From IMG/VR virus record IMGVR_UViG_2875535316_000001, positions 1 to 64,000 of that record: a stretch of 64,000 nt of DNA. One strand, written 5' to 3'. The stretch comes from a virus (lineage: Duplodnaviria; Caudoviricetes). The notes under the pieces were generated by a model. It had not been told where the DNA came from. It saw only the letters and a program-made list of their open reading frames with translations, and did no database searches. Positions within the stretch are counted from its first letter, which is position 1. Each line of letters starts with the position of its first letter. Below are positions 1-64,000 of the stretch, piece by piece. The position numbers and the translations under genes are program-made.

Positions 1-160
1 TATCAAAATTTCTATACCACTCGTCGTAAAAACCCCTTTTGCGGGGAACCTTCTCGTGGCACCCTTCACAAACGATCATTGGAGGGATGGGGTCAATGTG
101 TGGGACCGGTTTCGGCCTGACGAGCGGTAGCCCTTGTTTCATGGGCACTCCAGGCATCAG

Positions 161-185
161 TGACGCGGATATTATATCCGCGTCA
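161..185. repeat. Perfect 25-bp palindrome upstream of the integrase
   Basis: TGACGCGGATAT-T-ATATCCGCGTCA, 12-bp arms with a 1-nt spacer. Confidence 0.85.
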
Positions 186-323
186 ACCACGGCGAATTTT
201 TTCCCTTTGATCTAGGCTTACACCTGCTTAATTCAATCTACGTCTTTCGAAATACAGTCTGGAACCGTCCATGCAGCAGGTCGTCCCCATCAATACAGCA
301 CACACAAGCATAAAGGCAGAATC

Positions 324-1562
324 ATGTCCCTTACTCAGAAGGTTATCCAAAACATAACCACGCCGGGAAAGTACCAAGACAAATACGGCCTGGCTTTGCG
401 CGTTTCGCCAAAAGGCTCAAAGGCCTGGATTGTCCGTTACACCTTCGATGGCGAACGTAGAGACGATGGTCTGGGAAAGTTTCCAGATGTTTCGCTGGCC
501 GAAGCGCGGGAAACCGCAATGGCCATTCGACTCTCTGCGCGTAAAGGAATAGACCCGCGCGCTGATAGGGAACGCGCTAAAGAAGTGGCCAATTCAGCGT
601 TCACTTTTGAAGATGACGCCAATGCGTTCATTGAGCGGCATCGTCACGACTGGTCGACGGAACACGCTCACCAATGGGAAGCATCTTTCCGTGACCATGT
701 TTATCCAATAATTGGCAAGAAAGCAGTTTGTATAATTGACACAAAAATAGTGATTTCTGTTCTCGATCCAATATGGAGAACAAAATCTGTTACGGCGCGC
801 CGCGTGCGCAACCGAATAGAAAGGGTGCTGGACTACTCCAAAACGCTGGGTCACCGGGACGGTGAGAACCCGGCTCGCTGGCGTGGGCACCTGCAGAACG
901 TCATGACCAAATTTACGCCGGCCCCAACGCCACTAGAATCAATGAGTTATATAGCTCTGCCGGGCTTTATGCGCCGTCTAGAGGACGAAGATTCTAGGGC
1001 CGCTCGATGCCTACAATTCCTTATATTGACAGGCTGTCGCACCTCCGAAGCAATGGGTGCTCTTTGGAGCGAAATTGACTGGGAACACTCAATTTGGCGC
1101 ATTCCTGCCGAGCGCATGAAGGGCAAAGAAGAACATGAAATACCATTGAGCCAGGCTGCACTCACCGTACTTAAAGAAGTTGGCACTAGAGGCAAAAGCG
1201 ACTATATATTCGCCAACCGTAATTATACGGGCGAAATGGCCAACAACACTTTACGCCGCTTAATGGAAAAGTTAGGCGAGCCTTACACTGTGCATGGATT
1301 CCGCGCGACCTTCCGAACCTGGTTACAGGAGAAAACTGATTTCTCCAATGAGCTTTGCGAGACTGCACTGGCGCATGTCGTCGGTAACATTACCCAGCGG
1401 GCCTACACCCGCGGTAAGCAGCTCGAAAAGCGCAGGCCCATGATGGATAAATGGGCACGTTTTGCAGTTGAACGGATGCAACCACCTGTACCCCGACAAG
1501 GCATGAACCCGGTGCTCGCCTCGCGCACACCGATATTAAAGCCTCTGCAGCCGTTCAGCTGA
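324..1562 (+). CDS. int: Tyrosine recombinase/integrase, P4-like with N-terminal arm-binding domain
   Basis: GLALRVSPKGSKAW..GLGKFPDVSLAEAR arm domain; catalytic R (LTGCRTSE), HGFR, LAH and Y (QRAY). Confidence 0.93.
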   Translation: MSLTQKVIQNITTPGKYQDKYGLALRVSPKGSKAWIVRYTFDGERRDDGLGKFPDVSLAEARETAMAIRLSARKGIDPRADRERAKEVANSAFTFEDDANAFIERHRHDWSTEHAHQWEASFRDHVYPIIGKKAVCIIDTKIVISVLDPIWRTKSVTARRVRNRIERVLDYSKTLGHRDGENPARWRGHLQNVMTKFTPAPTPLESMSYIALPGFMRRLEDEDSRAARCLQFLILTGCRTSEAMGALWSEIDWEHSIWRIPAERMKGKEEHEIPLSQAALTVLKEVGTRGKSDYIFANRNYTGEMANNTLRRLMEKLGEPYTVHGFRATFRTWLQEKTDFSNELCETALAHVVGNITQRAYTRGKQLEKRRPMMDKWARFAVERMQPPVPRQGMNPVLASRTPILKPLQPFS

Positions 1563-1674
1563 TAGCAAGAAACGCCCGAAACCCCACAGCCATTGGCCTG
1601 GGGTTAGGGGCGTTCGGGGTAAAAAAACCTCAACCGATCAGGAGCGCCCATTGCAGGCGCTCCCACTTCCCCGC

Positions 1675-2169
1675 TCAAGCACGCAGGCTTGGTCGAAGAT
1701 CCGCGATCTTGAACCGGACGCGATAGTCAGCGATTTCTTCGTCAGTCAGCACCGACACATCAAAATCCCCCCACGTCACGCCAGCAGCCTGGCAGTCGTC
1801 CCAGGCATGCCAACCGCCCAGTTCGAGCCCAGTATGTAGCGCACTGCCCTGCAGTGGGCTGGCGCCCTGCAGCAGGCACATTTCAGCAAACAGACTGTCC
1901 AGGTCGGCGCGTTTTTCGCCGGTCACGGGGCTCAGCAGGTACCGGGCGTCATGAATCACACCTGGTGCCCGATGATCCACCCCGCGGAACAGCCCGGTGG
2001 CCAGCGTCGGGATGCTGGCCAGGTCGGTCAGCATCCCGCGCGGCGCCTCGTAGGTGCGGCCGGCCTGTGATACGTAATACACGGTGTTCATCAGCGTCCA
2101 CAGCTCGCAGCTCTGCGCCGATCGGAACGGGCGCAGGATCGGCTGGGCGCTAAAGCCCGGTTTAGGCAC
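1675..2169 (-). CDS. DUF1353-family protein
   Basis: APRGMLTDLASIP..PGVIHDARY..RADLDSLFAEM motif pattern; GTG start at 2169 overlaps the stop of the upstream gene. Confidence 0.75.
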   Translation of the reverse strand: MPKPGFSAQPILRPFRSAQSCELWTLMNTVYYVSQAGRTYEAPRGMLTDLASIPTLATGLFRGVDHRAPGVIHDARYLLSPVTGEKRADLDSLFAEMCLLQGASPLQGSALHTGLELGGWHAWDDCQAAGVTWGDFDVSVLTDEEIADYRVRFKIADLRPSLRA

Positions 2170-2674
2170 GGCGCGTGGCCTCGATCGCCTGGGTGACCGT
2201 GGCCGGTACCGGCACGTCCACCGCGCCAATGGCCGGTGCTGGGGCTTCTTCGGCGCCGATCGCCAACTTTCCCTGGGACTCAACCGCGGCCGGCTCACCT
2301 GGTGCCGATTCCGCGCGAATCGCCTGGATCACATCGGCCTGTTCCTGGGTCAGGCGACCATCAGCCACGGCCTTGGCAATTGCCGAATCGATCAGCTCGG
2401 CGGCTTTCTCCTGCGCCACCGTCTGCAACTTGCCGTCCAGGGTGGTATCACCGTTCACCACGTCACACAGCCCGGTGTTGTACACCTTACCGGCGACCAC
2501 CAGTTGCGCCACGGCGCGCTTGGCCGGGCTCATTTGGCAGTAACCGCTGACCGCGCTCGAGGCGTCGGCATAGACAGCGCCGCCGACAGTGGAAACGACA
2601 TGGCCAACGGTGCCACAGGCCGCCACGGCGGCCAGCGCCAGGCCCAGTACAGCGCCCATCAAGACTTTACGCAT
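2162..2674 (-). CDS. Predicted lipoprotein in the lysis cassette
   Basis: MRK, hydrophobic stretch, then VAAC lipobox; GGAG RBS. Confidence 0.7.
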   Translation of the reverse strand: MRKVLMGAVLGLALAAVAACGTVGHVVSTVGGAVYADASSAVSGYCQMSPAKRAVAQLVVAGKVYNTGLCDVVNGDTTLDGKLQTVAQEKAAELIDSAIAKAVADGRLTQEQADVIQAIRAESAPGEPAAVESQGKLAIGAEEAPAPAIGAVDVPVPATVTQAIEATRRA

Positions 2675-2723
2675 ACGACAATCTCCATTTATTGCAGTGG
2701 GTTATGGGTGAAACAGGGGGAAT

Positions 2724-3299
2724 TCAGGCCTGCAGGTCGCGCAGGCAGTGGGCGCGCTCGGCTTCGCGGCGCTTCTTGATGCCTGGCATCCACTTGGGGT
2801 TGAGCCATTGCATGATTTGCTCGCAGGCGCCGACGCGATCGCCGGCCCGCAGCTTGCGCACCAGGGTGCTGGGCTGACCGTTCGCCTTGAGGGCAAACAG
2901 CCCGTCCTTGACGCCTTTGCCGCCCGGACCGAGGTTGTCGTAGAAGCTGTTGTAGGCCTCTTGCTCGCCTGGGCTCAGGTCCTTGTAGGTGATCGCGCCG
3001 GCGGGCGTCTGGATGGCGCCGATACGGCGCTGCAGCACGTCCTGGTTATCCTGGATACGTACCACCAGCGTTTCGGCGCATTCCTCCAGGGTGCGCGCCG
3101 GCTGGCCGAACTTGACGCCTTGGGTCTGGCCCATGCACTGAGTCGGGATGCCCAGGCCGTCGTCGTAAACGTCCAGGCGGGTGCCCTCGTAGCCGGCGGC
3201 GGAAATGGCCATGGTGATGACCAGGGCCAGCGTTTTCTTGCGCTGGCCAACGGCCTTGATCGCGCTGGTGACTTCACGCGTTGTCGGAATCTTCGCCAT
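2724..3299 (-). CDS. GH24 lysozyme/endolysin, probably SAR type (P1 Lyz-like)
   Basis: E-x8-D-x5-T triad (YEGTRLDVYDDGLGIPT), weakly hydrophobic N-terminal segment TLALVITMAISAAG, C-terminal GIKKRREAERAHC. Confidence 0.85.
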   Translation of the reverse strand: MAKIPTTREVTSAIKAVGQRKKTLALVITMAISAAGYEGTRLDVYDDGLGIPTQCMGQTQGVKFGQPARTLEECAETLVVRIQDNQDVLQRRIGAIQTPAGAITYKDLSPGEQEAYNSFYDNLGPGGKGVKDGLFALKANGQPSTLVRKLRAGDRVGACEQIMQWLNPKWMPGIKKRREAERAHCLRDLQA

Positions 3300-3531
3300 C
3301 GTCGGCACTCCCTGTGGTTTTGCTGAGGAAATGAATCGCCACGTTGAGGGCCTTGAGCACGGCGGAAACTGCGCCGTAGATGGCCGGATCGACCAGGCCC
3401 TGCCCGTCCAGGCACGCCCAGGCGATCACCACGCCATCGAGCACGATGCCGGTGGCGATCAACGCGGTGTTGAACGGCTTGGCGCCGCGGGCGCAGCGCT
3501 TGATGGCGCCGGGTTGGGTATTAGCGGCCAC
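3274..3531 (-). CDS. Putative holin (two hydrophobic segments)
   Basis: 85 aa, two TM-like stretches, charged tail, directly upstream of the endolysin. Confidence 0.6.
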   Translation of the reverse strand: MAANTQPGAIKRCARGAKPFNTALIATGIVLDGVVIAWACLDGQGLVDPAIYGAVSAVLKALNVAIHFLSKTTGSADDGEDSDNA

Positions 3532-3826
3532 GGGCGTCGACCTCCTTTCGCAGCTGCTTGAGCTCGAAGCCTTGTTGCAGCACAGTGGTCTGCATGGCCG
3601 AAACGTCCTTGGCGGTGGCTTCCTGATTGGTCTTCACCAGGGCCAGGTCGCGCTGCACCAGCGCAATGTCCTTGCCGAAGCCATTGATAGAGGATTGGAT
3701 TCCGTCGAGCTTCGCGACGGCGCTGGAGCACAGGCCGATAAGGGCGGCGCCGGCCAGGGTTTGGGCCAGCTTGAGGGCGCCCTTAGCCAGGGGAGAATCC
3801 ATCAAACTTTGCGTGTCGGCGGCCAT
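3521..3826 (-). CDS. Membrane-anchored coiled-coil protein of the lysis operon (holin/antiholin-like)
   Basis: ATG at 3826 (MAADTQSL); one hydrophobic segment then heptad repeats; first gene after the late-type promoter at 3860-3902. Confidence 0.55.
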   Translation of the reverse strand: MAADTQSLMDSPLAKGALKLAQTLAGAALIGLCSSAVAKLDGIQSSINGFGKDIALVQRDLALVKTNQEATAKDVSAMQTTVLQQGFELKQLRKEVDARGR

Positions 3827-3859
3827 TTGTACGTCTCGTGAACCCGTGTAGTTGCACGT

Positions 3860-3902
3860 ATTTTCACTGGGCAAATGGCCGCGCCCGCGGCGGGGTTTGC
3901 GC
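3860..3902 (-). promoter_or_regulatory. Late-type promoter, lysis operon
   Basis: GCGCAAA-N30-GAAAAT. Confidence 0.65.
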
Positions 3903-3906
3903 CGAT

Positions 3907-4197
3907 TTACGGCCGCTTGGCCAGTATCTCGGCGATGTTGGAAAGCCCCTTGATCATCGAGTCCAGGCGGCTGATTTGCGCGGCGACCGCCTTGCCTTCG
4001 TTCTCCCGGGTTTTCTTCCAGTTTTCGAAGGGTTTGCTCGCAAACAGCTTGCGGATTCGCTCGTCGGTGAGCTTCCCGCACTGGACCAGGTCCTGGCCGA
4101 AGTACAGCGCCAGGTCGGCACGGATCGCGTTATAGGAATCCCATAATTTGACGCGCTCGCTCGCTGATGCAGGAATGGGCAGGAAAGCGGGCCGGTG
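3907..4197 (-). CDS. Start-less ORF, probable frameshift extension of the tail chaperone
   Basis: Open for 96 sense codons in the +1 frame of 4130..4903 (..WDSYNAIRADLALYFGQDL..LAKRP*); GC3-rich codon use; no ATG/GTG/TTG until near its end. Confidence 0.6.
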   Translation of the reverse strand, partial: HRPAFLPIPASASERVKLWDSYNAIRADLALYFGQDLVQCGKLTDERIRKLFASKPFENWKKTRENEGKAVAAQISRLDSMIKGLSNIAEILAKRP

Positions 4198-4903
4198 CTA
4201 ACTCTGGCACCCCCTTTTCAGCGTTCGGCTCGCTGACCTGCATGGCCAGCACCCCGTGCAGGTTGGTCACCGCGTGCACGAAGTGGGCGGCCTGCTGCTC
4301 ACATTGGCGGTAGTAGTCGAACAGCCCCACAAACTGAGGGTCAGCCAGTTTTCGCACCCCACGGATACGCTCCAGCAGCGCGGCTTCGTACTGAGCGTCA
4401 TCGTTGTACGGCAGCGGTTCTTCGTCGGCACCGCGCAGGCAGGCCGCCATAGTCGCGGCCCACCAGCTGTAGTTGTTCTTTTTGAATGTGCCGCCCTCGA
4501 TCAGGGTTTCGATCGCCTCGGCCTGGTAGCCAAGCATGGGGCTGTAGATCATCGCGCGCCCCTCGAAGTCGAAGCCGATATTGGCCACCTCGGGGGTGAA
4601 GTCGGTCTGGCCCAGCAGATAGTCGTGGAAATTGCCTTTGCCGATCGGGAAATCAGGTCCGTCCTCACGGGTCGAACTCATGTAGTAGGCCGCAACATAC
4701 ATGCGCTCGTTGATCGACCACATACGCGGGTCGGCTACGGCACCAGGTCGCTCGATTGGCGTGCAGACGTGGCGCAGCAGCGCTGTGTAGGTGCGCTGCT
4801 CGTAAACGGCCGGAATCTCGCAAAGTTCCTCGACCTGGTCCATGTTGAGCACCGACATGGACACGGAAATCCGAGCGGTATTCAGCGGGTTGATGTACTT
4901 CAT
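4130..4903 (-). CDS. Tail assembly chaperone, P1 PmgB-like
   Basis: DPRMWSINERMY motif; follows the Tub-like gene as pmgB does in P1. Confidence 0.6.
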   Translation of the reverse strand: MKYINPLNTARISVSMSVLNMDQVEELCEIPAVYEQRTYTALLRHVCTPIERPGAVADPRMWSINERMYVAAYYMSSTREDGPDFPIGKGNFHDYLLGQTDFTPEVANIGFDFEGRAMIYSPMLGYQAEAIETLIEGGTFKKNNYSWWAATMAACLRGADEEPLPYNDDAQYEAALLERIRGVRKLADPQFVGLFDYYRQCEQQAAHFVHAVTNLHGVLAMQVSEPNAEKGVPELAPARFPAHSCISERARQIMGFL

Positions 4904-5607
4904 AGCACTCCGAAGTAGTCGTATTGGCCAAACGTCAGGTTGATGGTCGCGAACTCGTCAGCTGAGCGCGCCTGCTGGGTTTCACACGACACAGGAACCA
5001 TCGCCCACGACGCCGAATAGCCGTAGTTCTCGCGCACGGCGCCATGGGTAATGGTGATGTGGTTGGTGTACTGCGACGGCAAGCCAAACGTGCCGTCCGG
5101 TGCGGCTACGGTCAGCCGCAGCTGGTCAAACCAGGCCTTGATTTCACCGTCCACGTCGTAGCAGGTCAGGTGCAGCTCTACCGGGTCCGCGCCGGTGGGG
5201 GCCTGGGTGAAGCCGGAACCGATCTTGCCCGGCTCCCACCCCAGCTGCGTACCGTTGTAGGAGCATTCGATGGCCAGCAGGTTGACCCTGGGAGCGGCGA
5301 TCTTGCCAATGGGAGCGACCCCCACATGCCACAGGTTCGAGCGTTCGCGGTTGACGCCGCTGGCTTCCTCAAACATCTGCTCCAGCTTGCTCCAGGACAC
5401 ACCGCCCAGCAGGACGTTGTCGACATTGGAAAACTTGCTGGTGCGGCCGTACAGCTGATCTAGCACCTTGTTGCTGGCGCCCGACACGTTGCCGTTGAGC
5501 AGGTCACGTGCGGCCGAGGTGTACTTGAGCACGCCAGTGCTAAGCCCGGCCTTGGGAGTTACTGCAGACGTGGCCTGGTACGCCAGGCGCTCGAAGATGT
5601 TGGCCAT
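4900..5607 (-). CDS. Tube-fold baseplate/tail protein, P1 Tub-like
   Basis: KIGSGFTQAPT..WFD..PDGTFGLPSQY pattern resembling P1 Tub. Confidence 0.7.
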   Translation of the reverse strand: MANIFERLAYQATSAVTPKAGLSTGVLKYTSAARDLLNGNVSGASNKVLDQLYGRTSKFSNVDNVLLGGVSWSKLEQMFEEASGVNRERSNLWHVGVAPIGKIAAPRVNLLAIECSYNGTQLGWEPGKIGSGFTQAPTGADPVELHLTCYDVDGEIKAWFDQLRLTVAAPDGTFGLPSQYTNHITITHGAVRENYGYSASWAMVPVSCETQQARSADEFATINLTFGQYDYFGVL

Positions 5608-5981
5608 TAGATCGACAAGACCTCAAAGCAGAAGGACTTCGACGGCAGCGTCAGCAGGTACTGCTCGATCGCAGCATCACACTCGGCCATCGATCGTCCG
5701 AACGGATCAGCACCTTGTGAGCGGGACGCCTCAAACATCGATGCGTTCTCCCGGTCGTTCTTGAGGTGCCACAGGGGCTTGATCAGCGCCAGCTCGCTGT
5801 CGGTCAAGTCGAAGTCAGGGGCGCCAGCGGCGTCGAGCTCCGGCTGCGCGTCGGTAAGGCGCCGGTACCCGCAATACGAGGTGATGGCCTCGCGCAGGTT
5901 GCGGGTTACCTGGTCCTCGTCCAGGGCGCAGCCAATTGGCAGCACGGCAAAGAACTGAGCTACTAATTGGCTGACCTTCAT
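5607..5981 (-). CDS. Putative head-tail adaptor (position of P1 pmgC)
   Basis: Translationally coupled 124-aa ORF; assigned mainly by synteny. Confidence 0.45.
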   Translation of the reverse strand: MKVSQLVAQFFAVLPIGCALDEDQVTRNLREAITSYCGYRRLTDAQPELDAAGAPDFDLTDSELALIKPLWHLKNDRENASMFEASRSQGADPFGRSMAECDAAIEQYLLTLPSKSFCFEVLSI

Positions 5982-5983
5982 GA

Positions 5984-6457
5984 TTACTGGTTCGCGAACC
6001 AGTGGAAGTGCAGCGTGCCCTGGAACAGCAGGGTTTGCGCGTCGTTCTCCCAGTCGCGATCAGGGGTATCCATGACCAGCACCAGGTTTTTCAGGTCTTC
6101 CTTGCGCTTGTAGTCATCCGGGCGACCTTCATACACCGTGGCATCGAGATAGGCGCCGTTGGCGATATACGCCTTGAGCATCTCGCTCGCCTGGCCAAGC
6201 ACGGTTTCGTAGAAGGCAACCGGGCCCTCTTGCTTGGTTTTGACTTGCTTGGGCTGGACCATCAACTGGCCGTTGGGGCCGTAGTATTCGATCACGTCGC
6301 CCGGGGTGGCCACCGGCCAGGGGAATTGCTTCACCAACAGCGGCATATCGGGGAACTGGTCGAACACGATCTGGGCGTCAGATTGGATAACCTTTCGCCC
6401 CAGGTCGTTGGTGTTTTGGAACGTGCGGCTCAATACCGCCATAGCGTCTACAGACAT
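5984..6457 (-). CDS. Tail tube protein, P1 BplB-like
   Basis: DVIEYYGPNG motif and C-terminal LHFHW; ATG at 6457 with GAGG RBS. Confidence 0.75.
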   Translation of the reverse strand: MSVDAMAVLSRTFQNTNDLGRKVIQSDAQIVFDQFPDMPLLVKQFPWPVATPGDVIEYYGPNGQLMVQPKQVKTKQEGPVAFYETVLGQASEMLKAYIANGAYLDATVYEGRPDDYKRKEDLKNLVLVMDTPDRDWENDAQTLLFQGTLHFHWFANQ

Positions 6458-6492
6458 ACTCAAACCCTCGGGTGCTGGAACAAACAAGGGCC

Positions 6493-6535
6493 ATCGTCAC
6501 ACGTAGAAAAGCCCCGATTTCCCGGGGGTTTGCGC
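6493..6535 (-). promoter_or_regulatory. Late-type promoter overlapping a hairpin with T-tract
   Basis: GCGCAAA-N30-GACGAT; the spacer contains CCCCG..CGGGG followed by CTTTT. Confidence 0.7.
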
Positions 6536-6536
6536 G

Positions 6537-7715
6537 CTAATTACGGGCGAAGAACTTGCGAATATCAGGGCGATCGAGCGCGGTCAGCGTCGACATATTC
6601 ACCTGCACCGTCAGGTCGATGTAGTTGCCCTGGTTGTCGCGCGGCGCCTCCAGCGGATAGTCCACGCTCTCGATCACAGACGGCGGGTAGGTGCGTCCGC
6701 CGTGAGTCAGTCCCAGCAGCTTGGGCGCCTTGGAGGGGAACAGCGCCTTGATGAACGAATCGACGTCCTTGGTCGTCTGCAGCACCTCGGACAAAATGCC
6801 GTCTTCGGCCAGCTCCTGGGGGAAAATCCACTCCTGCAGGCGCGCCAGCGGCGCCTCGACTTCGGTCAGCGCGTTGGTGGTGGCGCGGAATCGAATGCCG
6901 AATGTGAACTTCACCGGCGGCATGCCGGCGAATACCTGGCGGCTGTTCAACCTGGTGACGCCTGTGCGCCCCTGCAGGTCGTGCATTACGGCCTTGAGCT
7001 TATCGGAACTCGCATCCAGGGTGTCGGCAACGGGGCCGCTCTTGAATGGGCTGATCGCCTGCAGGGCATTGAGCACGGGGATAAGGCCCCCGGTCTGCAG
7101 CATGCCCGTCAGGGTGGGGGCCTTTGTCTCAGGCCCGGAATTCTCGAACGGCGATTGCCAGTTCTGGGTGATGCTTACACCGCCGCCCTCCACCAGAGGG
7201 CCGTACACGCCAGCAAACTCGGTGGTATCAGCGACACCCTTGGAGTCGCACACGAAAATGCGCGCCATGAGCACCTGGGACAGGTTGCCCCAATCGCTGC
7301 CAAGGTCGTTGCTCAGGCCTTTGAGGCCCATGAGGGAACCGCCCAGGGGGCCATTGATGGCGCCCATCACGGTGCCTTTGACATCACCGTCCAACATGCT
7401 GGACAGCTTGCCTTTCACTTCGCCATAGACTTCGGTGACGGTCGTCTTGCCGGTGAACAAGTCCGACACGGTGCCGGTGACCTTCTCGGCGGCGCCGGTG
7501 ATGGCGCGCATGTTCGCGTCACCGCCCACCATGCCGGTGACGATATCGTTACCGGCTTGCGCCACGCCGTTCACGACGCCAACGCCAACCTTGCCGGAAA
7601 CGTCAGCGACTGACCCTAGCAGGGTGTTAGACGTGCTGCCGGGGTTGGTCGCTGGGACGCCCTCAATGGACGCCCCCACGATCCTGCCCAGCGAGTCAAA
7701 GCTAAAGTCAGCCAC
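6537..7715 (-). CDS. Tube initiator/baseplate protein, P1 PmgG-like with Gly-rich N-terminal extension
   Basis: ITQNWQSPF, RLNSRQVFAGMPP and EAPRDNQGNY motifs. Confidence 0.7.
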   Translation of the reverse strand: MADFSFDSLGRIVGASIEGVPATNPGSTSNTLLGSVADVSGKVGVGVVNGVAQAGNDIVTGMVGGDANMRAITGAAEKVTGTVSDLFTGKTTVTEVYGEVKGKLSSMLDGDVKGTVMGAINGPLGGSLMGLKGLSNDLGSDWGNLSQVLMARIFVCDSKGVADTTEFAGVYGPLVEGGGVSITQNWQSPFENSGPETKAPTLTGMLQTGGLIPVLNALQAISPFKSGPVADTLDASSDKLKAVMHDLQGRTGVTRLNSRQVFAGMPPVKFTFGIRFRATTNALTEVEAPLARLQEWIFPQELAEDGILSEVLQTTKDVDSFIKALFPSKAPKLLGLTHGGRTYPPSVIESVDYPLEAPRDNQGNYIDLTVQVNMSTLTALDRPDIRKFFARN

Positions 7716-7719
7716 AGGG

Positions 7720-8469
7720 TTACTTACCGATCATCTTCATGCGGATGCGCATGGACTTCGCACGCTTGCGCTTGGCCGAGCCCGAGAAGGCCTTGCGCTG
7801 CATTTTGCGAACGGCTGCCTTCTGGCCAGCGGTCAGCTTGACGGCGCCGCCGATGCGCTTGTTGATGCGCACTTTCTTGCCTTGGCGGATAGCCAGCACC
7901 TTGCGATAGGTGGCGTCCATCATCGCGTCGTCGTCGGCATCACCGTGTACGAAGCGCTCGGTGGCATCCAGCATGTCGTCATCGCCTTGCGGCATTTTGT
8001 CCAGGAGAACGTCATGCACGCGCGCCGCCACGTCGTTATCGAAGTTGTCGAGCAGCTCGTCGATATCGCCCACGTCGATGCCACGATCTTCCAGGTAGTC
8101 ACCTACCAGCTGGGCCAGGTCGGCGGCGTACTCCGACTCGTCCTCGGTCATTTCCTTTTCGCCGTCGCCATCGGTGGCAGAACCGACCACCAGGGCATAC
8201 AGGCGATCGCCAAAGCCTTCGTTTTCGTCCAAGGCGTCGGTATCGGCCCACTCGCCCACGATCGCAGCCGCCTCGACGCGCATTTCATCGGTGAAGACCG
8301 ATTTAATGTCATCCAGCTGATGCTCTCCGTTGCCAGAGCCGCTTCCGTTGCCGTTGGCGTTGTCCAGCATGTTGGCCGGATCGTTGTTGGGCAGCGGCTC
8401 GGCAGGGGCCGCGAATGCGGCCGCCATGTGGATGCTTTGCGCCAAGACGTTGGTCAGCAAATTGTCCAT
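7720..8469 (-). CDS. Acidic head/core protein with basic tail, P1 gp21-like
   Basis: Very D/E-rich body; C-terminal KLTAGQKAAVRKMQRKA..AKRKRAKSMRIR. Confidence 0.7.
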   Translation of the reverse strand: MDNLLTNVLAQSIHMAAAFAAPAEPLPNNDPANMLDNANGNGSGSGNGEHQLDDIKSVFTDEMRVEAAAIVGEWADTDALDENEGFGDRLYALVVGSATDGDGEKEMTEDESEYAADLAQLVGDYLEDRGIDVGDIDELLDNFDNDVAARVHDVLLDKMPQGDDDMLDATERFVHGDADDDAMMDATYRKVLAIRQGKKVRINKRIGGAVKLTAGQKAAVRKMQRKAFSGSAKRKRAKSMRIRMKMIGK

Positions 8470-8478
8470 GAATCCCCC

Positions 8479-10113
8479 TTAAACTCGAACGATGTATTGC
8501 TGTGCTTCGGTGACACGGTTGGTGCCGTCGTAGCAGAGCCAGTGGGTGATATCCATCTTGTCGAACGGACGGTTGGCGTTCGCTTTGATTTCAGCTCGGT
8601 AGCACATGCCATCCAGCTCAGCGCTTGGTTGCAACCAGCCGGCCGACTGCAGCGCGGCAAAGAAAGTCCCGATGAACTTGGTCATTTCACTGATCGCTTC
8701 TGCCATTGGCTTCTGCAGGAAGCCCTGCGCAGCTGCAGCAATGGTGTCGTCCACATAGGTGGCCATTTCGGCAACCGCGATCAGCTTGCTGGCACCTTCG
8801 GTCTGCGCGCCGGTCAGCGAGTCAACCCAGGCGTATTTGCCGCCGGTGGTGTAGTCGCGGTAGATCACCGGGTTGATACGCGACTCGGCCAGTACTTCCA
8901 GGTCGATTTCTTCGTCCAGGTCGAATACCTGGGTGATGCTGGTGCGGTTGACCGCGTAGTCGTCGCCGGCGATCGGGCGGTTGCGTGGCGCGATGCCTTT
9001 GGCGTTGGTACGGGCGTTGCGCGCGCAGCGCAGGCCAGCCTGCATGCCGGAGGTGCCGAAAATGGCCTTGCCGCCTACTACCGGGTTAACCGCGCTCAGC
9101 GGGGCCCAATAGGCCTGGCTGTAGAGGTTGCTGGTGTCACCGCCAATGGAGGCGTAGAAGGTCGCGGCCGCCTCGGGAGAGAGGCGACCAGGGATATCCC
9201 ACAGCACCTGACGGTTGAGGGTCTTACCCATCGCCAGCAGGCGCGAGAGCAGTGCCACGTTTTCGGTACCGCCGCTGCACATATACGTGAAGGTCGGGCG
9301 CGAGCGCTTGATGCGGTCCATGGCCGCGTCCAGGTCGGAGTTGGCGTAGACCTTGTTGCCTTCGGTGAAGTACTTCAACGACTTGCTGGAGAACAGATCC
9401 TTGCCATCCTTGCGACCATAGAAGACGCAAGTTGCCGGGACAGTGGCGCCATCCTTCACAGAGACGACCTGCAGCAGGTCGGTGTTCTGAGCCACAACGT
9501 CGCCGATGTAGTAGCTGTTCTGGAACTCGTCCAGGGCGTTTACATCGAGCGAGCCTTTGAACGGGCCCAGGATGATCTTGTTGTCGATCACGTCGCGCAG
9601 CTGCAGGGTGACGATCTTGCTTTCAGCTGCAACGCCACCGGTGCCCTTGGCCGAATCCGCGTGAATCTCGGCAATGACCCCATCGGAGAAGCATTCTAGG
9701 TGCTTGATGGCCAGCAGGTAGGTGCCAGTGGGGCCGGTCGCCTCGTCCACCAGGCTCCAGACTTCGGAACCGGCGGTGGTCTGTGCGGTGGCGACCATCA
9801 GCTTGTTGGTGGAACCCGCGGCAATCAGGCGCGACACGATGGCCTGCACGGTACCGGCCTTGAGGGCCTCGTAAATGTGCACCGCTGGTTCGGACAGAGC
9901 GCTTACGGCCAACGAAACAGCCTGGCCCAGGGTACGGCGGAATCGACCTTGGCTGACGGCAAATACCTTGTCGATACGGCCACGCGGGAATCGGCCAACG
10001 ATAGCGATGTTGTGGGCTACGGTGCTGGTGCTGGGCTGTTCGGACTGGTCAACAATGTCATTGAGCTGGACGCCCGAGCGCTTGCCCACTGTGCGGGAAA
10101 AGGTCTGGGTCAT
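8479..10113 (-). CDS. Contractile tail sheath protein (P1 gp22-like)
   Basis: 544 aa; IVGRFPRGRIDKVF N-terminus, LAESRINPV motif; lies between capsid and gp21-like genes. Confidence 0.85.
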   Translation of the reverse strand: MTQTFSRTVGKRSGVQLNDIVDQSEQPSTSTVAHNIAIVGRFPRGRIDKVFAVSQGRFRRTLGQAVSLAVSALSEPAVHIYEALKAGTVQAIVSRLIAAGSTNKLMVATAQTTAGSEVWSLVDEATGPTGTYLLAIKHLECFSDGVIAEIHADSAKGTGGVAAESKIVTLQLRDVIDNKIILGPFKGSLDVNALDEFQNSYYIGDVVAQNTDLLQVVSVKDGATVPATCVFYGRKDGKDLFSSKSLKYFTEGNKVYANSDLDAAMDRIKRSRPTFTYMCSGGTENVALLSRLLAMGKTLNRQVLWDIPGRLSPEAAATFYASIGGDTSNLYSQAYWAPLSAVNPVVGGKAIFGTSGMQAGLRCARNARTNAKGIAPRNRPIAGDDYAVNRTSITQVFDLDEEIDLEVLAESRINPVIYRDYTTGGKYAWVDSLTGAQTEGASKLIAVAEMATYVDDTIAAAAQGFLQKPMAEAISEMTKFIGTFFAALQSAGWLQPSAELDGMCYRAEIKANANRPFDKMDITHWLCYDGTNRVTEAQQYIVRV

Positions 10114-10526
10114 TTAACACTCTCCTTGGCAGGGGTTTCAGCCGCCGGTGCCGCAGTGTTGGCTTTGCCTTTGGTGGTTGCCGCCGGCGCTTGCTCGACA
10201 ACTTCGCTTTGTTCGCTGGCAACGTCGCTTTGCTCGGTGGCCTGGCCAGTCACCACGGCGTATTCCTTGTCGTCGCTGCCCGCACGGGCTGCGTAATCGC
10301 TCAGATCGGTGACCAGCAGCCATGCCTGCTCGAAACTTTTCACCTTCACCTGGTGAGGTTTGTTGGGCTCCAATGGGGCGTTGATGCCGCTCGATGGCAG
10401 CACCAGGGGCAGTTCGTTTTTGTGGGTCAGGGACACCACCAGCGGGAATTCCTGGCCTTCGGGGGCCATCTGGTCGACAAGGGCGCGTGGCTCCTTACCG
10501 GAATCGCGATCAATCAGTACTTTCAT
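10110..10526 (-). CDS. Hypothetical virion protein (paralog of 10510..11184)
   Basis: Overlaps both neighbours; ATG at 10526 with AGGTGG RBS. Confidence 0.6.
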   Translation of the reverse strand: MKVLIDRDSGKEPRALVDQMAPEGQEFPLVVSLTHKNELPLVLPSSGINAPLEPNKPHQVKVKSFEQAWLLVTDLSDYAARAGSDDKEYAVVTGQATEQSDVASEQSEVVEQAPAATTKGKANTAAPAAETPAKESVK

Positions 10527-11184
10527 GTGCCACCTGTAGGCCTCGAACGTTGTCCCACTTGTCCAGCTGCACATGGCCGCGCAAGGACTTCGCGAGCTTG
10601 GAAAACTGTTGTTCGGTCACTTCCAGCTCGATCGACTCGCCCACCGGAATGCCATTACCGAGCACCACGAACCGGCTGGCGGTGTGGTTGGTCAGGGTCA
10701 AGGTGGCGGGGAATTCGTCGATTTCTGGCAGCGACCACAAGCCCAAAATTACAGGCCCGGGAGAGGCCTTTTCGGCGGGGGTTTGCACGGTTTCCGGGCT
10801 TTCGGAATCGGCCAGGTTCGGCTCTGCGTCACCGGTTTCTGGCCCTTTCCCCGGCTCTGGTTCGAGTTCTGGGTCCGGCTTGGCCTCAACCGGATCGAGC
10901 GCCAGCGTCAGCGCCACCAGTTCTTGGGTTTTCACCATCTGGTGCGCCACCGGAGCCAGCGCCACGAACTTGGCCTGGGCAGCACCTTCGCCGCCCTGGG
11001 CTTCGCCACCTGGTGGGGAGCCTTCGCCAGGCCCTTGGTTGTTCCCGTCAGCAGCACCAGCGGCCGGCGCAATGCCGGCCGTTGCCTGGACCGCAGTAGA
11101 CGACGCCACAGCGCCGTCCACTTGGTCACCCGCTGGCGCTGCCTTCACACCCCTGGCTTTCGCCGTGGTTGTTTTGGCAGCCAT
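10510..11184 (-). CDS. Hypothetical virion protein with Pro/Glu/Ala-rich N-terminal half
   Basis: Immediately downstream of the capsid gene, GGGG RBS. Confidence 0.65.
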   Translation of the reverse strand: MAAKTTTAKARGVKAAPAGDQVDGAVASSTAVQATAGIAPAAGAADGNNQGPGEGSPPGGEAQGGEGAAQAKFVALAPVAHQMVKTQELVALTLALDPVEAKPDPELEPEPGKGPETGDAEPNLADSESPETVQTPAEKASPGPVILGLWSLPEIDEFPATLTLTNHTASRFVVLGNGIPVGESIELEVTEQQFSKLAKSLRGHVQLDKWDNVRGLQVAHESTD

Positions 11185-11193
11185 ACAGCCCCC

Positions 11194-12873
11194 TTATCCG
11201 GCGATAACGTTCTTGATGGTGATAAGGGCGCAGCCCAGAGCCGATTGCTTGTGCGGGTTCACCTCGGTCAGGTCGCGCTTGTACAGCGCCGCGCCCGACT
11301 TGAGGTCCTGGCCGACGGCGAGCGGAATCAGGGTGAGCGGTACCGCGTCCGACAAGACGATCGGGTTACGCGCCACCTGGGCGGAGCGGCCGACACAGAG
11401 GATCTCGATATCGGTGTCGGTTTCCTCGACGACGTACGGGTCGTAGTACACGTCGTACTTGCCCTTGTACTTACCGACACGCCAGATACCGGCCTTCGCC
11501 GACACGCCAGAGGACACAAAGTCGGTGGAATCCATCGACAGGAACTGCGACATGCCGATATCGCCCACGTACCAAATGTTCAGACCGAACTCCATGGTCT
11601 GGTTGGCGACTTCCTGGTCGACCTTGGCCGCGAACGAACCGAAGTCGCGCCACACGGCTGCACGGGTCTTGCTGACCAGCTGGGCGCCGGCGTCGAAGTC
11701 GTACACGCGGTGGGTGCGCTTGGCGATACGCTTGAGCTTGCGCAGGGATGCGATATAGCGCTCGTTGGCAGCCTGGGTGCGGGCAGCCTGCACAGCGATG
11801 GTCAGACCGTCGGCGCCCAGTTCCGACTGAGTCTGGGAACGAGCATCGGGGGTGATCTGCATCAGCACACGGCTTGGGGCGCAGTAGAGGCTCCAGCTTT
11901 GGGCTTTGGTGTTGATATGCGGGGTCAGGTCCGGCTTACGCTCGAAGTCGACAAACGCCTGCACTTCCGGGTAGGCGGAGGCCGGCAGCGCCGGGTTGAA
12001 GGTCAGATTGCCTTCGCCGGTGTCGATGTTCACGTTACCCGTGATGGAGTACGAGGTGCCGCCATCGCTGACGTACTGGCCAGCCAGCTGGTTGGTGCTG
12101 GTGCCGTTGTCGACTTCGATAGCGCACGGCATACCGTCAATGAATACGCGGGTACGACCACGCAGGATTGGCACTTGCGCACCTTGACCGCCGATACGGG
12201 CAGTTACCTTGAACGTGCCGGTCAGGCGATCGCCAGCCATGGCCACGTCCAGAATACGCTCGGAACGGGTGTAGGCCTGGCCGCCGCCGGTACCGTCCAG
12301 GATCATGCCCTGGGTGTAGCCGCCGAAGTCAGAACCGGTGACCGCGCTGATGATTGCCAGCTTCGATTCGTTGGAGTTCAGGTCGGAAGGCAGGTAGGCG
12401 CCGAACGGCATGCCCTCGGCCAGGCCGCCGGTGATGGCCACCGCGATACGGTTGGGCTGGTGGGACAGTGGGGTCGACTGGTTGTTGCTGCTGATGCTGT
12501 CCAGGGTGTAGCCATCGGGCAACACTTTGGTGCTGGCGCCGTCAGCAACGTTCTCGGCCTGGGAGATAACTGCGTCGATCAGTGCCGCGTCAGGCATGTG
12601 GCCGTTGCGGTATTGGTAGCGGGCGATGCCATCCAGCAGGCTGTGCACGGCCTGGCCGCGCGCGGCGTCACCGTCGATCTTGTCGAGCAGGGCCGCCATA
12701 CGGGCAGGCAGGAGCTTGGTGGCATCGGCCACGGATTCTTTGATTACACTGACAGCGGCGCCGCTGGTGCTGTCGAGCATGTTTCCATCTTCACGGGCCG
12801 CGCCCACCAGGGCGTCAATTTTGGCCTCGGTGTCTTCAAGACCTCGGCCGGGCGCGTAAATGTGTCGTGCCAT
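11194..12873 (-). CDS. Major capsid protein (P1 gp23-like)
   Basis: 559 aa from ATG 12873 with GAGG RBS; strongly biased codons; internal Ig-like insertion (SITGNVNIDTGEGNLTFNPALP); first gene of the 23-22-21-pmgG block. Confidence 0.85.
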   Translation of the reverse strand: MARHIYAPGRGLEDTEAKIDALVGAAREDGNMLDSTSGAAVSVIKESVADATKLLPARMAALLDKIDGDAARGQAVHSLLDGIARYQYRNGHMPDAALIDAVISQAENVADGASTKVLPDGYTLDSISSNNQSTPLSHQPNRIAVAITGGLAEGMPFGAYLPSDLNSNESKLAIISAVTGSDFGGYTQGMILDGTGGGQAYTRSERILDVAMAGDRLTGTFKVTARIGGQGAQVPILRGRTRVFIDGMPCAIEVDNGTSTNQLAGQYVSDGGTSYSITGNVNIDTGEGNLTFNPALPASAYPEVQAFVDFERKPDLTPHINTKAQSWSLYCAPSRVLMQITPDARSQTQSELGADGLTIAVQAARTQAANERYIASLRKLKRIAKRTHRVYDFDAGAQLVSKTRAAVWRDFGSFAAKVDQEVANQTMEFGLNIWYVGDIGMSQFLSMDSTDFVSSGVSAKAGIWRVGKYKGKYDVYYDPYVVEETDTDIEILCVGRSAQVARNPIVLSDAVPLTLIPLAVGQDLKSGAALYKRDLTEVNPHKQSALGCALITIKNVIAG

Positions 12874-12931
12874 TGGTTTTACCTCGTTGCTGAATAAGGG
12901 CTGCGCCCGTAGTGGTGGCGTTTCAGCAACG

Positions 12932-12974
12932 ATGGTAAGTGTCAAAAAAACCCCGAATTTCGGGGGGTTTGCGC
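12932..12974 (-). promoter_or_regulatory. Late-type promoter for capsid operon, overlapping an intrinsic terminator
   Basis: GCGCAAA-N30-TACCAT; the spacer holds CCCCGAAATTCGGGG followed by T7. Confidence 0.75.
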
Positions 12975-12982
12975 CGATTTTG

Positions 12983-15532
12983 CTATTTGCGGAGCACGAT
13001 CAAGCGGGCGTTTGCGCTGGTTTGCGCCAGCAGTGCGTTGTCATTGAATGTGCCCGCCTCCAGGGGCTCAACATCGGCGCTGTGCTGCTCCAGCCATTCC
13101 CGGAAAGCCACCGCTTTCTGGTCCTTGCCGAAAAACACGCCCTCCCCTGCGATCGCCGCCAGGGTGCCGCCGCCGGCCAGCATCCCGAACGCTCGCATGA
13201 TGTGAGCGGCGTCCTGGCGGTTGCTGAATGGCGGGTTCATCACGATGGCGTCATACGGCTTATCAGGCGTGAAGCCGTCAAAGTCATGGTCAACCACGGT
13301 GTATCCCTTGGCGGTCAGAATGTCGCGCAGCTGGCTCGATATCTCGATCACGTCGACCTGGCCACCCTCGGCCTTTGCGGCGTCAGCCAGGTTGCCGTTG
13401 CCGGCGCTCGGCTCGAGGACGCGCATACCCTCCCGGATGTTGGCCAGTCTCGCCATGCGCTGGGCGACGTGTGCCGGCGTTGGGAAGAAGTCGATGCCAA
13501 CCTTCTGCCCAACAATGGCCCGCTCGGCCTTTTTCACCGGGTCTTCTTGCGCTTTCTCCACCAGGTGGGGAATCAGCGCCTCGACCGCGGCCACCAGGCT
13601 CGGCTGGTCAGTGATGCCCATGCGCGCCAGGCGCTCAGCCCGGGCGATGCTCTCCATGGGATCTGCCAAGTCCCAGTTCTCTTTCACAGCCTTGAGCACG
13701 GCTGCGCCCTTGCGTGTGAGGGCAATGGCGGCCGCATCCAGGTCGAAACGCTCAGGGCCATTGCCAAGCTTGGCCAGCGCGGCGATCAACCGGCTGTTGC
13801 CTGTGGGCGCCTTCTTGGCCATGGTTTCGGCGGCGCGGCTGTAACGGTTGCTCCACGACCAGGGGCGCGGGAATACCAGGTACTTGAGGTCATTGTCTTC
13901 AAATGGGCGCCCGCGGCGTGCATACGCTTGCTGGCCGGCCAGCTTGCTATCTGCGTCCGACATGGCGCGGCGCATGATCCGCTGCAGCTCGTCGAGCTGG
14001 GCCCGACTGGATAGCCTGGCCAGCGCGCCGCCGGCGCCAGCCTCAATCGCGTCCGCCACGCGGTGCAGGGTCTTCGCCACGGCCTTGTTCGCCTCGGCGT
14101 TCTCGATCGCGTAGCCAGCCTCTCGCGCCCGCTTGGCGGTGTTGGTCTTACGGTCGGCGTTGAGGCTGGAATCAGCCTTTTCCAGCGCGCTATTGGCCAC
14201 CTGGCGCAGTTTCTCCACCTGGGTGGCCAGCGCCTGCTTGGCACGTTCCTCGGCCTGGCGCTGTGCGGTGGCCACCGCCTCGGCTTGCTGCTCGGGCGTC
14301 ATCACCACCGGCGCCGGCGCGGCCTGGATGTGCGAGGTGTCGCCACCCAGGTGCTTTTCCCGGATGAAGTAGCCGCCGTTCATCTTCCAGGTGTACGGGT
14401 CGATCGCCTTGGCGTCAGCCAGGCTCAGGTCCGTGCGGATGATGCCGCGTAGCACTTTGCCCCGCTTGGTGGTGTACTCGACGATATCCGGTACCGGCGC
14501 TGGGTCAGGGGCCGCTGCAGGGGTCCGCTGGGCGCGCACACGCTCCGACAGGTGCGTCTCGGCATACTCACGCAGGTACGCCAGATACTCGTCCCGGTTG
14601 TTGGACACGCGCCCGCCCACCTTGACCTCAAACTCACCGGCGCGCATGCCGGCCCAGCCCAGAAACGCGCTGTTGCCGGCCTCGAAGGTTGGTAGTTCCT
14701 CCAGAGTGTCGAGATAGGCCTGATACACGGGGTTTTCAGCCACACCGGCGCCGATGGTCTTGGCGAACTCGGCGCGCTGCTCGGCTTCGCGTTCATCGCG
14801 GATGCGCTCCACCTCTGCTGCCTCGGCCGCGGCCTGCTGGGCAGCTTCCTGGCGCTCTCGCTCCGGTGCTGCAGCGCGTTCAGCGGCGTCCGCTTCGTTC
14901 TGGGCCCTGCGGTCAGCGATTGCCTGTTGCTCGTCCTGGTACGCCTGCACGTCATCCGCGCCAGCGTCCTCACCGAACACAGCCCGGAACTTCTCGGGGC
15001 CCCACTCCCGCGCCATGATCCCCTTGAGGTCCTCGAGGTCGCGCGCCACCCCCGATGCCTTGCCTTCATAGGTCACAGAGGCGCCACCGCCCATGGCGCC
15101 GTGCTCGTAGACGACGGCGCCGCTGGCCAGCTGGTGCGCGCTGGTGGGCACGAACTCGGCCAGGCGCGCCTTGGCCTTGGGGAACACGACTCCATCGGCG
15201 GTCTGGGTGACCTTGAGCCCGTCGAACGTGGCCGCGGCATAGGCTGCCAGCGCCACCGGGTCACCGGTAACCAGGACAGAACCGTTTTTCTGCACCAGCA
15301 GGCCGGTGGCCATCGCCAGGGGCCCAAGGGGAACCGGTGCGGCCGGTACCGCGGCCGGCGCCGGCGACTGCAGGAGGATGCTGCGAATCTCCAAGGCCCG
15401 GGCGCTGGCCTGGACCTGCGCCAGCGGCGCCAGCGCGCCCGACTCGAGTTGTGCGCGCACGGTCAGGAGCTCGGCGCTCAGGCGCACACGCTCGATCGAC
15501 GACAGCGCGGCCGATGGGAGTTGCTCAGTCAT
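12983..15532 (-). CDS. Polyvalent protein with C-terminal amino-(N6A)-DNA methyltransferase domain (DarB-related, no SNF2 helicase)
   Basis: FFPTP, VLEPSAGNG (SAM binding) and VMNPPF (catalytic) motifs. Confidence 0.85.
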   Translation of the reverse strand: MTEQLPSAALSSIERVRLSAELLTVRAQLESGALAPLAQVQASARALEIRSILLQSPAPAAVPAAPVPLGPLAMATGLLVQKNGSVLVTGDPVALAAYAAATFDGLKVTQTADGVVFPKAKARLAEFVPTSAHQLASGAVVYEHGAMGGGASVTYEGKASGVARDLEDLKGIMAREWGPEKFRAVFGEDAGADDVQAYQDEQQAIADRRAQNEADAAERAAAPERERQEAAQQAAAEAAEVERIRDEREAEQRAEFAKTIGAGVAENPVYQAYLDTLEELPTFEAGNSAFLGWAGMRAGEFEVKVGGRVSNNRDEYLAYLREYAETHLSERVRAQRTPAAAPDPAPVPDIVEYTTKRGKVLRGIIRTDLSLADAKAIDPYTWKMNGGYFIREKHLGGDTSHIQAAPAPVVMTPEQQAEAVATAQRQAEERAKQALATQVEKLRQVANSALEKADSSLNADRKTNTAKRAREAGYAIENAEANKAVAKTLHRVADAIEAGAGGALARLSSRAQLDELQRIMRRAMSDADSKLAGQQAYARRGRPFEDNDLKYLVFPRPWSWSNRYSRAAETMAKKAPTGNSRLIAALAKLGNGPERFDLDAAAIALTRKGAAVLKAVKENWDLADPMESIARAERLARMGITDQPSLVAAVEALIPHLVEKAQEDPVKKAERAIVGQKVGIDFFPTPAHVAQRMARLANIREGMRVLEPSAGNGNLADAAKAEGGQVDVIEISSQLRDILTAKGYTVVDHDFDGFTPDKPYDAIVMNPPFSNRQDAAHIMRAFGMLAGGGTLAAIAGEGVFFGKDQKAVAFREWLEQHSADVEPLEAGTFNDNALLAQTSANARLIVLRK

Positions 15533-17849
15533 GTTTCACCCCAAAAATGGAATCCAGCAAGGCGGTATTGCTCATTGCCTTCTCGAAGGCCTTTTCATCG
15601 CGCAGCGCCTTGAACACCTGGTCAAAGGCGGCATTGATGCGGGTACGTTCTTCACCCTCGGGATAGGGCTTAAATGGGGCGCCCAGCTCGGGCTGGTAGT
15701 GGTGCTTGTTGTCGGCAAGGCTGCTCAGGTAGTCGTTTTTGCGGCCCATTTCGGCCAGGCGGTCTTCCAGATAGCTCTGGAACGCCCGGGCGGCCATTTC
15801 AAAGGGTTCTGACCAGTATTTACCCGTCACCCCGTCATCGAGCTTTTGCGCCTCCAGGTAGAAGTTCGAGACGCTGGCGCCCGACTTCACCTGCACCTCT
15901 GTGGCGCCCTCTGGGGAGTAGTAAGCCGCGGCAATCTCGCGCCATTGCTTCTTCTGCTTGAGGTAGGGCTTCGACTGCAGGTTCCTGAATGCCGCGTCGA
16001 CCGCCAGCACCGCGTCGTGGACGTTGCCGGCGTTCTTGATATCCAGCGCCACACCGCGCAGGGCTCGGCCGTCCAGGTTGAACTGGGCTTTCTCAAGGGC
16101 CCGGGGCGGCAGCTTGATCGTCTCCACCAGGCGCACGCCGCCGGTGGTCAGGGTGTCCTTGAGTGTCTTGAAGGCTTCGCGAATCGCACCTGGTGGCATC
16201 AGGTCGGGGTTTGCACTGGCGTACTCGTTCCATTCCCCCTCTTCACCGCGCAGCACGCCCGGCAGGATGTTGTCCAGAGCGTGGTAATGCTCATGCCCCA
16301 GCGCCCCGCCGCCGTTCATCTTGGTCATGTTGATCACGCGCTCGATCGGCTCATAGTGCGCCATCGCCGCGCCCTTCCCGCCTACGCCCCGGGCGCCAAA
16401 CGCCATGGCCAGGCGCCCGCCGAAGCTCAGGTGGTTCTCGTCGATGCCCAGCACGTCGGCCATGTCCTGCATGGCGCCAGCGGTCTGTTCTACGTGCCAC
16501 TTAGCGCTAACAAAGTCACCCAGCACCCAGTTACCGGACTGCACCGCCCGGAATCCGCACAGGCGCTCCAGGTCCTTGGTCGAGGCCACCGCGACCGGCC
16601 GGCCGCCAATCCGCTCGAACTGCTCAACCACCTTGAGCGTGAAGCTGATCTTCTTTTTGCTGGCGCGCTTGGGGGCGGACTTCTCTTTGGTGGTCCACTC
16701 CCAGGAAGCGGGCTCGCCGTTCTTGGCGTTGGCCACATGGCCGGCGAAGCTGTCCGAGCCTTCGCCCGTGCGCCGGTGCCGGTACAGGGTGGCCTTGATG
16801 AAGCGTTCGCCCAGGGCCTGCCAGGCCTTCGACTCGGTAGTCTGCAGGTTGCGGGCCTTGGCCACGTCGACGATATCGCCCATGTCGGCCGATGTGGTGC
16901 TGCGCTGCTGGCGAATGGACTCGTCTTCGTCCTTGGTGGCGGCGATTTCGTCGCCCCATGCCTTGTGGGCGGCGTCATAGGCGGCGCCAGCGTCGGTCAC
17001 GGCCTGCTCGTGGGCGGGCTCGATCTTCCAGCCGCGCCGGGTGCGGTTCGCCAGGGCATGCTTGGCGGCGTTGTGGGCGGCACCGGCGGCCGTCATGGCG
17101 TCATACAGCACCTGGCGCCCTTCACTGATCGCCCGGGCCCGGGTGCGCAAGTCCTCGAGCTGGGCAGCCAGGGCGCGGTAGCGCTCGGATTCGTCGGCGT
17201 CCAGACGGGTACCCAGCAGTTCCTCACCGATTTCCGTCAGGGTGCTGGTGACCTCGGCAACGGTCTTGGCGCTCTCCAGGCGCGTCCTGATCGTTTCAAT
17301 GCCCAAGGCGTAGCTCTTACGGGCCTCGGGGCTGTTCTCGCCTGGCATGGCGCCAATGGAGGCGTACAGCCGGTCAATGAGGTAGCCGGCCTGTGGCTGC
17401 ATGCCGCCGGCCTGCAGGGCCTCCCAATCGACCTGGCCGAATAGGTTCGACTTCTTGATCAGCTCGCGCGCCTGGCGCGGGTTTTCCTCGATAGCCTTAA
17501 AGTCGATATCGCTGATGCGCAGCAGCTGGCCAGCATCACGGGCGGCCTTGATCGATGCTGCAGCCTGCTCCTTTCGGGAGCCGGAGATATAGCCGGTGTC
17601 CTTGTAGCGGTAGTTTTCGCTGTTCGGGTCGTCGCTCAGGCCATCATCGGCCGCGGCTTGGGCGGCCTGCTCGGCGTCGATCGTCGCTGGAGCCTGGCGC
17701 ACCACGCCGCCCAGCTGGGTATACAGCGCCAGCGCTTCGGTGGTCACGCGGGCTTGTTGAATGGGGTTTAACGTACCGGATTGCAGCTGGCCACGCAGGT
17801 CAAGCAGCTTGGTAGTCAATCGGGCTTGTTCGAGGGGATGTAGAGCCAT
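15525..17849 (-). CDS. Polyvalent protein with LPD1-type C-terminal region and HExxH motif (DdrB-related)
   Basis: YKDTGYISGSRKE, AMAFGARG..AHYEP, LGHEHYHALD, YWSEPFEMAARAFQSY, PYPEGEER. Confidence 0.8.
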   Translation of the reverse strand: MALHPLEQARLTTKLLDLRGQLQSGTLNPIQQARVTTEALALYTQLGGVVRQAPATIDAEQAAQAAADDGLSDDPNSENYRYKDTGYISGSRKEQAAASIKAARDAGQLLRISDIDFKAIEENPRQARELIKKSNLFGQVDWEALQAGGMQPQAGYLIDRLYASIGAMPGENSPEARKSYALGIETIRTRLESAKTVAEVTSTLTEIGEELLGTRLDADESERYRALAAQLEDLRTRARAISEGRQVLYDAMTAAGAAHNAAKHALANRTRRGWKIEPAHEQAVTDAGAAYDAAHKAWGDEIAATKDEDESIRQQRSTTSADMGDIVDVAKARNLQTTESKAWQALGERFIKATLYRHRRTGEGSDSFAGHVANAKNGEPASWEWTTKEKSAPKRASKKKISFTLKVVEQFERIGGRPVAVASTKDLERLCGFRAVQSGNWVLGDFVSAKWHVEQTAGAMQDMADVLGIDENHLSFGGRLAMAFGARGVGGKGAAMAHYEPIERVINMTKMNGGGALGHEHYHALDNILPGVLRGEEGEWNEYASANPDLMPPGAIREAFKTLKDTLTTGGVRLVETIKLPPRALEKAQFNLDGRALRGVALDIKNAGNVHDAVLAVDAAFRNLQSKPYLKQKKQWREIAAAYYSPEGATEVQVKSGASVSNFYLEAQKLDDGVTGKYWSEPFEMAARAFQSYLEDRLAEMGRKNDYLSSLADNKHHYQPELGAPFKPYPEGEERTRINAAFDQVFKALRDEKAFEKAMSNTALLDSIFGVKHD

Positions 17850-17881
17850 GAAAAAGGGCCTGCAATGGAGTGCAAGCCCTT

Positions 17882-17924
17882 ATTTTGAAGCGCTGAAACA
17901 GGCGATTTAGGCGGCGCTTTCCGC
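17882..17924 (-). promoter_or_regulatory. Late-type promoter, LPD1/MTase operon
   Basis: GCGGAAA-N30-CAAAAT. Confidence 0.65.
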
Positions 17925-18305
17925 CGCTGGCGCCGGCTCAGCTGACGGTGCCGGCGGGAAGTCGTCGACGCGATCAGACAGCACGTTGCCCACCAGGCTC
18001 ATGCCGCTCAGCTGAATTTCCAGGCGCTGGCGGTCCAGCGAATTCAGGCCGCGGAATCGCTCGGTACCGACGAATGCGGTCAGCTTGGTAACGCGGTCAT
18101 CGTTCTGGGCCTTCTCGGCCACCACACGGCGCTCATGCGGCGCCAGGTGACCGGTGTGGCCCATGGCGATATACGAGGCCTCAAACGAGGCCTTGTCGCG
18201 CCAGGTGATGTTGCCGGCCTCGTCCTTGATGGAATAGCCGGGTTCGCCGTCTTGCTCGCTGGCCCAGGCGGTAACGATTTGGGTGGTGACGTACTCTTGA
18301 GTCAT
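17907..18305 (-). CDS. Two-domain small protein with crAss001_48-like C-terminal helical hairpin; candidate anti-defence sponge
   Basis: GY..W..K..FE..Y N-domain, then HERRVVAEKAQNDDRVTKLTAFV..F..L...RL..Q...M.....L..R. Confidence 0.65.
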   Translation of the reverse strand: MTQEYVTTQIVTAWASEQDGEPGYSIKDEAGNITWRDKASFEASYIAMGHTGHLAPHERRVVAEKAQNDDRVTKLTAFVGTERFRGLNSLDRQRLEIQLSGMSLVGNVLSDRVDDFPPAPSAEPAPAAESAA

Positions 18306-18341
18306 GGCTTCATTTCCAGGTAATGGGGTGTCCGTGCCGAT

Positions 18342-18384
18342 AGTTTGCAGGCGCTGAAACGCCCTACTCCGCCGGGGTTTCCGC
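18342..18384 (-). promoter_or_regulatory. Late-type promoter
   Basis: GCGGAAA-N30-CAAACT. Confidence 0.6.
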
Positions 18385-19089
18385 CCGGCGCACGAACACA
18401 TAGCGGCGCATGAACTGCTCGATGGTCATCAGCTCCGTCTGGTGGGCGTTGACTCGCTCGATTTCAATATCTACGCCCTGCAGGGTTGCCTTGTCGCTCA
18501 CGTCCATGGACTTTAGGAACCATTCGCGGCGCTGGTGCGGCAAGCTAAACTTGGGGTTCTCGGTGAAGATATCGCCCAGCACCCAGTTGATTGGCTTGCC
18601 CATGTCCAGCTTTTGTACTTTGGGCTGTGGCGGCTCCTGCACCGGCGCCGGTTCGGGCTCAGGCAAAGGATCTGCCACCAGCTGCGGGTCATCGGCAAAG
18701 TAAGCCACGGGCGGCAGTGCTGGCGCTTGCTCCCACACTTCCGCTTCTTTGTTCAGAACCCGCACCGGATCGGCGCCGACACCCTCCGGGATGGGGTCAC
18801 GCATCAGGGGCGCCAGCTCGGGACTGGCCAGCAGCTCGGCAAACGACTGGATCGACACGCGCTGCGCTTCGGGCAAGCCGTCGAAGTACTCCTGCTGACC
18901 AAGCGGCTCCACTTCTACGCAGTCAATCCCGATCGGCACCAGCGCTTTGCGCAAATGCGCCAGCAGCACGGGCCGCGCCGAACCGGTCACTACCAGCACT
19001 TTGCGGGCCTGGGCGGCGTGCTGCTCGATCCTGGTCAGCTCCTGTACCACTTCCGCTACGCCCATGCTTTCCACCTGCTGTCCGCTCAT
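18364..19089 (-). CDS. Hypothetical protein
   Basis: ATG 19089 with AAGGA RBS; preceded by a late-type element at 19121-19164. Confidence 0.65.
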   Translation of the reverse strand: MSGQQVESMGVAEVVQELTRIEQHAAQARKVLVVTGSARPVLLAHLRKALVPIGIDCVEVEPLGQQEYFDGLPEAQRVSIQSFAELLASPELAPLMRDPIPEGVGADPVRVLNKEAEVWEQAPALPPVAYFADDPQLVADPLPEPEPAPVQEPPQPKVQKLDMGKPINWVLGDIFTENPKFSLPHQRREWFLKSMDVSDKATLQGVDIEIERVNAHQTELMTIEQFMRRYVFVRRAETPAE

Positions 19090-19174
19090 TGCCCGAATTC
19101 CTTGAGTTGGTTGAACCTGAATTATTGCGCCCGCTGCAGGCGCCACTCGCCGGCACCTTTGCGCCCCTGAGCCA

Positions 19175-19203
19175 CAAAAAAGCCCGCGATCGGCGGGCTT
19201 CTT
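19175..19203 (-). terminator. Intrinsic terminator
   Basis: AAGCCCGC-CGATC-GCGGGCTT followed by a T-run on the minus strand. Confidence 0.75.
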
Positions 19204-19222
19204 CTGGCGCTGTGGGAGCGCG

Positions 19223-19660
19223 CTACGCGGCACGCTTGAGGCGGCGCGAAACGGTGCCGTCCTTGTTCAGGGTGGCCTGGTAGGCCTCGACCTGGCGCGC
19301 GATCGCCAGCAGTTGGTCACCATCGAATGCCATTTCTACGCGGGAGGTGGTCATTAGGAAGCTGACCATGGGCTTATCGTGGCGACGGTTATGGCCGTGC
19401 ACCCGGATTCGCGGCCCTTCTACCTCGATCTTGTTGATGACGCTGGCCACCTTCTTGTAGCCGTAGTTGAACCACATCATGTCGCCTACCTTGAGGTCGG
19501 CGGCCGATTGGGTCAGCAGGGTGATCATGTGCTTGCGGGCGGCCATGCCCCGGCGAGTCAGCTTCACGCCGGTGTGCTTGCATGCGTAGCAACGAGCGGT
19601 CGCGCCCTTGCAGTACGCACAGGCCTTCACTTCAAAGTCAGGGGTGTACGGGTTGGTCAT
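19223..19660 (-). CDS. Hypothetical protein with N-terminal CxxC-CxxC zinc finger
   Basis: CAYCKG..CYACKHTG; own sigma70-like promoter TTTACG-N17-TACTAT upstream. Confidence 0.7.
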   Translation of the reverse strand: MTNPYTPDFEVKACAYCKGATARCYACKHTGVKLTRRGMAARKHMITLLTQSAADLKVGDMMWFNYGYKKVASVINKIEVEGPRIRVHGHNRRHDKPMVSFLMTTSRVEMAFDGDQLLAIARQVEAYQATLNKDGTVSRRLKRAA

Positions 19661-19814
19661 CGTTACGTTCTCTGGCTGAGTTTGTCCTTGAAGTGCCGAT
19701 AGTAATGGCCACTTGCAGTCACGTAAACCTGTTTTCGCGCGTTCGCGCTTTGGTGCTTACGCGCGTTCGCATCTTGTCAGGCACAAAAAAACCCGCAACG
19801 AGGCGGGCTGTCTG

Positions 19815-20002
19815 GGCTACCTGCTGGGTAGCTCATAGATACTTTCAGCTACTTCTAGCTACTCGTTAGCTAGCTATTAGCTACCTGAAAGTAGCTGATA
19901 GGTATCTGAGAGTATCTTTTAGGTATCTGTCTGGTAGCGGTGAGTACTTGGTAGATACCTGCGCGGTACCTACCTGGTAGCGCTGGCTACCAATTAGTAT
20001 CC
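19815..20002. repeat. Centromere-like array downstream of the par operon
   Basis: Many AG(C/A)TAC / GTA(G/T)CT hexamers at about 10-11 bp spacing in a non-coding, lower-GC tract. Confidence 0.7.
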
Positions 20003-20056
20003 ATCAGGCATAGAAAAGCCCGCACTGGGCGGGCCTCTCCATGCAAGGGTGTCCCC

Positions 20057-20470
20057 TTACTTTTTCTTGCTGTCGCGTTCTTCCAGGGCATCCAGGGCGA
20101 TGGAGAGCAGGTCGCTCAGCATCCGAATGCCGCGGTCCTCCGCCATCTTGTAGAAGCGCTCGGCTTCTTCCTCGGTGGCCTTGATGTTCAGCTGAATGCG
20201 CGGCTTGGCGGCGCCGAAACGCCGGCGCTTCTTCACCGGCTTCGCTTCTGCAGGGGCAGCTGGTCGAGCTTCGCGGGAGTGGAACCCGTTCGCCTCCGCC
20301 AGCTGGTCGATGGCGTCCTGTGGCAGGCCGGCCACTGCACCTTGCTCGCCTTCGGCTTTAGCCTTGAACTTGCCAAGGTTGGCAAAGGGTTTCACCACCT
20401 CGGCAGTTTTCTTGGGTTCATCCGCTGCGGGCAGATTGTTGGCCTGGGGAGTTCGTTCTGGGTCGCTCAT
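20057..20470 (-). CDS. Small partition adaptor/centromere-binding protein (ribbon-helix-helix type)
   Basis: Coupled to parA; disordered N-terminus, C-terminal RIQLNIKATEEEAERFYKMAEDRG..LSDLL. Confidence 0.7.
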   Translation of the reverse strand: MSDPERTPQANNLPAADEPKKTAEVVKPFANLGKFKAKAEGEQGAVAGLPQDAIDQLAEANGFHSREARPAAPAEAKPVKKRRRFGAAKPRIQLNIKATEEEAERFYKMAEDRGIRMLSDLLSIALDALEERDSKKK

Positions 20471-21162
20471 GCGGCAGCCTCTGTAATTTCATTGAGTCGA
20501 GTAACAACCTCTGCCGCGAAGGCCTCGGCGTTCTCGATCGCGTTGGGAATGCCTGGCACCTCTGCCGGGTCCAGCTGCTCTAGCGAGCACTTGAACTTGA
20601 ACATGGCCTTGAAGGCGTCTCGGTCCTTCAATTCGACCTCAAACAGCGGCAGCTCAGCTTCTTCCAGGTCCTCACGCAGACCGCGCGTAATACGAGTCTC
20701 GTAGGCCGCGGCGGTACGGGTCAGCAGGATTGCGTAGGGCAGCCTGTAGTCTGGCTTGAAGCGCTGAATAGCCATTTCCTGATCGGTGACCAGCTTGATC
20801 GCCTTACCGGCTTCGTCAGCGTCCAGGTGAGAGCCCTGCATAGGGATGATCACATAGTCGGTGTACTGCAGCGCGTTGACGACGATCTTGGCAGCCGTAC
20901 CTTCCAGGTCCACCAGCACGAACGGGTGAACCTTGGCCGCCTCGCGGATGGTGTCCGCAATGTTGTTCTCGTTTACGTCTGGAATGACCACCAGGCCAGC
21001 GGGGCAATTTCCGGCCACTGCCCAGTTTTTCAACGGGGTGTTCGGGTCAGCGTCAAGCAGCGCAACGTCAGCACCTTGCTTAACCAGCTGCAGTGCCAGG
21101 TTGAGCATGGAAGTGGTTTTGCCGGCGCCGCCCTTCGGGCTGACTGCGGAAATAGTAGGCAT
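20467..21162 (-). CDS. parA: ParA Walker-box partition ATPase (short, type Ib)
   Basis: SPKGGAGKTT, LLDADPN and LVDLEG motifs; ATG 21162 with AGGAG RBS. Confidence 0.93.
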   Translation of the reverse strand: MPTISAVSPKGGAGKTTSMLNLALQLVKQGADVALLDADPNTPLKNWAVAGNCPAGLVVIPDVNENNIADTIREAAKVHPFVLVDLEGTAAKIVVNALQYTDYVIIPMQGSHLDADEAGKAIKLVTDQEMAIQRFKPDYRLPYAILLTRTAAAYETRITRGLREDLEEAELPLFEVELKDRDAFKAMFKFKCSLEQLDPAEVPGIPNAIENAEAFAAEVVTRLNEITEAAA

Positions 21163-21166
21163 TCGG

Positions 21167-21410
21167 GGTATCTCCTGATAGGTACAAGTATCTGGCTGGT
21201 AGTTGTAAGTAGCTGAGAGTAGCCACAAGTAGCCAAATTACCACGCTAGCTCTGGCTATCAAATAGGTATCTGTGGCTATCCAAAGATACTTATCAGATA
21301 TCTAGAAGGTAGCTATAGGTACTTGATCGCTACCAATCAGATATCTTTTAGGTTTCTTTCGCTATCCAAAAGGTACTTTACGCTACCTAAAAGCTACTTT
21401 CAGGTAGCTA
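21167..21410. repeat. Centromere/operator-like array upstream of parA
   Basis: Same GTA(G/T)C(T/C) / AG(C/A)TA hexamers at about 10 bp spacing. Confidence 0.7.
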
Positions 21411-21419
21411 ATAAGCATA

Positions 21420-21447
21420 GAAAAGCCCGCAAAAGCGGGCTTTTTTG
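21420..21447. terminator. Bidirectional intrinsic terminator after the DarA-like gene
   Basis: AAAAGCCCGC-AAAA-GCGGGCTTTTTT. Confidence 0.85.
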
Positions 21448-21467
21448 TGAGCAGTAAGGGGAGGGCG

Positions 21468-24400
21468 CTACAGCGCTTCGGCAGTCTTGCGCAGGGCGTA
21501 ATCGCGGTATGCGTTGGATGCCTCGCCAAACAGGTCTTTCAGTTCGGCCTCGCCCCACTTGGCGTAGATATCTTCGAGTCGCGCCAGCACCTCAGAAGGG
21601 CTGCCCAGGTCGGCGGTACCTTCAATCAGGCTATCGAGAAACGCCTTCGCTGCTTTCAATTGATCATCCTCGTCTGGCTCCGGGGGTGTCGGTTGCGGGG
21701 CAGCGGCTGGCGCCGGTGCAGGGGCTGAGAACATATCCCCTTGCTCGATGGCAAACAAGCCCTCGCCGTACTCCTGCTCAAGCTTGCGGTTGGCCGCTCC
21801 CACGATATCGGTGAAGCTGGCCGGGGCATCGCCAAACAGTCCGGCTGTCTGCTTGCGGGCGTTCTCGCTCTCCACGAACTGCGCCATGGCCTTGAACGCG
21901 GTACCCATGCGCTTGGCGCTGCGGTTGTTCTGGTGGATGAACATGGCCATGGCCGCGACGGCAGGGTCGGTACCGCCGAACATATCGCCCTGGCGCAGGA
22001 ACTCGTCCAGGCCCAGCCCGGAGTCCTTCGCCTGGCGCAGCACGTTGGTGGCGCCGATGATGGCGTTTACCGCTTCCTGGTTAAGGGACAGCTCCACAGA
22101 GTCGGTGACCTTGCCGCCGGCTTCCTCGGTGCCCACCAGGTCGTGTTCCTTGGCCCGCATGAAGTCGGGCGCTGCACTGTTGAGCGCAGCCACGATGTTG
22201 GCAATCTCGGGCTTGGCCACGTCGGCCGTCATTTCCAGCAGGCGGTCGTCCGAGTAGGCGCCAGCAAACAGCGCGGCCTGCAGGCGGCTGATCAGGCTGC
22301 TGGTGGGCTTGCCCTCAGTGGTCAGGTACTGCGCCGCCTCGGCATCGCCCAGGGACTGCAGGAACGCCGCCACAAAGTCACGGTTAGCCGCGCTGTTGAG
22401 GTCACCGTCTGCCAGCTTGGCCAGCATGGCGGCATCAAGGCGCCGGGCATCGCTACGGGCCTTTTCGGTGGCCGTCTGCGCCAGCTTGTCGTCCTGGTTG
22501 GCCTCCACAGCGAACGCCACGCGGTCCACGGCGGTTTTACGCACCCGCACCAGCACCGGCGCTTTCAGGCGCTGGATCTTGGCCACGTCGACGCCGAAGT
22601 ACTCCGCGTTTTCCACCAGCCATTCGCGGTACTCGTCGGCGGCGCCAATGCGATAGGCCTCACGCACGGCCATGGCGCGCCCGTTGCCCGACTCCACCAC
22701 CCGGTCAGGGCCGACAATGGGAGCGCCGCTATCGGCGCGCTGGGTGCGTCCCAGGCTGTCAGGATCAAGGTTGCGGGCGGTCTTCTGCACCCAGGCCTGC
22801 GACGTGCTGCGGGCGCGATCGCGCGGCTGAATCTCCGCTGGGTAGTCCGGGTTCGCGGTGCCGTCCGTTTCGTGGCTGATTACCAGGTTGCTGGCGTCGA
22901 TGATCTTGAACCCGGTGACCAGCTTGGTGCCCTTGGCCGTCTTGACGGTGTTGTCGCGGCCTTCTGGCGCGATTTCGCCGGTGTCGTCATCACCAGCTGG
23001 CGCATTGCGTAGCGCCGCCTCAGCGTCTGCCTGGGCCTTTTGCTCTGCCAGCTCGGCCAGATGCGCCGCCAGCATGGCTTCCTCTTCTGGGGTCTGCGGC
23101 TGTACAGCGGATGCCGCCTGCACCGCGGCTGCGGCCTCTTGGGCGGTCTTGCCCTCGGCGTGCATCTTGCCCAGCAGGCCCTCGTGGGGCATGGCGATCG
23201 CGTCAGCGTCACCGCGGCCGATATCCAGCAACGCCGCCAAGGCATCGAGCACGTCGCCTTCCCATTCCTGATACGGCTGCTGGCCTGGCGGCTCAGCTGC
23301 AGCAGGTTGAGGTTTCGGTACCCGCGCAGGATCGGCCTTCGCCGCCGCCAGTTGGGCGGTCAGGCTCTCGATCTGCTTGTCCAGGTCGGCCAGCTCGCCG
23401 GTTTTCTCGGCCTCGGCCGCCTTCAAGGCCTCGACCTGGGCGTCACGCTCGGCCTTGTTGGTGTTGGCCTGGATAAACTTGGCGCTGTTCTTCTCCACCA
23501 GTTTCATGACCCGTCGCGCCACCTCACGCGGGTTCAGGTCCTGGCCCTTTTCGGGCGCCACCGTAATGGTGATGTCCTTTTTGTTCAGCACCCACTTCCA
23601 GCTCACCATCTCATCGGTAGGGGTCAGCTTGTTCGGCGTGGTGTCGGGGTTATGGAAGAACACGCTGACGCTCTGGCCATCGTCCATCAGGAACAGCATG
23701 GCCAGCTGGGTGGTGCCGCGGTTCTTGAAGGGCTTGCTGACCTCGACGCTCTCGGCCTTCACGCCGGTGGCGGCCATCTGCATCACGCGCAGCAGCTGAT
23801 TGGCCTTGCGCTCGAACTGTTGCACCTCGATCACCATGGCATCGAGCATGGCGCCGTCGTCAGTACTCAAGTACTCCACCAGGTCGGCCATGTTGGCAGC
23901 GTCCATCATCTGGCCGCCCTGGTCGTTGCGGCGCAGGCCGGCGATCACGTCGCCCAGGGTGTCGCCTACTGGCATGCGCTTGTCATCCCAGCGCACGAAT
24001 ACGTCGGAGGTGTTCAAATCTTCGTCCTTCTTCCACAGGTCCACAGGCTCAAGGCGCACGCTCAGGTCGCCATGTTTCAGCCAGAACTTGAATTGCTTGA
24101 TGCTGCAGGGCGTCAGGCTGCCCAGCCCGGTCCAGCCCTTTTCGTAGCTGTTCATGTAGGCGTCACGCGCCGATTGCTCGTCGGCAAAGCCCAGCAGCAC
24201 CTTGTGTTCGTCAAAGGTGCCGTCGCGCTTCACCTGGTTGACGACAAACACGCGCAGGCTCTCGGGCACGGGCCCCACAAACACGTCTACCGCGTCACCG
24301 TCGGCGCCTACGGTGCCGTTGATATAGCCGTAGTGCGCCATGCACAGAACTGACCAGGGCGCGCCATCGGTCTTGCCGCGGCGAGGCTGGAACATGGGCG

Positions 24401-24551
24401 TTTCAATGGTGATGGGCATGCCATGCAGGCGCGTGGCGCCCTTGGCATAGTTCCCGGCGCGGATTTGCTCGGGGGTGGGGGTGGCGCGGGAGCCGGCGCC
24501 GAACGCGCCAGCGTGGGCCGCGCTCTGTAGTGCTGCAAACGTGTCTGCCAT
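21468..24551 (-). CDS. DarA-like polyvalent fusion: inorganic pyrophosphatase-like, DarA N-domain, DdrB-type ParB-like domain, DarA C-domain
   Basis: HYGYINGTVGADGDAVDVF..FDEHKVLLGF (InPase); DDGQSVSVFFH..LNKKDIT..EKNSAKF (DarA); QPRDR..GAPIV..VESGNGR (ParB-like). Confidence 0.85.
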   Translation of the reverse strand: MADTFAALQSAAHAGAFGAGSRATPTPEQIRAGNYAKGATRLHGMPITIETPMFQPRRGKTDGAPWSVLCMAHYGYINGTVGADGDAVDVFVGPVPESLRVFVVNQVKRDGTFDEHKVLLGFADEQSARDAYMNSYEKGWTGLGSLTPCSIKQFKFWLKHGDLSVRLEPVDLWKKDEDLNTSDVFVRWDDKRMPVGDTLGDVIAGLRRNDQGGQMMDAANMADLVEYLSTDDGAMLDAMVIEVQQFERKANQLLRVMQMAATGVKAESVEVSKPFKNRGTTQLAMLFLMDDGQSVSVFFHNPDTTPNKLTPTDEMVSWKWVLNKKDITITVAPEKGQDLNPREVARRVMKLVEKNSAKFIQANTNKAERDAQVEALKAAEAEKTGELADLDKQIESLTAQLAAAKADPARVPKPQPAAAEPPGQQPYQEWEGDVLDALAALLDIGRGDADAIAMPHEGLLGKMHAEGKTAQEAAAAVQAASAVQPQTPEEEAMLAAHLAELAEQKAQADAEAALRNAPAGDDDTGEIAPEGRDNTVKTAKGTKLVTGFKIIDASNLVISHETDGTANPDYPAEIQPRDRARSTSQAWVQKTARNLDPDSLGRTQRADSGAPIVGPDRVVESGNGRAMAVREAYRIGAADEYREWLVENAEYFGVDVAKIQRLKAPVLVRVRKTAVDRVAFAVEANQDDKLAQTATEKARSDARRLDAAMLAKLADGDLNSAANRDFVAAFLQSLGDAEAAQYLTTEGKPTSSLISRLQAALFAGAYSDDRLLEMTADVAKPEIANIVAALNSAAPDFMRAKEHDLVGTEEAGGKVTDSVELSLNQEAVNAIIGATNVLRQAKDSGLGLDEFLRQGDMFGGTDPAVAAMAMFIHQNNRSAKRMGTAFKAMAQFVESENARKQTAGLFGDAPASFTDIVGAANRKLEQEYGEGLFAIEQGDMFSAPAPAPAAAPQPTPPEPDEDDQLKAAKAFLDSLIEGTADLGSPSEVLARLEDIYAKWGEAELKDLFGEASNAYRDYALRKTAEAL

Positions 24552-24577
24552 GGCTGTCGCCTCGGATGAAAGCACAC

Positions 24578-24620
24578 ACGATATAGCGCCAGCACGGGCG
24601 CTCCTGGGCGCGCTTTCCGC
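24578..24620 (-). promoter_or_regulatory. Late-type promoter for the DarA-like gene
   Basis: GCGGAAA-N30-TATCGT. Confidence 0.6.
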
Positions 24621-24663
24621 CGATCGGCGGGCACAAAAAAGGCGCCTGGTTGGCGCCTTGTGC

Positions 24664-24999
24664 TCAGACCTGTTCTGTCGAGCTCCACGAAATTGTTTTA
24701 CCCCGGAATGGTACTTCCAAATCGTTACCAACCACCTGCTGGGGTCTCAAAGGGTTGGTAGGCATATTGCCAATGATTTTGCCAACGATCTGGCTGGTTA
24801 TCTCAAGCTCGCCATGGTTCACGATGTTGCGGCATACCTGGCCAGACACCACTGCCTTGCCGCCAGGCTCAATGATTAACCCGCCAGCCAACTGGTCATT
24901 AGCGATCAGCAAGCCGCCAGCTTTCACGTAGGTGGTTCCAGTGACTTGGCCAGAAGTCTCATGCCGGCCGGTGACAATCAAATCGCCTTTATGCTGCAT
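24664..24999 (-). CDS. Small Gly/Val/Ile beta-repeat protein (bactofilin-like?)
   Basis: Repeating x-G-x-[VLI] units; lower GC; bracketed by hairpin terminators at about 24633-24660 and 25040-25069. Confidence 0.55.
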   Translation of the reverse strand: MQHKGDLIVTGRHETSGQVTGTTYVKAGGLLIANDQLAGGLIIEPGGKAVVSGQVCRNIVNHGELEITSQIVGKIIGNMPTNPLRPQQVVGNDLEVPFRGKTISWSSTEQV

Positions 25000-25076
25000 A
25001 CCAGGTTCTCGTCCAGAGGTGCGGAAAGCCTCTCCACGCACAAAAAAGGCGCCTCCGCGGGGCGCCTTCACCAATG

Positions 25077-25346
25077 TCAGTTGCCTTTGGCGGCCCTGGC
25101 GGCTTCCCGGCGGTCGATCTTGCGTTGCCGGTGGCGCTCAAGGGCTTCGTCAAAGTACTGGTCTGCCTTGCCGTCCAGGTCACGCATGCGGTGAGCCTCC
25201 AGCAGCAGGTTGAGCAGGTCAGACGGACGGGAAAGCCCCAGCTCGGCAGTAGCAGTGCGCAGCGTCAGGTTGTTGCTGTGCAGCAGGTGCGCGTTAAAGC
25301 GGATGATTTCCTCACCCTGCTGGTCATTGGCTGTCTTGGAGGTCAT
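25077..25346 (-). CDS. Hypothetical protein, possibly RHH-type DNA binding
   Basis: IRFNAHL..LRTATAELGLSRPSDLLNLLLE; AGGTG RBS. Confidence 0.55.
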   Translation of the reverse strand: MTSKTANDQQGEEIIRFNAHLLHSNNLTLRTATAELGLSRPSDLLNLLLEAHRMRDLDGKADQYFDEALERHRQRKIDRREAARAAKGN

Positions 25347-25492
25347 TGCTCACCTGAAAACTTGTATGGGCTGCGCATCGGCGCTTTCGCAGGATCATAA
25401 AGCAAAAGGCGCGTTCGCGCCAATGCGCGTTAGCAGCTTTCGCGCCCACAAAAAAGCCCAGCAGGTGCTGGGCTCTGTATCTGCCGCGCTGC

Positions 25493-25750
25493 TTACAGGC
25501 CGGCGATCTGCTGGGGCACTACGGGTTCTCGCATGCCGTTGGCGTCCACGATCACTTCCTCGCGTGCCTGGGTATTAGCGCCAGGCCACGAACCTTCCTC
25601 AATCATCATCCGGGTGAACTCGGCGTCTGCGACTTCTTGCTCATAGTCGTCGACGCCAAGGAGGCCGACAACGATGGCGAATGCGGCGCCGAGAAGCAAA
25701 GTCCTGACCGGGCCGAAGTACTGCGGGGCGTTACGATCTTGCGGGCTCAT
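25493..25750 (-). CDS. Small single-TM membrane protein
   Basis: LLLGAAFAIVVGLLGV segment; sigma70-like promoter TTTACA-N17-TAATGT at 25790-25818. Confidence 0.6.
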   Translation of the reverse strand: MSPQDRNAPQYFGPVRTLLLGAAFAIVVGLLGVDDYEQEVADAEFTRMMIEEGSWPGANTQAREEVIVDANGMREPVVPQQIAGL

Positions 25751-25866
25751 GGGGTGGTCCTTATCTGGCTGATAGGTACTACGGAAAGGACATTAGCATT
25801 ACGTTTATTTTATGTAAACGGATTCAATATCAAATAATGTATTAACCAGCGAAATAAGGGGCAAGA

Positions 25867-26328
25867 ATGAAGATCATGGTAACGGTCGCAGGCTACGGCG
25901 GCGCGGGCTCAGCCCCTATTACATTGGCTGCAACGCTCGATGACGCCACCGCCGTGATGACGGTGCTCAAGGAAATTAAGTACAGGGATAAACCAGACAA
26001 GGGGTATGCCTTCGTGACCAACCTCAAGCTTCCGGCCTATGACTGCTTGTTCACTGAGGAACACCTGCAGGGCGCAATCCTGTCGTACCGGGAATCCGAA
26101 GGCCTGGGCAGCTTTGTGATGCACGACAACATGATGCGACACCGCCCGCGCATCGAAACGGACGGCATCGATCCAAAGGGCCAGAAGTACCGGCTACCTG
26201 GTGATATCAACAACGGGGAGATAGCGGTGCTGGCGCTGGCCTACTTCCAGTCGCGCCAGCGCTCTGTGGGTGCTCTCGCAGGCCAAATAGACCGCGTTAC
26301 TAGCATGTACGACATTCTGTCGTTTTAG
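25867..26328 (+). CDS. Hypothetical protein; only plus-strand phage gene inside the structural region
   Basis: 153-aa ORF with AAGGGG RBS behind an AT-rich divergent promoter region; stop overlaps the hdf-like stop. Confidence 0.7.
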   Translation: MKIMVTVAGYGGAGSAPITLAATLDDATAVMTVLKEIKYRDKPDKGYAFVTNLKLPAYDCLFTEEHLQGAILSYRESEGLGSFVMHDNMMRHRPRIETDGIDPKGQKYRLPGDINNGEIAVLALAYFQSRQRSVGALAGQIDRVTSMYDILSF

Positions 26329-27896
26329 TCGTCGCTGGTGGCGTAGGGCTCGCCCATTGAGTCGTACCCGGCATCATCCAGCGCGTTGATGCCCTTGCCG
26401 GTTATCAGGTATAGCCCTGACTCTGCCTCCACCATTCCCAGCGCCAGCAGCTCGGCCAGTGCTTCCTGGTCTGCAATCTCGCTAGTTTCAGCCGCGGATA
26501 CCGCCGCGATCGCCACCAGCTGCGCCAGGCCGGAATCACTGATAGCCACAGGCGCACTGTCCAGCATGGCGATCGCCCGACGGTAGGCGTCAGCATTGCG
26601 CTTCTGCAGGGCGGCCTGATCGAAGTTGCCCGCCTCGATGTTGATCGGGTAATTCGTCTCCATCACATCCAGCGCCATGCGCAGCACCGCCACAGCCTCA
26701 GCGTTGGCCGAGCTGTCGAGCATGGCCGGGTCAGTCCCCACCACATCGCGCGCATCCACGTAGGCAACCGCCAGCGACATGGCCGGCCATTCTGGCTGGG
26801 GCTCTTTGAAGGCTTCGAGCGAATCCACCAGCAACTGTTGCTTGGTGCTGTCGAGCAGGTCCTCTGCGGTGGCCACCGACACCGAATCAACGTCGTGCAG
26901 GACCGCATACATTTGCTGATCGCCCACAACCTCAGTGGGCACCGCCAGCGTGTAGTGCACCTTCGCAGCCCGGAAGCTGGCGCCGATGACCTTGGCTGCA
27001 ATGTCCATCTTGTCGCCATCCTGGCCAAGCCCCAGGAACACGTCGGCGCCGATCTGGAAGCGAGACGGCACCTCCATTGGGCCTACCTGGTCGACATACG
27101 CCTGATTGACCAGCTTGAAACCCAGCCAAGACATTGGCTCAGGGCCTGCAGGCATGGCTGGCGCCGGCACGCTGTCGAGCATGGCCAGGGCCTCGCGACC
27201 CTTGTCGGTCAGAACGTTGTCGCGCTGGTCTTCGGGCATGCCCTCCACATAGCGATCGACATAGCCCAGCCCCACCAGCACGTCACGGGCGTCCTTGCTC
27301 GATACCTGGCCGTCTTCAAGGTAGCCCTTCTTGCCCAGGGCGCGGAGCACATCGCGCTCCCATTCGCCAAGCTCTGGCGCGCTGCTGGCGCCGCCCGTGC
27401 TGTCGGTCATGGCACCCAGTTGTTGCTGCAGGTCGGCCACGGTCGCTTTGCGCTCAGCGATCTGCCCGTCCAGCTCGGCCACGCGCTGCTGCAGCGCCTC
27501 GGCCATCTTCGGCTTGGGAGTGCTCATGCCCGGCGGGAGCGCCACCTTGACCCGCGCCAGCGACTTCTGGAACGCGGCCTGGTTCTTCTCCGCCGCGCTC
27601 GCCAGCTCGGCCACGGCCTTGGCCATGTCGTCATGGTTCTTAATGGGCACCACAGACTTGTTCAGCACGGCCTGGTAAATATCGCCGGTGCTGATGACGC
27701 GCAGGGTGATCAGCTGCCCGCTGGCCAGCGTCAGGGTGGCCTCGCGGTAGGTGATGCTGTTGCTGCGCCGTGGCTTGTCGATGAACTCGGTGGCCACCAC
27801 CGGCTGACCGGCGCGCACCATCCACTGCTTGACCTTTTTCAGCGCGCCTTCGGCGGCCGATGCGCTGGAAAAGTCCAGCGCGTTCGTAACTGGCAT
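26325..27896 (-). CDS. Hdf-like (DarA N-domain paralog) head protein with long modular C-terminal extension
   Basis: LASGQLITLRVISTGDIYQAVLNKSVVPIK..AEKNQAAFQK N-domain; 523 aa from ATG 27896. Confidence 0.75.
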   Translation of the reverse strand: MPVTNALDFSSASAAEGALKKVKQWMVRAGQPVVATEFIDKPRRSNSITYREATLTLASGQLITLRVISTGDIYQAVLNKSVVPIKNHDDMAKAVAELASAAEKNQAAFQKSLARVKVALPPGMSTPKPKMAEALQQRVAELDGQIAERKATVADLQQQLGAMTDSTGGASSAPELGEWERDVLRALGKKGYLEDGQVSSKDARDVLVGLGYVDRYVEGMPEDQRDNVLTDKGREALAMLDSVPAPAMPAGPEPMSWLGFKLVNQAYVDQVGPMEVPSRFQIGADVFLGLGQDGDKMDIAAKVIGASFRAAKVHYTLAVPTEVVGDQQMYAVLHDVDSVSVATAEDLLDSTKQQLLVDSLEAFKEPQPEWPAMSLAVAYVDARDVVGTDPAMLDSSANAEAVAVLRMALDVMETNYPINIEAGNFDQAALQKRNADAYRRAIAMLDSAPVAISDSGLAQLVAIAAVSAAETSEIADQEALAELLALGMVEAESGLYLITGKGINALDDAGYDSMGEPYATSDD

Positions 27897-27927
27897 GGTC
27901 TGCCCCCGTTGTTGGTGAATGGGGGTC

Positions 27928-27970
27928 ATTGTGCGCCGGCGGGAAGGGGCGCACGGTAGGGCGTTTGCGT
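27928..27970 (-). promoter_or_regulatory. Late-type promoter for the hdf-like gene
   Basis: ACGCAAA-N30-CACAAT. Confidence 0.65.
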
Positions 27971-28536
27971 TACTGGGGCTCGCTTGGCGGACCAGGCGGG
28001 GCCGATGGGTGGGTGTGGTGCTGGGCGCTTTTACCGTCACTGGTCATATCGCCGCCGGTCTGGGTTACCGGGCCTTTGATGCCGATGGCCGCAGCCGCTT
28101 GCTGGATATCACTGGCCGTCAGCTTGATGGAGGTTCCACCCACTACCAGGTTGATGGACTCGCCAGCGGTGATGTTGATGACCTTGCCTGAATCGAGGTT
28201 GATCGTCTCGCCAGCGTCGACGTGGGCCTCTTTGTCAGCGTTCAACTCAATATTGTCGTGGTTCCACCTGCGCCAGCCCACCTCGTTGCCTACGTGCGGG
28301 TTACGGAAACCCATGATGACGGGATACCGCGGGTCACCGTTGTGGAAGCTGATATTCACTGGCAAGCCTTCGACAATGCGAATCTCGGTGTCTTTCGAGT
28401 CATCGCCGATCGGGTAATTGATATCCGCTTTGGGCCAGATGCTGGCGCCATCGGTAAGCGGGGGAATCTCCACCCGTACTTCGCGCCGCGCCCGGTCCAC
28501 AACGCGGACAAACCCCGGGTATAGGTCACATGGCAT
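27970..28536 (-). CDS. Baseplate central spike (gpV/gp5-like)
   Basis: OB-fold with FHNGDPRYPVIMG, beta-helix repeats, C-terminal HxH (QHHTH). Confidence 0.85.
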   Translation of the reverse strand: MPCDLYPGFVRVVDRARREVRVEIPPLTDGASIWPKADINYPIGDDSKDTEIRIVEGLPVNISFHNGDPRYPVIMGFRNPHVGNEVGWRRWNHDNIELNADKEAHVDAGETINLDSGKVINITAGESINLVVGGTSIKLTASDIQQAAAAIGIKGPVTQTGGDMTSDGKSAQHHTHPSAPPGPPSEPQ

Positions 28537-29425
28537 TGAAAAGCTTCCCCAGCCAAAGCCGGCTGCGGTCCTCCACAGCCCCTTCGTTATTTTCCATGCA
28601 ATGGGCGGCAGTCAGCACCACCAGGTTTTCGCCAGCAACGCGCAGGACGTTACCGGCCATAATGTGCTGGCAGATCATGCTGTCGACGGTATTCGTGCGC
28701 ACCAGCACGCTGCTGGCGTTACGCAGCTGGCGCACGTCGAGCCCGGGCTGAAAGTGCATCCGCCGAGTCTGGCCCATGGCGCCATTGACGATATCGGCCT
28801 TGTCGTTGGTCGAAAAGTAGGACGGCACCTGCTGGAACTGGTGCATTTCGCTTTGTATCTTGGCGCTACTGTCCACCTGGCCGATATCGTCAATCGGCGT
28901 CTGCGCCATGAGGTCGACCAAACGCATGGCGCTGACCTGGCCGTTCTGCAGCACCAGGGCGGCGCCTTCCTCCTGCAGCACCTGCACCAGGTATTGGCTT
29001 GGCTCGAAGCCACGGAAGCAAGTGAACCGAGGCACTATGAAGTCGTTGGCGATCGAGGTGTAAGCCCCACAGGCACGGTACGCCGCCCCGAACGTCTGAC
29101 CTTCCTGCACCACGGCTGTTTGCCGAGGCTTCGCCACGTTGGCGCAGCTTTGAAGCAACGCGATGACGTTCATGGACTGCTGCTGGCTTCTGCCCTGCAC
29201 CTGGCCCAGTGGTTGCGCTTTGTCGGTGAAAACAATCTCGTAAGCCAGGTTTTCCCGGCCCGTCCAGATGGTCGCTCCTTTGACCAGGCTGTCTTCAACG
29301 CCGTCGATCAACTTGACGCGGAACTCCACCGTACGCGGCACCGGCGCCAGGTCCGAGCGCAGCACCCAGCTCAGCATTACGTCGTTGGGCAGCTGCTCGC
29401 CGTTTTCCTTGAGCAGGATATTCAC
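28526..29425 (-). CDS. Baseplate hub protein (position of P1 gp6)
   Basis: Directly upstream of the spike; LRSDLAPVPRTVEF. Confidence 0.6.
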   Translation of the reverse strand: MNILLKENGEQLPNDVMLSWVLRSDLAPVPRTVEFRVKLIDGVEDSLVKGATIWTGRENLAYEIVFTDKAQPLGQVQGRSQQQSMNVIALLQSCANVAKPRQTAVVQEGQTFGAAYRACGAYTSIANDFIVPRFTCFRGFEPSQYLVQVLQEEGAALVLQNGQVSAMRLVDLMAQTPIDDIGQVDSSAKIQSEMHQFQQVPSYFSTNDKADIVNGAMGQTRRMHFQPGLDVRQLRNASSVLVRTNTVDSMICQHIMAGNVLRVAGENLVVLTAAHCMENNEGAVEDRSRLWLGKLFNAM

Positions 29426-30228
29426 CGGCTACTGCTCCACTTCACGCCGTCGGCCGTGCCGCTGGCGCGGTTGCCGGTTGTCTCGTCGGCCAGCTCCACC
29501 TCACTGAGAAGCGTGTAGCCCGGTGGCGTGTTGGCACTGCCGTCATTGGGCTCGCCCTCGCGCGGCGCGTCGAAGAACGGAATGGTGCACTTGAGCGTAA
29601 TGTCGGCAGCCAGAATCTTGAGGTTCTTGGCGTCACCTGGTGGCGCCACGTTCATCCAGTCGATGCGGTTGGTTTCCAGGGTGACCGGCATGGGCACCTG
29701 GTACTGACCAAACACATAGGGCGCGTCAAACCAGCGGTTCTTCGGTTCAATGATGAACGATGCCAGTTGCGCGGCCAGGCTCTGCGCCGATCCGCCCTCG
29801 CTGGCGATGATGACCACCTGTACGCGGCGATCCTGTTGGACATGCTTGTAACCGTACCAGGAACCGCCTTCCTCGATCTGCAGCAAGCGGCGCGGCGAGT
29901 GCTGACCACCCCAGTCGGCGCCAGTAGCCAGAAAGTTGTCATCCATCGCCAGCAGAATGACTGGGAGCATGCCAGCTGGACCGTGATCGCCGTTTGAGGC
30001 TTTGCGGTACAGCTCCAGCATCTGCTCAGCGGCATCGATCATGCGCGCGGGCGCCCACTGGATGGCCTCTGACATGGGCTTGGCCAGGAAGGCCTGAACG
30101 GCCGCGGTGTCGGCATAGTCGGGATAGATACCCTTGCGCCAGCGGCCCAGATATCGACCAAAGCCCTTTTTGATCTGGTCGAAACTGCCATTGAGTTTCG
30201 GCGCAGTTGCGCCTGCAGGCGTTGCCAT
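29422..30228 (-). CDS. Tail completion/terminator-like protein (position of P1 gp24)
   Basis: Coupled ORF in the 24-6-5 order; assigned by synteny. Confidence 0.5.
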   Translation of the reverse strand: MATPAGATAPKLNGSFDQIKKGFGRYLGRWRKGIYPDYADTAAVQAFLAKPMSEAIQWAPARMIDAAEQMLELYRKASNGDHGPAGMLPVILLAMDDNFLATGADWGGQHSPRRLLQIEEGGSWYGYKHVQQDRRVQVVIIASEGGSAQSLAAQLASFIIEPKNRWFDAPYVFGQYQVPMPVTLETNRIDWMNVAPPGDAKNLKILAADITLKCTIPFFDAPREGEPNDGSANTPPGYTLLSEVELADETTGNRASGTADGVKWSSSR

Positions 30229-30286
30229 ATTGCCCCCTAACAGGGGGCTCAGCGCCTTTCAGCGCGGCCCCCATGGATGCTCGAGA

Positions 30287-30751
30287 TTAAGCGGCGTTGC
30301 CGACACCGGCCACGCTTGCACTGATCGCGGCAATAGCCTCGTCAGCAATGGCCTCGGCCTCGTCGTGGCTGGCTGCATCGAGCGTCTGCTGCTTGCCCTT
30401 CAAGCGAGCAGCGCGAATGGCATACAGCGCACCTTTCCACTTGGCAGCCTCTGCCAGGATGTTTTCAGTAGCTTCTTGCGGCGACAGGCCAGCCGCGTCG
30501 ACCCAGGCCTGTACGGTGGCGGGCACTGCGCCCTCGAAGCCAGCAGCCTGGAAGGCTTGAGCTTCCTGCTCGGTCAGTTGGTATTCAACCACGCGCAGCG
30601 AGTTGCCGACGACGGCCACACGGGCATTGTCGGCAGCCTCGTCAATCTGCTGGCCGGCGCACAGCCGTGCAGCCCCAATCGGCAGCAGCGCGAAATCGAA
30701 GCCGTTGTAGTTGTTGCCGTTGAACGTAACGTTCAGGTTGTCTTTACGCAT
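30287..30751 (-). CDS. Tail fibre-associated/assembly protein
   Basis: IDEAADNAR..EYQ..EAQAF..ILAEA..W..AL..IRAARL pattern seen downstream of fibres; ATG 30751 with GAGG RBS. Confidence 0.65.
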   Translation of the reverse strand: MRKDNLNVTFNGNNYNGFDFALLPIGAARLCAGQQIDEAADNARVAVVGNSLRVVEYQLTEQEAQAFQAAGFEGAVPATVQAWVDAAGLSPQEATENILAEAAKWKGALYAIRAARLKGKQQTLDAASHDEAEAIADEAIAAISASVAGVGNAA

Positions 30752-30773
30752 GATGACCTCGGGTTCAGAAGGG

Positions 30774-31514
30774 TTAGAGCTTGGTAATGTTGGTGAGCAG
30801 GTGAGGGAGCGTGTTCGGATCCTTACCGGCTGTAACACCACTGATCAAATACCCTTCCAATGCAGCAGGAATGGTGCAGTTAACGGCGGTCAGCGAAAGG
30901 CTAGGGAAGCCCGGACCAACGATCTTTCCGGTGAAGTTACCGCGCAAGGCGAAAGCAACGTTGTAGAGCTTGATCGGCATGAAACCTGGCATTTTGGTGC
31001 CGCCGGCAAACATCATTGCGTAGTAAACATCTTGAGCCGCCGACAGCCCACCGGCTGTGTCCGGGAGCGAGATAGTCAGGTCACCGAAGTCGACCGAGCT
31101 GGCCCGGTTGAACTGGAAGCTACCAAATTGCTTAGTACCTTTGGCGTTCAGAAACTCATTCAGAATGAGTTTTCGGGTGTTGCTCGACTCAGTCCCGCCG
31201 CGAATCATAATTCGACGACTACCGACCGAAATGGGGGAAGCCAAGGTGTAGTCCTCAGCCAGGATGATGTCAGCCACCCCACCACTCGGTGTAGATGCAA
31301 CAGCTCGTTCAATAGTCTTGAGGGGACTGTCGATCTTGCCCAACGCGTTGTCATCGCCGGTCAGCGTGTTGACGTAGAAGGTGCGCGAGATTTCCGGCGC
31401 AGCCGCCACCGCTTCTGCAATTGCACTGGCGGCATTGGTTTTGAAGGTGGTGAGGTAGTCGAGCAGCGCCGTGGCCTTGCCAGTAAACGCTGCAACTTCA
31501 GTTTCGAGACTCAT
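30774..31514 (-). CDS. Tail fibre/receptor-binding distal protein
   Basis: FYVNTLTGDDNALG..PLKTIERA motif typical of tailspike/fibre beta-helix starts; lower GC. Confidence 0.65.
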   Translation of the reverse strand: MSLETEVAAFTGKATALLDYLTTFKTNAASAIAEAVAAAPEISRTFYVNTLTGDDNALGKIDSPLKTIERAVASTPSGGVADIILAEDYTLASPISVGSRRIMIRGGTESSNTRKLILNEFLNAKGTKQFGSFQFNRASSVDFGDLTISLPDTAGGLSAAQDVYYAMMFAGGTKMPGFMPIKLYNVAFALRGNFTGKIVGPGFPSLSLTAVNCTIPAALEGYLISGVTAGKDPNTLPHLLTNITKL

Positions 31515-31520
31515 AGGGTC

Positions 31521-32855
31521 TTATGCTCCGTGGATGTGTTTGGCTAACATGGTCTGCAGGGAAATAACTGCCGTTGCGTTGGCTACCGCGACGCTCAAAA
31601 TGCCTTCGCGGTCAGTGTCTTGCCGGGCTTCGGCTGACTTCATTCGCGCAATCAGATCTTCCTGCTTGACGCCGGACTGGGCCTGCATTGCGGCCTGCTG
31701 ATCGAGCTGGTCCTGCTGCTGCGCATCGCGCAGCTGTCCCGCGAGCAGGGCCGTAGAATTGGTAATCACCGCGCCCAGCAAGCCCTCATGGTCGACTTCC
31801 TGGCGCAGCTCAACAGCACCCAGGCGGTCCGAGATATCGCCTTGCTTCACGCCATGAATGCGCTGTGCTTCGGCCTGCTGGTCGACTTGGTCCTGCAAGA
31901 GCAATTCGCGCAGCTGCACGTCACACATCGCCGCGGCCAGCGCCACGCTGCTTTCGCGCCCGCCGTTCAGCGCCTGCACCAAGCGGCGCACGGAAACCCA
32001 GCTGGTGCTGTTGGATTCGTCGGTACCGTTCACCTCGGCCTCAGTGGCCTCAGCGCTGGCAAAGCCGGCGCCAGCGGTCAGCTGGAACTTCGAGCCGTCG
32101 TGGTACACGTCATACACGCCACCGGCCTGAATGCTGCCCGCGGTGCACGGCACGCCGCCGGTCTTGAGCACTTCAACCGCACCAACCCCGTTGATGTTGA
32201 TGGTCACGGCGCCGGTATTGGTCGATTTGGCTTTGAAGGTGAAACGGTTGCCCTTGATGTACTGGGTCAGCTCAACGACCGCCGGTAGCGTTACCGTGAT
32301 GGCGTTGGCCGTGCCCCCGGTTTCGCCCCACAGGTGCCCCTGGTAGTCCGGGAACCGGGCACGCAGGATGTACTGAGGGTGGGCGTTGTACGCGCCTTCG
32401 TGCGCAGCCAGAGCGGCCAGCGCCACGCTTTCGTTCGGATCGACCTTGAAGCTGATGCTATTCGGCGGTACCGCGGCGAACTGCAGGTCGTTGAACAGCA
32501 CATACGCCACGCCATCGGTCTTGTAGGCCGCAACGGTGCCGTCGGCCTTCGACCAGATGAACACCAGCACGTCATCGGCCCACCAGGCAATCTCACCAAT
32601 GCCCACGTAACCAACGTCTTCACGCCAGGTACTGACCATGCGGATTTGGTTCGGCGTAGGACGGCTGGCGCCAGCCACGACAACTTTGCTGCCGATCGGC
32701 TGTTTCAGCGCAACTTCGGAGCCCGTCGGGTTGTAATGGCCCAGGCCGAACGAAACATGCGTGATTTTGAGGGCGAGCCCGTTGTTATCCGCATTGAAAG
32801 CAGCTGCCTGACCACCCGTCGTCAGCTTGGGATTGATGATTACTGGATCTGCCAT
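31521..32855 (-). CDS. Tail fibre protein
   Basis: LTTGG..LKITHVSFG N-domain, HEGAYNAHPQY, TNTGAVTININGVGA, coiled-coil C-terminus. Confidence 0.85.
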   Translation of the reverse strand: MADPVIINPKLTTGGQAAAFNADNNGLALKITHVSFGLGHYNPTGSEVALKQPIGSKVVVAGASRPTPNQIRMVSTWREDVGYVGIGEIAWWADDVLVFIWSKADGTVAAYKTDGVAYVLFNDLQFAAVPPNSISFKVDPNESVALAALAAHEGAYNAHPQYILRARFPDYQGHLWGETGGTANAITVTLPAVVELTQYIKGNRFTFKAKSTNTGAVTININGVGAVEVLKTGGVPCTAGSIQAGGVYDVYHDGSKFQLTAGAGFASAEATEAEVNGTDESNSTSWVSVRRLVQALNGGRESSVALAAAMCDVQLRELLLQDQVDQQAEAQRIHGVKQGDISDRLGAVELRQEVDHEGLLGAVITNSTALLAGQLRDAQQQDQLDQQAAMQAQSGVKQEDLIARMKSAEARQDTDREGILSVAVANATAVISLQTMLAKHIHGA

Positions 32856-32883
32856 AGGACCCCCTCGGCGCTATTTGGCAGAA

Positions 32884-32926
32884 ATTGTAAGAGGGGGTCA
32901 GAGGGTCAAATTAGGTGACTTTGCGC
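32884..32926 (-). promoter_or_regulatory. Late-type promoter, fibre/baseplate operon
   Basis: GCGCAAA-N30-TACAAT. Confidence 0.75.
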
Positions 32927-33715
32927 GTCTGAACCGGTGGCGTAGGTGAAGCCCGATCCCCCCGTTGCCGAGGCGACCCCCACTGCCGTTTCGGCCTCAA
33001 CATTGGGCTGCGAGAACGTCGCGGAGCCCGATGTGCGCCATACGCCGACCGCCGTGCCATCGGCTAACGTGGCGACCCCCACAGTCACGGCCGCTTCAAC
33101 GTTGGGCTGGCTGAATGTCGATGAACCGGAGGTGCGGCACACGGTGACGCCGCTATTGATCATCGCGATTCCGTAGCTGAACAGAATCCTTTGCGCCGCG
33201 CGCAGCTCCAGGACGAACTTGGCCGCCACCGCGGTGCGGGCTGCCCGCAGGATGCGCTCGGGTACCAGGTTCGTCTCAATATCCACCCGCAGCCGGCTGG
33301 TCAGGTAGTAATCATTGAAGTTGCCGCCCTTGGACTTGACCTCATATTCAGCCAGGCACTCTTCGGGGTAGATCGCGTTCTTGTGGCACCACAGCTGCGA
33401 GATGGTGAATACGGGCCCGAACAGCACATTCAGGTAGGTGGACAGGAACGCGGTACCGCGCTGGGGGTTGTTGTAGCGCCAGGCGTGGAACAGGTAGCGG
33501 ATCTGCTCCACCGTGGTGGTGCGCAGAACGGCCAGGCCATCGGCCGAGATATAGCGCTCGATGTTGGCGATAGAGCCGATGTGGGGCATGCCATACATGG
33601 CCAGGTCGTTCACGCTGTCGCCCAGGCGATCCTTGAACAGCTTCATGAACAGGGCTTTGAATTCAGCCTCTACGTCATCGGCCGCGGCGCTGCGCTGCAG
33701 CGGGATCAGTTCCAT
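32906..33715 (-). CDS. Baseplate wedge protein (gpI/P1 gp16-like)
   Basis: RGTAFLSTYL motif; lies between baseplate J and fibre. Confidence 0.65.
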   Translation of the reverse strand: MELIPLQRSAAADDVEAEFKALFMKLFKDRLGDSVNDLAMYGMPHIGSIANIERYISADGLAVLRTTTVEQIRYLFHAWRYNNPQRGTAFLSTYLNVLFGPVFTISQLWCHKNAIYPEECLAEYEVKSKGGNFNDYYLTSRLRVDIETNLVPERILRAARTAVAAKFVLELRAAQRILFSYGIAMINSGVTVCRTSGSSTFSQPNVEAAVTVGVATLADGTAVGVWRTSGSATFSQPNVEAETAVGVASATGGSGFTYATGSDAQSHLI

Positions 33716-33811
33716 TGCTCAGCCTCCACCGGCACGATGGTCAGGCTGGCGTCGGTCAGGTAACGGTGATGCTCGGGCAGCATGGTGGCGTGTTGGCTAC
33801 TGATGGAGTTG
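33706..33811 (-). pseudogene. Severed 3' end of the baseplate-J (BplA-like) gene
   Basis: Removing the transposon and one ATCAC restores ..RFGNLV-INSISSQHATMLPEHHRYLTDASLTIVPVEAEQWN*. Confidence 0.85.
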
Positions 33812-33856
33812 ATCACGGGGTTTGGGGAGCAATGGAACAGAAAGTGCACTTAAGCC

Positions 33857-34786
33857 CTACCAGCGCCGTTCAGAGCCTTCTTCCCAGGCATCGGCTTCGA
33901 TAAAGCAGTTGCGCATGTCGGCTTCCTGGCTGATCTCGGTCAGCAAGTCATGCACGGTCTTGTCCAGCTCATCGTCGCTCCGATACGGAATGGCCAGTTC
34001 GTAGTTGCCCGACTCCAGCCGTTTCATACTGTAGGGCTCCAAGCAGTAGCGCTCGATATTTTCCTTGGCCCGTTTCCGGCCGCGAACGAACTTGCTGTTG
34101 TTCACCACCGCCAGGCGCAGCGTGACGGTGGCCACCTGCTCGGCGGCGGGCTCTGCCGGCGACGCGACATTGCGTTGCTGACCTCGCGGCTGGGCGCTCT
34201 TCTGGTGTGCGCCGATCTCAACACCACGATGGCGCAGGTAGCTGTACAGCGTGCTCTTGGAGATGTGTAACTTCTCGCCGATGGCGCTGACGCTCAGGCG
34301 GCCCTCGCGGTACAGCGTCTCGGCCGCCATGGAGGTGGCCTCGGCCTTGGCTGGGAGGCCCTTGGGACGGCCACCGATCCGGCCCCGCGCCCGCGCGGCC
34401 GACAAACCCGCCTGAGTCCGCTCGCGGATCAGCTCGCGCTCGAACTCGGCCAGCGAGGCAAACAGGTTGAACACCAAGCGACCTTGGGCGTGGGTGGTGT
34501 CGATTGGGTCATTCAGGCTCTGCAAGCCGACCTTGCGCTCTGCCAGCTCGCCGACCAGCTCGACCAGGTGTTTGAGGGAGCGCCCGAGGCGATCCAGCTT
34601 CCAGATCACCACGGTGTCGCCCGCTCGAACATGGGCTAGCAACTTGTCCAACTCCGGCCGGGCGCTTTTCGCGCCGCTGGCGATGTCTTGATAGATGCGT
34701 TCGCACCCGGCCTGTTTCAGGGCATCGACCTGGAGGTCGGCGTTCTGATCCCGAGTGCTCACCCGCGCATAACCGATCTTCATCAA
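33857..34786 (-). CDS. tnpR: Serine resolvase with long C-terminal extension
   Basis: IGYARVST, VWKLDRLGRS-like motif, GGRP, HTH; start could be 34783. Confidence 0.95.
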   Translation of the reverse strand: MMKIGYARVSTRDQNADLQVDALKQAGCERIYQDIASGAKSARPELDKLLAHVRAGDTVVIWKLDRLGRSLKHLVELVGELAERKVGLQSLNDPIDTTHAQGRLVFNLFASLAEFERELIRERTQAGLSAARARGRIGGRPKGLPAKAEATSMAAETLYREGRLSVSAIGEKLHISKSTLYSYLRHRGVEIGAHQKSAQPRGQQRNVASPAEPAAEQVATVTLRLAVVNNSKFVRGRKRAKENIERYCLEPYSMKRLESGNYELAIPYRSDDELDKTVHDLLTEISQEADMRNCFIEADAWEEGSERRW

Positions 34787-34984
34787 AAGTACCGTTTACT
34801 CGACTACGTTAGTAATAGTTGAACTTTGATTAAGCGTACCAGTTATTTGAACCGTAGCGCAGGTAGGTTAACCAGCCGATTCCTGTCCACTTAAAGTTCG
34901 GCAAAACGAAGGTTTTTTTGAACCATTGCATAGCCCTTTGTGATTGGCGTATAAACACACAAACACCTACTAGCGGGGAACGCC
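34787..34984. other. Probable res site / divergent promoter region
   Basis: AT-rich spacer between divergent tnpR and antitoxin-toxin-tnpA. Confidence 0.65.
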
Positions 34985-35224
34985 ATGAATACGATTCGCT
35001 GGAATGTCGCCGTCTCGGCCGACACCGACCAGTCGCTTCGGATGTTTCTGGCCAGCCAGGGCGGTGGCCGGAAAGGCGACCTGTCGCGCTTCATTGAAGA
35101 GGCGGTGCGGGCCCACATCCTGGAACTGACGGCCGAACAGGCCAAGGCCGCTAATGCCCATCTGAGCGAGGCAGAGCTGACCGAAGCGGTTGACGAAGCG
35201 CTCGACTGGGCACGTAAGCGCTGA
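34985..35224 (+). CDS. RHH antitoxin
   Basis: IRWNVAVS..DLSRFIEEAVR; coupled to the PIN gene. Confidence 0.85.
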   Translation: MNTIRWNVAVSADTDQSLRMFLASQGGGRKGDLSRFIEEAVRAHILELTAEQAKAANAHLSEAELTEAVDEALDWARKR

Positions 35225-35634
35225 TGCGGGTCGTGTTGGATACCAACATCCTGTTCAGCGCACTGATCTCGCCGCATGGCGCGCCCGATGCGATCTACCG
35301 TGCCTGGCGGGCGGCGCGTTTCGAGGTAGTGACCTCGCGGATGCAGCTCGATGAAATCCGCCGAGCCAGCCGCTACCCCAAGCTCCAGGCCATCCTTCAG
35401 CCCGCCAAAGTGGGAGCCATGATCAATAACCTGCAACGGGCTGTGGTACTGGAGCGTCTGACCATCGAGGTCGAAGCCGATGATCCGGATGACTCGTTTC
35501 TGCTGGCCATGGCCCTGGCAGGCGATGCGGACTACCTGGTGACCGGTGATCGCCGCGCCGGCCTGCTGCAACGCGGGCACATCGAACGCACGCGGATTGT
35601 CACGCCCGCCGTGTTCTGCGCCGAGGTGCTGTGA
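35224..35634 (+). CDS. PIN-domain (VapC-like) toxin
   Basis: VVLDTNIL, DPDDSFLL, YLVTGD. Confidence 0.92.
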   Translation: MRVVLDTNILFSALISPHGAPDAIYRAWRAARFEVVTSRMQLDEIRRASRYPKLQAILQPAKVGAMINNLQRAVVLERLTIEVEADDPDDSFLLAMALAGDADYLVTGDRRAGLLQRGHIERTRIVTPAVFCAEVL

Positions 35635-35637
35635 TCG

Positions 35638-38634
35638 ATGCCGGTCGGTTTTCTGACCCAGGAGCAACGCGACGGTTTTGGCCGCTATGTCGATGCCCCC
35701 AGTCGTGAGGAGCTGGAACGCTACTTCCACCTGAGCGACGACGACCACAAAATCCTCCTACCGCTGCGCGGCGAGCACAACCGCCTTGGCTACGCCACCC
35801 AACTGACCAGCATCCGCTACCTGGGCACTTTTCCCGACGACTTTTCAGCCGTCCCCCAAGAGGTGCTGCAAGCGCTCAGTCGCCAGTTAGGCATTACCGA
35901 TCCAACTTGTATCCTGGCCTATGCCGAAACCCGCCAACGTCAACGTCATGCCGCCGAGATTCAGGAGCGTTACGGCTATCGGGTGTTTGCTGATTCCAGC
36001 GTCGGCTTTCGACTTGCCCGCTGGCTGTATGCGCTCTGTTGGACAGGGACAGATCGTCCTGGCGAGTTGTTCAATCGGGCGACGACCTGGTTGCTGACGC
36101 ACAAGGTTTTACTGCCCGGCGTCACCGTTCTGGAACGGTTCATCGCCCAACTGCGCAGCCGGGTCGAAGAACGCCTCTGGCTAACCCTTGGCCGCAGTGT
36201 GAGCGAGGCGCAACGGCAGCAGCTACAGGACTTGCTGCTGGTCGCCGAAGGCAACCGCAGTTCCCGGCTGGATCAACTGCGCTCCGGCCCGGTGATGGTC
36301 AGTGGCCCCGCACTGATTCGGGCGCTGCGCCGGCTTGATGACGTGCGCGGCATCGGCATCGCCTTGCCAGCGGCGGCGCACATCCCGCCCAGCCGTATCG
36401 CGGCCCTGGCTCGCTTCGCCAACACCGCCAAGGTCACGGCGATCAACCGGCTGCCGGCGTCGCGGCGGATGGCGACACTGGTGGCGTTCGCCCTGTGCCT
36501 GGAGGCCACCGCGCACGACGACGCCCTGGAGGTCCTGGAAGCGCTGTTACGCGACCTGTTCAGCAACGCGGAGAAGGCCGACAAGAAAGCCCGCATGCGC
36601 AGCCTGAAAGACCTGGATCGCTCGGCGGCGACGCTCGCCGCCGCGTGCAAGGTCGTGCTGGACAGCTCAATCAGCGATGACAACGTGCGCGCCCGGCTGT
36701 TCAACGACCTGCCGAGGGCCTCGCTGGAGAAAGCCCTGGAAGATGTCAATGCGCTGATCCGCCCGGTTGACGATGTGTATTTTCTCGCCCTGGAGGCGCG
36801 CTACCGCAGTGTGCGCCGTTTCCTGCCCGACCTGCTCAAGCACATCCGCTTCGGCTTCAGCCCGGCCGGCAAAGGCGTGGTCGCCGGCCTGGATTGGTTG
36901 CAGCTGAACCTGCCCCGCCGGAAACCGGAGGATGACGCGCCGCAGGAGATCGTGGCCAAGGCTTGGCAGAAGCACATTACCCGCGAGGATGGCTCCCTCG
37001 ACATGGGCGCCTATGTGTTCTGCACGCTCGATGCGCTGCGCACGGCCCTGCGCCGGCGCGACGTGTTCGTCTCGCCCAGTTGGCGCTATGCCGACCCGCG
37101 TCTCGGCCTGCTCGACGGTGCCGAATGGCTGGCGGCGCGGCCGATCATCTGCCGCTCGCTGGGCCTGACCATTGACGCCGGCACCACCTTGGATGCGCTG
37201 AGCGCCGAGTTGGATGCGACCTGGCAGGCGGTCGCGGCCCGCCTACCCGACAACCCCGCGATCCAGCTGAGCGAGAACGCCGAGGGCAAGACCGAGCTCT
37301 CGCTCGGCACACTGGACAAGCTGGAGGAGCCGAACTCGCTGCTGCAACTGCGAGCAGCCGTGGCTGATCTGATGCCGCGTGTCGATCTGCCGGAAATCCT
37401 CTTGGAAATCGCCGCTCGCACCGGCTTCGCCGAGGCCTTCACCCATGTGTCCGAGCGCAATGCGCGGGCCGACAACCTGGTCACCAGCCTCTGCGCGGTG
37501 CTGCTGGGTGGGGCCTGCAACACCGGCCTGGAGCCGCTGATCCGCACCGACAATCAGGCGCTACGCCGCGACCGGCTGTCCTGGGTCAGCCAGAACTATA
37601 TCCGTGACGACACGCTGTCAGTGGCAAACGCCATTCTGGTGGGGGCGCAGAGCCAACTGGAGCTGGCCCAGGTCTGGGGCGGCGGCGAGGTCGCCTCCGC
37701 CGATGGCATGCGCTTCGTGGTACCGGTGCGCACCGTGCATGCTGGCCCCAACCCGAAGTATTTCGGCACCGGCCGGGGCGTCACCTGGTACAACTTGATT
37801 TCCGATCAGTTCTCCGGCCTCAACGCCATCACCGTGCCCGGCACCCTGCGCGACAGCCTGGTGCTGCTGGCCGTGGTGCTGGAACAGCAGACCGAGTTGC
37901 AGCCGACGCAGATCATGACCGACACCGGGGCCTACAGCGATGTGGTGTTTGGGCTGTTCCGCCTGCTCGGCTACCACTTCAGCCCGCGCCTGGCCGACGT
38001 CGGCGGTACCCGTTTCTGGCGCACGCGCCCGGAGGCGGATTACGGCAAACTCAACGGCCTGGCCCGGCAGTCGGTCAAGCTCGATCTGATCGCCGAGCAC
38101 TGGGACGACCTGCTACGCCTGGCCGGCTCGCTCAAGCTCGGCCGAGTGCCGGCCACCGGCATCATGCGCACCCTGCAAACAGGGGATCGTCCCACCCGCC
38201 TGGCCCAGGCGCTGGCTGAGTTCGGTCGCATCGAGAAGACCTTGCACACCCTGACCTACATCGACGACGAGTCCAAGCGCCGCGCCACCCTGACCCAGCT
38301 GAACCGGGGCGAAGGCCGCCACAGCCTGGCCCGCGCCGTGTTCCACGGCAAACGCGGCGAGCTGCGCCAGCGCTACCGCGAAGGCCAGGAGGACCAGCTC
38401 GGCGCCCTCGGCCTGGTGGTGAACATCATCGTGCTGTGGAACACCCTCTACATGACGGCGGCCGTAGAACGGCTCAGGCAGCACGGCTACCCGGTGCTGG
38501 AGGAGGATGTCGCGCGGCTCTCGCCACTGATCCACGAGCACATCAACATGCTGGGCCGTTACTCCTTCGCGGTGCCGGAAGAGGTTACCCGCGGCGAACT
38601 GCGGCCGCTGCGCAATCCGGACGACGACCAGTAG
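35638..38634 (+). CDS. tnpA: Tn3-family transposase
   Basis: 998 aa; ASADGMRF, IMTDTGAY, QLNRGE DDE motifs. Confidence 0.97.
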   Translation: MPVGFLTQEQRDGFGRYVDAPSREELERYFHLSDDDHKILLPLRGEHNRLGYATQLTSIRYLGTFPDDFSAVPQEVLQALSRQLGITDPTCILAYAETRQRQRHAAEIQERYGYRVFADSSVGFRLARWLYALCWTGTDRPGELFNRATTWLLTHKVLLPGVTVLERFIAQLRSRVEERLWLTLGRSVSEAQRQQLQDLLLVAEGNRSSRLDQLRSGPVMVSGPALIRALRRLDDVRGIGIALPAAAHIPPSRIAALARFANTAKVTAINRLPASRRMATLVAFALCLEATAHDDALEVLEALLRDLFSNAEKADKKARMRSLKDLDRSAATLAAACKVVLDSSISDDNVRARLFNDLPRASLEKALEDVNALIRPVDDVYFLALEARYRSVRRFLPDLLKHIRFGFSPAGKGVVAGLDWLQLNLPRRKPEDDAPQEIVAKAWQKHITREDGSLDMGAYVFCTLDALRTALRRRDVFVSPSWRYADPRLGLLDGAEWLAARPIICRSLGLTIDAGTTLDALSAELDATWQAVAARLPDNPAIQLSENAEGKTELSLGTLDKLEEPNSLLQLRAAVADLMPRVDLPEILLEIAARTGFAEAFTHVSERNARADNLVTSLCAVLLGGACNTGLEPLIRTDNQALRRDRLSWVSQNYIRDDTLSVANAILVGAQSQLELAQVWGGGEVASADGMRFVVPVRTVHAGPNPKYFGTGRGVTWYNLISDQFSGLNAITVPGTLRDSLVLLAVVLEQQTELQPTQIMTDTGAYSDVVFGLFRLLGYHFSPRLADVGGTRFWRTRPEADYGKLNGLARQSVKLDLIAEHWDDLLRLAGSLKLGRVPATGIMRTLQTGDRPTRLAQALAEFGRIEKTLHTLTYIDDESKRRATLTQLNRGEGRHSLARAVFHGKRGELRQRYREGQEDQLGALGLVVNIIVLWNTLYMTAAVERLRQHGYPVLEEDVARLSPLIHEHINMLGRYSFAVPEEVTRGELRPLRNPDDDQ

Positions 38635-38771
38635 GTGTAACGGCCTGGGTTCGAAATCGGCCGGGCACCGCACTCGATGCCACTTCCAGCTCAGACGGAT
38701 TGCGACTGACGGAGTCCTCGGGCTCACGCTTTCTGCGACCAGCAAGAGCCACTTTTCCGGTGCAGCGCGAA

Positions 38772-38984
38772 TTAGCCGTCCTGACGGGTACTGACCTTTT
38801 GTGTGCAGGGGTGATCAGGCTCGGATGCCGCCCTCTTATCTGCTCGCGACATGAAACGCTGATAGCACTCCAGGCCACAGAAGTGCACGACATACTCGGA
38901 ACCTTCCGGCGTCAGTGCGGCGTCAAGGGGAATGTCCTTGCAGCATTCGCAGCAGCTGATGGTGGAGGTGTTGTTTGTGTTCAT
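38772..38984 (-). CDS. DUF3330-type Cys-rich protein found after mer operons
   Basis: [18 protein letters not shown]. Confidence 0.8.
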
Positions 38985-39107
38985 GATGGGGGTTCCTCCA
39001 TCGTCCAAGAAAACCTAGCAACGCTTTCCCCCCGTGACTGAGCGCCGATCGACCTGCAGCCTCCCTGCCCAACTCGGCAGTGGTGGTCGCGCCGTGCTCC
39101 GAGCGGG

Positions 39108-39344
39108 TCACGGTCGCTTCCGAAAGGCCTGCAATGCCGCTCGCAGGAAGAGGATGAAGAAAACCGCCAGCACGAGCGTCGCGAGGCTCCACTGCTCGCT
39201 GACGAACGCGCCGGCCGCTGTCCCCGAAAGCAGCAATGCCAGCACCGGCAGATGGCAAGGGCAGGTGAGCGCGGCGAGCACGCCCCAGGTGTAAGCACGC
39301 CAGCGGAAGACCTTGCTTGACTCAACGTGATCGGCGTTACGCAT
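39108..39344 (-). CDS. merE: Mercury transporter MerE
   Basis: LTCPCHLP motif. Confidence 0.93.
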
Positions 39345-39699
39345 AGGCAGAACCTTCGCCGGCGCAATGAGTCAGCCCGGCCAGCTGGGTTGCCACTGCG
39401 GCTAAGGCCGCCTGCCGTGCCGTGACTAGCCGGAGCAGGCACTCGACGCAGCCGATCAAGTCGGCGCCATCGTCCGCATCGAGCGCCCGGCAGAGCCGTG
39501 CCAATTCGTCGAGCCCGATACCAGACTCGAAGGCGGCGCGCACGAAGCGCAGACGCGCCAGGGACCGCTCATCGAAAATGCCGTAACCGCTCTCCGTGCG
39601 CCGCGCGGGGTGCAGCAAGCCACGCAGCACATAGTCGCGCACCACATGCACGCTGACGCCCGCGTCCTCGGCCAGTCTGGATATGGTGTAGGCATTCAT
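39337..39699 (-). CDS. merD: Mercury co-regulator MerD
   Basis: [23 protein letters not shown]. Confidence 0.93.
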
Positions 39700-40115
39700 C
39701 ACCGACACTCCCGGTCTTCCCCGCAAACTAGGGCGCTCAGATATTTCCTTCCGGCTAGGCGTTCAGGTAGCCAGATGAGCAATGGCGTAACCCCTAGTGC
39801 CAGGAGCAACCACAGCCGGGAGTGATACTCGCCGTTTGGGGCAAACCCATAAGCCAGCAGCGCACCCAGCGCGAGCATCAGGAAATACGGCCCGGTGATG
39901 TAGCAGTGAAGGCGGCGACAGCGCGCGGCGTTGACCAGGCAGGCGCCGCCCATCACGAGTAGCGCGGCGCTCGCTGCCAGGAACAACGCAGGGCGTCGAT
40001 CCGCCAGAACAAGCGCTATGGTCGCCACGACGGCAGGCAGCCCCCATAAGCTGATTACCTGCCAGGTCTTGCGCAGGCTGTCGCGACTGCCGAGATCGCT
40101 TGCCGTGTCGTTCAT
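39699..40115 (-). CDS. Four-TM membrane protein with Cys/His cluster between merA and merD
   Basis: [22 protein letters not shown]; GAGG RBS; abuts merD start. Confidence 0.7.
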
Positions 40116-40135
40116 GCTTCAACCTCGCGCGCTCA

Positions 40136-41830
<1,695 letters not shown>

Positions 41831-42262
41831 TCATTTTGGCGGAGTCGGACAGGACGTCGGGGAGCAACGGCGGTGGGCGGGCGACACGAGATCCCAGATG
41901 GACACCCCAAACATGAGGGCCAGGCCGATATAGAGCAGCCAGCCGCTCCGCCAGCCGTGAGCCAGCATCAAATACACCGCTATCAGCACCAGGGCCGGGC
42001 CGATCAGGCCAGGCGCAGCGCGTCGCCACTGCCGGTGACTGAACCCGCCGAGGGCATTGACGAGCAGGGCCAGCCCGGCAAATAACGGCAGCAGCGTGGT
42101 GATGAACAGGCCTTCCCACTGGCTCAGAAAGCCCAGACCGATCGCGGCCCCCAGACCGGCAAGGGCGGGGAAACACGAGGCACAGCCTATGGCAGAAATC
42201 AGCACGCCAACGGACCCGGCTTTGTCACCGATCCGCGTGAACAAATTGAAAGGGTTTGCCAT
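41831..42262 (-). CDS. merC: Mercury transporter MerC
   Basis: GCASCFPALAGLGAAIGLGFL. Confidence 0.93.
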   Translation of the reverse strand: MANPFNLFTRIGDKAGSVGVLISAIGCASCFPALAGLGAAIGLGFLSQWEGLFITTLLPLFAGLALLVNALGGFSHRQWRRAAPGLIGPALVLIAVYLMLAHGWRSGWLLYIGLALMFGVSIWDLVSPAHRRCSPTSCPTPPK

Positions 42263-42274
42263 CGGAATGCCCGC

Positions 42275-42553
42275 CTACTGCTTGACGCTGGACGGGTAGC
42301 CGGCGTCCTCGGTCGCCTTAGTCAGCGCCTGGACATTGGTCTTGGCATCATCGAAGGTGACGATGGCCTCGCGGTTCTCATAGCTCACCTCGGCCTTGGT
42401 CACGCCCTCGACCTTGGTCAGCGCCTTCTTCACCGTGATCGGGCAAGCGGCGCAGGTCATGCCCGGCACCGCCAGAGTGACGGTCTGCGTGGCCGCCCAG
42501 GCAGGTGCGGCGACTAGGGTGGCGAGGGCGAAGGATGCAAGCAGTTTTTTCAT
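42275..42553 (-). CDS. merP: Periplasmic mercury-binding protein
   Basis: Signal peptide and GMTCAAC. Confidence 0.96.
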   Translation of the reverse strand: MKKLLASFALATLVAAPAWAATQTVTLAVPGMTCAACPITVKKALTKVEGVTKAEVSYENREAIVTFDDAKTNVQALTKATEDAGYPSSVKQ

Positions 42554-42566
42554 GGCGGACTCCTGA

Positions 42567-42917
42567 TCAGTAGAACAAGGGAAGGATGTAGGGGAAGCCG
42601 AGCGCGACCAGCACCAAGGCCGTTACCAGCCCGAACAGCAGCTTGTAGGTGGTGCGTACCTGGGGCACGGCGCAGACCTCACCCGGTTTGCAGACTTGAG
42701 CCGGGCGGAAAATGCGTCGCCAGGCGAAGAACAGCGCGACTAACGCCGCACCGATGAAGAGCGGGCGGTAAGGTTCCAGCACGGTCAGGTTGCCGATCCA
42801 GGCCCCGCTGAATCCCAGTGCGATCAGAACCAGCGGCCCAAGACAGCAAGTCGAGGCGAGAATCGCCGCAAGCCCCCCGGCGACAAGAGGGGCGCGCCCG
42901 TTTGATGGTTCAGACAT
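42567..42917 (-). CDS. merT: Mercury transporter MerT
   Basis: ASTCCLGPLV and CKPGEVC; ATG 42917 with AGGAG RBS. Confidence 0.96.
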   Translation of the reverse strand: MSEPSNGRAPLVAGGLAAILASTCCLGPLVLIALGFSGAWIGNLTVLEPYRPLFIGAALVALFFAWRRIFRPAQVCKPGEVCAVPQVRTTYKLLFGLVTALVLVALGFPYILPLFY

Positions 42918-42952
42918 GCATTTCTCCTTTCGAGCATGTGAGCGATGGTTTA

Positions 42953-42983
42953 AGGTTACTTCCGTAGTCAAGTACGGAGTCAA
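42953..42983 (-). promoter_or_regulatory. PmerT promoter / MerR operator
   Basis: TTGACT-N19-TAACCT with the dyad TCCGTA..TACGGA in the spacer. Confidence 0.9.
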
Positions 42984-42988
42984 GCAGT

Positions 42989-43408
42989 ATGGAAAACACT
43001 GTGGAAAGCCTGACCATCGGCGCCTTCGCCAAGGCGGCCGGGGTCAACGTGGAAACCATCCGGTTCTATCAACGCAAGGGGCTGTTGCCCGAACCGGACA
43101 AGCCCTACGGCAGCATTCGCCGCTACGGCGAGGCGGACGTGGCCCGGGTGAAATTCGTCAAATCCGCGCAACGACTGGGCTTCAGCCTCGATGAGGTGGC
43201 CGGGCTGTTGCGATTGGATGACGGCGCTCACTGCGACGAAGCGCGCGTGCTCGCCGAGCAGAAGCTCGAGGATGTGCGGGGGAAACTCGCGGATCTGCGG
43301 CGGATCGAGTCGGTGTTGGCGCGGCTGGTTCACGATTGTTGTGCGAGCCACGGGACGGTTTCCTGTCCGCTGATCGTTTCGCTGCAGGGGGAAAAGGAAC
43401 TGCGCTGA
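42989..43408 (+). CDS. merR: Hg(II)-responsive regulator
   Basis: [24 protein letters not shown]; conserved Cys ligands. Confidence 0.97.
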
Positions 43409-43560
43409 CTCCGCGCGTTAACCGAGGATTTCCCGATGCGTGAGGCACCTCCGGGGTCGGCTTGCGCTTGGCAAAACAGCGGCGCTCATTGAGCGCCGCT
43501 GAATGGCCAAAGGAGCACTTGCATAGGCCACAGGTTAGTACTGCATCAGCAGCTCATGTT

Positions 43561-43779
43561 CTACTTTGCAGGCGGACAGCCGGGCTGCGCCTCGACCCGG
43601 CCAGCCGCCGTGGCCCCCAGTTGCTCAATCTTCTTGGCGGTTTCCGCCACCAAGGCCGCCTCAGCCTTGTCGCGCATAGCGGCGATTCGCTCGATTGAAC
43701 GGTCGCTCCCGCTCTCGGCCCATACGGTGGATGACAGCAGAGTCGCACCAACTATCAGCAGTAGTCTTAGGTATTTCAT
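43561..43779 (-). CDS. Small exported protein with PtrA N-terminal-like motif
   Basis: Signal peptide then WAESGSDRSIER; GAGG RBS. Confidence 0.65.
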   Translation of the reverse strand: MKYLRLLLIVGATLLSSTVWAESGSDRSIERIAAMRDKAEAALVAETAKKIEQLGATAAGRVEAQPGCPPAK

Positions 43780-43814
43780 AACAGCCTCCTCTCGGGTTTT
43801 CTACCCACGAGCCG

Positions 43815-43845
43815 ACTCTATCTCCGTAGTTAAGTACGGAATCAA
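43815..43845 (-). promoter_or_regulatory. Second MerR-type promoter/operator
   Basis: TTGATT-N19-TAGAGT with TCCGTAGTTAAGTACGGA, 17 of 18 identical to the merT operator. Confidence 0.8.
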
Positions 43846-43936
43846 GGAGAGATGGAGATGAAGGTCCTGGATTATGGCGCTGAGAGGAAATGGCAGGGCT
43901 TAAGTGCACTTTCTGTTCCGTTGCTCCCCAAACCCC

Positions 43937-45243
43937 ATCACCAGGTTGCCGAAGCGCGGATTGAGCGCGTCCACCTGGTTGCGCAGAAGGTCGTAAATGT
44001 CCTTCTCCAGCATTTTGGCCTCGCCACGCTGCGACCAGGGCGAGCCTTGCCCGTATTTGCCCAGCATCAACGTCCGCACCTGCTGGACTACCGCGGCGCT
44101 GTCGTACACCGATGGGATTTCAAGGGTCAGCTTGACCGACATGACCGAAGGCACGACCTCGCGCCGGCGATAGCGCAATGCGCTGTCAGCGCGCTTGATG
44201 ACCTGCTCGATCATCTTATGCAACGTGTCGTTGCTACCGCCCGAGCTGGTGGCGGCCACGAAAATGGAGTTGATATTGGCATAGCTGCCGCCGCGCACCG
44301 CTTCTTCGCGGGCCTCGTTCCACACACTCAGGAACCGCACCGGCGCCACCCGCTTGCGCACTAGGTAGTCGAAGTTCGACAGGTAGACCGCGCTGTCACC
44401 GTAAATGGCCGGATAGGAGCCGATTTCACGCATGGTGTTGATATCCATGGGGTCGGCGCCGGGCTGCGTTACCTGCGCCAGCTCCAGCACCGTCTGCGCT
44501 TCCTGGTTGGCCACACCGGCGCCAGCGTAGCGGAACGCGAAATTCATGTTTTCCGACAGGGTAATCTCGCCCTCGGTGTCCTGGACCTGCACGGTGATGC
44601 TTTCGCCCACCGCCGGCTGGTAGCCCGCCAGGTTGGAAATACCGAACTGCACGCTGATTACGCCGACTTCATCGCTTTTGATGTTGAACACCTTATCGCC
44701 GGGCAGCACGTTGGCGAACGCATAGGACTGCTCAAAGTCCGCTACTGCCACGTCAGCGATGTAACCCAGCTCCGCGCCTGGTACCGGAATGCTGTAGAAC
44801 GGCATGGATTGGGTCACGGTGTGCGTCAGGGTGCGCGCCTTGACTTGTTTGCCGACCACATAGCCCACCGCCCCCGCCGGCACCGTGGCGCCGCTTGTCA
44901 CCAGCCAGTAGCGGCCCTGCTGGTCGAGCAGCTCGCGCCCTACCAGGACGCGCAGCGCCGAACTTGAGCCGTTGGTGACCTTGATGCTGGCGATGGTGGG
45001 CGTGCCGAACGGCAGAATGCCCTTCACAGCGCCATCGGCGCGCACGGTAACGTCGCGGGCCCTTGTGAAGGGCTCGGCCCCAGTCACGTCAATTTGCGCG
45101 CTGAGGCTGGCCAGCTGGGCCGCGTTGGCGGCGATCATCTGCATGATCATCGGGTCACCGATCGCATAGCGGGCCGCAATGGTCGGGTAGTTCGCGATTT
45201 CGTTGACCGCGTCCTGAATGAATTGGTCTTTAGTAATTGCCAC
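43937..45243 (-). pseudogene. Baseplate J-like (P1 BplA-like) gene, 5' part, truncated by the transposon
   Basis: GTG 45243; QPGADPMD..AVYLSNFDYLVR J-like core; reads 12 codons into the IR and stops at 43900. Confidence 0.85.
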
Positions 45244-45562
45244 GGTCAACCACTCCCACAAGGGCATCAACGCTGATCGAGCTGCCGTTGATGTTGATAT
45301 ACAGGTTCTTTCGATCGATGCCGTTGCTGGTGGCTTCCAGGTTGATCGTGCCCACCGGCAGGGCCGCCAGCACGGGAATGTCGATCTTCATCTTGGCCAG
45401 GAAGGCGTCAGCGATCGGAGAACTGAGAGGCTTCTGCAGCCAGTCCTCGAGCGGCGCGCCATAGGTGGAGCCGTAGTAGGAATTCGGCTTGGTCCGCAGC
45501 CAGTGCGCGATCATCCGAAACAGCAGGTCCACGTTGAAAACATCATTCGCCACGTCAGCCAT
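45230..45562 (-). CDS. Baseplate wedge gp25/gpW-like protein (P1 PmgA position)
   Basis: HWLRTKPNSYYGSTYG; directly upstream of J. Confidence 0.7.
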   Translation of the reverse strand: MADVANDVFNVDLLFRMIAHWLRTKPNSYYGSTYGAPLEDWLQKPLSSPIADAFLAKMKIDIPVLAALPVGTINLEATSNGIDRKNLYININGSSISVDALVGVVDRGNY

Positions 45563-45592
45563 GGGCCACCCAATAACGGTTTATTGAGGGGA

Positions 45593-45635
45593 ATGGTGAC
45601 AAAGAAAAACCGCCACATTGCGCGGCGGTTTGCAT
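45593..45635 (-). promoter_or_regulatory. Late-type promoter overlapping a terminator hairpin
   Basis: ATGCAAA-N30-CACCAT; the spacer has an AACCGCC..GGCGGTT hairpin and T-run. Confidence 0.65.
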
Positions 45636-45645
45636 GGTTGGCGGG

Positions 45646-48600
45646 TTAGAGCGACCGGGCAAAGCCTCCCATACCAATCCCCCCTGTGGCCGCGTGGGCA
45701 ATCGCCCGATCGGACACGTTCTGTGTCAGCGGCAAGGCGATCGGCGCCGACGGTGCAGCTGGTGCCTTGCTTGCTGGCGCCATTGGCTTGGGCACCTGTG
45801 GCGTTGGCGGAATCCGCGACTGTCCCGCATCCGGCGCCGGGGCGCTGTAGTTGGGCACCTTCAACGGCGGGATACTGGCCGGCGCCGATGTGCTGGCCAT
45901 GATAGCTGGCGCCCCCGCCTGCACACTGCCCGGGTTAGCGGGCGGCGATACCGGCGCCATCGAGGCCGCGGGGATCGGCATCACCCCCACCGGCTGGGCG
46001 GTGTTGAGCTTGGTGGCGCTGGCCAGTGCCGGCGTGGACGTTGCCGGCACTCCTGCGCTACCTGGTGCAGCGGGAGCGGCCGCAACCGGCGCCGGTGTGC
46101 TTGCCCCATCACCACCCTTGCCACCTTCACCAGGTGCGCCGGTACCGCCGACCACCACAGGCTGCAGCACCAGGGGAGTAACGCCCGGAATGGCAGCCTT
46201 GCCGGCGGCCGCAGCCGCGTCTGGTACCGCTGTCAGCAGGCTGGCCGTTGTTGCCGCGCCCGGCGCACCCGCAGCACCGGCACCGTCCGCGCCAGCAGCG
46301 CCTGGCTGCCCTGTTGCTGCAGCGGCGGCCAATGGCGTGACCAGGGGAGTGATCCCCGGGATAGCAGCCTTCCCGGCCGACGGCGCCGGCGCAGCACCAG
46401 GCGCAACCGCGAATGGGCCCGCGGGCTGGGTAGCGCCTGCCTTGCCCTTCACTGCAGCCATGGTGCTGTTGATCGCCTCCATGGCAGGCTCCGGCGCCGC
46501 TACCCGCACCTCATTGGCCTGGCGGGTCGGCGTCAGGTCGCCCACCTTGGCCTGGGCCAGGTACTTGTCATACTTCGTTTCAACATCGGCCAGGCCATTG
46601 GTACCGCCGTTGGTGCGCACCCGGGCGCCCCTGATATCTCCCTTCTCGGCCAGGGCGTTGGCCCCGGAATCTTTCCAGTGCTGTACCGCGATCTGGGCGG
46701 AGTACTTCGGATCGCTGGCCAGCTCGGGGTTGTTCACCAGGTCAATGCCCAGCTTTTTGCCCATGCGCTCATACTGGTCACGGCCGGTCAGCTGGATATC
46801 GCCACGCCCGCGGAATTTGAAGCCGTCCCCCGGGTCCTTGTTGCCCATGCGGCCGCCATACACCCGGTTGGCGATCGCTTCGGGGTTGTTGGCGTCGGCG
46901 CGGGCGCTCTCGGCGTCCTTGTAGTACTTGGGGAACACCTGCTGCAGGCGCTTGGCGCTGTAGTTCAGGTTTTCCTCTTTCGACTTGAACCCGCCCGACT
47001 CGTGGTCGACGTTGGCCATAAGCGCGGCCTTGGATTTCGGGTCAGTGATGCCCCCGGCGTCCATCGCCTTGATCAGCTCGTCTTTACGGGCATTGGAGCC
47101 GCCCGTGTAGCGCCCGCCGGTTACCGTGTTGAGGACGTTCTGCCCGGCATCCTTGACCGTGGCGGCCTTCTCGCCAACGTAGTCCTTGGCGGTCTGAACC
47201 TTGTCCCGGATGGTGTCGCGGGTGTCCTGGAAGGTTTCGACAACCTTGGTCTTTACCGCGCTGAACGTGTCGGCGACCTTGGCCCAGGACTCTTTCGCCC
47301 ACTCGCCAATATTGGCGAAGGTGCTGGCGCCCACGGCGAGAACGCTATTCCAGCCTTCCTTCACCGCGCCAAACGCATCGCTGGCCATCTTGGTGGCGCC
47401 GTCGGCAACCGCCGTCCAGGCACCGGTAACGCTGGCCATCATGCCGGTCATGTCGACCTTGCTTAGCCACTCCCCGACGGTGGTACCGAGCTGGTCACCC
47501 AGTACCCCGCCCAGGACGGCGCCAGCAGGCCCGCCGAACATACCCAGCGCGCCACCCACCACGCCGCCGACCACACCACCCATGGTGCCCCAGCGATCGG
47601 TCTTGTTGGCCTGGCGTTCCTCGGCCGTGGCGCTCGGGTCATCCTTGGCCATCGCCGCGCTGGCGAACAGGCCGGCCCCCAGCAGGGCGCCAACCACTGG
47701 CAGCTTGGTCAGGAGGCCCTTACCGGCCTTGGCCAGGCCTGAGAATCTGCCAGCGCGCCCGGTACCGGCACCCCGGCCTGCTCTACTGGCCCCGGCCGCG
47801 TCTTCCCCTGCATCAGCTGCACCAGCGCCAGCACGGTTACGAGTGGCGCCCGATCGGCGGGCTTGGCCATCACGACCAGGACCAGGCCCGGTACCGGCGC
47901 GCGACTCGAAGCGGCCAGTCTCAGGGTTGCGGTGCACACTACGGGCCTCAGCGGTACGCCGCCCGCGCTCGGACAACGCATCCCGCCGGCTACCTCGCCC
48001 GTCGCCCCCGCGCCGCCCATCGCGACCTGGTGCGCCACGTCGACCACGCCCACCCAGCAGGCCACCCACACCCTTGGCCAAGCCGCCCAAGGCGCCAGCC
48101 ATGCGCATAAGGCCGGTAATGCGAGCCAGGGCACGCAATGGCGCCATCAGCATGCCCAGCATGGACAGCAGGCCGGTCAGCAGCAGCCCCATACCGCGGC
48201 CACCGCTGCGCTTGTTGCCCTCACGTAACTCGCCCCAGATACGGCGGTACCACCGGACGCTCTCGCGCTGGCGCTTGTCGTCAGGCGATCGCCCCATGCC
48301 GAACAAGCGGCCCAGTGGCTTGATTGCGCCCATCACTGGGGAAACGATGCCCCCAATTTCCTTGACCGCGGTTACCGCTGGGTCAACGTTGTCGGCGCCG
48401 CTGGCCAGGCCGTCGGCTGCGCTTTTGAGGGACTCGGAAGCCGCCCCCATGGCCTTGGCCGATCGGGACTCGCCTTTGTCGCCGTTATCACCAGGTGAAG
48501 CACTGCCAAACCGGCCGTCTGCGCCCCGCTGGCGCTCACCTGGTGCGTTTGTGGTGCTGCCCGGGGAGCCAGCAGCCTCGCGGCGTGCACGGTCCTTGCG

Positions 48601-49275
48601 GCGGCGCTCGCTGCGTTCGCGCTGAATTCGTTCTTCACGCGGATCGGCCACGGCTGGCGCTGGTGTGGCCAACGATGCAGGTGCGGGCGTGCCTGTAGCG
48701 GTGAAACGCCCCTGGTCATCGCGGGTCCGAGGTGAGGACGGCGGCAATCCAGGTGCTGCAGGAGCGGGAGCCGGGCCAGCCGCGGTCGGCGCCGGTACCG
48801 CATCCACCGACGGCGCCGAAGCGGGCGCGCTGACGGGTTCCCGCGCGGACGCTGGCACAGGAGCAACTGCAGGAGGCGCATTGCCGGGTGCTGGTGCCGC
48901 TGATTCAGGCGCTGCAGGGTTATGCGGCAGCGCGCCCGGCGCCACCTCGAGCGGGGGAATGTCCACGCCTACGGTAACGTTGATCGGCGCCAGCGGCGCG
49001 CCATCAGCTGCACCAGGTACTGCAGGGGTAACAGCATCACGCCCCGGGCCGGTGTCGCCTTCACGAGGCGGCATAGGCGGGCGGTTCGGCTCGGCGGGGG
49101 TGACGGAATCCAGGTTGCTCAGCGCGTCAGCCAGTTTGCCGAGCTGCTCGACCGTCTCCTGAGTGTCGCCACGGATTTCCCGCAGCAGTTCCAGTTCACG
49201 GCTGATCTTGTCCAGGTCATCGGTCAGGCGGGGGCCGACCAGGAAGCCCCCTGCGTCGTGATTGAGTTCAGCCAT
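45646..49275 (-). CDS. Tape measure-like protein (P1 Sit position) with GH19 lysozyme/chitinase domain
   Basis: Gly/Ala-rich TM segments and W-spaced repeats; HESGGF..EENLNYS..FRGRGDIQLTGR..NGGTNGL at about 46570-47060. Confidence 0.85.
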   Translation of the reverse strand: MAELNHDAGGFLVGPRLTDDLDKISRELELLREIRGDTQETVEQLGKLADALSNLDSVTPAEPNRPPMPPREGDTGPGRDAVTPAVPGAADGAPLAPINVTVGVDIPPLEVAPGALPHNPAAPESAAPAPGNAPPAVAPVPASAREPVSAPASAPSVDAVPAPTAAGPAPAPAAPGLPPSSPRTRDDQGRFTATGTPAPASLATPAPAVADPREERIQRERSERRRKDRARREAAGSPGSTTNAPGERQRGADGRFGSASPGDNGDKGESRSAKAMGAASESLKSAADGLASGADNVDPAVTAVKEIGGIVSPVMGAIKPLGRLFGMGRSPDDKRQRESVRWYRRIWGELREGNKRSGGRGMGLLLTGLLSMLGMLMAPLRALARITGLMRMAGALGGLAKGVGGLLGGRGRRGAPGRDGRRGGDGRGSRRDALSERGRRTAEARSVHRNPETGRFESRAGTGPGPGRDGQARRSGATRNRAGAGAADAGEDAAGASRAGRGAGTGRAGRFSGLAKAGKGLLTKLPVVGALLGAGLFASAAMAKDDPSATAEERQANKTDRWGTMGGVVGGVVGGALGMFGGPAGAVLGGVLGDQLGTTVGEWLSKVDMTGMMASVTGAWTAVADGATKMASDAFGAVKEGWNSVLAVGASTFANIGEWAKESWAKVADTFSAVKTKVVETFQDTRDTIRDKVQTAKDYVGEKAATVKDAGQNVLNTVTGGRYTGGSNARKDELIKAMDAGGITDPKSKAALMANVDHESGGFKSKEENLNYSAKRLQQVFPKYYKDAESARADANNPEAIANRVYGGRMGNKDPGDGFKFRGRGDIQLTGRDQYERMGKKLGIDLVNNPELASDPKYSAQIAVQHWKDSGANALAEKGDIRGARVRTNGGTNGLADVETKYDKYLAQAKVGDLTPTRQANEVRVAAPEPAMEAINSTMAAVKGKAGATQPAGPFAVAPGAAPAPSAGKAAIPGITPLVTPLAAAAATGQPGAAGADGAGAAGAPGAATTASLLTAVPDAAAAAGKAAIPGVTPLVLQPVVVGGTGAPGEGGKGGDGASTPAPVAAAPAAPGSAGVPATSTPALASATKLNTAQPVGVMPIPAASMAPVSPPANPGSVQAGAPAIMASTSAPASIPPLKVPNYSAPAPDAGQSRIPPTPQVPKPMAPASKAPAAPSAPIALPLTQNVSDRAIAHAATGGIGMGGFARSL

Positions 49276-50216
49276 CAGATGAACCCAACCACTCTCTGCA
49301 CCAGCTCGCGCCCACGCTGCAGAATGCCCTGGTCCTGCTTGGTTTTGGTGTCGGCCGGGCTGTCTTCATAGCCTGGCAGCGGCACTTCCATGTAGTGCCT
49401 GGCGCTGTCGAGCATCTGCGCGGTCTTGTCAGGATCGAACGTGTAACCGCGCTCGAGCACGGCGGCCGGGACGCTATCGAGCATGGCGCCAGGCGTCTGC
49501 CCCTTGTTGAGTGCCGAAATGCGCTCGAGCAGCTTGGCGTTCTGCTCATTCAGCTCGTCATTGATCTCGCACTGGCGCAGATATTCCTTACTGATGCCCT
49601 CGGCCAGGCCGTTCACTTCCTCCATGGCTTTCTCATTGGCCGCCAGGATACTGTCCACGCTGTCGAGCATGGCGCTGTATTCCTCGGCAAAACTCGACCC
49701 CTGCAGGGCGCCAGCGCTGGTGCTGTCCAGCATGGCGTCATAGCCGCGGTTGGTGTCGTAGTTCGGGCTCTTGACGAAGTCCATGCCGAAATAGTTCTTC
49801 GGGGTGCGCTTGCCGCTGATCAGCGGGGCGTAGAACACAGAGCTGAACCCGTAGGTTTTGCCCTGGTACAGACGCTGGGCGATGCGCCCGGACGCGGTTG
49901 GCAGGAACTCCTGCTGGTGCTCGACCGTGCCGTCTGGGTACGCCTTGATCATCACCGTCTTCACAGCCGGCTCAAGGGTGACGGTCTTGCCCGTCACTGG
50001 GTCAATGATCGCCTCGGGCAGGTCCAGGCCGTACTTTTCGCGGAACCCATGGCCCATGTAGCCGAAAATATCACCCTTGCGCACAGATTCCTGCACCACA
50101 GGGCCGTTCACGAGCAGGCACAGTGCGGGAATGTCGACCTCGCGGTCTACGCCAGTGAAGTCGCGCCCCCGTTCGTTTACGTTGTAGCGGATTACCTCGG
50201 TACGGTTGCGCATCAC
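49275..50216 (-). CDS. Prohead protease with coiled-coil scaffold-like C-terminus (P1 Pro-like)
   Basis: GYMGH, VEHQQEFL, YGFSS and GMDFV motifs; directly after portal. Confidence 0.8.
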   Translation of the reverse strand: MMRNRTEVIRYNVNERGRDFTGVDREVDIPALCLLVNGPVVQESVRKGDIFGYMGHGFREKYGLDLPEAIIDPVTGKTVTLEPAVKTVMIKAYPDGTVEHQQEFLPTASGRIAQRLYQGKTYGFSSVFYAPLISGKRTPKNYFGMDFVKSPNYDTNRGYDAMLDSTSAGALQGSSFAEEYSAMLDSVDSILAANEKAMEEVNGLAEGISKEYLRQCEINDELNEQNAKLLERISALNKGQTPGAMLDSVPAAVLERGYTFDPDKTAQMLDSARHYMEVPLPGYEDSPADTKTKQDQGILQRGRELVQRVVGFI

Positions 50217-51820
50217 TCGGCCTCGTCTTTCGTGTTCTGGGTAATGGCGCGCTCGGGCTCCATCGGTTCAAAGTCGTCTTCACCACCCCCGCCGAATCCG
50301 GGCATGCCAGGCGGCTCTGGGGGCTTGGCGTTCTTGAGGCCGTCGGCCAGGATCTTGGCGAAGTCGTGATCCAGCTCGACCTTGATGAACATTTGTTCGT
50401 TGGTTTCAGGCGGCAGGCCCATTTCACGCATCTGCGCCATCATCTGCACCAGCATCAAACCGCCGTTGATTGCCCGCTCACGGGAGGCCTGTTTCTCGGC
50501 CTCCAGCGCTGCGATCGAGCCGTAGAAGTTGATGACATACGGGCGCTCGTCGTCTGACCAGGTGCGGCCGTGCTTGGCGATCATGTGGCGGTCGATCGCG
50601 TCATTGCAGAAGGCAGTGAAGGCCGTGCGGATGATTCGGGAACCCTCGGCCCCCTGGCTGCTGGTGCGGTTGAACCCGCCTTCGCCCAGGCCGCCGGTCA
50701 GCTGATCGGCAAAGCCCACCATGGACAGGTCAATGCCCGCGGTACCGGCCAGCTTGCGGGCGTGAAACATCACGTCCTCGATGTTGGTACCGGCGCCGGA
50801 ATTGGATGTGCCCGTGAACGAGCTGACTTGTGTCAGCTGCTTTTCGTTGAAGGTGGGCATGATGTGGAAGTGGCGCGAAGTCGAGTAGCGGCCAGTGCGT
50901 ACCGCATCCTCGGCGCGTTGCTTCATGGTCTTGAGCATCTTTTCCAGGGAGCGCATGAAGCTCTCCTGCTGCTCGACCGTCATGTCGCTCATGTTGGCGC
51001 CGATCATCGTTTCATCGATCGAGCCGGCGATTCGCTGCCCCACCAGGCCGCGCAGGGCGGCTTCCAGGTTGTCGAAGTCTTCTTCGCAGGCCTCCAGCAG
51101 GGAACCGCCGATCAGCGCCGGCAGCGGCTGCATTTCTGCCGGGTCGTTCGTCTCCAGGTTGATCTTCTGGGCATTCTCCACAGCGCGCATCTGGGGCAGG
51201 TAGCCCATGCGCGGCATCTTCATGCGGATCATGTCCATGTGGCTGATACGGCTGGTCACCTTCTCGCCCAGCGCCACCACGTAGGTCACTGTCTGCCCCA
51301 GCACCTCATAGGGCTGCACCATGAACGGGAAGATATCCGCGCTCATGGCGTGGATGCCGTGCCCCTTGCGCGTATACAGCCGGGCGAAGGCATCGCCATA
51401 GCCTGCAGCGTTGAAGCACACCTGGTGGGCGTTCTGGTTGAAGAACTTGGCCAGCTCCTGCAGCTCAGCGACCATTTTCTTTTCGCCGGCAGTGGCGCCG
51501 GGCTTGGGCTCGATGAATACCGTTTCACCGGTCGTCTCGTGCCCACCCAGCGCCATCTGCACTTTCAGGCGCAGGATGGTGTGCATCAGGCCGGACTGCA
51601 CCATGTGGTGCCATTTGCGGTAGATATCGACGCGGGAGCGGGCTGGGCGGTCAGTGTTGCCCAGCAGCATTTCAACGCCCACGTAGTCGGCGTCAAAGGT
51701 GGATACAGAGCCTTGAATCTGGGGTTCAGCCACTTCGCCGAGCAGCAACTGCGCCGCGCTTCTGGTAGCGCTCGCCAGGCTGCTCAGTAGCTTGCGTTTG
51801 GGTTTCTGTTCGTCTGCCAT
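50213..51820 (-). CDS. Portal protein (P1 Prt-like)
   Basis: 535 aa; AAGYGDAFAR, NIEDVMFHARKLAG, LTGGLGEGGF. Confidence 0.85.
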   Translation of the reverse strand: MADEQKPKRKLLSSLASATRSAAQLLLGEVAEPQIQGSVSTFDADYVGVEMLLGNTDRPARSRVDIYRKWHHMVQSGLMHTILRLKVQMALGGHETTGETVFIEPKPGATAGEKKMVAELQELAKFFNQNAHQVCFNAAGYGDAFARLYTRKGHGIHAMSADIFPFMVQPYEVLGQTVTYVVALGEKVTSRISHMDMIRMKMPRMGYLPQMRAVENAQKINLETNDPAEMQPLPALIGGSLLEACEEDFDNLEAALRGLVGQRIAGSIDETMIGANMSDMTVEQQESFMRSLEKMLKTMKQRAEDAVRTGRYSTSRHFHIMPTFNEKQLTQVSSFTGTSNSGAGTNIEDVMFHARKLAGTAGIDLSMVGFADQLTGGLGEGGFNRTSSQGAEGSRIIRTAFTAFCNDAIDRHMIAKHGRTWSDDERPYVINFYGSIAALEAEKQASRERAINGGLMLVQMMAQMREMGLPPETNEQMFIKVELDHDFAKILADGLKNAKPPEPPGMPGFGGGGEDDFEPMEPERAITQNTKDEAE

Positions 51821-51851
51821 GGTGGGTACGCGGTAGGCCTATTTGGGCACC

Positions 51852-51894
51852 AGCGTACCGGCGCCAAAACGCCCAAAATCCGGGCGCTTTGCGC
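51852..51894 (-). promoter_or_regulatory. Late-type promoter, portal operon
   Basis: GCGCAAA-N30-TACGCT. Confidence 0.7.
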
Positions 51895-51908
51895 GCTTTT
51901 CACCCCAC

Positions 51909-52424
51909 TTAAAGCCCCTGCGTGGCGGCCTCGTCGGGGCGCGGATTGAGCAGGTATTTGCGGGTGTATGGCGAGATGTTCAGGTGACCGGTCACCCCGA
52001 CAATCTCGAAGTTGACGATGACGCCACCGCCCACCAGTACCGCCACCAGCATGCGCTTGTCGGGCAGCACGTACTTGTCGGTACCGGGATCGGCCACTGG
52101 CTCGATCGAGGCCTCTAACACGCCCTCGGAATAGTCCAGGTACGCGCCATCGTCGGAGGTGTTGCCCAGCGGGGCCGCGTAGCCCTGCGAGAAGTGAATG
52201 ACGGCCTCACAGGCCTCCACCCAGGTGTAATTCACCTCGTCCTCGTCGGACAGCACCTTTGCGCCGCCCAGGGTGCCCGGCTCGTCCTCGTCGTCGTAGG
52301 GGTCCGGCGTGGCGTTGGTGCGCTCCACCTGCTTGGTGAACAGCACACAGTCCAGTCGATTGGGCTCGCGCAGGGTGCGCTGGCGGTTGGCGCGATTTAC
52401 GGTAATCGCCACTCTATTCAGCAT
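51909..52424 (-). CDS. Putative head-closure/neck protein (P1 gp7 position)
   Basis: GAGG RBS; third gene of a 26-25-7-like operon. Confidence 0.5.
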   Translation of the reverse strand: MLNRVAITVNRANRQRTLREPNRLDCVLFTKQVERTNATPDPYDDEDEPGTLGGAKVLSDEDEVNYTWVEACEAVIHFSQGYAAPLGNTSDDGAYLDYSEGVLEASIEPVADPGTDKYVLPDKRMLVAVLVGGGVIVNFEIVGVTGHLNISPYTRKYLLNPRPDEAATQGL

Positions 52425-52426
52425 GG

Positions 52427-53506
52427 TTACCTCTGGGCCTGGTCAGCTGCAGCAATAGCGGCCATGGCAGCTTCCCGCCCGTAACCCATCGCCATCAGCG
52501 TCTTGATTTTCTGGTCAAACGACACGGTTTTGTTGACCTTGTCCTTGTGTTTCTGGCGCACCTGGTCGTTTGCTGCCTTGATCCGCTCAGCTGCTCGGCG
52601 CTGCTGTGCGGGCTGCGCCTGCCGCGCGTTGCGGCGTTCTTCCGAACTGGTGATGTTCCTATCGCGTTTGCGCGCTTTAAGCGCCTGATCGAGGAACTTC
52701 TGCTGGTCGGCCACCGACACGTTCTGGGCTTTGTTGCTCAGCGTTTTGCGGCCGTTCTCGATCATGCGCTGGGCAAACATCTGGAACGTTGGGCCGTGGG
52801 TAATAACCGCCATCACGCGCAGGACGTGCTTACACGCCAGCCCGAACAGCTTGGGGTTTCGGACCTTGGGGAAACCGTCCTCGGCGCGGCCGTAGTTGAA
52901 GTTGCCGATCGTAGCGATGTAGCGGAACCAGAACGTATGCCGGCCACAGTCGCAGTCAAACTTCACCTTGCCGGCGGCCATCTGCTTGGCCGCTTCCTTG
53001 ACCGGTAGACCGCCCGCCAGCGCCGCGTCGTAGCCCATGAACTGGACGTGAACGTGGTGGCGCTGTACGTCGGAGTTGGGGCCGGCATTGGTCTGGAAGT
53101 GCACCACGCCCGCGCGGTTGACCACCGGCACGGCCATGTGAATTTCCTTGGTACCGCGCTGGCGGTCCTCCGGCCGGGACAGGTCAATCACCTGCTTGGG
53201 CAGGATGCCGCCAGCGGCGCCGGTGGGCTTACCGCCCTTGTACTGGCCATGCTTGTGCTGGATATCCCGCACTGCAGCCTTGAACGCCAGAATGTCGTCG
53301 GCGGTAAGCATCCGGGGCTTGCCGTCGATGGTGGTGAACAGTCCGCGGCTGGGGTCATACAGCCCCGACAGGTCGTCGGCACTGAGGATGACGTCTTGAT
53401 CACTCAGGCGCCGATTCAGGTCGTATTCAAAGGCCTTACGCGCTTCCTTGCCCGACTTGGCGGCACTCTGGATGAAGTCGGGGCGCAGGGGCTTCTTCGC
53501 AGCCAT
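52427..53506 (-). CDS. SWIM-type zinc-finger protein (P1 gp25 position)
   Basis: FDCDCGRHTFWFRY..FPKVRNP..ACKHVL. Confidence 0.7.
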   Translation of the reverse strand: MAAKKPLRPDFIQSAAKSGKEARKAFEYDLNRRLSDQDVILSADDLSGLYDPSRGLFTTIDGKPRMLTADDILAFKAAVRDIQHKHGQYKGGKPTGAAGGILPKQVIDLSRPEDRQRGTKEIHMAVPVVNRAGVVHFQTNAGPNSDVQRHHVHVQFMGYDAALAGGLPVKEAAKQMAAGKVKFDCDCGRHTFWFRYIATIGNFNYGRAEDGFPKVRNPKLFGLACKHVLRVMAVITHGPTFQMFAQRMIENGRKTLSNKAQNVSVADQQKFLDQALKARKRDRNITSSEERRNARQAQPAQQRRAAERIKAANDQVRQKHKDKVNKTVSFDQKIKTLMAMGYGREAAMAAIAAADQAQR

Positions 53507-53802
53507 CAGCGCACCGTCCTGGTCACTGAGCTGAGCCCGCATTTCTCTTTGAGGTAGCGCAGGTGCTCCAGGGTGGGCAGCACCAGGTCTTGCTCAATCA
53601 GCTCAGAATTGACGGTGGCCAGCCCAGCGGCTGCCATGATGGCCAGCGTTTCCTCGGGATCGCCGTACACACGGCGCGCCACCAGGGTCAGGTCATAGCG
53701 CTCGCTGGGGAATGTCCGCACCACCTGGCGCAGGCTCGAATAGGACGGCTCTGTTACGGCGAACAGGCGCACCTCTCGATAGAACCTCGATACCTCGATC
53801 AC
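53506..53802 (-). CDS. Baseplate LysM/gpX-like protein (P1 gp26-like)
   Basis: ERYDLTLVARRVYGD..AAAGL. Confidence 0.7.
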   Translation of the reverse strand: MIEVSRFYREVRLFAVTEPSYSSLRQVVRTFPSERYDLTLVARRVYGDPEETLAIMAAAGLATVNSELIEQDLVLPTLEHLRYLKEKCGLSSVTRTVR

Positions 53803-53834
53803 AGAAAACCCCCGTCACGTTATCGCACGGGGGA

Positions 53835-53877
53835 ATTGTCACAGCAGCGGCGAGGTTGACCTGGTGAGGGTTTGCGC
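53835..53877 (-). promoter_or_regulatory. Late-type promoter
   Basis: GCGCAAA-N30-GACAAT. Confidence 0.7.
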
Positions 53878-53888
53878 GGCTGGGCGCG

Positions 53889-54965
53889 TCATTCGACCTC
53901 GGGCGGGGTCGGATTCGCCCACTTGAGGGCGACATTGCGGTGCACCATGCTGAGCACGGGCCCTTCTACGCCGTCCTCTTCGGCAAGGTGGTACTCGGGC
54001 AGGGTGTTGCTGGCGATGATTTCGCGCAGCATGCGGGTGAACTCTTTGTACTTGGAGGTGCTGCCGCTGCGGGCGTAAATGGTCTTGAAGCCCCAGCGGG
54101 CGCTGTCCTTGCCCGCAGCCTTGCGCGCCAGCCGGTACAGGAAGCGCTCAATGCCGGATTCCATCAGGAAGTAGTCCGGGTGCACGGTCAGTACGTCAGG
54201 CTTGGCGCCACTGGTGATTTCGTCATACATCCAGTTGGCCAGACGGAACTCTACGTACTCGACCTTTTTGGTCGCGGCGTTACTGATCACGCGGGTACCG
54301 TGGATCAGCGGGTCGCCGTTGTTGACTATCTTCGACTCGCCAGCACGGGTAATCGTCCGCTCGACAGCGACGTGCGTAGTGCCCAAGCGGTTGAGCGCGT
54401 CTACCACGAAGTCTTTCTGGTTGCCGCCGTTGTTCTTCCGGCAGAACTTGAGCACCTCGGTGACGTGGGGCCGGAAGGTCTGTGGGGGGATTTCGTCGAG
54501 CTGGCCGTCTGCGAACTTGTTCATGGCCTCGGTGAGGTGCGATATCGCCATCAGCACCAGGTCGTAGTCCCATACCGATGCCATGCCATACGGGCCAGAT
54601 GTGACCTGCACGTAACCGTCGGGCAGCTCGTAGCGCATCACCTCGTTGGCGCGCTTCTCCCGCTTCGATAGGCGATATACAGCCACGTCCATGATCCCGC
54701 GGTTATCTTTCGCCCCCACGTCGTACAGCATGGGTGCAAAGAAGTCGGGCTGTTCTGCCCCGCGCGCTTTCTTCTTCGCGGCTGGGCGCTTGGGCGTGAC
54801 GGTGACAGATTTGCTCTCAGGTGGCGCTGGTGGCTTGCTCTGGGGCTGCCCCATACCTTCCAGCAGGTCGCCCTGGGTGGCGCGCTCGCGCTTCCTGGTC
54901 GCCTGCTTTTCCTGCAGCGCCTTCACCGCCTTCGCGCGGGCGTTGGGTTCCATGGTGGCTGACAT
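53889..54965 (-). CDS. repA: Plasmid replication initiator, RPA family (start uncertain, 54953-54971)
   Basis: QPDFF, YGMASVWDYDLV, VLTVHPDYF, ERFLYRLARK..W motifs; adjacent iterons. Confidence 0.88.
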   Translation of the reverse strand: MSATMEPNARAKAVKALQEKQATRKRERATQGDLLEGMGQPQSKPPAPPESKSVTVTPKRPAAKKKARGAEQPDFFAPMLYDVGAKDNRGIMDVAVYRLSKREKRANEVMRYELPDGYVQVTSGPYGMASVWDYDLVLMAISHLTEAMNKFADGQLDEIPPQTFRPHVTEVLKFCRKNNGGNQKDFVVDALNRLGTTHVAVERTITRAGESKIVNNGDPLIHGTRVISNAATKKVEYVEFRLANWMYDEITSGAKPDVLTVHPDYFLMESGIERFLYRLARKAAGKDSARWGFKTIYARSGSTSKYKEFTRMLREIIASNTLPEYHLAEEDGVEGPVLSMVHRNVALKWANPTPPEVE

Positions 54966-55044
54966 TGGCAATCTCTATATCTGGCTGTGCATGGATGATA
55001 GGTGCTTGTATTGGCTCAGAAAAGCCGGCGGACAAATTGGTGGT

Positions 55045-55272
55045 GGTGTGTAAATTACGGATTTAGCAGTGGCGCCATGCTGGCAGGCCCAGCAATTACG
55101 GGGACTTGGTGGTGTTTTTGGGGTACCAAAAACGGTCCAACAACCGCCAATTCCGTAATTTACCCACCCGCACGGACAAAAATGGGCTGGGCCGGCGTAA
55201 TTTACCCACCAAACCCAGTAATTCACCCACCCGAAAAAGTAATTTACCCACCGAAAACGTAATTTACCCACC
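55045..55272. repeat. Iterons of the plasmid origin
   Basis: GTAATT(T/C)ACCCACC at 55155, 55197, 55218, 55239 and 55259 (spacing 42/21/21/20), plus an inverted variant at 55045-55058. Confidence 0.9.
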
Positions 55273-55319
55273 CACCCACAGGGTTGCGCACAAGCCGCGC
55301 GCCCCGTGGGCTATAGCCT

Positions 55320-55390
55320 GTAACCACTTATTCACAATGCCCAAAACATATATAAAACGGTGGTTAAAACTACAAAGCTTTTATATAGGG
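55320..55390. other. AT-rich unwinding region with a DnaA box
   Basis: TTATTCACA at 55328-55336 (TTATNCACA consensus) in an AT-rich tract next to the iterons. Confidence 0.7.
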
Positions 55391-55435
55391 CTTGGAGGTT
55401 GAATTTCTCAGCCCTCGCCAGCCTGCTCGAAGGCG

Positions 55436-55924
55436 TCAGTCATCATCACTTTCCCGCTGTGTAATGGTCATGGTGAGGGGAAACTTGTTGAAGACCGTTT
55501 GTGCCGCCAGCAGGCCAAGGCGCATACCCTTGGCCATGTCCTCATTGAGCTGCACAGAAGCGTCTTCCCCCTGCAGCTGAATGAGCGTACCCGCCTTGGC
55601 GCACGGCATCATGTCGGCCAACTGCTTCACCCGCACATCAAACCAACGCTCCAGGAAACGAACACCTTCAACGGAGTCAGGCAGGTGCATCACGCGCCCC
55701 ACCAGGTTAACCAGCTCCTGCTCTAACCGCTCGTGCTCAAGCTGGGCTTCTTCGCTGGCGCTGGGGAAGTCTGCTTTGCTCCAGGCATCGGCCACGTCAC
55801 GGTGCATTTCCATGACTTCTTCCAAGATCGCCTGGCGGCCGGCCTCGGTCAGTTGCCTGGGGTCAGTACCAGGAAGGCGTCCAAAGTCGATTACCTGGGC
55901 ATTGGTATTGTTTTCCATGCTCAT
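55436..55924 (-). CDS. Hypothetical protein
   Basis: Coupled to the ndpA stop; coding-like composition. Confidence 0.7.
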
Positions 55925-56937
55925 ACAGCCTCTGGCTCAGCGCGCTTGAGCTGGTCGCTCAGGGCGGTAGGCAGGTTACGGATGGTCAGGGCATTGGCTT
56001 CGCGGTCGAACTCGACACGATCGCCCAGCAGGTGCTGCTCGAAGCTGATCGACAGGCCCTCAGCACGGCCGGTGAAGCGGCGGAACTGGTTGAGTGTGCG
56101 CTTATCCGCGGGAATCTCGGCCGACAGGCCGTAGTCGGCGTTACGGATGAACTCCGCGAAGTTCTGCGGGCGATCCTCGTCGAGCAGCTCGGACAGCTCT
56201 TTGACGGTCACAGGCTCGCCCACCTTGATCTGGTTGGCGGTGTACTCGACCAGGGCGGCCGTCTTCTCGCGCGCCGAATCCTCGGGCAGGTCTTCCTGCT
56301 CCACGTAGTCGCTGAACGCCTTGAGCAGGGTGCGCGTCTCACCCGGGCCGTCTACGCCTTCCTGGCAGCCGATGAAGTCACGGAAGTAGTCCGACAGCTT
56401 GCGGCCGTTCTTGCCCTTGATGAACGAAATGTACTGGCGCGATGCCGGGTTGTTCTTCCATTCGCTCAGGTTGATACGGGCCGCCAGGTGGATCTTGGAC
56501 AGGTCCAGGTGGCGCGAAGGTACGACCTTGAGGTCATGCGTCACCACAACGCTGTCAGCCTGCTGCAGGAGCGCGATCGTCAGGTAGTCGGTCATGCCCA
56601 CCTGCTGGTGCGCAAAGACGACGTGGCCACCGCTCGACAGATTCGATTCCTCCATCAGCTTGGTCAAATGCTCGGCCGCCTCACGGGTGAACGCCACGAA
56701 GTCGCTCTGGCCGTCCAGGTAGGCATTGAGCCAGCGGGTCAGCGGGTAGGCGCCAGACTCAGGGTGGAAGAAGCCCCACGCCTTGCCCTGCTTGCTGTTG
56801 TAGGTGTCGCCCAGGTCGAACAGCATGTTTTCGATGGCATCAGTGGCAGGCAGTACCTGGTCGCTCAGGTGAAGCGCTGCAGGGCTGCCGTCTGGTTTCT
56901 TGTCCACCAGGTGGATGATCAGGTTTTTGATAGGCAT
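55921..56937 (-). CDS. ndpA: Nucleoid-associated protein NdpA/YejK
   Basis: [47 protein letters not shown]. Confidence 0.93.
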
Positions 56938-56947
56938 TGCGGTGTCC

Positions 56948-57406
56948 TCAGTGCGTAGCGGGGGCAGTACCGCCCGCAAGAATGGTTGCTACCCGTGCCA
57001 GCGCTTGGCGCTTCTGGGCGTCTCGGCGTTGTTTCACGTCCTGGCGCAGCGCTTCCAGGCCTACCAGGTGCGCATAGGCCTGGTCGGAGGTTTCAGGCGT
57101 CACGTAGGCGATCAGGAAGCTGTTGATCAGGCTCTTGAGCAAGCCGGCGGTGTCGTGGTTCTTGACGGCAGACACCACGCACAGCTGCTCCAGCGATACG
57201 GCTGGGGTCATCTGCAGGAAGTGCAAGCCGACACGCTGGCCAATGTCGATCATGGCCTTACGGACGTATTCGGCATTCGCCACGGTGTCGCCGCCCAGCT
57301 CAAGGCGGCGGCCGGTCAGCACGCCCATTGGCATGGCGGCCAGCTCGGCCAGCTTGGCGTCTACGGCAGCTTCAATCTCGGCGGTGTAGTCGCTGGCGCT
57401 GGTCAT
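56948..57406 (-). CDS. Hypothetical protein
   Basis: Coupled ORF in the early operon. Confidence 0.65.
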
Positions 57407-57900
57407 TCCTGGCTGTCCTCAGCCACACCAAACACAGGACGCGCCAGCAGCGCTTCCAGGGCCAGCTCCAGGGTTACCCCGGAGCCCTTGCCGCGCCCCT
57501 CGCAGTAGTTACTCAACGTTTGGCGGGTGACGCCCACGCGATCGGCCACAGACGCCTGGGTCATATCGAACTTCGACATGATCTGACGGACCAGGCGCGA
57601 AATACGCTGGGGCTGGGTAGGACGCGGGGCAAACGCGAGCCGCTCCTCCCACCACTGGTAATCCTCGGGGGCAAGGCGCTTGGCCTCTTCTTCTACCCAC
57701 TGCAACAGTGCCGGTTCTTCTTCGTAGTAAATCTCTACGGTGCTCCAGGCGCCATCGGCGAAGCGCTCAAGCTGCAGCTTGTCGCTACGGGCGGCTATCC
57801 GGGACAGCTCGACCTTGTACAGGATCGTCTCAAAGAGAGGCTGGATTACGAGGGCGCTACCCATGAGTTCCACGGTGCCCATTGGTTCTTTATCTGACAT
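57403..57900 (-). CDS. Protein with C-terminal XRE/Cro HTH
   Basis: MTQASVADRVGVTRQTLSNYCEG; ATG 57900 with AAGGA RBS. Confidence 0.8.
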   Translation of the reverse strand: MSDKEPMGTVELMGSALVIQPLFETILYKVELSRIAARSDKLQLERFADGAWSTVEIYYEEEPALLQWVEEEAKRLAPEDYQWWEERLAFAPRPTQPQRISRLVRQIMSKFDMTQASVADRVGVTRQTLSNYCEGRGKGSGVTLELALEALLARPVFGVAEDSQE

Positions 57901-57982
57901 GGCTGATTCCTTGTGTAGGCCGGGTGCAATCCCCGGCACTGGCAAACCCCCAGTGAAGGGGGTTGCGGGTTAGGGATGGCGC

Positions 57983-58375
57983 TCAGTCGCCTGGCGACAG
58001 GCTGCTGCCGGATGCCTTGCGCAACTCTTCGGCACAAAGCTCGCGAATCTCGAAGTACGCGTCTCCGCCCAGTGGCGCGCCTGCGGCAAAGATCAACGCA
58101 TTTATCTTGATCAGCTTGGCGCGCAACCGCTCAACCTCGCCCAACTGCTCAAGATGCCGGCGAGCGTACTCAGTGTTTGCAGCGACAAGCTGTTCAACTA
58201 CTGCGGCGCCGTAAAGCGGAAGCGTTACAACCTTGAAATCTTCGCTGTGGTCCACGCCGGGCTTACCGAACACTGGGCCGTCATGGTCGGCAATGATGGT
58301 GTTTACCACCTGGCCGAAATCGTTGTGCAGGTTGTGTTCGTACCATGCAGGTTTCTGGGTGCCTGGGAGGCTCAT
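57983..58375 (-). CDS. Hypothetical protein
   Basis: ATGA-coupled to the upstream ORF. Confidence 0.6.
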   Translation of the reverse strand: MSLPGTQKPAWYEHNLHNDFGQVVNTIIADHDGPVFGKPGVDHSEDFKVVTLPLYGAAVVEQLVAANTEYARRHLEQLGEVERLRAKLIKINALIFAAGAPLGGDAYFEIRELCAEELRKASGSSLSPGD

Positions 58376-58608
58376 GCTTGCTTCTCCGGGTGCGGTTCGA
58401 TCGCTGGCGGCAACTGCTCCAGCAGGTCATTGATGAAGGTTTCTTGCGTTTTGACGTGCTCGAGCAGCTCGAGCAGCCGTGTGTTGGCTTCCTGCAGGAG
58501 GACACCAGCTTTCGCCAGCGCAGCCTTGGCGCCAGCCAGGCGCATGGCCTGGTAGACGATCACGGCGAGCAGGACCAAATTCATTACGGTTGCTGGCTCT
58601 ATGCTCAT
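58372..58608 (-). CDS. Small membrane-anchored coiled-coil protein
   Basis: N-terminal hydrophobic segment; ATGA coupling on both sides. Confidence 0.6.
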   Translation of the reverse strand: MSIEPATVMNLVLLAVIVYQAMRLAGAKAALAKAGVLLQEANTRLLELLEHVKTQETFINDLLEQLPPAIEPHPEKQA

Positions 58609-60599
58609 GCTGCCACCGCCTCAAGCTCGCGCGCCTTCCAGGGATCGTTGGCGCGGGCCAGGGCTGCCATCGGTGGCGGGCTGACGCTGTTGCCGCACAT
58701 ATGCACCTGTTCGGTCTTGGTGAATGGCACTCCATCCGCGCCAACGTCAATGATGTAGTTGGCAGGGAAGCCCTGGGCGCGATACAGCTCGTGGGGCTGC
58801 AGCATGCGCAGGCAGATATCGACAATGACGTATGGCGTGCCCTTCACATACACGGTCACCAGCGCCAGGCGGTCCTTGGTGGTGATGGTCGACATGGGCT
58901 CGTCGCAGGCGCTCATGTTCTCGGTGCCGTAGTAACGGATCAGGAACGCAGCGACCTGCAGGGCGCCCTGCTCGTGCTCCGGCGACAGCGTGTACTCAAC
59001 CAGGCCGTGGTGCGTGCCGCCGGCACTGACGGTGTGCAGTGGCTCGTCGACGGCGCGGGAGTCGCAGTTACCGCGCAGGTGCAGTAGGTTCGCGGCTACC
59101 AGGGCGTGGTGATCGCCAGCAGTAACAGTGCTCAGGGGGGCTTCGGCCTGCTGGCCAGTGCTGCCATTGCGCAGGGTGGCCAGCTGGGCCGTTACCAGGC
59201 GCTGCTGACTGCCGGTGTTGGTCACCGTGCTCATTGGGTCATTCATGCTACGGGCCGGGGTTGTGTTGAAACCGCCGTTCGCCTGCTCCACGAATGCCGA
59301 CGCTATGCTGCTGGCGCTGACCATAACCGGGTTCGCCATCATCAGTTCGCCGCGATTGGCCGCTGTGACCGTTGGCAGGGGCTCTGCGGGGTCGTTCACC
59401 CGATCGGAACCCTGGTGGGTGGCCGGAAGGATTACCGCGCTCGTGAGGGCGTGTTTCACGCCGCCAGCGACGATAGTGCCCAGTGGCTGATCCAGACCAG
59501 GCACACGAGGCTGCTGGCCTTCGCGCTCGCCGTAGCCGGTCTGCACCAAGGTCGGGCTGGCCACGGCAAAGGTACCGCCGCGTGGCCAGGCGGTGATGGT
59601 GCGCAGCGGATCATTCAGCGACTGGACGCTCTCGCCCGACCAGTTGGCGATCGGCACGATGAAGGGTTGCGGGTTGTCCAGGACAAACTTCTTCATGCCC
59701 TTGGCCACCCGGCGCAGGGTAGCCTCTGCCAGCGCCTTCTTGCGGCCGAAAATGCTGTTGCTCGGCACGGTCCAGTCGATGCAGTCGGCAGCGGTGCGCC
59801 ACTTCTGCTGGCCCTTGGCGGGGTTCTTGGCGTGGGTAGGCTCAGGCCATACGATTGGCTGGCCATCACAGCGGGCGATCATAAACAGGCGCTCGCGGCT
59901 GGTCGGCGCACCGTAGTCGCAAGCCTTGATGATGCGCCATTCGACCTGGTAGCCCATACCTTCCAGCAGCTGGACGAAACGGCGCCAGGTGATGCCACGG
60001 CGCTTGGGGTTCGGTACCAGGAACTGATTGGATACCGGCACCTGCTCGCCAGGCTCGGCCACACGGTTTACGGTCTTCTTCGGATTGGTTGGGTGCGGTA
60101 CCAGGTCCAGGGTAATGACGCGCCCGGTGGCCTTGTCGCGCTTAGCAATCAGCGGGCCCCACTGCAAAATCTGCTTAACGTTCTCGAGGCTGATGACGCG
60201 CGGCTTCTTCTTGCCGCCCCACTTGAGGCCGATCCACGACAGGTTGCGGATTTCACGTTTGCGCGGCTGCCCGCCAGCGGCCTGGCTGTGATGGGTGCAA
60301 TCCGGGCTCATGTGGAACCAGCCCACTGGGCGACCCTGGCACTCGGCGTCGGGGTCACCCTCGAACACGTCGGTGGTGAAGTGCCGGGCGTGCGGGTGGT
60401 TGGCGGTGTGCATGCTGATCGCCGCCGGGCTGTGGTTCTTGGCCACGTCGACCTTGCGGCCCAAGCCCATTTCCAGCCCGGTACCGGCGCCGCCGCCCCC
60501 ACAGAAGAAATCGACCACCAGTTCATCGTCCTGGCTGCTCAGGGCCAGGCTGAACTGGGTCTTGAAGTCCAGCGGGTTGTTTTTGAGTGCTGCTGTCAC
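58605..60599 (-). CDS. Orphan C5 cytosine DNA methyltransferase with repeat-expanded variable region
   Basis: DFFCGGGG, SPDC, ENV, SRERLF and GNSV motifs; GTG 60599. Confidence 0.92.
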   Translation of the reverse strand: MTAALKNNPLDFKTQFSLALSSQDDELVVDFFCGGGGAGTGLEMGLGRKVDVAKNHSPAAISMHTANHPHARHFTTDVFEGDPDAECQGRPVGWFHMSPDCTHHSQAAGGQPRKREIRNLSWIGLKWGGKKKPRVISLENVKQILQWGPLIAKRDKATGRVITLDLVPHPTNPKKTVNRVAEPGEQVPVSNQFLVPNPKRRGITWRRFVQLLEGMGYQVEWRIIKACDYGAPTSRERLFMIARCDGQPIVWPEPTHAKNPAKGQQKWRTAADCIDWTVPSNSIFGRKKALAEATLRRVAKGMKKFVLDNPQPFIVPIANWSGESVQSLNDPLRTITAWPRGGTFAVASPTLVQTGYGEREGQQPRVPGLDQPLGTIVAGGVKHALTSAVILPATHQGSDRVNDPAEPLPTVTAANRGELMMANPVMVSASSIASAFVEQANGGFNTTPARSMNDPMSTVTNTGSQQRLVTAQLATLRNGSTGQQAEAPLSTVTAGDHHALVAANLLHLRGNCDSRAVDEPLHTVSAGGTHHGLVEYTLSPEHEQGALQVAAFLIRYYGTENMSACDEPMSTITTKDRLALVTVYVKGTPYVIVDICLRMLQPHELYRAQGFPANYIIDVGADGVPFTKTEQVHMCGNSVSPPPMAALARANDPWKARELEAVAA

Positions 60600-61006
60600 A
60601 GTCCTGCCTCCTGCTCGCTGGATGCTTGAGCGGCAGGTGCCGGCAGGAAGCGCGCCACCAGGGGCATACACAGGCGTACTGCACCAATGGTGTGGAAGAA
60701 GGTAGGCGCGCCAGCCATGCGGCCCAGCAGCCAAAGCCATGCGGCAACCAAGCGACCTTCCGGCGGCTGGGTGGCTTCGATTTCGCCGGCAAACTCGTCT
60801 ACCTGGCCCTTGGCGCGCAGGTAGATGCGCGTGCGCTCGCAGGCATCGGCAATGGCGCGGATCTTGTCGCTTTGCGCCAGCAAGGCCGCGTGAAGGGCCT
60901 CATTGGTCACGTCCTCGGGCAGTCCTTCCAGGGCGTCGAACAACTCGCCTACCTGGTCCTCAATGTCGGGCGCTTGAGCTGGCGCTGTGTTGGATTGGTC
61001 TTGCAT
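60596..61006 (-). CDS. Hypothetical protein
   Basis: Coupled to the MTase gene. Confidence 0.6.
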   Translation of the reverse strand: MQDQSNTAPAQAPDIEDQVGELFDALEGLPEDVTNEALHAALLAQSDKIRAIADACERTRIYLRAKGQVDEFAGEIEATQPPEGRLVAAWLWLLGRMAGAPTFFHTIGAVRLCMPLVARFLPAPAAQASSEQEAGL

Positions 61007-61036
61007 ATCTGGCTTCCATCTTGTGTAGGTGGTACC

Positions 61037-61060
61037 GAAAAAGCCCGCAGATGCGGGCTT
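61037..61060 (-). terminator. Intrinsic terminator
   Basis: AAGCCCGC-ATCT-GCGGGCTTTTT on the minus strand. Confidence 0.75.
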
Positions 61061-61066
61061 GTTGGC

Positions 61067-61183
61067 TTACTTCCAGTAGCGGAGGGTCAATCCGATCGAG
61101 AGGTACCGGTATCCGAGCCCGGCCACTTCGGCCTTGTTTTGGAGCAGCTCGAACGGCGTGTTGCAGTCCAGGGTGTATGTCAT
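61067..61183 (-). CDS. Putative 38-aa peptide
   Basis: MTYTLDCNTPFELLQNKAEVAGLGYRYLSIGLTLRYWK* between a TTGAAA-N17-TAAGAT promoter (61217-61245) and a terminator. Confidence 0.4.
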   Translation of the reverse strand: MTYTLDCNTPFELLQNKAEVAGLGYRYLSIGLTLRYWK

Positions 61184-61346
61184 GGGGTGGGTTCTGGCTG
61201 AATTAAGTGAGATTTGATCTTATGCGCCTCAGATTACTTTTTCAAGAGAAAATGCAATCTGAGATGACGTACAAAGATAAAAATGGATTCTCACGCTACG
61301 TTTAAGCCATGATTTGTCATCTGGGCATTACCCGTGGTTGATAGGA

Positions 61347-61799
61347 TCAGGCAGCGCAGTGGCTTGCGATGTGGGAGCACGCCAGTCGACGGGCGCAGCG
61401 GGCGGCCAGGCGCTCGGCCTCACGCTTCTGTGCGTTGCGGGCACACGCCAGCTCGAATGGGCGCACGTCCTGCCGGCGGGACAGGCTGTATACGCCTGCA
61501 GTGGTGTGCACCTGGCGCTGGTAGCCCTTGCCGATCAGCGCCAGGGCGGCGGTACCGACCACCAGCACGTCACGGCTGGCGCGCAGCACGCCGGGCAGCT
61601 CTGTCTCAATGGCTTTGAGGGTGACGCGCTGGCTGGTGCGGCGACCGGCGCCAGCGCCTTCGTTGATTGGGCTGAGCAGCAGGCGCTCGTGGCCATTGGG
61701 CAGAACGCCCATCACGAATTTGTTATCTGCCCGGAAGGCCACGAACGCGGACGCATCAATGACTTCGTTGTCTGGATAGGCGTAGCACTTGAACTGCAT
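61347..61799 (-). CDS. Hypothetical basic protein
   Basis: ATG 61799 with GAGG RBS. Confidence 0.55.
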   Translation of the reverse strand: MQFKCYAYPDNEVIDASAFVAFRADNKFVMGVLPNGHERLLLSPINEGAGAGRRTSQRVTLKAIETELPGVLRASRDVLVVGTAALALIGKGYQRQVHTTAGVYSLSRRQDVRPFELACARNAQKREAERLAARCARRLACSHIASHCAA

Positions 61800-61985
61800 G
61801 ACTCGTTCCCTCGGTTGACGATGCTCAAGTGGGCAATTTGCCATTAAAAAACTATCCGCGTACATAATTCAGACGAAAAACGTGCCCTTTTTCGTTTGTT
61901 TACGCATATCCGCCCGTTTGGATGGTCTTTTGCTGGTGCTCACCCGTATGAATGGCCACCAGTGCCGCGCCTATTTCCTGACTTT

Positions 61986-62135
61986 CTAGTCGGATTGTGG
62001 CCGTGCCCTTGCGTGCTCCTGAGCGACCTGGCGCGCCAGCTCGGCGCGAGTGCTGTGGTAGCTGGTGCCACCATACTGTGCGTGCTCGATCGGCGCTGGG
62101 TTCGCCTGCAGGGTGCGTTGAGCGGTAAGGGTCAT
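61986..62135 (-). CDS. Putative 49-aa protein
   Basis: AGGAG RBS then MTLTAQRTLQ..; below the ORF-track cutoff. Confidence 0.35.
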   Translation of the reverse strand: MTLTAQRTLQANPAPIEHAQYGGTSYHSTRAELARQVAQEHARARPQSD

Positions 62136-62180
62136 GGGTGTTGCTCCTATGAGTTGAGCGCCAGCACGGCGCAGGGTTTG

Positions 62181-63737
62181 TTATTCCAGGTCGGCCAGTT
62201 CTTCGGCGGCCCTCTCCAGCGCCTGTTCGCGCTTGTCGACCACCAGGCTTTCGCTTTCGGCCTTCGCTGGCACGTAGTCCACGCCTTCCAAGAAGACCAT
62301 ACACACGGTGTCGAAGAAGTCCGGCGACGGCAGGTTCTCGGACGCCATGTCTTGCTTACGGGCGATGTGGTACCGCCCCAGCTCGTCCAGGTGGTACGGC
62401 ATACGGCTGGCCTGGTCGAGCAGGTCCTTCTTGTACTTGTTGGTGAAGCGAATGGCGCCGTCCTTGATGGCCTCGATGGCGTGCACCGTGGACTGCGCCC
62501 GCAGGTTGAGGAAGCGCTTGCGGTATTCGTTGGAGAACGGCAGTTCGCCCCAGCGCACGCCCTTGCAGTGGATACCGCCCTGGGACAGCTCCACCAGGCG
62601 CTTGAGGAACTGGTTACCCATGGCGTTCACGTCGACCACGATGGTGACGTTGCTGAATCGTGCGGCGTAGTCGATGACCTGGCGCGCCACCGGCGTCCAG
62701 TCCTCGGTGCTGGTGTAGACCGGCACGTCGACCACCTCCACACGGCGCCGATCGGCTGACATGCGATCGCCGTTACCGACCACCTTGAAGTGGGTGGCCA
62801 CCGTCTTGTCTCGGCCCACGCCAGCAGATACGTCGACCACGATGACGTGACCATAGGCCTCGCCTTCCAGGATGACGCGCGGGCCCTCGATGACGCGCTC
62901 GACCGCCACACGGCTGACCAGGTACTTGCTGGAGTTGGTCGGGAACATGCCCCGGACCTTGATCTGGTACTCAGGCTCGTCGCGCCCGCCGTACTGGATG
63001 ATCTTGGCCTTGATGAACGGCAGGTCTACCAGCGGGCTGTCTTCGGAGTTGAACGTTAGCGCCGTCCACTCGCCACCCTGGGCCTTGCTCAGGTTGTGGT
63101 GGGTGTCACGGAAGAAACCACTGTCCCGGGTTGGCTGTGACGCCATGATGAAGCGGTTGCGCTTGTCGGTCAGTGCGCCGCCGATCACGCCAAAGTTCGC
63201 GTCAGGGATACCAGACGCCTCGTCCGCCATCCACAGCAGGTACCGTTCGTGGGTACCGGCCAAGTTCTCAGGCGAGCCGCGGGGCGCTGTACGGGTGGTG
63301 ATGAACCAGGTGGCCGACCGGGTGTTGATATACACCTTCTCGGCCTGAATGGTGATGTAGTCGGCAATCCATGCGTGCGGGCCTTTCTTGATTTCCGCCA
63401 GCAGGTTGGTCATTTCCTTCCACACACCCTCTCGCACCGTCTTGAGCTTGGGCGCGGTGATGTAGGTGTTGGAGTTGGGGTAGCAGAACAGGTGCCAGAA
63501 GCCGATCACGCCAAACGAACGGGTCTTACCGGTACCGTGGCCCGAGGCTACCGATACACGGGCGCCGAAGATGCTCGTTTCGTCGAACAGCTCCTTTTGC
63601 TGGTGGGTAACGTCCATGCCGCAGACTTCCACCGCAAACCCGTAGATGTTGGCCGCATATCGCTCCATGAACGCGAGGTAGCGCGGGTCAGCGTCAATCG
63701 CTGCCCGTTCCACCTTCTGTTTTGACGATCTGGCCAT
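62181..63737 (-). CDS. Terminase large subunit (P1 PacB-like)
   Basis: VASGHGTGKT Walker A, MADEASG Walker B, VDVSAG..D and SPDFFD nuclease motifs. Confidence 0.93.
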   Translation of the reverse strand: MARSSKQKVERAAIDADPRYLAFMERYAANIYGFAVEVCGMDVTHQQKELFDETSIFGARVSVASGHGTGKTRSFGVIGFWHLFCYPNSNTYITAPKLKTVREGVWKEMTNLLAEIKKGPHAWIADYITIQAEKVYINTRSATWFITTRTAPRGSPENLAGTHERYLLWMADEASGIPDANFGVIGGALTDKRNRFIMASQPTRDSGFFRDTHHNLSKAQGGEWTALTFNSEDSPLVDLPFIKAKIIQYGGRDEPEYQIKVRGMFPTNSSKYLVSRVAVERVIEGPRVILEGEAYGHVIVVDVSAGVGRDKTVATHFKVVGNGDRMSADRRRVEVVDVPVYTSTEDWTPVARQVIDYAARFSNVTIVVDVNAMGNQFLKRLVELSQGGIHCKGVRWGELPFSNEYRKRFLNLRAQSTVHAIEAIKDGAIRFTNKYKKDLLDQASRMPYHLDELGRYHIARKQDMASENLPSPDFFDTVCMVFLEGVDYVPAKAESESLVVDKREQALERAAEELADLE

Positions 63738-63780
63738 GCCTTCCCTTAACGCCCCCGTTGCGGGGAATACTCAGCGCCCC

Positions 63781-63823
63781 ACTGTACGGGGCGCCCGGCA
63801 AGGCTTTAGGCGGGGGTTTGCGC
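63781..63823 (-). promoter_or_regulatory. Late-type promoter, terminase
   Basis: GCGCAAA-N30-TACAGT. Confidence 0.7.
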
Positions 63824-64000
63824 CGCTGGGAGGTCCTGCAGGAGGTCGGTAAGGCATGCGGCCTGGCTGGGTGTAAGCGGCTTGCCCGCCACCAGCTCAA
63901 TGAACTCTCTTACCTCGACCTGGTACCGCTCGTGTTGCTGTGCTGGCGCCGGCCTCGAGGACTGCGCCATGTCGACCAGTGACCAGGGCGTGGCGCTACG

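Follow-up and report, generated by a model that had tools for sequence, protein, structure and literature searches.

The window analysed here is a stretch of 64,000 nucleotides from a 94.7-kb P1-like Pseudomonas phage. The gene of interest encodes an Hdf-like protein, P0001, and lies at 26325..27896, as an earlier sequence-only reading had placed it; the strand is minus. The plus-strand frame over this interval is riddled with stops. The start codon is backed both by the homologue consensus MPxTNxLDFSS and by a run of GGGGG lying 8-9 nt before the ATG. A 20-kb portion compared with the phage collection by Megablast gave no match. The gene, the five copies of a short motif within it and the modules they delimit are listed below. 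An arrow marks the predicted cut.

26325..27896, minus strand: gene for the putative Hdf-like polyprotein (P0001), 523 aa plus stop
27402..27896, minus strand: module 1, aa 1-165, DarA_N/Hdf domain and long helix, with Pfam, PHROG, P1 Hdf and PDB matches
27399..27413, minus strand: site 1, AMTD↓S, aa 162-166, capping helix 129-165 and followed by low-confidence linker 163-172
27174..27401, minus strand: module 2, aa 166-241, acidic winged-helix-like domain, optional in homologues
27171..27185, minus strand: site 2, AMLD↓S, aa 238-242, capping helix 231-240 and followed by disordered 243-253
26850..27173, minus strand: module 3, aa 242-349, beta-rich domain, optional in homologues
26847..26861, minus strand: site 3, DLLD↓S, aa 346-350, a weaker variant
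26715..26849, minus strand: module 4, aa 350-394, linker and short helical piece, conserved part from about aa 359-375
26712..26726, minus strand: site 4, AMLD↓S, aa 391-395, D394 invariant
26559..26714, minus strand: module 5, aa 395-446, conserved 52-aa helical hairpin of family phrog_3376
26556..26570, minus strand: site 5, AMLD↓S, aa 443-447, invariant core in aligned homologues
26328..26558, minus strand: module 6, aa 447-523, conserved winged-helix-like domain, very acidic (net -13)

Module 1 is the N-terminal Hdf/DarA-N domain that had been proposed. Pfam DarA_N (PF18788) matched residues 16-106 (E 1.3e-14, 54.5 bits, above the gathering score cut-off of 27) and the PHROG for Hdf-like antirestriction (phrog_1620) matched residues 14-162 (E 1.6e-34). 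BLASTP aligned residues 7-160 to residues 12-168 of P1 Hdf, including the helix after the domain, with 29% identity (E 4e-11). PDB chain 9ukm_H (Hdf) matched module 1 with an E of 1.1e-8, and the best Foldseek matches of P0001 were chains of the P1 head entries 9vz0 and 9ukm. Module 1 is basic (pI 9.6) and is presumed to be a capsid and DNA anchor. At 523 aa P0001 departs from the single-domain, unprocessed form of about 200 aa seen in P1. P1 Hdf itself has 203 aa, carries no cargo tail or motif and is reported as unprocessed, whereas the Hdf unit here is joined to five site-separated modules, adding 358 residues and five motif sites.

The motifs AMTDS, AMLDS, DLLDS, AMLDS and AMLDS were present at the claimed places, with about 0.03 expected by chance. 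M[LTMIV]DS was observed four times in P0001 compared to 0.033 expected for its composition (Poisson P(>=4) 4.6e-8). The highest count in 20,000 shuffles of the protein was two, and at least two motifs occurred in 0.06% of them. LVD↓S at residues 356-359 was considered as a sixth site and rejected; it is not kept in homologues and so is probably not a site. Across the whole genome (115 ORFs, 28,093 aa) xM[LTMIV]DS was found nine times with 0.59 expected. Four copies were in the tail of the protease, one was at the N-terminus of the capsid protein and four were in the Hdf-like protein. The protease and capsid protein features are as follows.

49275..50216, minus strand: P1-Pro-like prohead protease, catalytic domain about aa 1-150
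49722..49736, 49659..49673, 49473..49487 and 49404..49418, minus strand: protease-tail motifs, AMLDS three times and QMLDS once
11194..12945, minus strand: major capsid protein, homologue of P1 gp23
12769..12783, minus strand: NMLD↓S in the N-terminal propeptide of the capsid protein
12496..12510, minus strand: YTLD↓S of the capsid protein, at about the position of P1 E120↓S121 by offset estimate

The protease is 28% identical to P1 Pro (E 3e-21), with H55 and S124/S125 invariant in the alignment, and its first AMLD↓S aligns with GMFE↓S of P1 Pro. The best fold match of the protease model was the T4 gp21 protease (5jbl) with a probability of 0.96, a weak E of 0.026 and a TM of 0.27 (query length) or 0.46-0.48 (target length). 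Searching Pfam and the PDB with the protease sequence gave no match, and no protease family was returned by Pfam. As sole query against the genome contigs the protease sequence gave 43 pattern matches, of which none was confirmed. A site-scoring matrix was trained solely on sites that relatives have in their protease and capsid protein, and was then applied to the genome. Its top seven comprised the four protease sites and NMLD↓S of the capsid protein, these five being the window's own homologues of the training sites, together with one Hdf-like site (rank 5) and ORF 7720..8469 (rank 6). The remaining Hdf-like sites ranked 9, 10, 18 and 25. Rank 25 is site 3, where L replaces M, and this site is weak in the P0001 copy.

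The P1 major capsid protein gp23 is cut between E120 and S121 as determined by Edman sequencing (PMC9024508), and its sequence around the cut is NKAMLE↓SVAAEM. AMLE↓S is the single mapped site of this phage group (PMC9024508). The motif described here matches this site with D replacing E, the residue before the cut being Asp and not Glu throughout. This match, and the restriction of the motif's genomic copies to the capsid protein, the Hdf-like protein and the protease, make it very probable that the P1-Pro-like prohead protease of the phage cleaves there. The motif could instead be an uncut docking or helix-capping tag for the capsid interior or the protease, repeated for head targeting in a protein that stays whole. 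In the AlphaFold2 model a helix ends at four of the five motifs and gives way to a coil, two such coils being low-confidence linkers, and this would suit a tag. The four copies in the protease C-terminal tail would likewise be the counterpart of the capsid-targeting part of the HK97 protease, whose C-terminal tail reportedly targets it to the capsid. The reported absence of cutting in P1 Hdf (PMC12810830) points the same way. The tag is nonetheless quite improbable, as the sole mapped site of the phage group is cut exactly at AMLE↓S (PMC9024508) and free-standing homologues terminate at the motif position. The acid-then-Ser pattern also agrees with the specificity of related enzymes. T4 gp21 cuts after an acidic residue followed by Ser. 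SPN3US gp245 recognises AXE and favours Ser after the cut (PMC10052503).

The motif was well conserved among homologues. At least one strict motif was found in 118 of 120 homologues and at least two in 106. M163 and D165 of site 1 were invariant in 59 aligned homologues, as were M444, L445, D446 and S447 of site 5. The position of site 3 is occupied by EAMLDS, DILLDS or DMLDS. In P0120 and P0121 the usual Met is replaced by V, A, Q or T (V/A/Q/T-L-D↓S). Within the clade of this phage 3-4 strict sites were present in the protease in 13 of the 15 records having one, while G008 and G016 had 1-2 strict sites and variants with G, N or T following Asp. One N-terminal site was present in the capsid protein in all 15 records having that protein. 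The Hdf-like protein had 2-4 strict sites in 15 of 17 relatives and one strict site plus variants in G005 and G016. A more distant clade (G014, G015, G020, G021) used hydrophobic-x-L/F-D↓S/A in protease and capsid protein alike, and short Hdf forms of about 160 aa were found in the G014/G015 clade.

Three copies of the motif (Hdf-like aa 239 and 392, protease aa 183) share 15-16 identical bases, GCCATGCTCGACAGC, and further copies differ by one or two bases. The repeat could thus act mainly at the DNA level, as recombination microhomology between modules with no protein role. This carries very little credence: preferred codons for A-M-L-D-S would yield the same identity, the codons vary among copies (CTG/CTC, GAC/GAT, AGC/AGT), and the motif amino acids are retained in homologues of 45-98% identity. 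The motif is also present in the capsid protein and protease, where modules do not shuffle.

Module turnover was scored by per-module BLAST, as single-linkage clustering of segments was too coarse and placed most modules in one cluster, 'A'. All four combinations of presence and absence of modules 2 and 3 were found among homologues, and some alternative inserts occur as well. The last three modules (about 36, 52 and 77 aa) are kept in nearly all 120 homologues. The swapping of modules that had been suggested therefore holds for modules 2 and 3 and some alternative inserts but not for modules 4-6. Internal BLAST alignments ended 0-15 aa past a site in 83 of 100 cases (18% by chance) and started between -5 and +20 aa of a site in 80 of 98 (28% by chance). 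In 324 of 392 module matches the end lay no more than 5 aa from a strict site or from the C-terminus. Homologue P0009 is 96% identical to P0001 over the aligned part and lacks module 3, and its junction lies a few residues off the scissile bond. Gain and loss had been expected exactly at MLDS. Breakpoints do fall at the motifs, but the junctions are displaced by a few residues from the cut point.

The AlphaFold2 model of P0001 had a mean pLDDT of 76 and a pTM of just 0.38, a combination which fits independent domains. Residues 166-241 and 447-523 were each modelled as helix-helix-strand-strand-helix, and MarR-family winged helices ranked below the P1 head chains among the Foldseek matches, in line with the two winged-helix modules predicted by the sequence-only reading. 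Modules 2 and 6 were considered as mutual duplicates, and this was rejected as BLAST detected no similarity between them. As had been claimed, the model supports the modules as separate folds rather than one continuous fold. Site 4 is placed inside a short helix (390-396) within the helix run 375-446. The helices around this site could pack together, which would count against separate units there.

Modules were also found outside the Hdf-like protein. Module 3 is found on its own, in proteins of 106-115 aa, and as part of polyvalent proteins with LPD3, LPD1 or ddrB-ParB. Module 5 occurs as free-standing phage proteins of 53-72 aa, and at 10 viral loci it stands alone as an ORF of about 53-56 aa whose end coincides with the motif position in P0001. 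In a library of 1.8 billion proteins modules 3 and 5 matched entire small proteins of 53-115 aa. A 1789-aa polyvalent protein of G020 contains modules 2 and 5. Phages with no Pro homologue also carry modules 3 or 5 as free-standing genes. Searched module by module, PHROGs returned phrog_3376 for module 5 alone (E 3e-4); Pfam and PHROGs otherwise gave just sub-threshold winged-helix hints and no functional assignment for any module. Neither an effector enzyme domain nor a zincin-like processing peptidase was detected by Pfam and PHROGs in whole P0001 or in each module. In the ESM Atlas feature matches were all below 0.9 and fold matches were at a TM of about 0.5, giving as leads only a Tudor/Agenet-like fold for module 3 and an IclR/HTH_45-like fold for module 6.

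All pieces that would be released by the predicted cuts are acidic (pI 4.0-4.8), which would equally suit peptides expelled during DNA entry. The sites could be cut while the C-terminal modules serve as a disposable scaffold-like or space-filling core, expelled before or during DNA packaging and not delivered as cargo. T4 gp22 and capsid-protein propeptides are comparison cases of chopped and expelled core material. A core of this kind would be consistent with the acidity of every released piece, with the reported lack of a separate scaffold gene in P1-like phages (PMC9024508, PMC12810830), and with the shifted head size reported for P1 darA and hdf mutants (PMC12810830). Long propeptides of SPN3US are taken off by several cuts (PMC10052503), and the coiled coil of P0001 gave weak scaffold-like matches, to phrog_73 at an E of 0.012 and to Pfam Phage_scaffold at an E of 0.98. 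Such a core is nevertheless unlikely. The modules are modelled as compact and folded, not as coiled coils, and close relatives dispense with modules 2 and 3, P0009 lacking module 3. Modules 3 and 5 recur in LPD1, LPD3 and ddrB-ParB polyvalent proteins and as free genes in Pro-less phages, and for this recurrence host-acting factors fit better than scaffolding.

The Hdf-like gene is likely to encode a head-targeted polyprotein that is divided by the prohead protease into packaged, delivered pieces, and one gene would probably load several separate small proteins into the capsid. By homology to P1 Hdf, a protein of the penton-hexon junctions that is built into the capsid with DarA, the Hdf/DarA_N unit (165 N-terminal residues) would dock beside the DNA on the inside of the capsid wall. 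Five units follow this presumed anchor, beginning with an acidic winged helix and a beta-domain, continuing with a short helical stretch and the 52-aa helical hairpin and ending in another acidic winged helix. Each junction carries x-M/L-L/T-D↓S, where the P1-Pro-like serine prohead protease would cut after Asp, judging from the P1 site. In the procapsid the protease is predicted to remove the N-terminal propeptide of the capsid protein, shed its own C-terminal tail at the four motif sites and cut the Hdf-like protein into as many as six pieces (5-18 kDa). The basic Hdf piece would remain at the capsid wall and on the DNA. Most likely the acidic pieces would be retained in the head and exit with the DNA at infection as small early-acting factors, which is the least certain step. 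During evolution middle modules would be gained or dropped at the cut sites. Contracted P1 heads lacking DNA also lack DarA-Hdf pairs (PMC12810830), which supports exit of the pieces with the DNA. The P1 head proteins had been put forward as a precedent, and this is only partly so: DarA is processed whereas Hdf is reported as unprocessed in PMC12810830. P1 Hdf is reported as uncut and its sequence has no motif, and homologue junctions sit a few residues off the scissile bond; both points weaken the cargo-polyprotein interpretation.

The closest known system is P1. Homologues of portal, Pro and Sit are present in equal gene order, with homologues of the capsid protein and Hdf, and there is a DarA_N anchor, with a large DarA_N protein also encoded in the gene block. 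The cut motif is AMLE↓S in P1 and AMLD↓S here. In T4 a capsid-targeting sequence is removed from IPI-III and Alt by gp21. In phiKZ and SPN3US head and ejection proteins are cut by gp175 and gp245, with several cuts possible per substrate (PMC10052503). As in these three phages, the procapsid here is predicted to be loaded and processed by an assemblin-type prohead protease cutting after an acidic residue, and the motif is common to protease and capsid protein. In T4, phiKZ and SPN3US an N-terminal targeting peptide is lost and a single mature C-terminal product is left, whereas here the folded anchor at the N-terminus probably persists and the remainder is predicted to give several folded mini-proteins that vary between relatives. 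P0001 resembles the polyvalent proteins (Iyer et al. 2017, PMC5512222) as a DarA_N multi-module phage protein with rapid module shuffling, and has several unrelated domains which are combinatorially common to other such proteins. Unlike them it is small (523 aa) with no enzymatic domain detected by Pfam or PHROGs, and cutting is predicted to be by the prohead protease at a linear motif as opposed to the built-in zincin-like peptidase proposed in PMC5512222. The arrangement also recalls picornavirus and retroviral Gag-Pol polyproteins, with one frame, several proteins, a virus-coded protease and a repeated short motif (predicted here). There is no evolutionary link to these, and cutting would take place inside the phage procapsid to give accessory rather than core products. 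A literature search of titles and abstract openings gave, among the matches listed, no description of a prohead-protease-delimited Hdf polyprotein. The system would combine features of two known kinds, protease-processed head cargo and polyvalent proteins.

It is possible, if still doubtful, that P1-like phages use the prohead protease site (hydrophobic-L-D/E↓S) as a universal cargo 'perforation' and that the variable acidic modules are unrecognised anti-defence proteins. If so, any small protein placed between two sites behind a DarA_N anchor would be packaged, released in the head and injected, making this a natural and evolvable multi-cargo delivery cassette. Such a grammar would also account for how large DarA_N polyvalent proteins are processed, and for the processing of P1 DarA at LLE68↓A69. 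The predicted cutting at the motif would in itself supply a sequence rule for P1-type prohead protease cuts, for which P1 has one mapped site only, and would show in what way DarA_N-type head proteins and polyvalent proteins are split into functional units. The small, fast-evolving proteins of Pseudomonas phage-plasmids that are predicted to be head-delivered would be candidates for anti-defence functions. The arrangement also suggests a simple one-gene design for packing several foreign proteins in a transducing phage head. A large polyvalent protein in the same block was also noted.

21468..24731, minus strand: 1087-aa polyvalent protein with InPase, DarA_N and ddrB-ParB, same gene block as the Hdf-like gene

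Between its InPase and DarA_N domains this protein carries QMMD↓A and AMLD↓A, and it is a possible further substrate of the protease, on weaker evidence.

The sequence-only reading had placed an Hdf-like polyprotein at 26325..27896, with five repeated motifs presumed to be cut. The gene position was right, the coding strand is minus and all five motifs were found. The plus-strand frame of this interval is closed by many stops. The gene and its motifs (sites 1-5, by first residue) are as follows.

26325..27896, minus strand: gene of the Hdf-like putative polyprotein P0001, encoding 523 aa
Residue 162: AMTDS (site 1)
Residue 238: AMLDS (site 2)
Residue 346: DLLDS (site 3)
Residue 391: AMLDS (site 4)
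Residue 443: AMLDS (site 5)

Pfam DarA_N was found at residues 16-106 (54.5 bits against a cut-off of 27) and the PHROG family 'Hdf-like antirestriction' at residues 14-162 (E 1.6e-34). P1 Hdf was 29% identical to the first 160 residues (E 4e-11), and the sole significant sequence match to a solved structure was Hdf in the P1 head entry 9ukm (E 1.1e-8). M[LTMIV]DS occurred four times in P0001 against 0.033 expected for its composition (Poisson P 4.6e-8). The count never exceeded two in 20,000 shuffles, confirming that the repetition is not due to chance. Site 3 is weak in the P0001 copy, though M is frequent there in homologues, and this was counted against cleavage.

The window belongs to a single-contig virus record of 94,696 bp with 62% G+C. 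After the portal gene (phrog_1497) come a homologue of the P1 prohead protease Pro (28% identity, E 3e-21) and then genes for a Sit-like 1209-aa protein and a BplA-like baseplate protein, which is the P1 order prt-pro and sit-bplA. A 1087-aa InPase, DarA_N and ddrB-ParB protein is encoded approximately 1.6 kb downstream of the Hdf-like gene. The source names of P0001 homologues point to Pseudomonas, and their contigs are mostly 80-90 kb, some labelled plasmid. The protease and capsid genes are as follows.

49275..50216, minus strand: P1-Pro-like prohead protease (Pro homologue)
11194..12945, minus strand: homologue of the P1 capsid protein gp23 (E 1e-18)

P1 gp23 is cut between E120 and S121, as determined by Edman degradation (PMC9024508). 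This is the sole mapped cut in this phage group. The surrounding sequence is NKAMLE↓SVAAEM (arrows mark cut points, presumed in the case of the window). The window motif AMLD↓S is thus the same word with Asp replacing Glu. Six frames of the window and then the 115 likely genes of the whole genome (28,093 aa) were scanned. In these genes xM[LTMIV]DS was found nine times against 0.59 expected, and all nine fell within just three proteins, with four in the Pro homologue, one in the capsid protein and four in P0001. Those of the Pro homologue are all in its C-terminal tail and that of the capsid protein is in the N-terminal propeptide. In the alignment GMFE↓S of P1 Pro is the counterpart of the first protease site, so the Asp/Glu switch between the two phage groups is joint in protease and capsid protein. 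A further YTLD↓S at residues 146-150 of the capsid protein would lie close to the position of P1 E120↓S121 if the offset from the alignment of the protein bodies is applied.

A position matrix was trained on the protease and capsid sites of relatives only (69 sites, 60 distinct), with Hdf sites left out. Its top seven in the genome comprised the four protease sites, the capsid NMLD↓S, one Hdf-like site (rank 5) and ORF 7720..8469 (rank 6). The remaining Hdf-like sites ranked 9, 10, 18 and 25. SPN3US gp245, another such protease, is described as cutting after AXE and favouring Ser as the next residue (PMC10052503). P1 Hdf is reported as uncut in an account of the P1 head (PMC12810830), which was counted against cleavage. 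That the motif is an uncut docking signal was considered improbable, set beside its identity with the mapped P1 cut.

The motif was followed in related viral records. Pro homologues carried three to four strict sites (xM[LTMIV]DS) in 13 of the 15 clade records having a protease match; the other two had two (G008) and one (G016), together with variants in which Asp precedes G, N or T. One N-terminal site was present in the capsid protein of all 15 clade records having a capsid match. The Hdf-like protein had two to four strict sites in 15 of 17 records and one each, plus variants, in G005 and G016. In a more distant P1-like clade (G014, G015, G020 and G021) most sites are without M-L-D-S, and the G021 capsid protein has IMLD↓S. 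Protease and capsid protein alike show hydrophobic-x-(L or F)-D↓(S or A) there, with GVFD↓S and GTFD↓S seen in the capsid proteins. G014 and G015 encode a plain 160-aa Hdf.

His55 and Ser124/125 of the Pro homologue were invariant across 18 sequences. In its model the N-terminal domain was confident and the tail poorly ordered. The T4 capsid assembly protease gp21 gave the best PDB fold matches, with all three of its chains, and herpesvirus proteases came lower in the list. The gp21 match was weak (E 0.026, probability 0.96), which was counted against cleavage.

P0001 is modular in build. An AlphaFold2 model from a 59-sequence alignment gave a mean pLDDT of 76 with a pTM of only 0.38, as expected of independent domains on linkers. 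Two stretches, residues 163-172 and 243-253, had a confidence below 50. All motifs except site 4 capped the C-terminus of a helix, with coil beyond it. Site 4 was inside a short helix (390-396), and the helical stretch holding it might pack as one unit, which was counted against cleavage. Foldseek returned P1 head chains first and MarR-type winged helices next, lending support to the two winged helices predicted earlier. No sequence similarity was found between the two winged-helix modules.

At least one strict motif was present in 118 of 120 homologues and at least two in 106. The usual plan is an anchor of ~165 aa, a variable middle, and pieces of ~36, 52 and ~77 aa. All four presence/absence combinations of modules 2 and 3 (aa 166-241 and 242-349 of P0001) occurred. 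By BLAST class, with members with and without module 4 pooled, both were present in 20, module 2 only in 32, module 3 only in 15 and neither in 49, with five partial forms. P0009, 96% identical to P0001 over the aligned part, is without module 3, P0011 is without module 2 and P0026 is without both. Internal alignment ends between P0001 and the family fell 0-15 aa after a site in 83 of 100 cases (18% expected by chance), and 80 of 98 internal starts were near a site (28% expected). Modules are gained and lost near the motif but not exactly on the scissile bond, the P0009 join being four residues past it. A purely DNA-level recombination signal was judged very improbable as the origin of the motif. 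The cleaved-polyprotein reading appears largely supported by these sequence and model data. It required correction on the swapping of cargo, since only the middle modules vary among homologues.

At least two modules exist on their own. Module 5 (aa 395-446) matched the 55-position profile phrog_3376 (E 3e-4) and was free-standing in ten viral loci at ~53-56 aa, the free protein ending at the place corresponding to the motif in P0001. No Pro homologue was found in three of five searched records with free-standing module 5. Residues 166-523 gave 60 matches among 1.84 billion representative proteins, including the following whole small proteins.

Module 3 alone, 106-115 aa: P0137, P0143, P0170, P0173
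Module 5 alone, 53-72 aa: P0155, P0166, P0167, P0160, P0172

Larger proteins carried module 3 at the N-terminus or inside. LPD3, LPD1 or ddrB-ParB was found in six of the ten larger proteins scanned (nine with module 3, and P0129 with module 5 and DarA_N). These domains are marks of polyvalent proteins. In provirus G020 a 1789-aa InPase-DarA_N polyvalent protein has a module-2-like winged helix and then a module-5-like hairpin, flanked by AMD↓S, ALD↓D and ALD↓S. The DarA_N polyvalent proteins of the G020 (C1:45000-54500) and G021 proviruses are open frames of 1789 and 1341 aa, with InPase at the N-terminus of the former. The proteases and capsid proteins of both records use x-(L or F)-D↓(S or A).

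Under the cleavage reading, the Pro homologue would cut P0001 after Asp at five sites inside the procapsid. As in P1, the basic Hdf piece (pI 9.6) would remain with the capsid wall and DNA, and the acidic pieces (pI 4.0-4.8) would be set free in the head. In the least certain step, the pieces would remain there and enter the host with the DNA. DarA-Hdf pairs are described as absent from P1 heads after DNA ejection (PMC12810830). In the leading alternative, the pieces would be cut but would serve as expendable scaffold-like filler. This is unlikely, though less so than a docking role; action in the host is favoured because the modules are akin to polyvalent proteins.

Like the T4 internal proteins and the head proteins of phiKZ and SPN3US, P0001 would be taken into the head and cut there at a motif that the protease itself carries. 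A folded anchor would be kept here, whereas a targeting peptide is removed there. Shuffled modules are shared with the polyvalent proteins of Iyer et al. (2017, PMC5512222), but processing would be by the prohead protease at an explicit motif and not by an internal zincin peptidase. In contrast to all of these, one small gene would give up to six mini-proteins. A full-text literature search gave no description of a prohead-protease-delimited Hdf polyprotein in the titles and abstract openings among the matches listed.

Motif-like sites were also seen in other proteins.

7720..8469, minus strand: 249-aa protein, phrog_1053 (function unknown), between a PmgG-like gene and the tail-sheath gene
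12983..17849, minus strand: two large DarB-like or polyvalent proteins, 849 and 774 aa, adjoining the capsid gene
21468..24731, minus strand: the 1087-aa InPase, DarA_N and ddrB-ParB protein
45646..49275, minus strand: the Sit-like 1209-aa tape-measure/transglycosylase protein

The 249-aa protein, with NMLD↓N (Asp 36), DMLD↓A (Asp 168) and AMMD↓A (Asp 185), combines an acidic body with a very basic C-terminal tail of ~60 aa. It probably represents a further protease substrate, from which a basic peptide would be released. Between InPase and DarA_N the 1087-aa protein carries QMMD↓A (Asp 277) and AMLD↓A (Asp 297); if these are cut, cargo would be on the N-terminal side of the anchor. Because AMLDA overlaps the start of the DarA_N profile, it may instead belong to the fold. 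The 849- and 774-aa proteins match methyltransferase-type PHROG families, and the latter has ALLD↓S, an LLDS-type variant, at its extreme C-terminus. SNLD↓S at Asp 56 of the Sit-like protein (matrix score 8.7) may be due to chance. P1 DarA (P1 locus 27904..29823) has LMTE42↓S43 and DLLE68↓A69. In the cryo-EM structure of the P1 head the DarA model is given as starting at residue 70 (PMC12810830), and DLLE68↓A69, directly before it, may therefore be an unmapped processing site.

A Tn3-family mercury-resistance transposon was present inside the phage at 33857..43351, between tail and baseplate genes, with the following genes.

33857..34786, minus strand: resolvase
35638..38634, plus strand: Tn3 transposase
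39337..39726, minus strand: MerR-type regulator
40136..41818, minus strand: MerA
41831..42262, minus strand: MerC
42567..42983, minus strand: MerT
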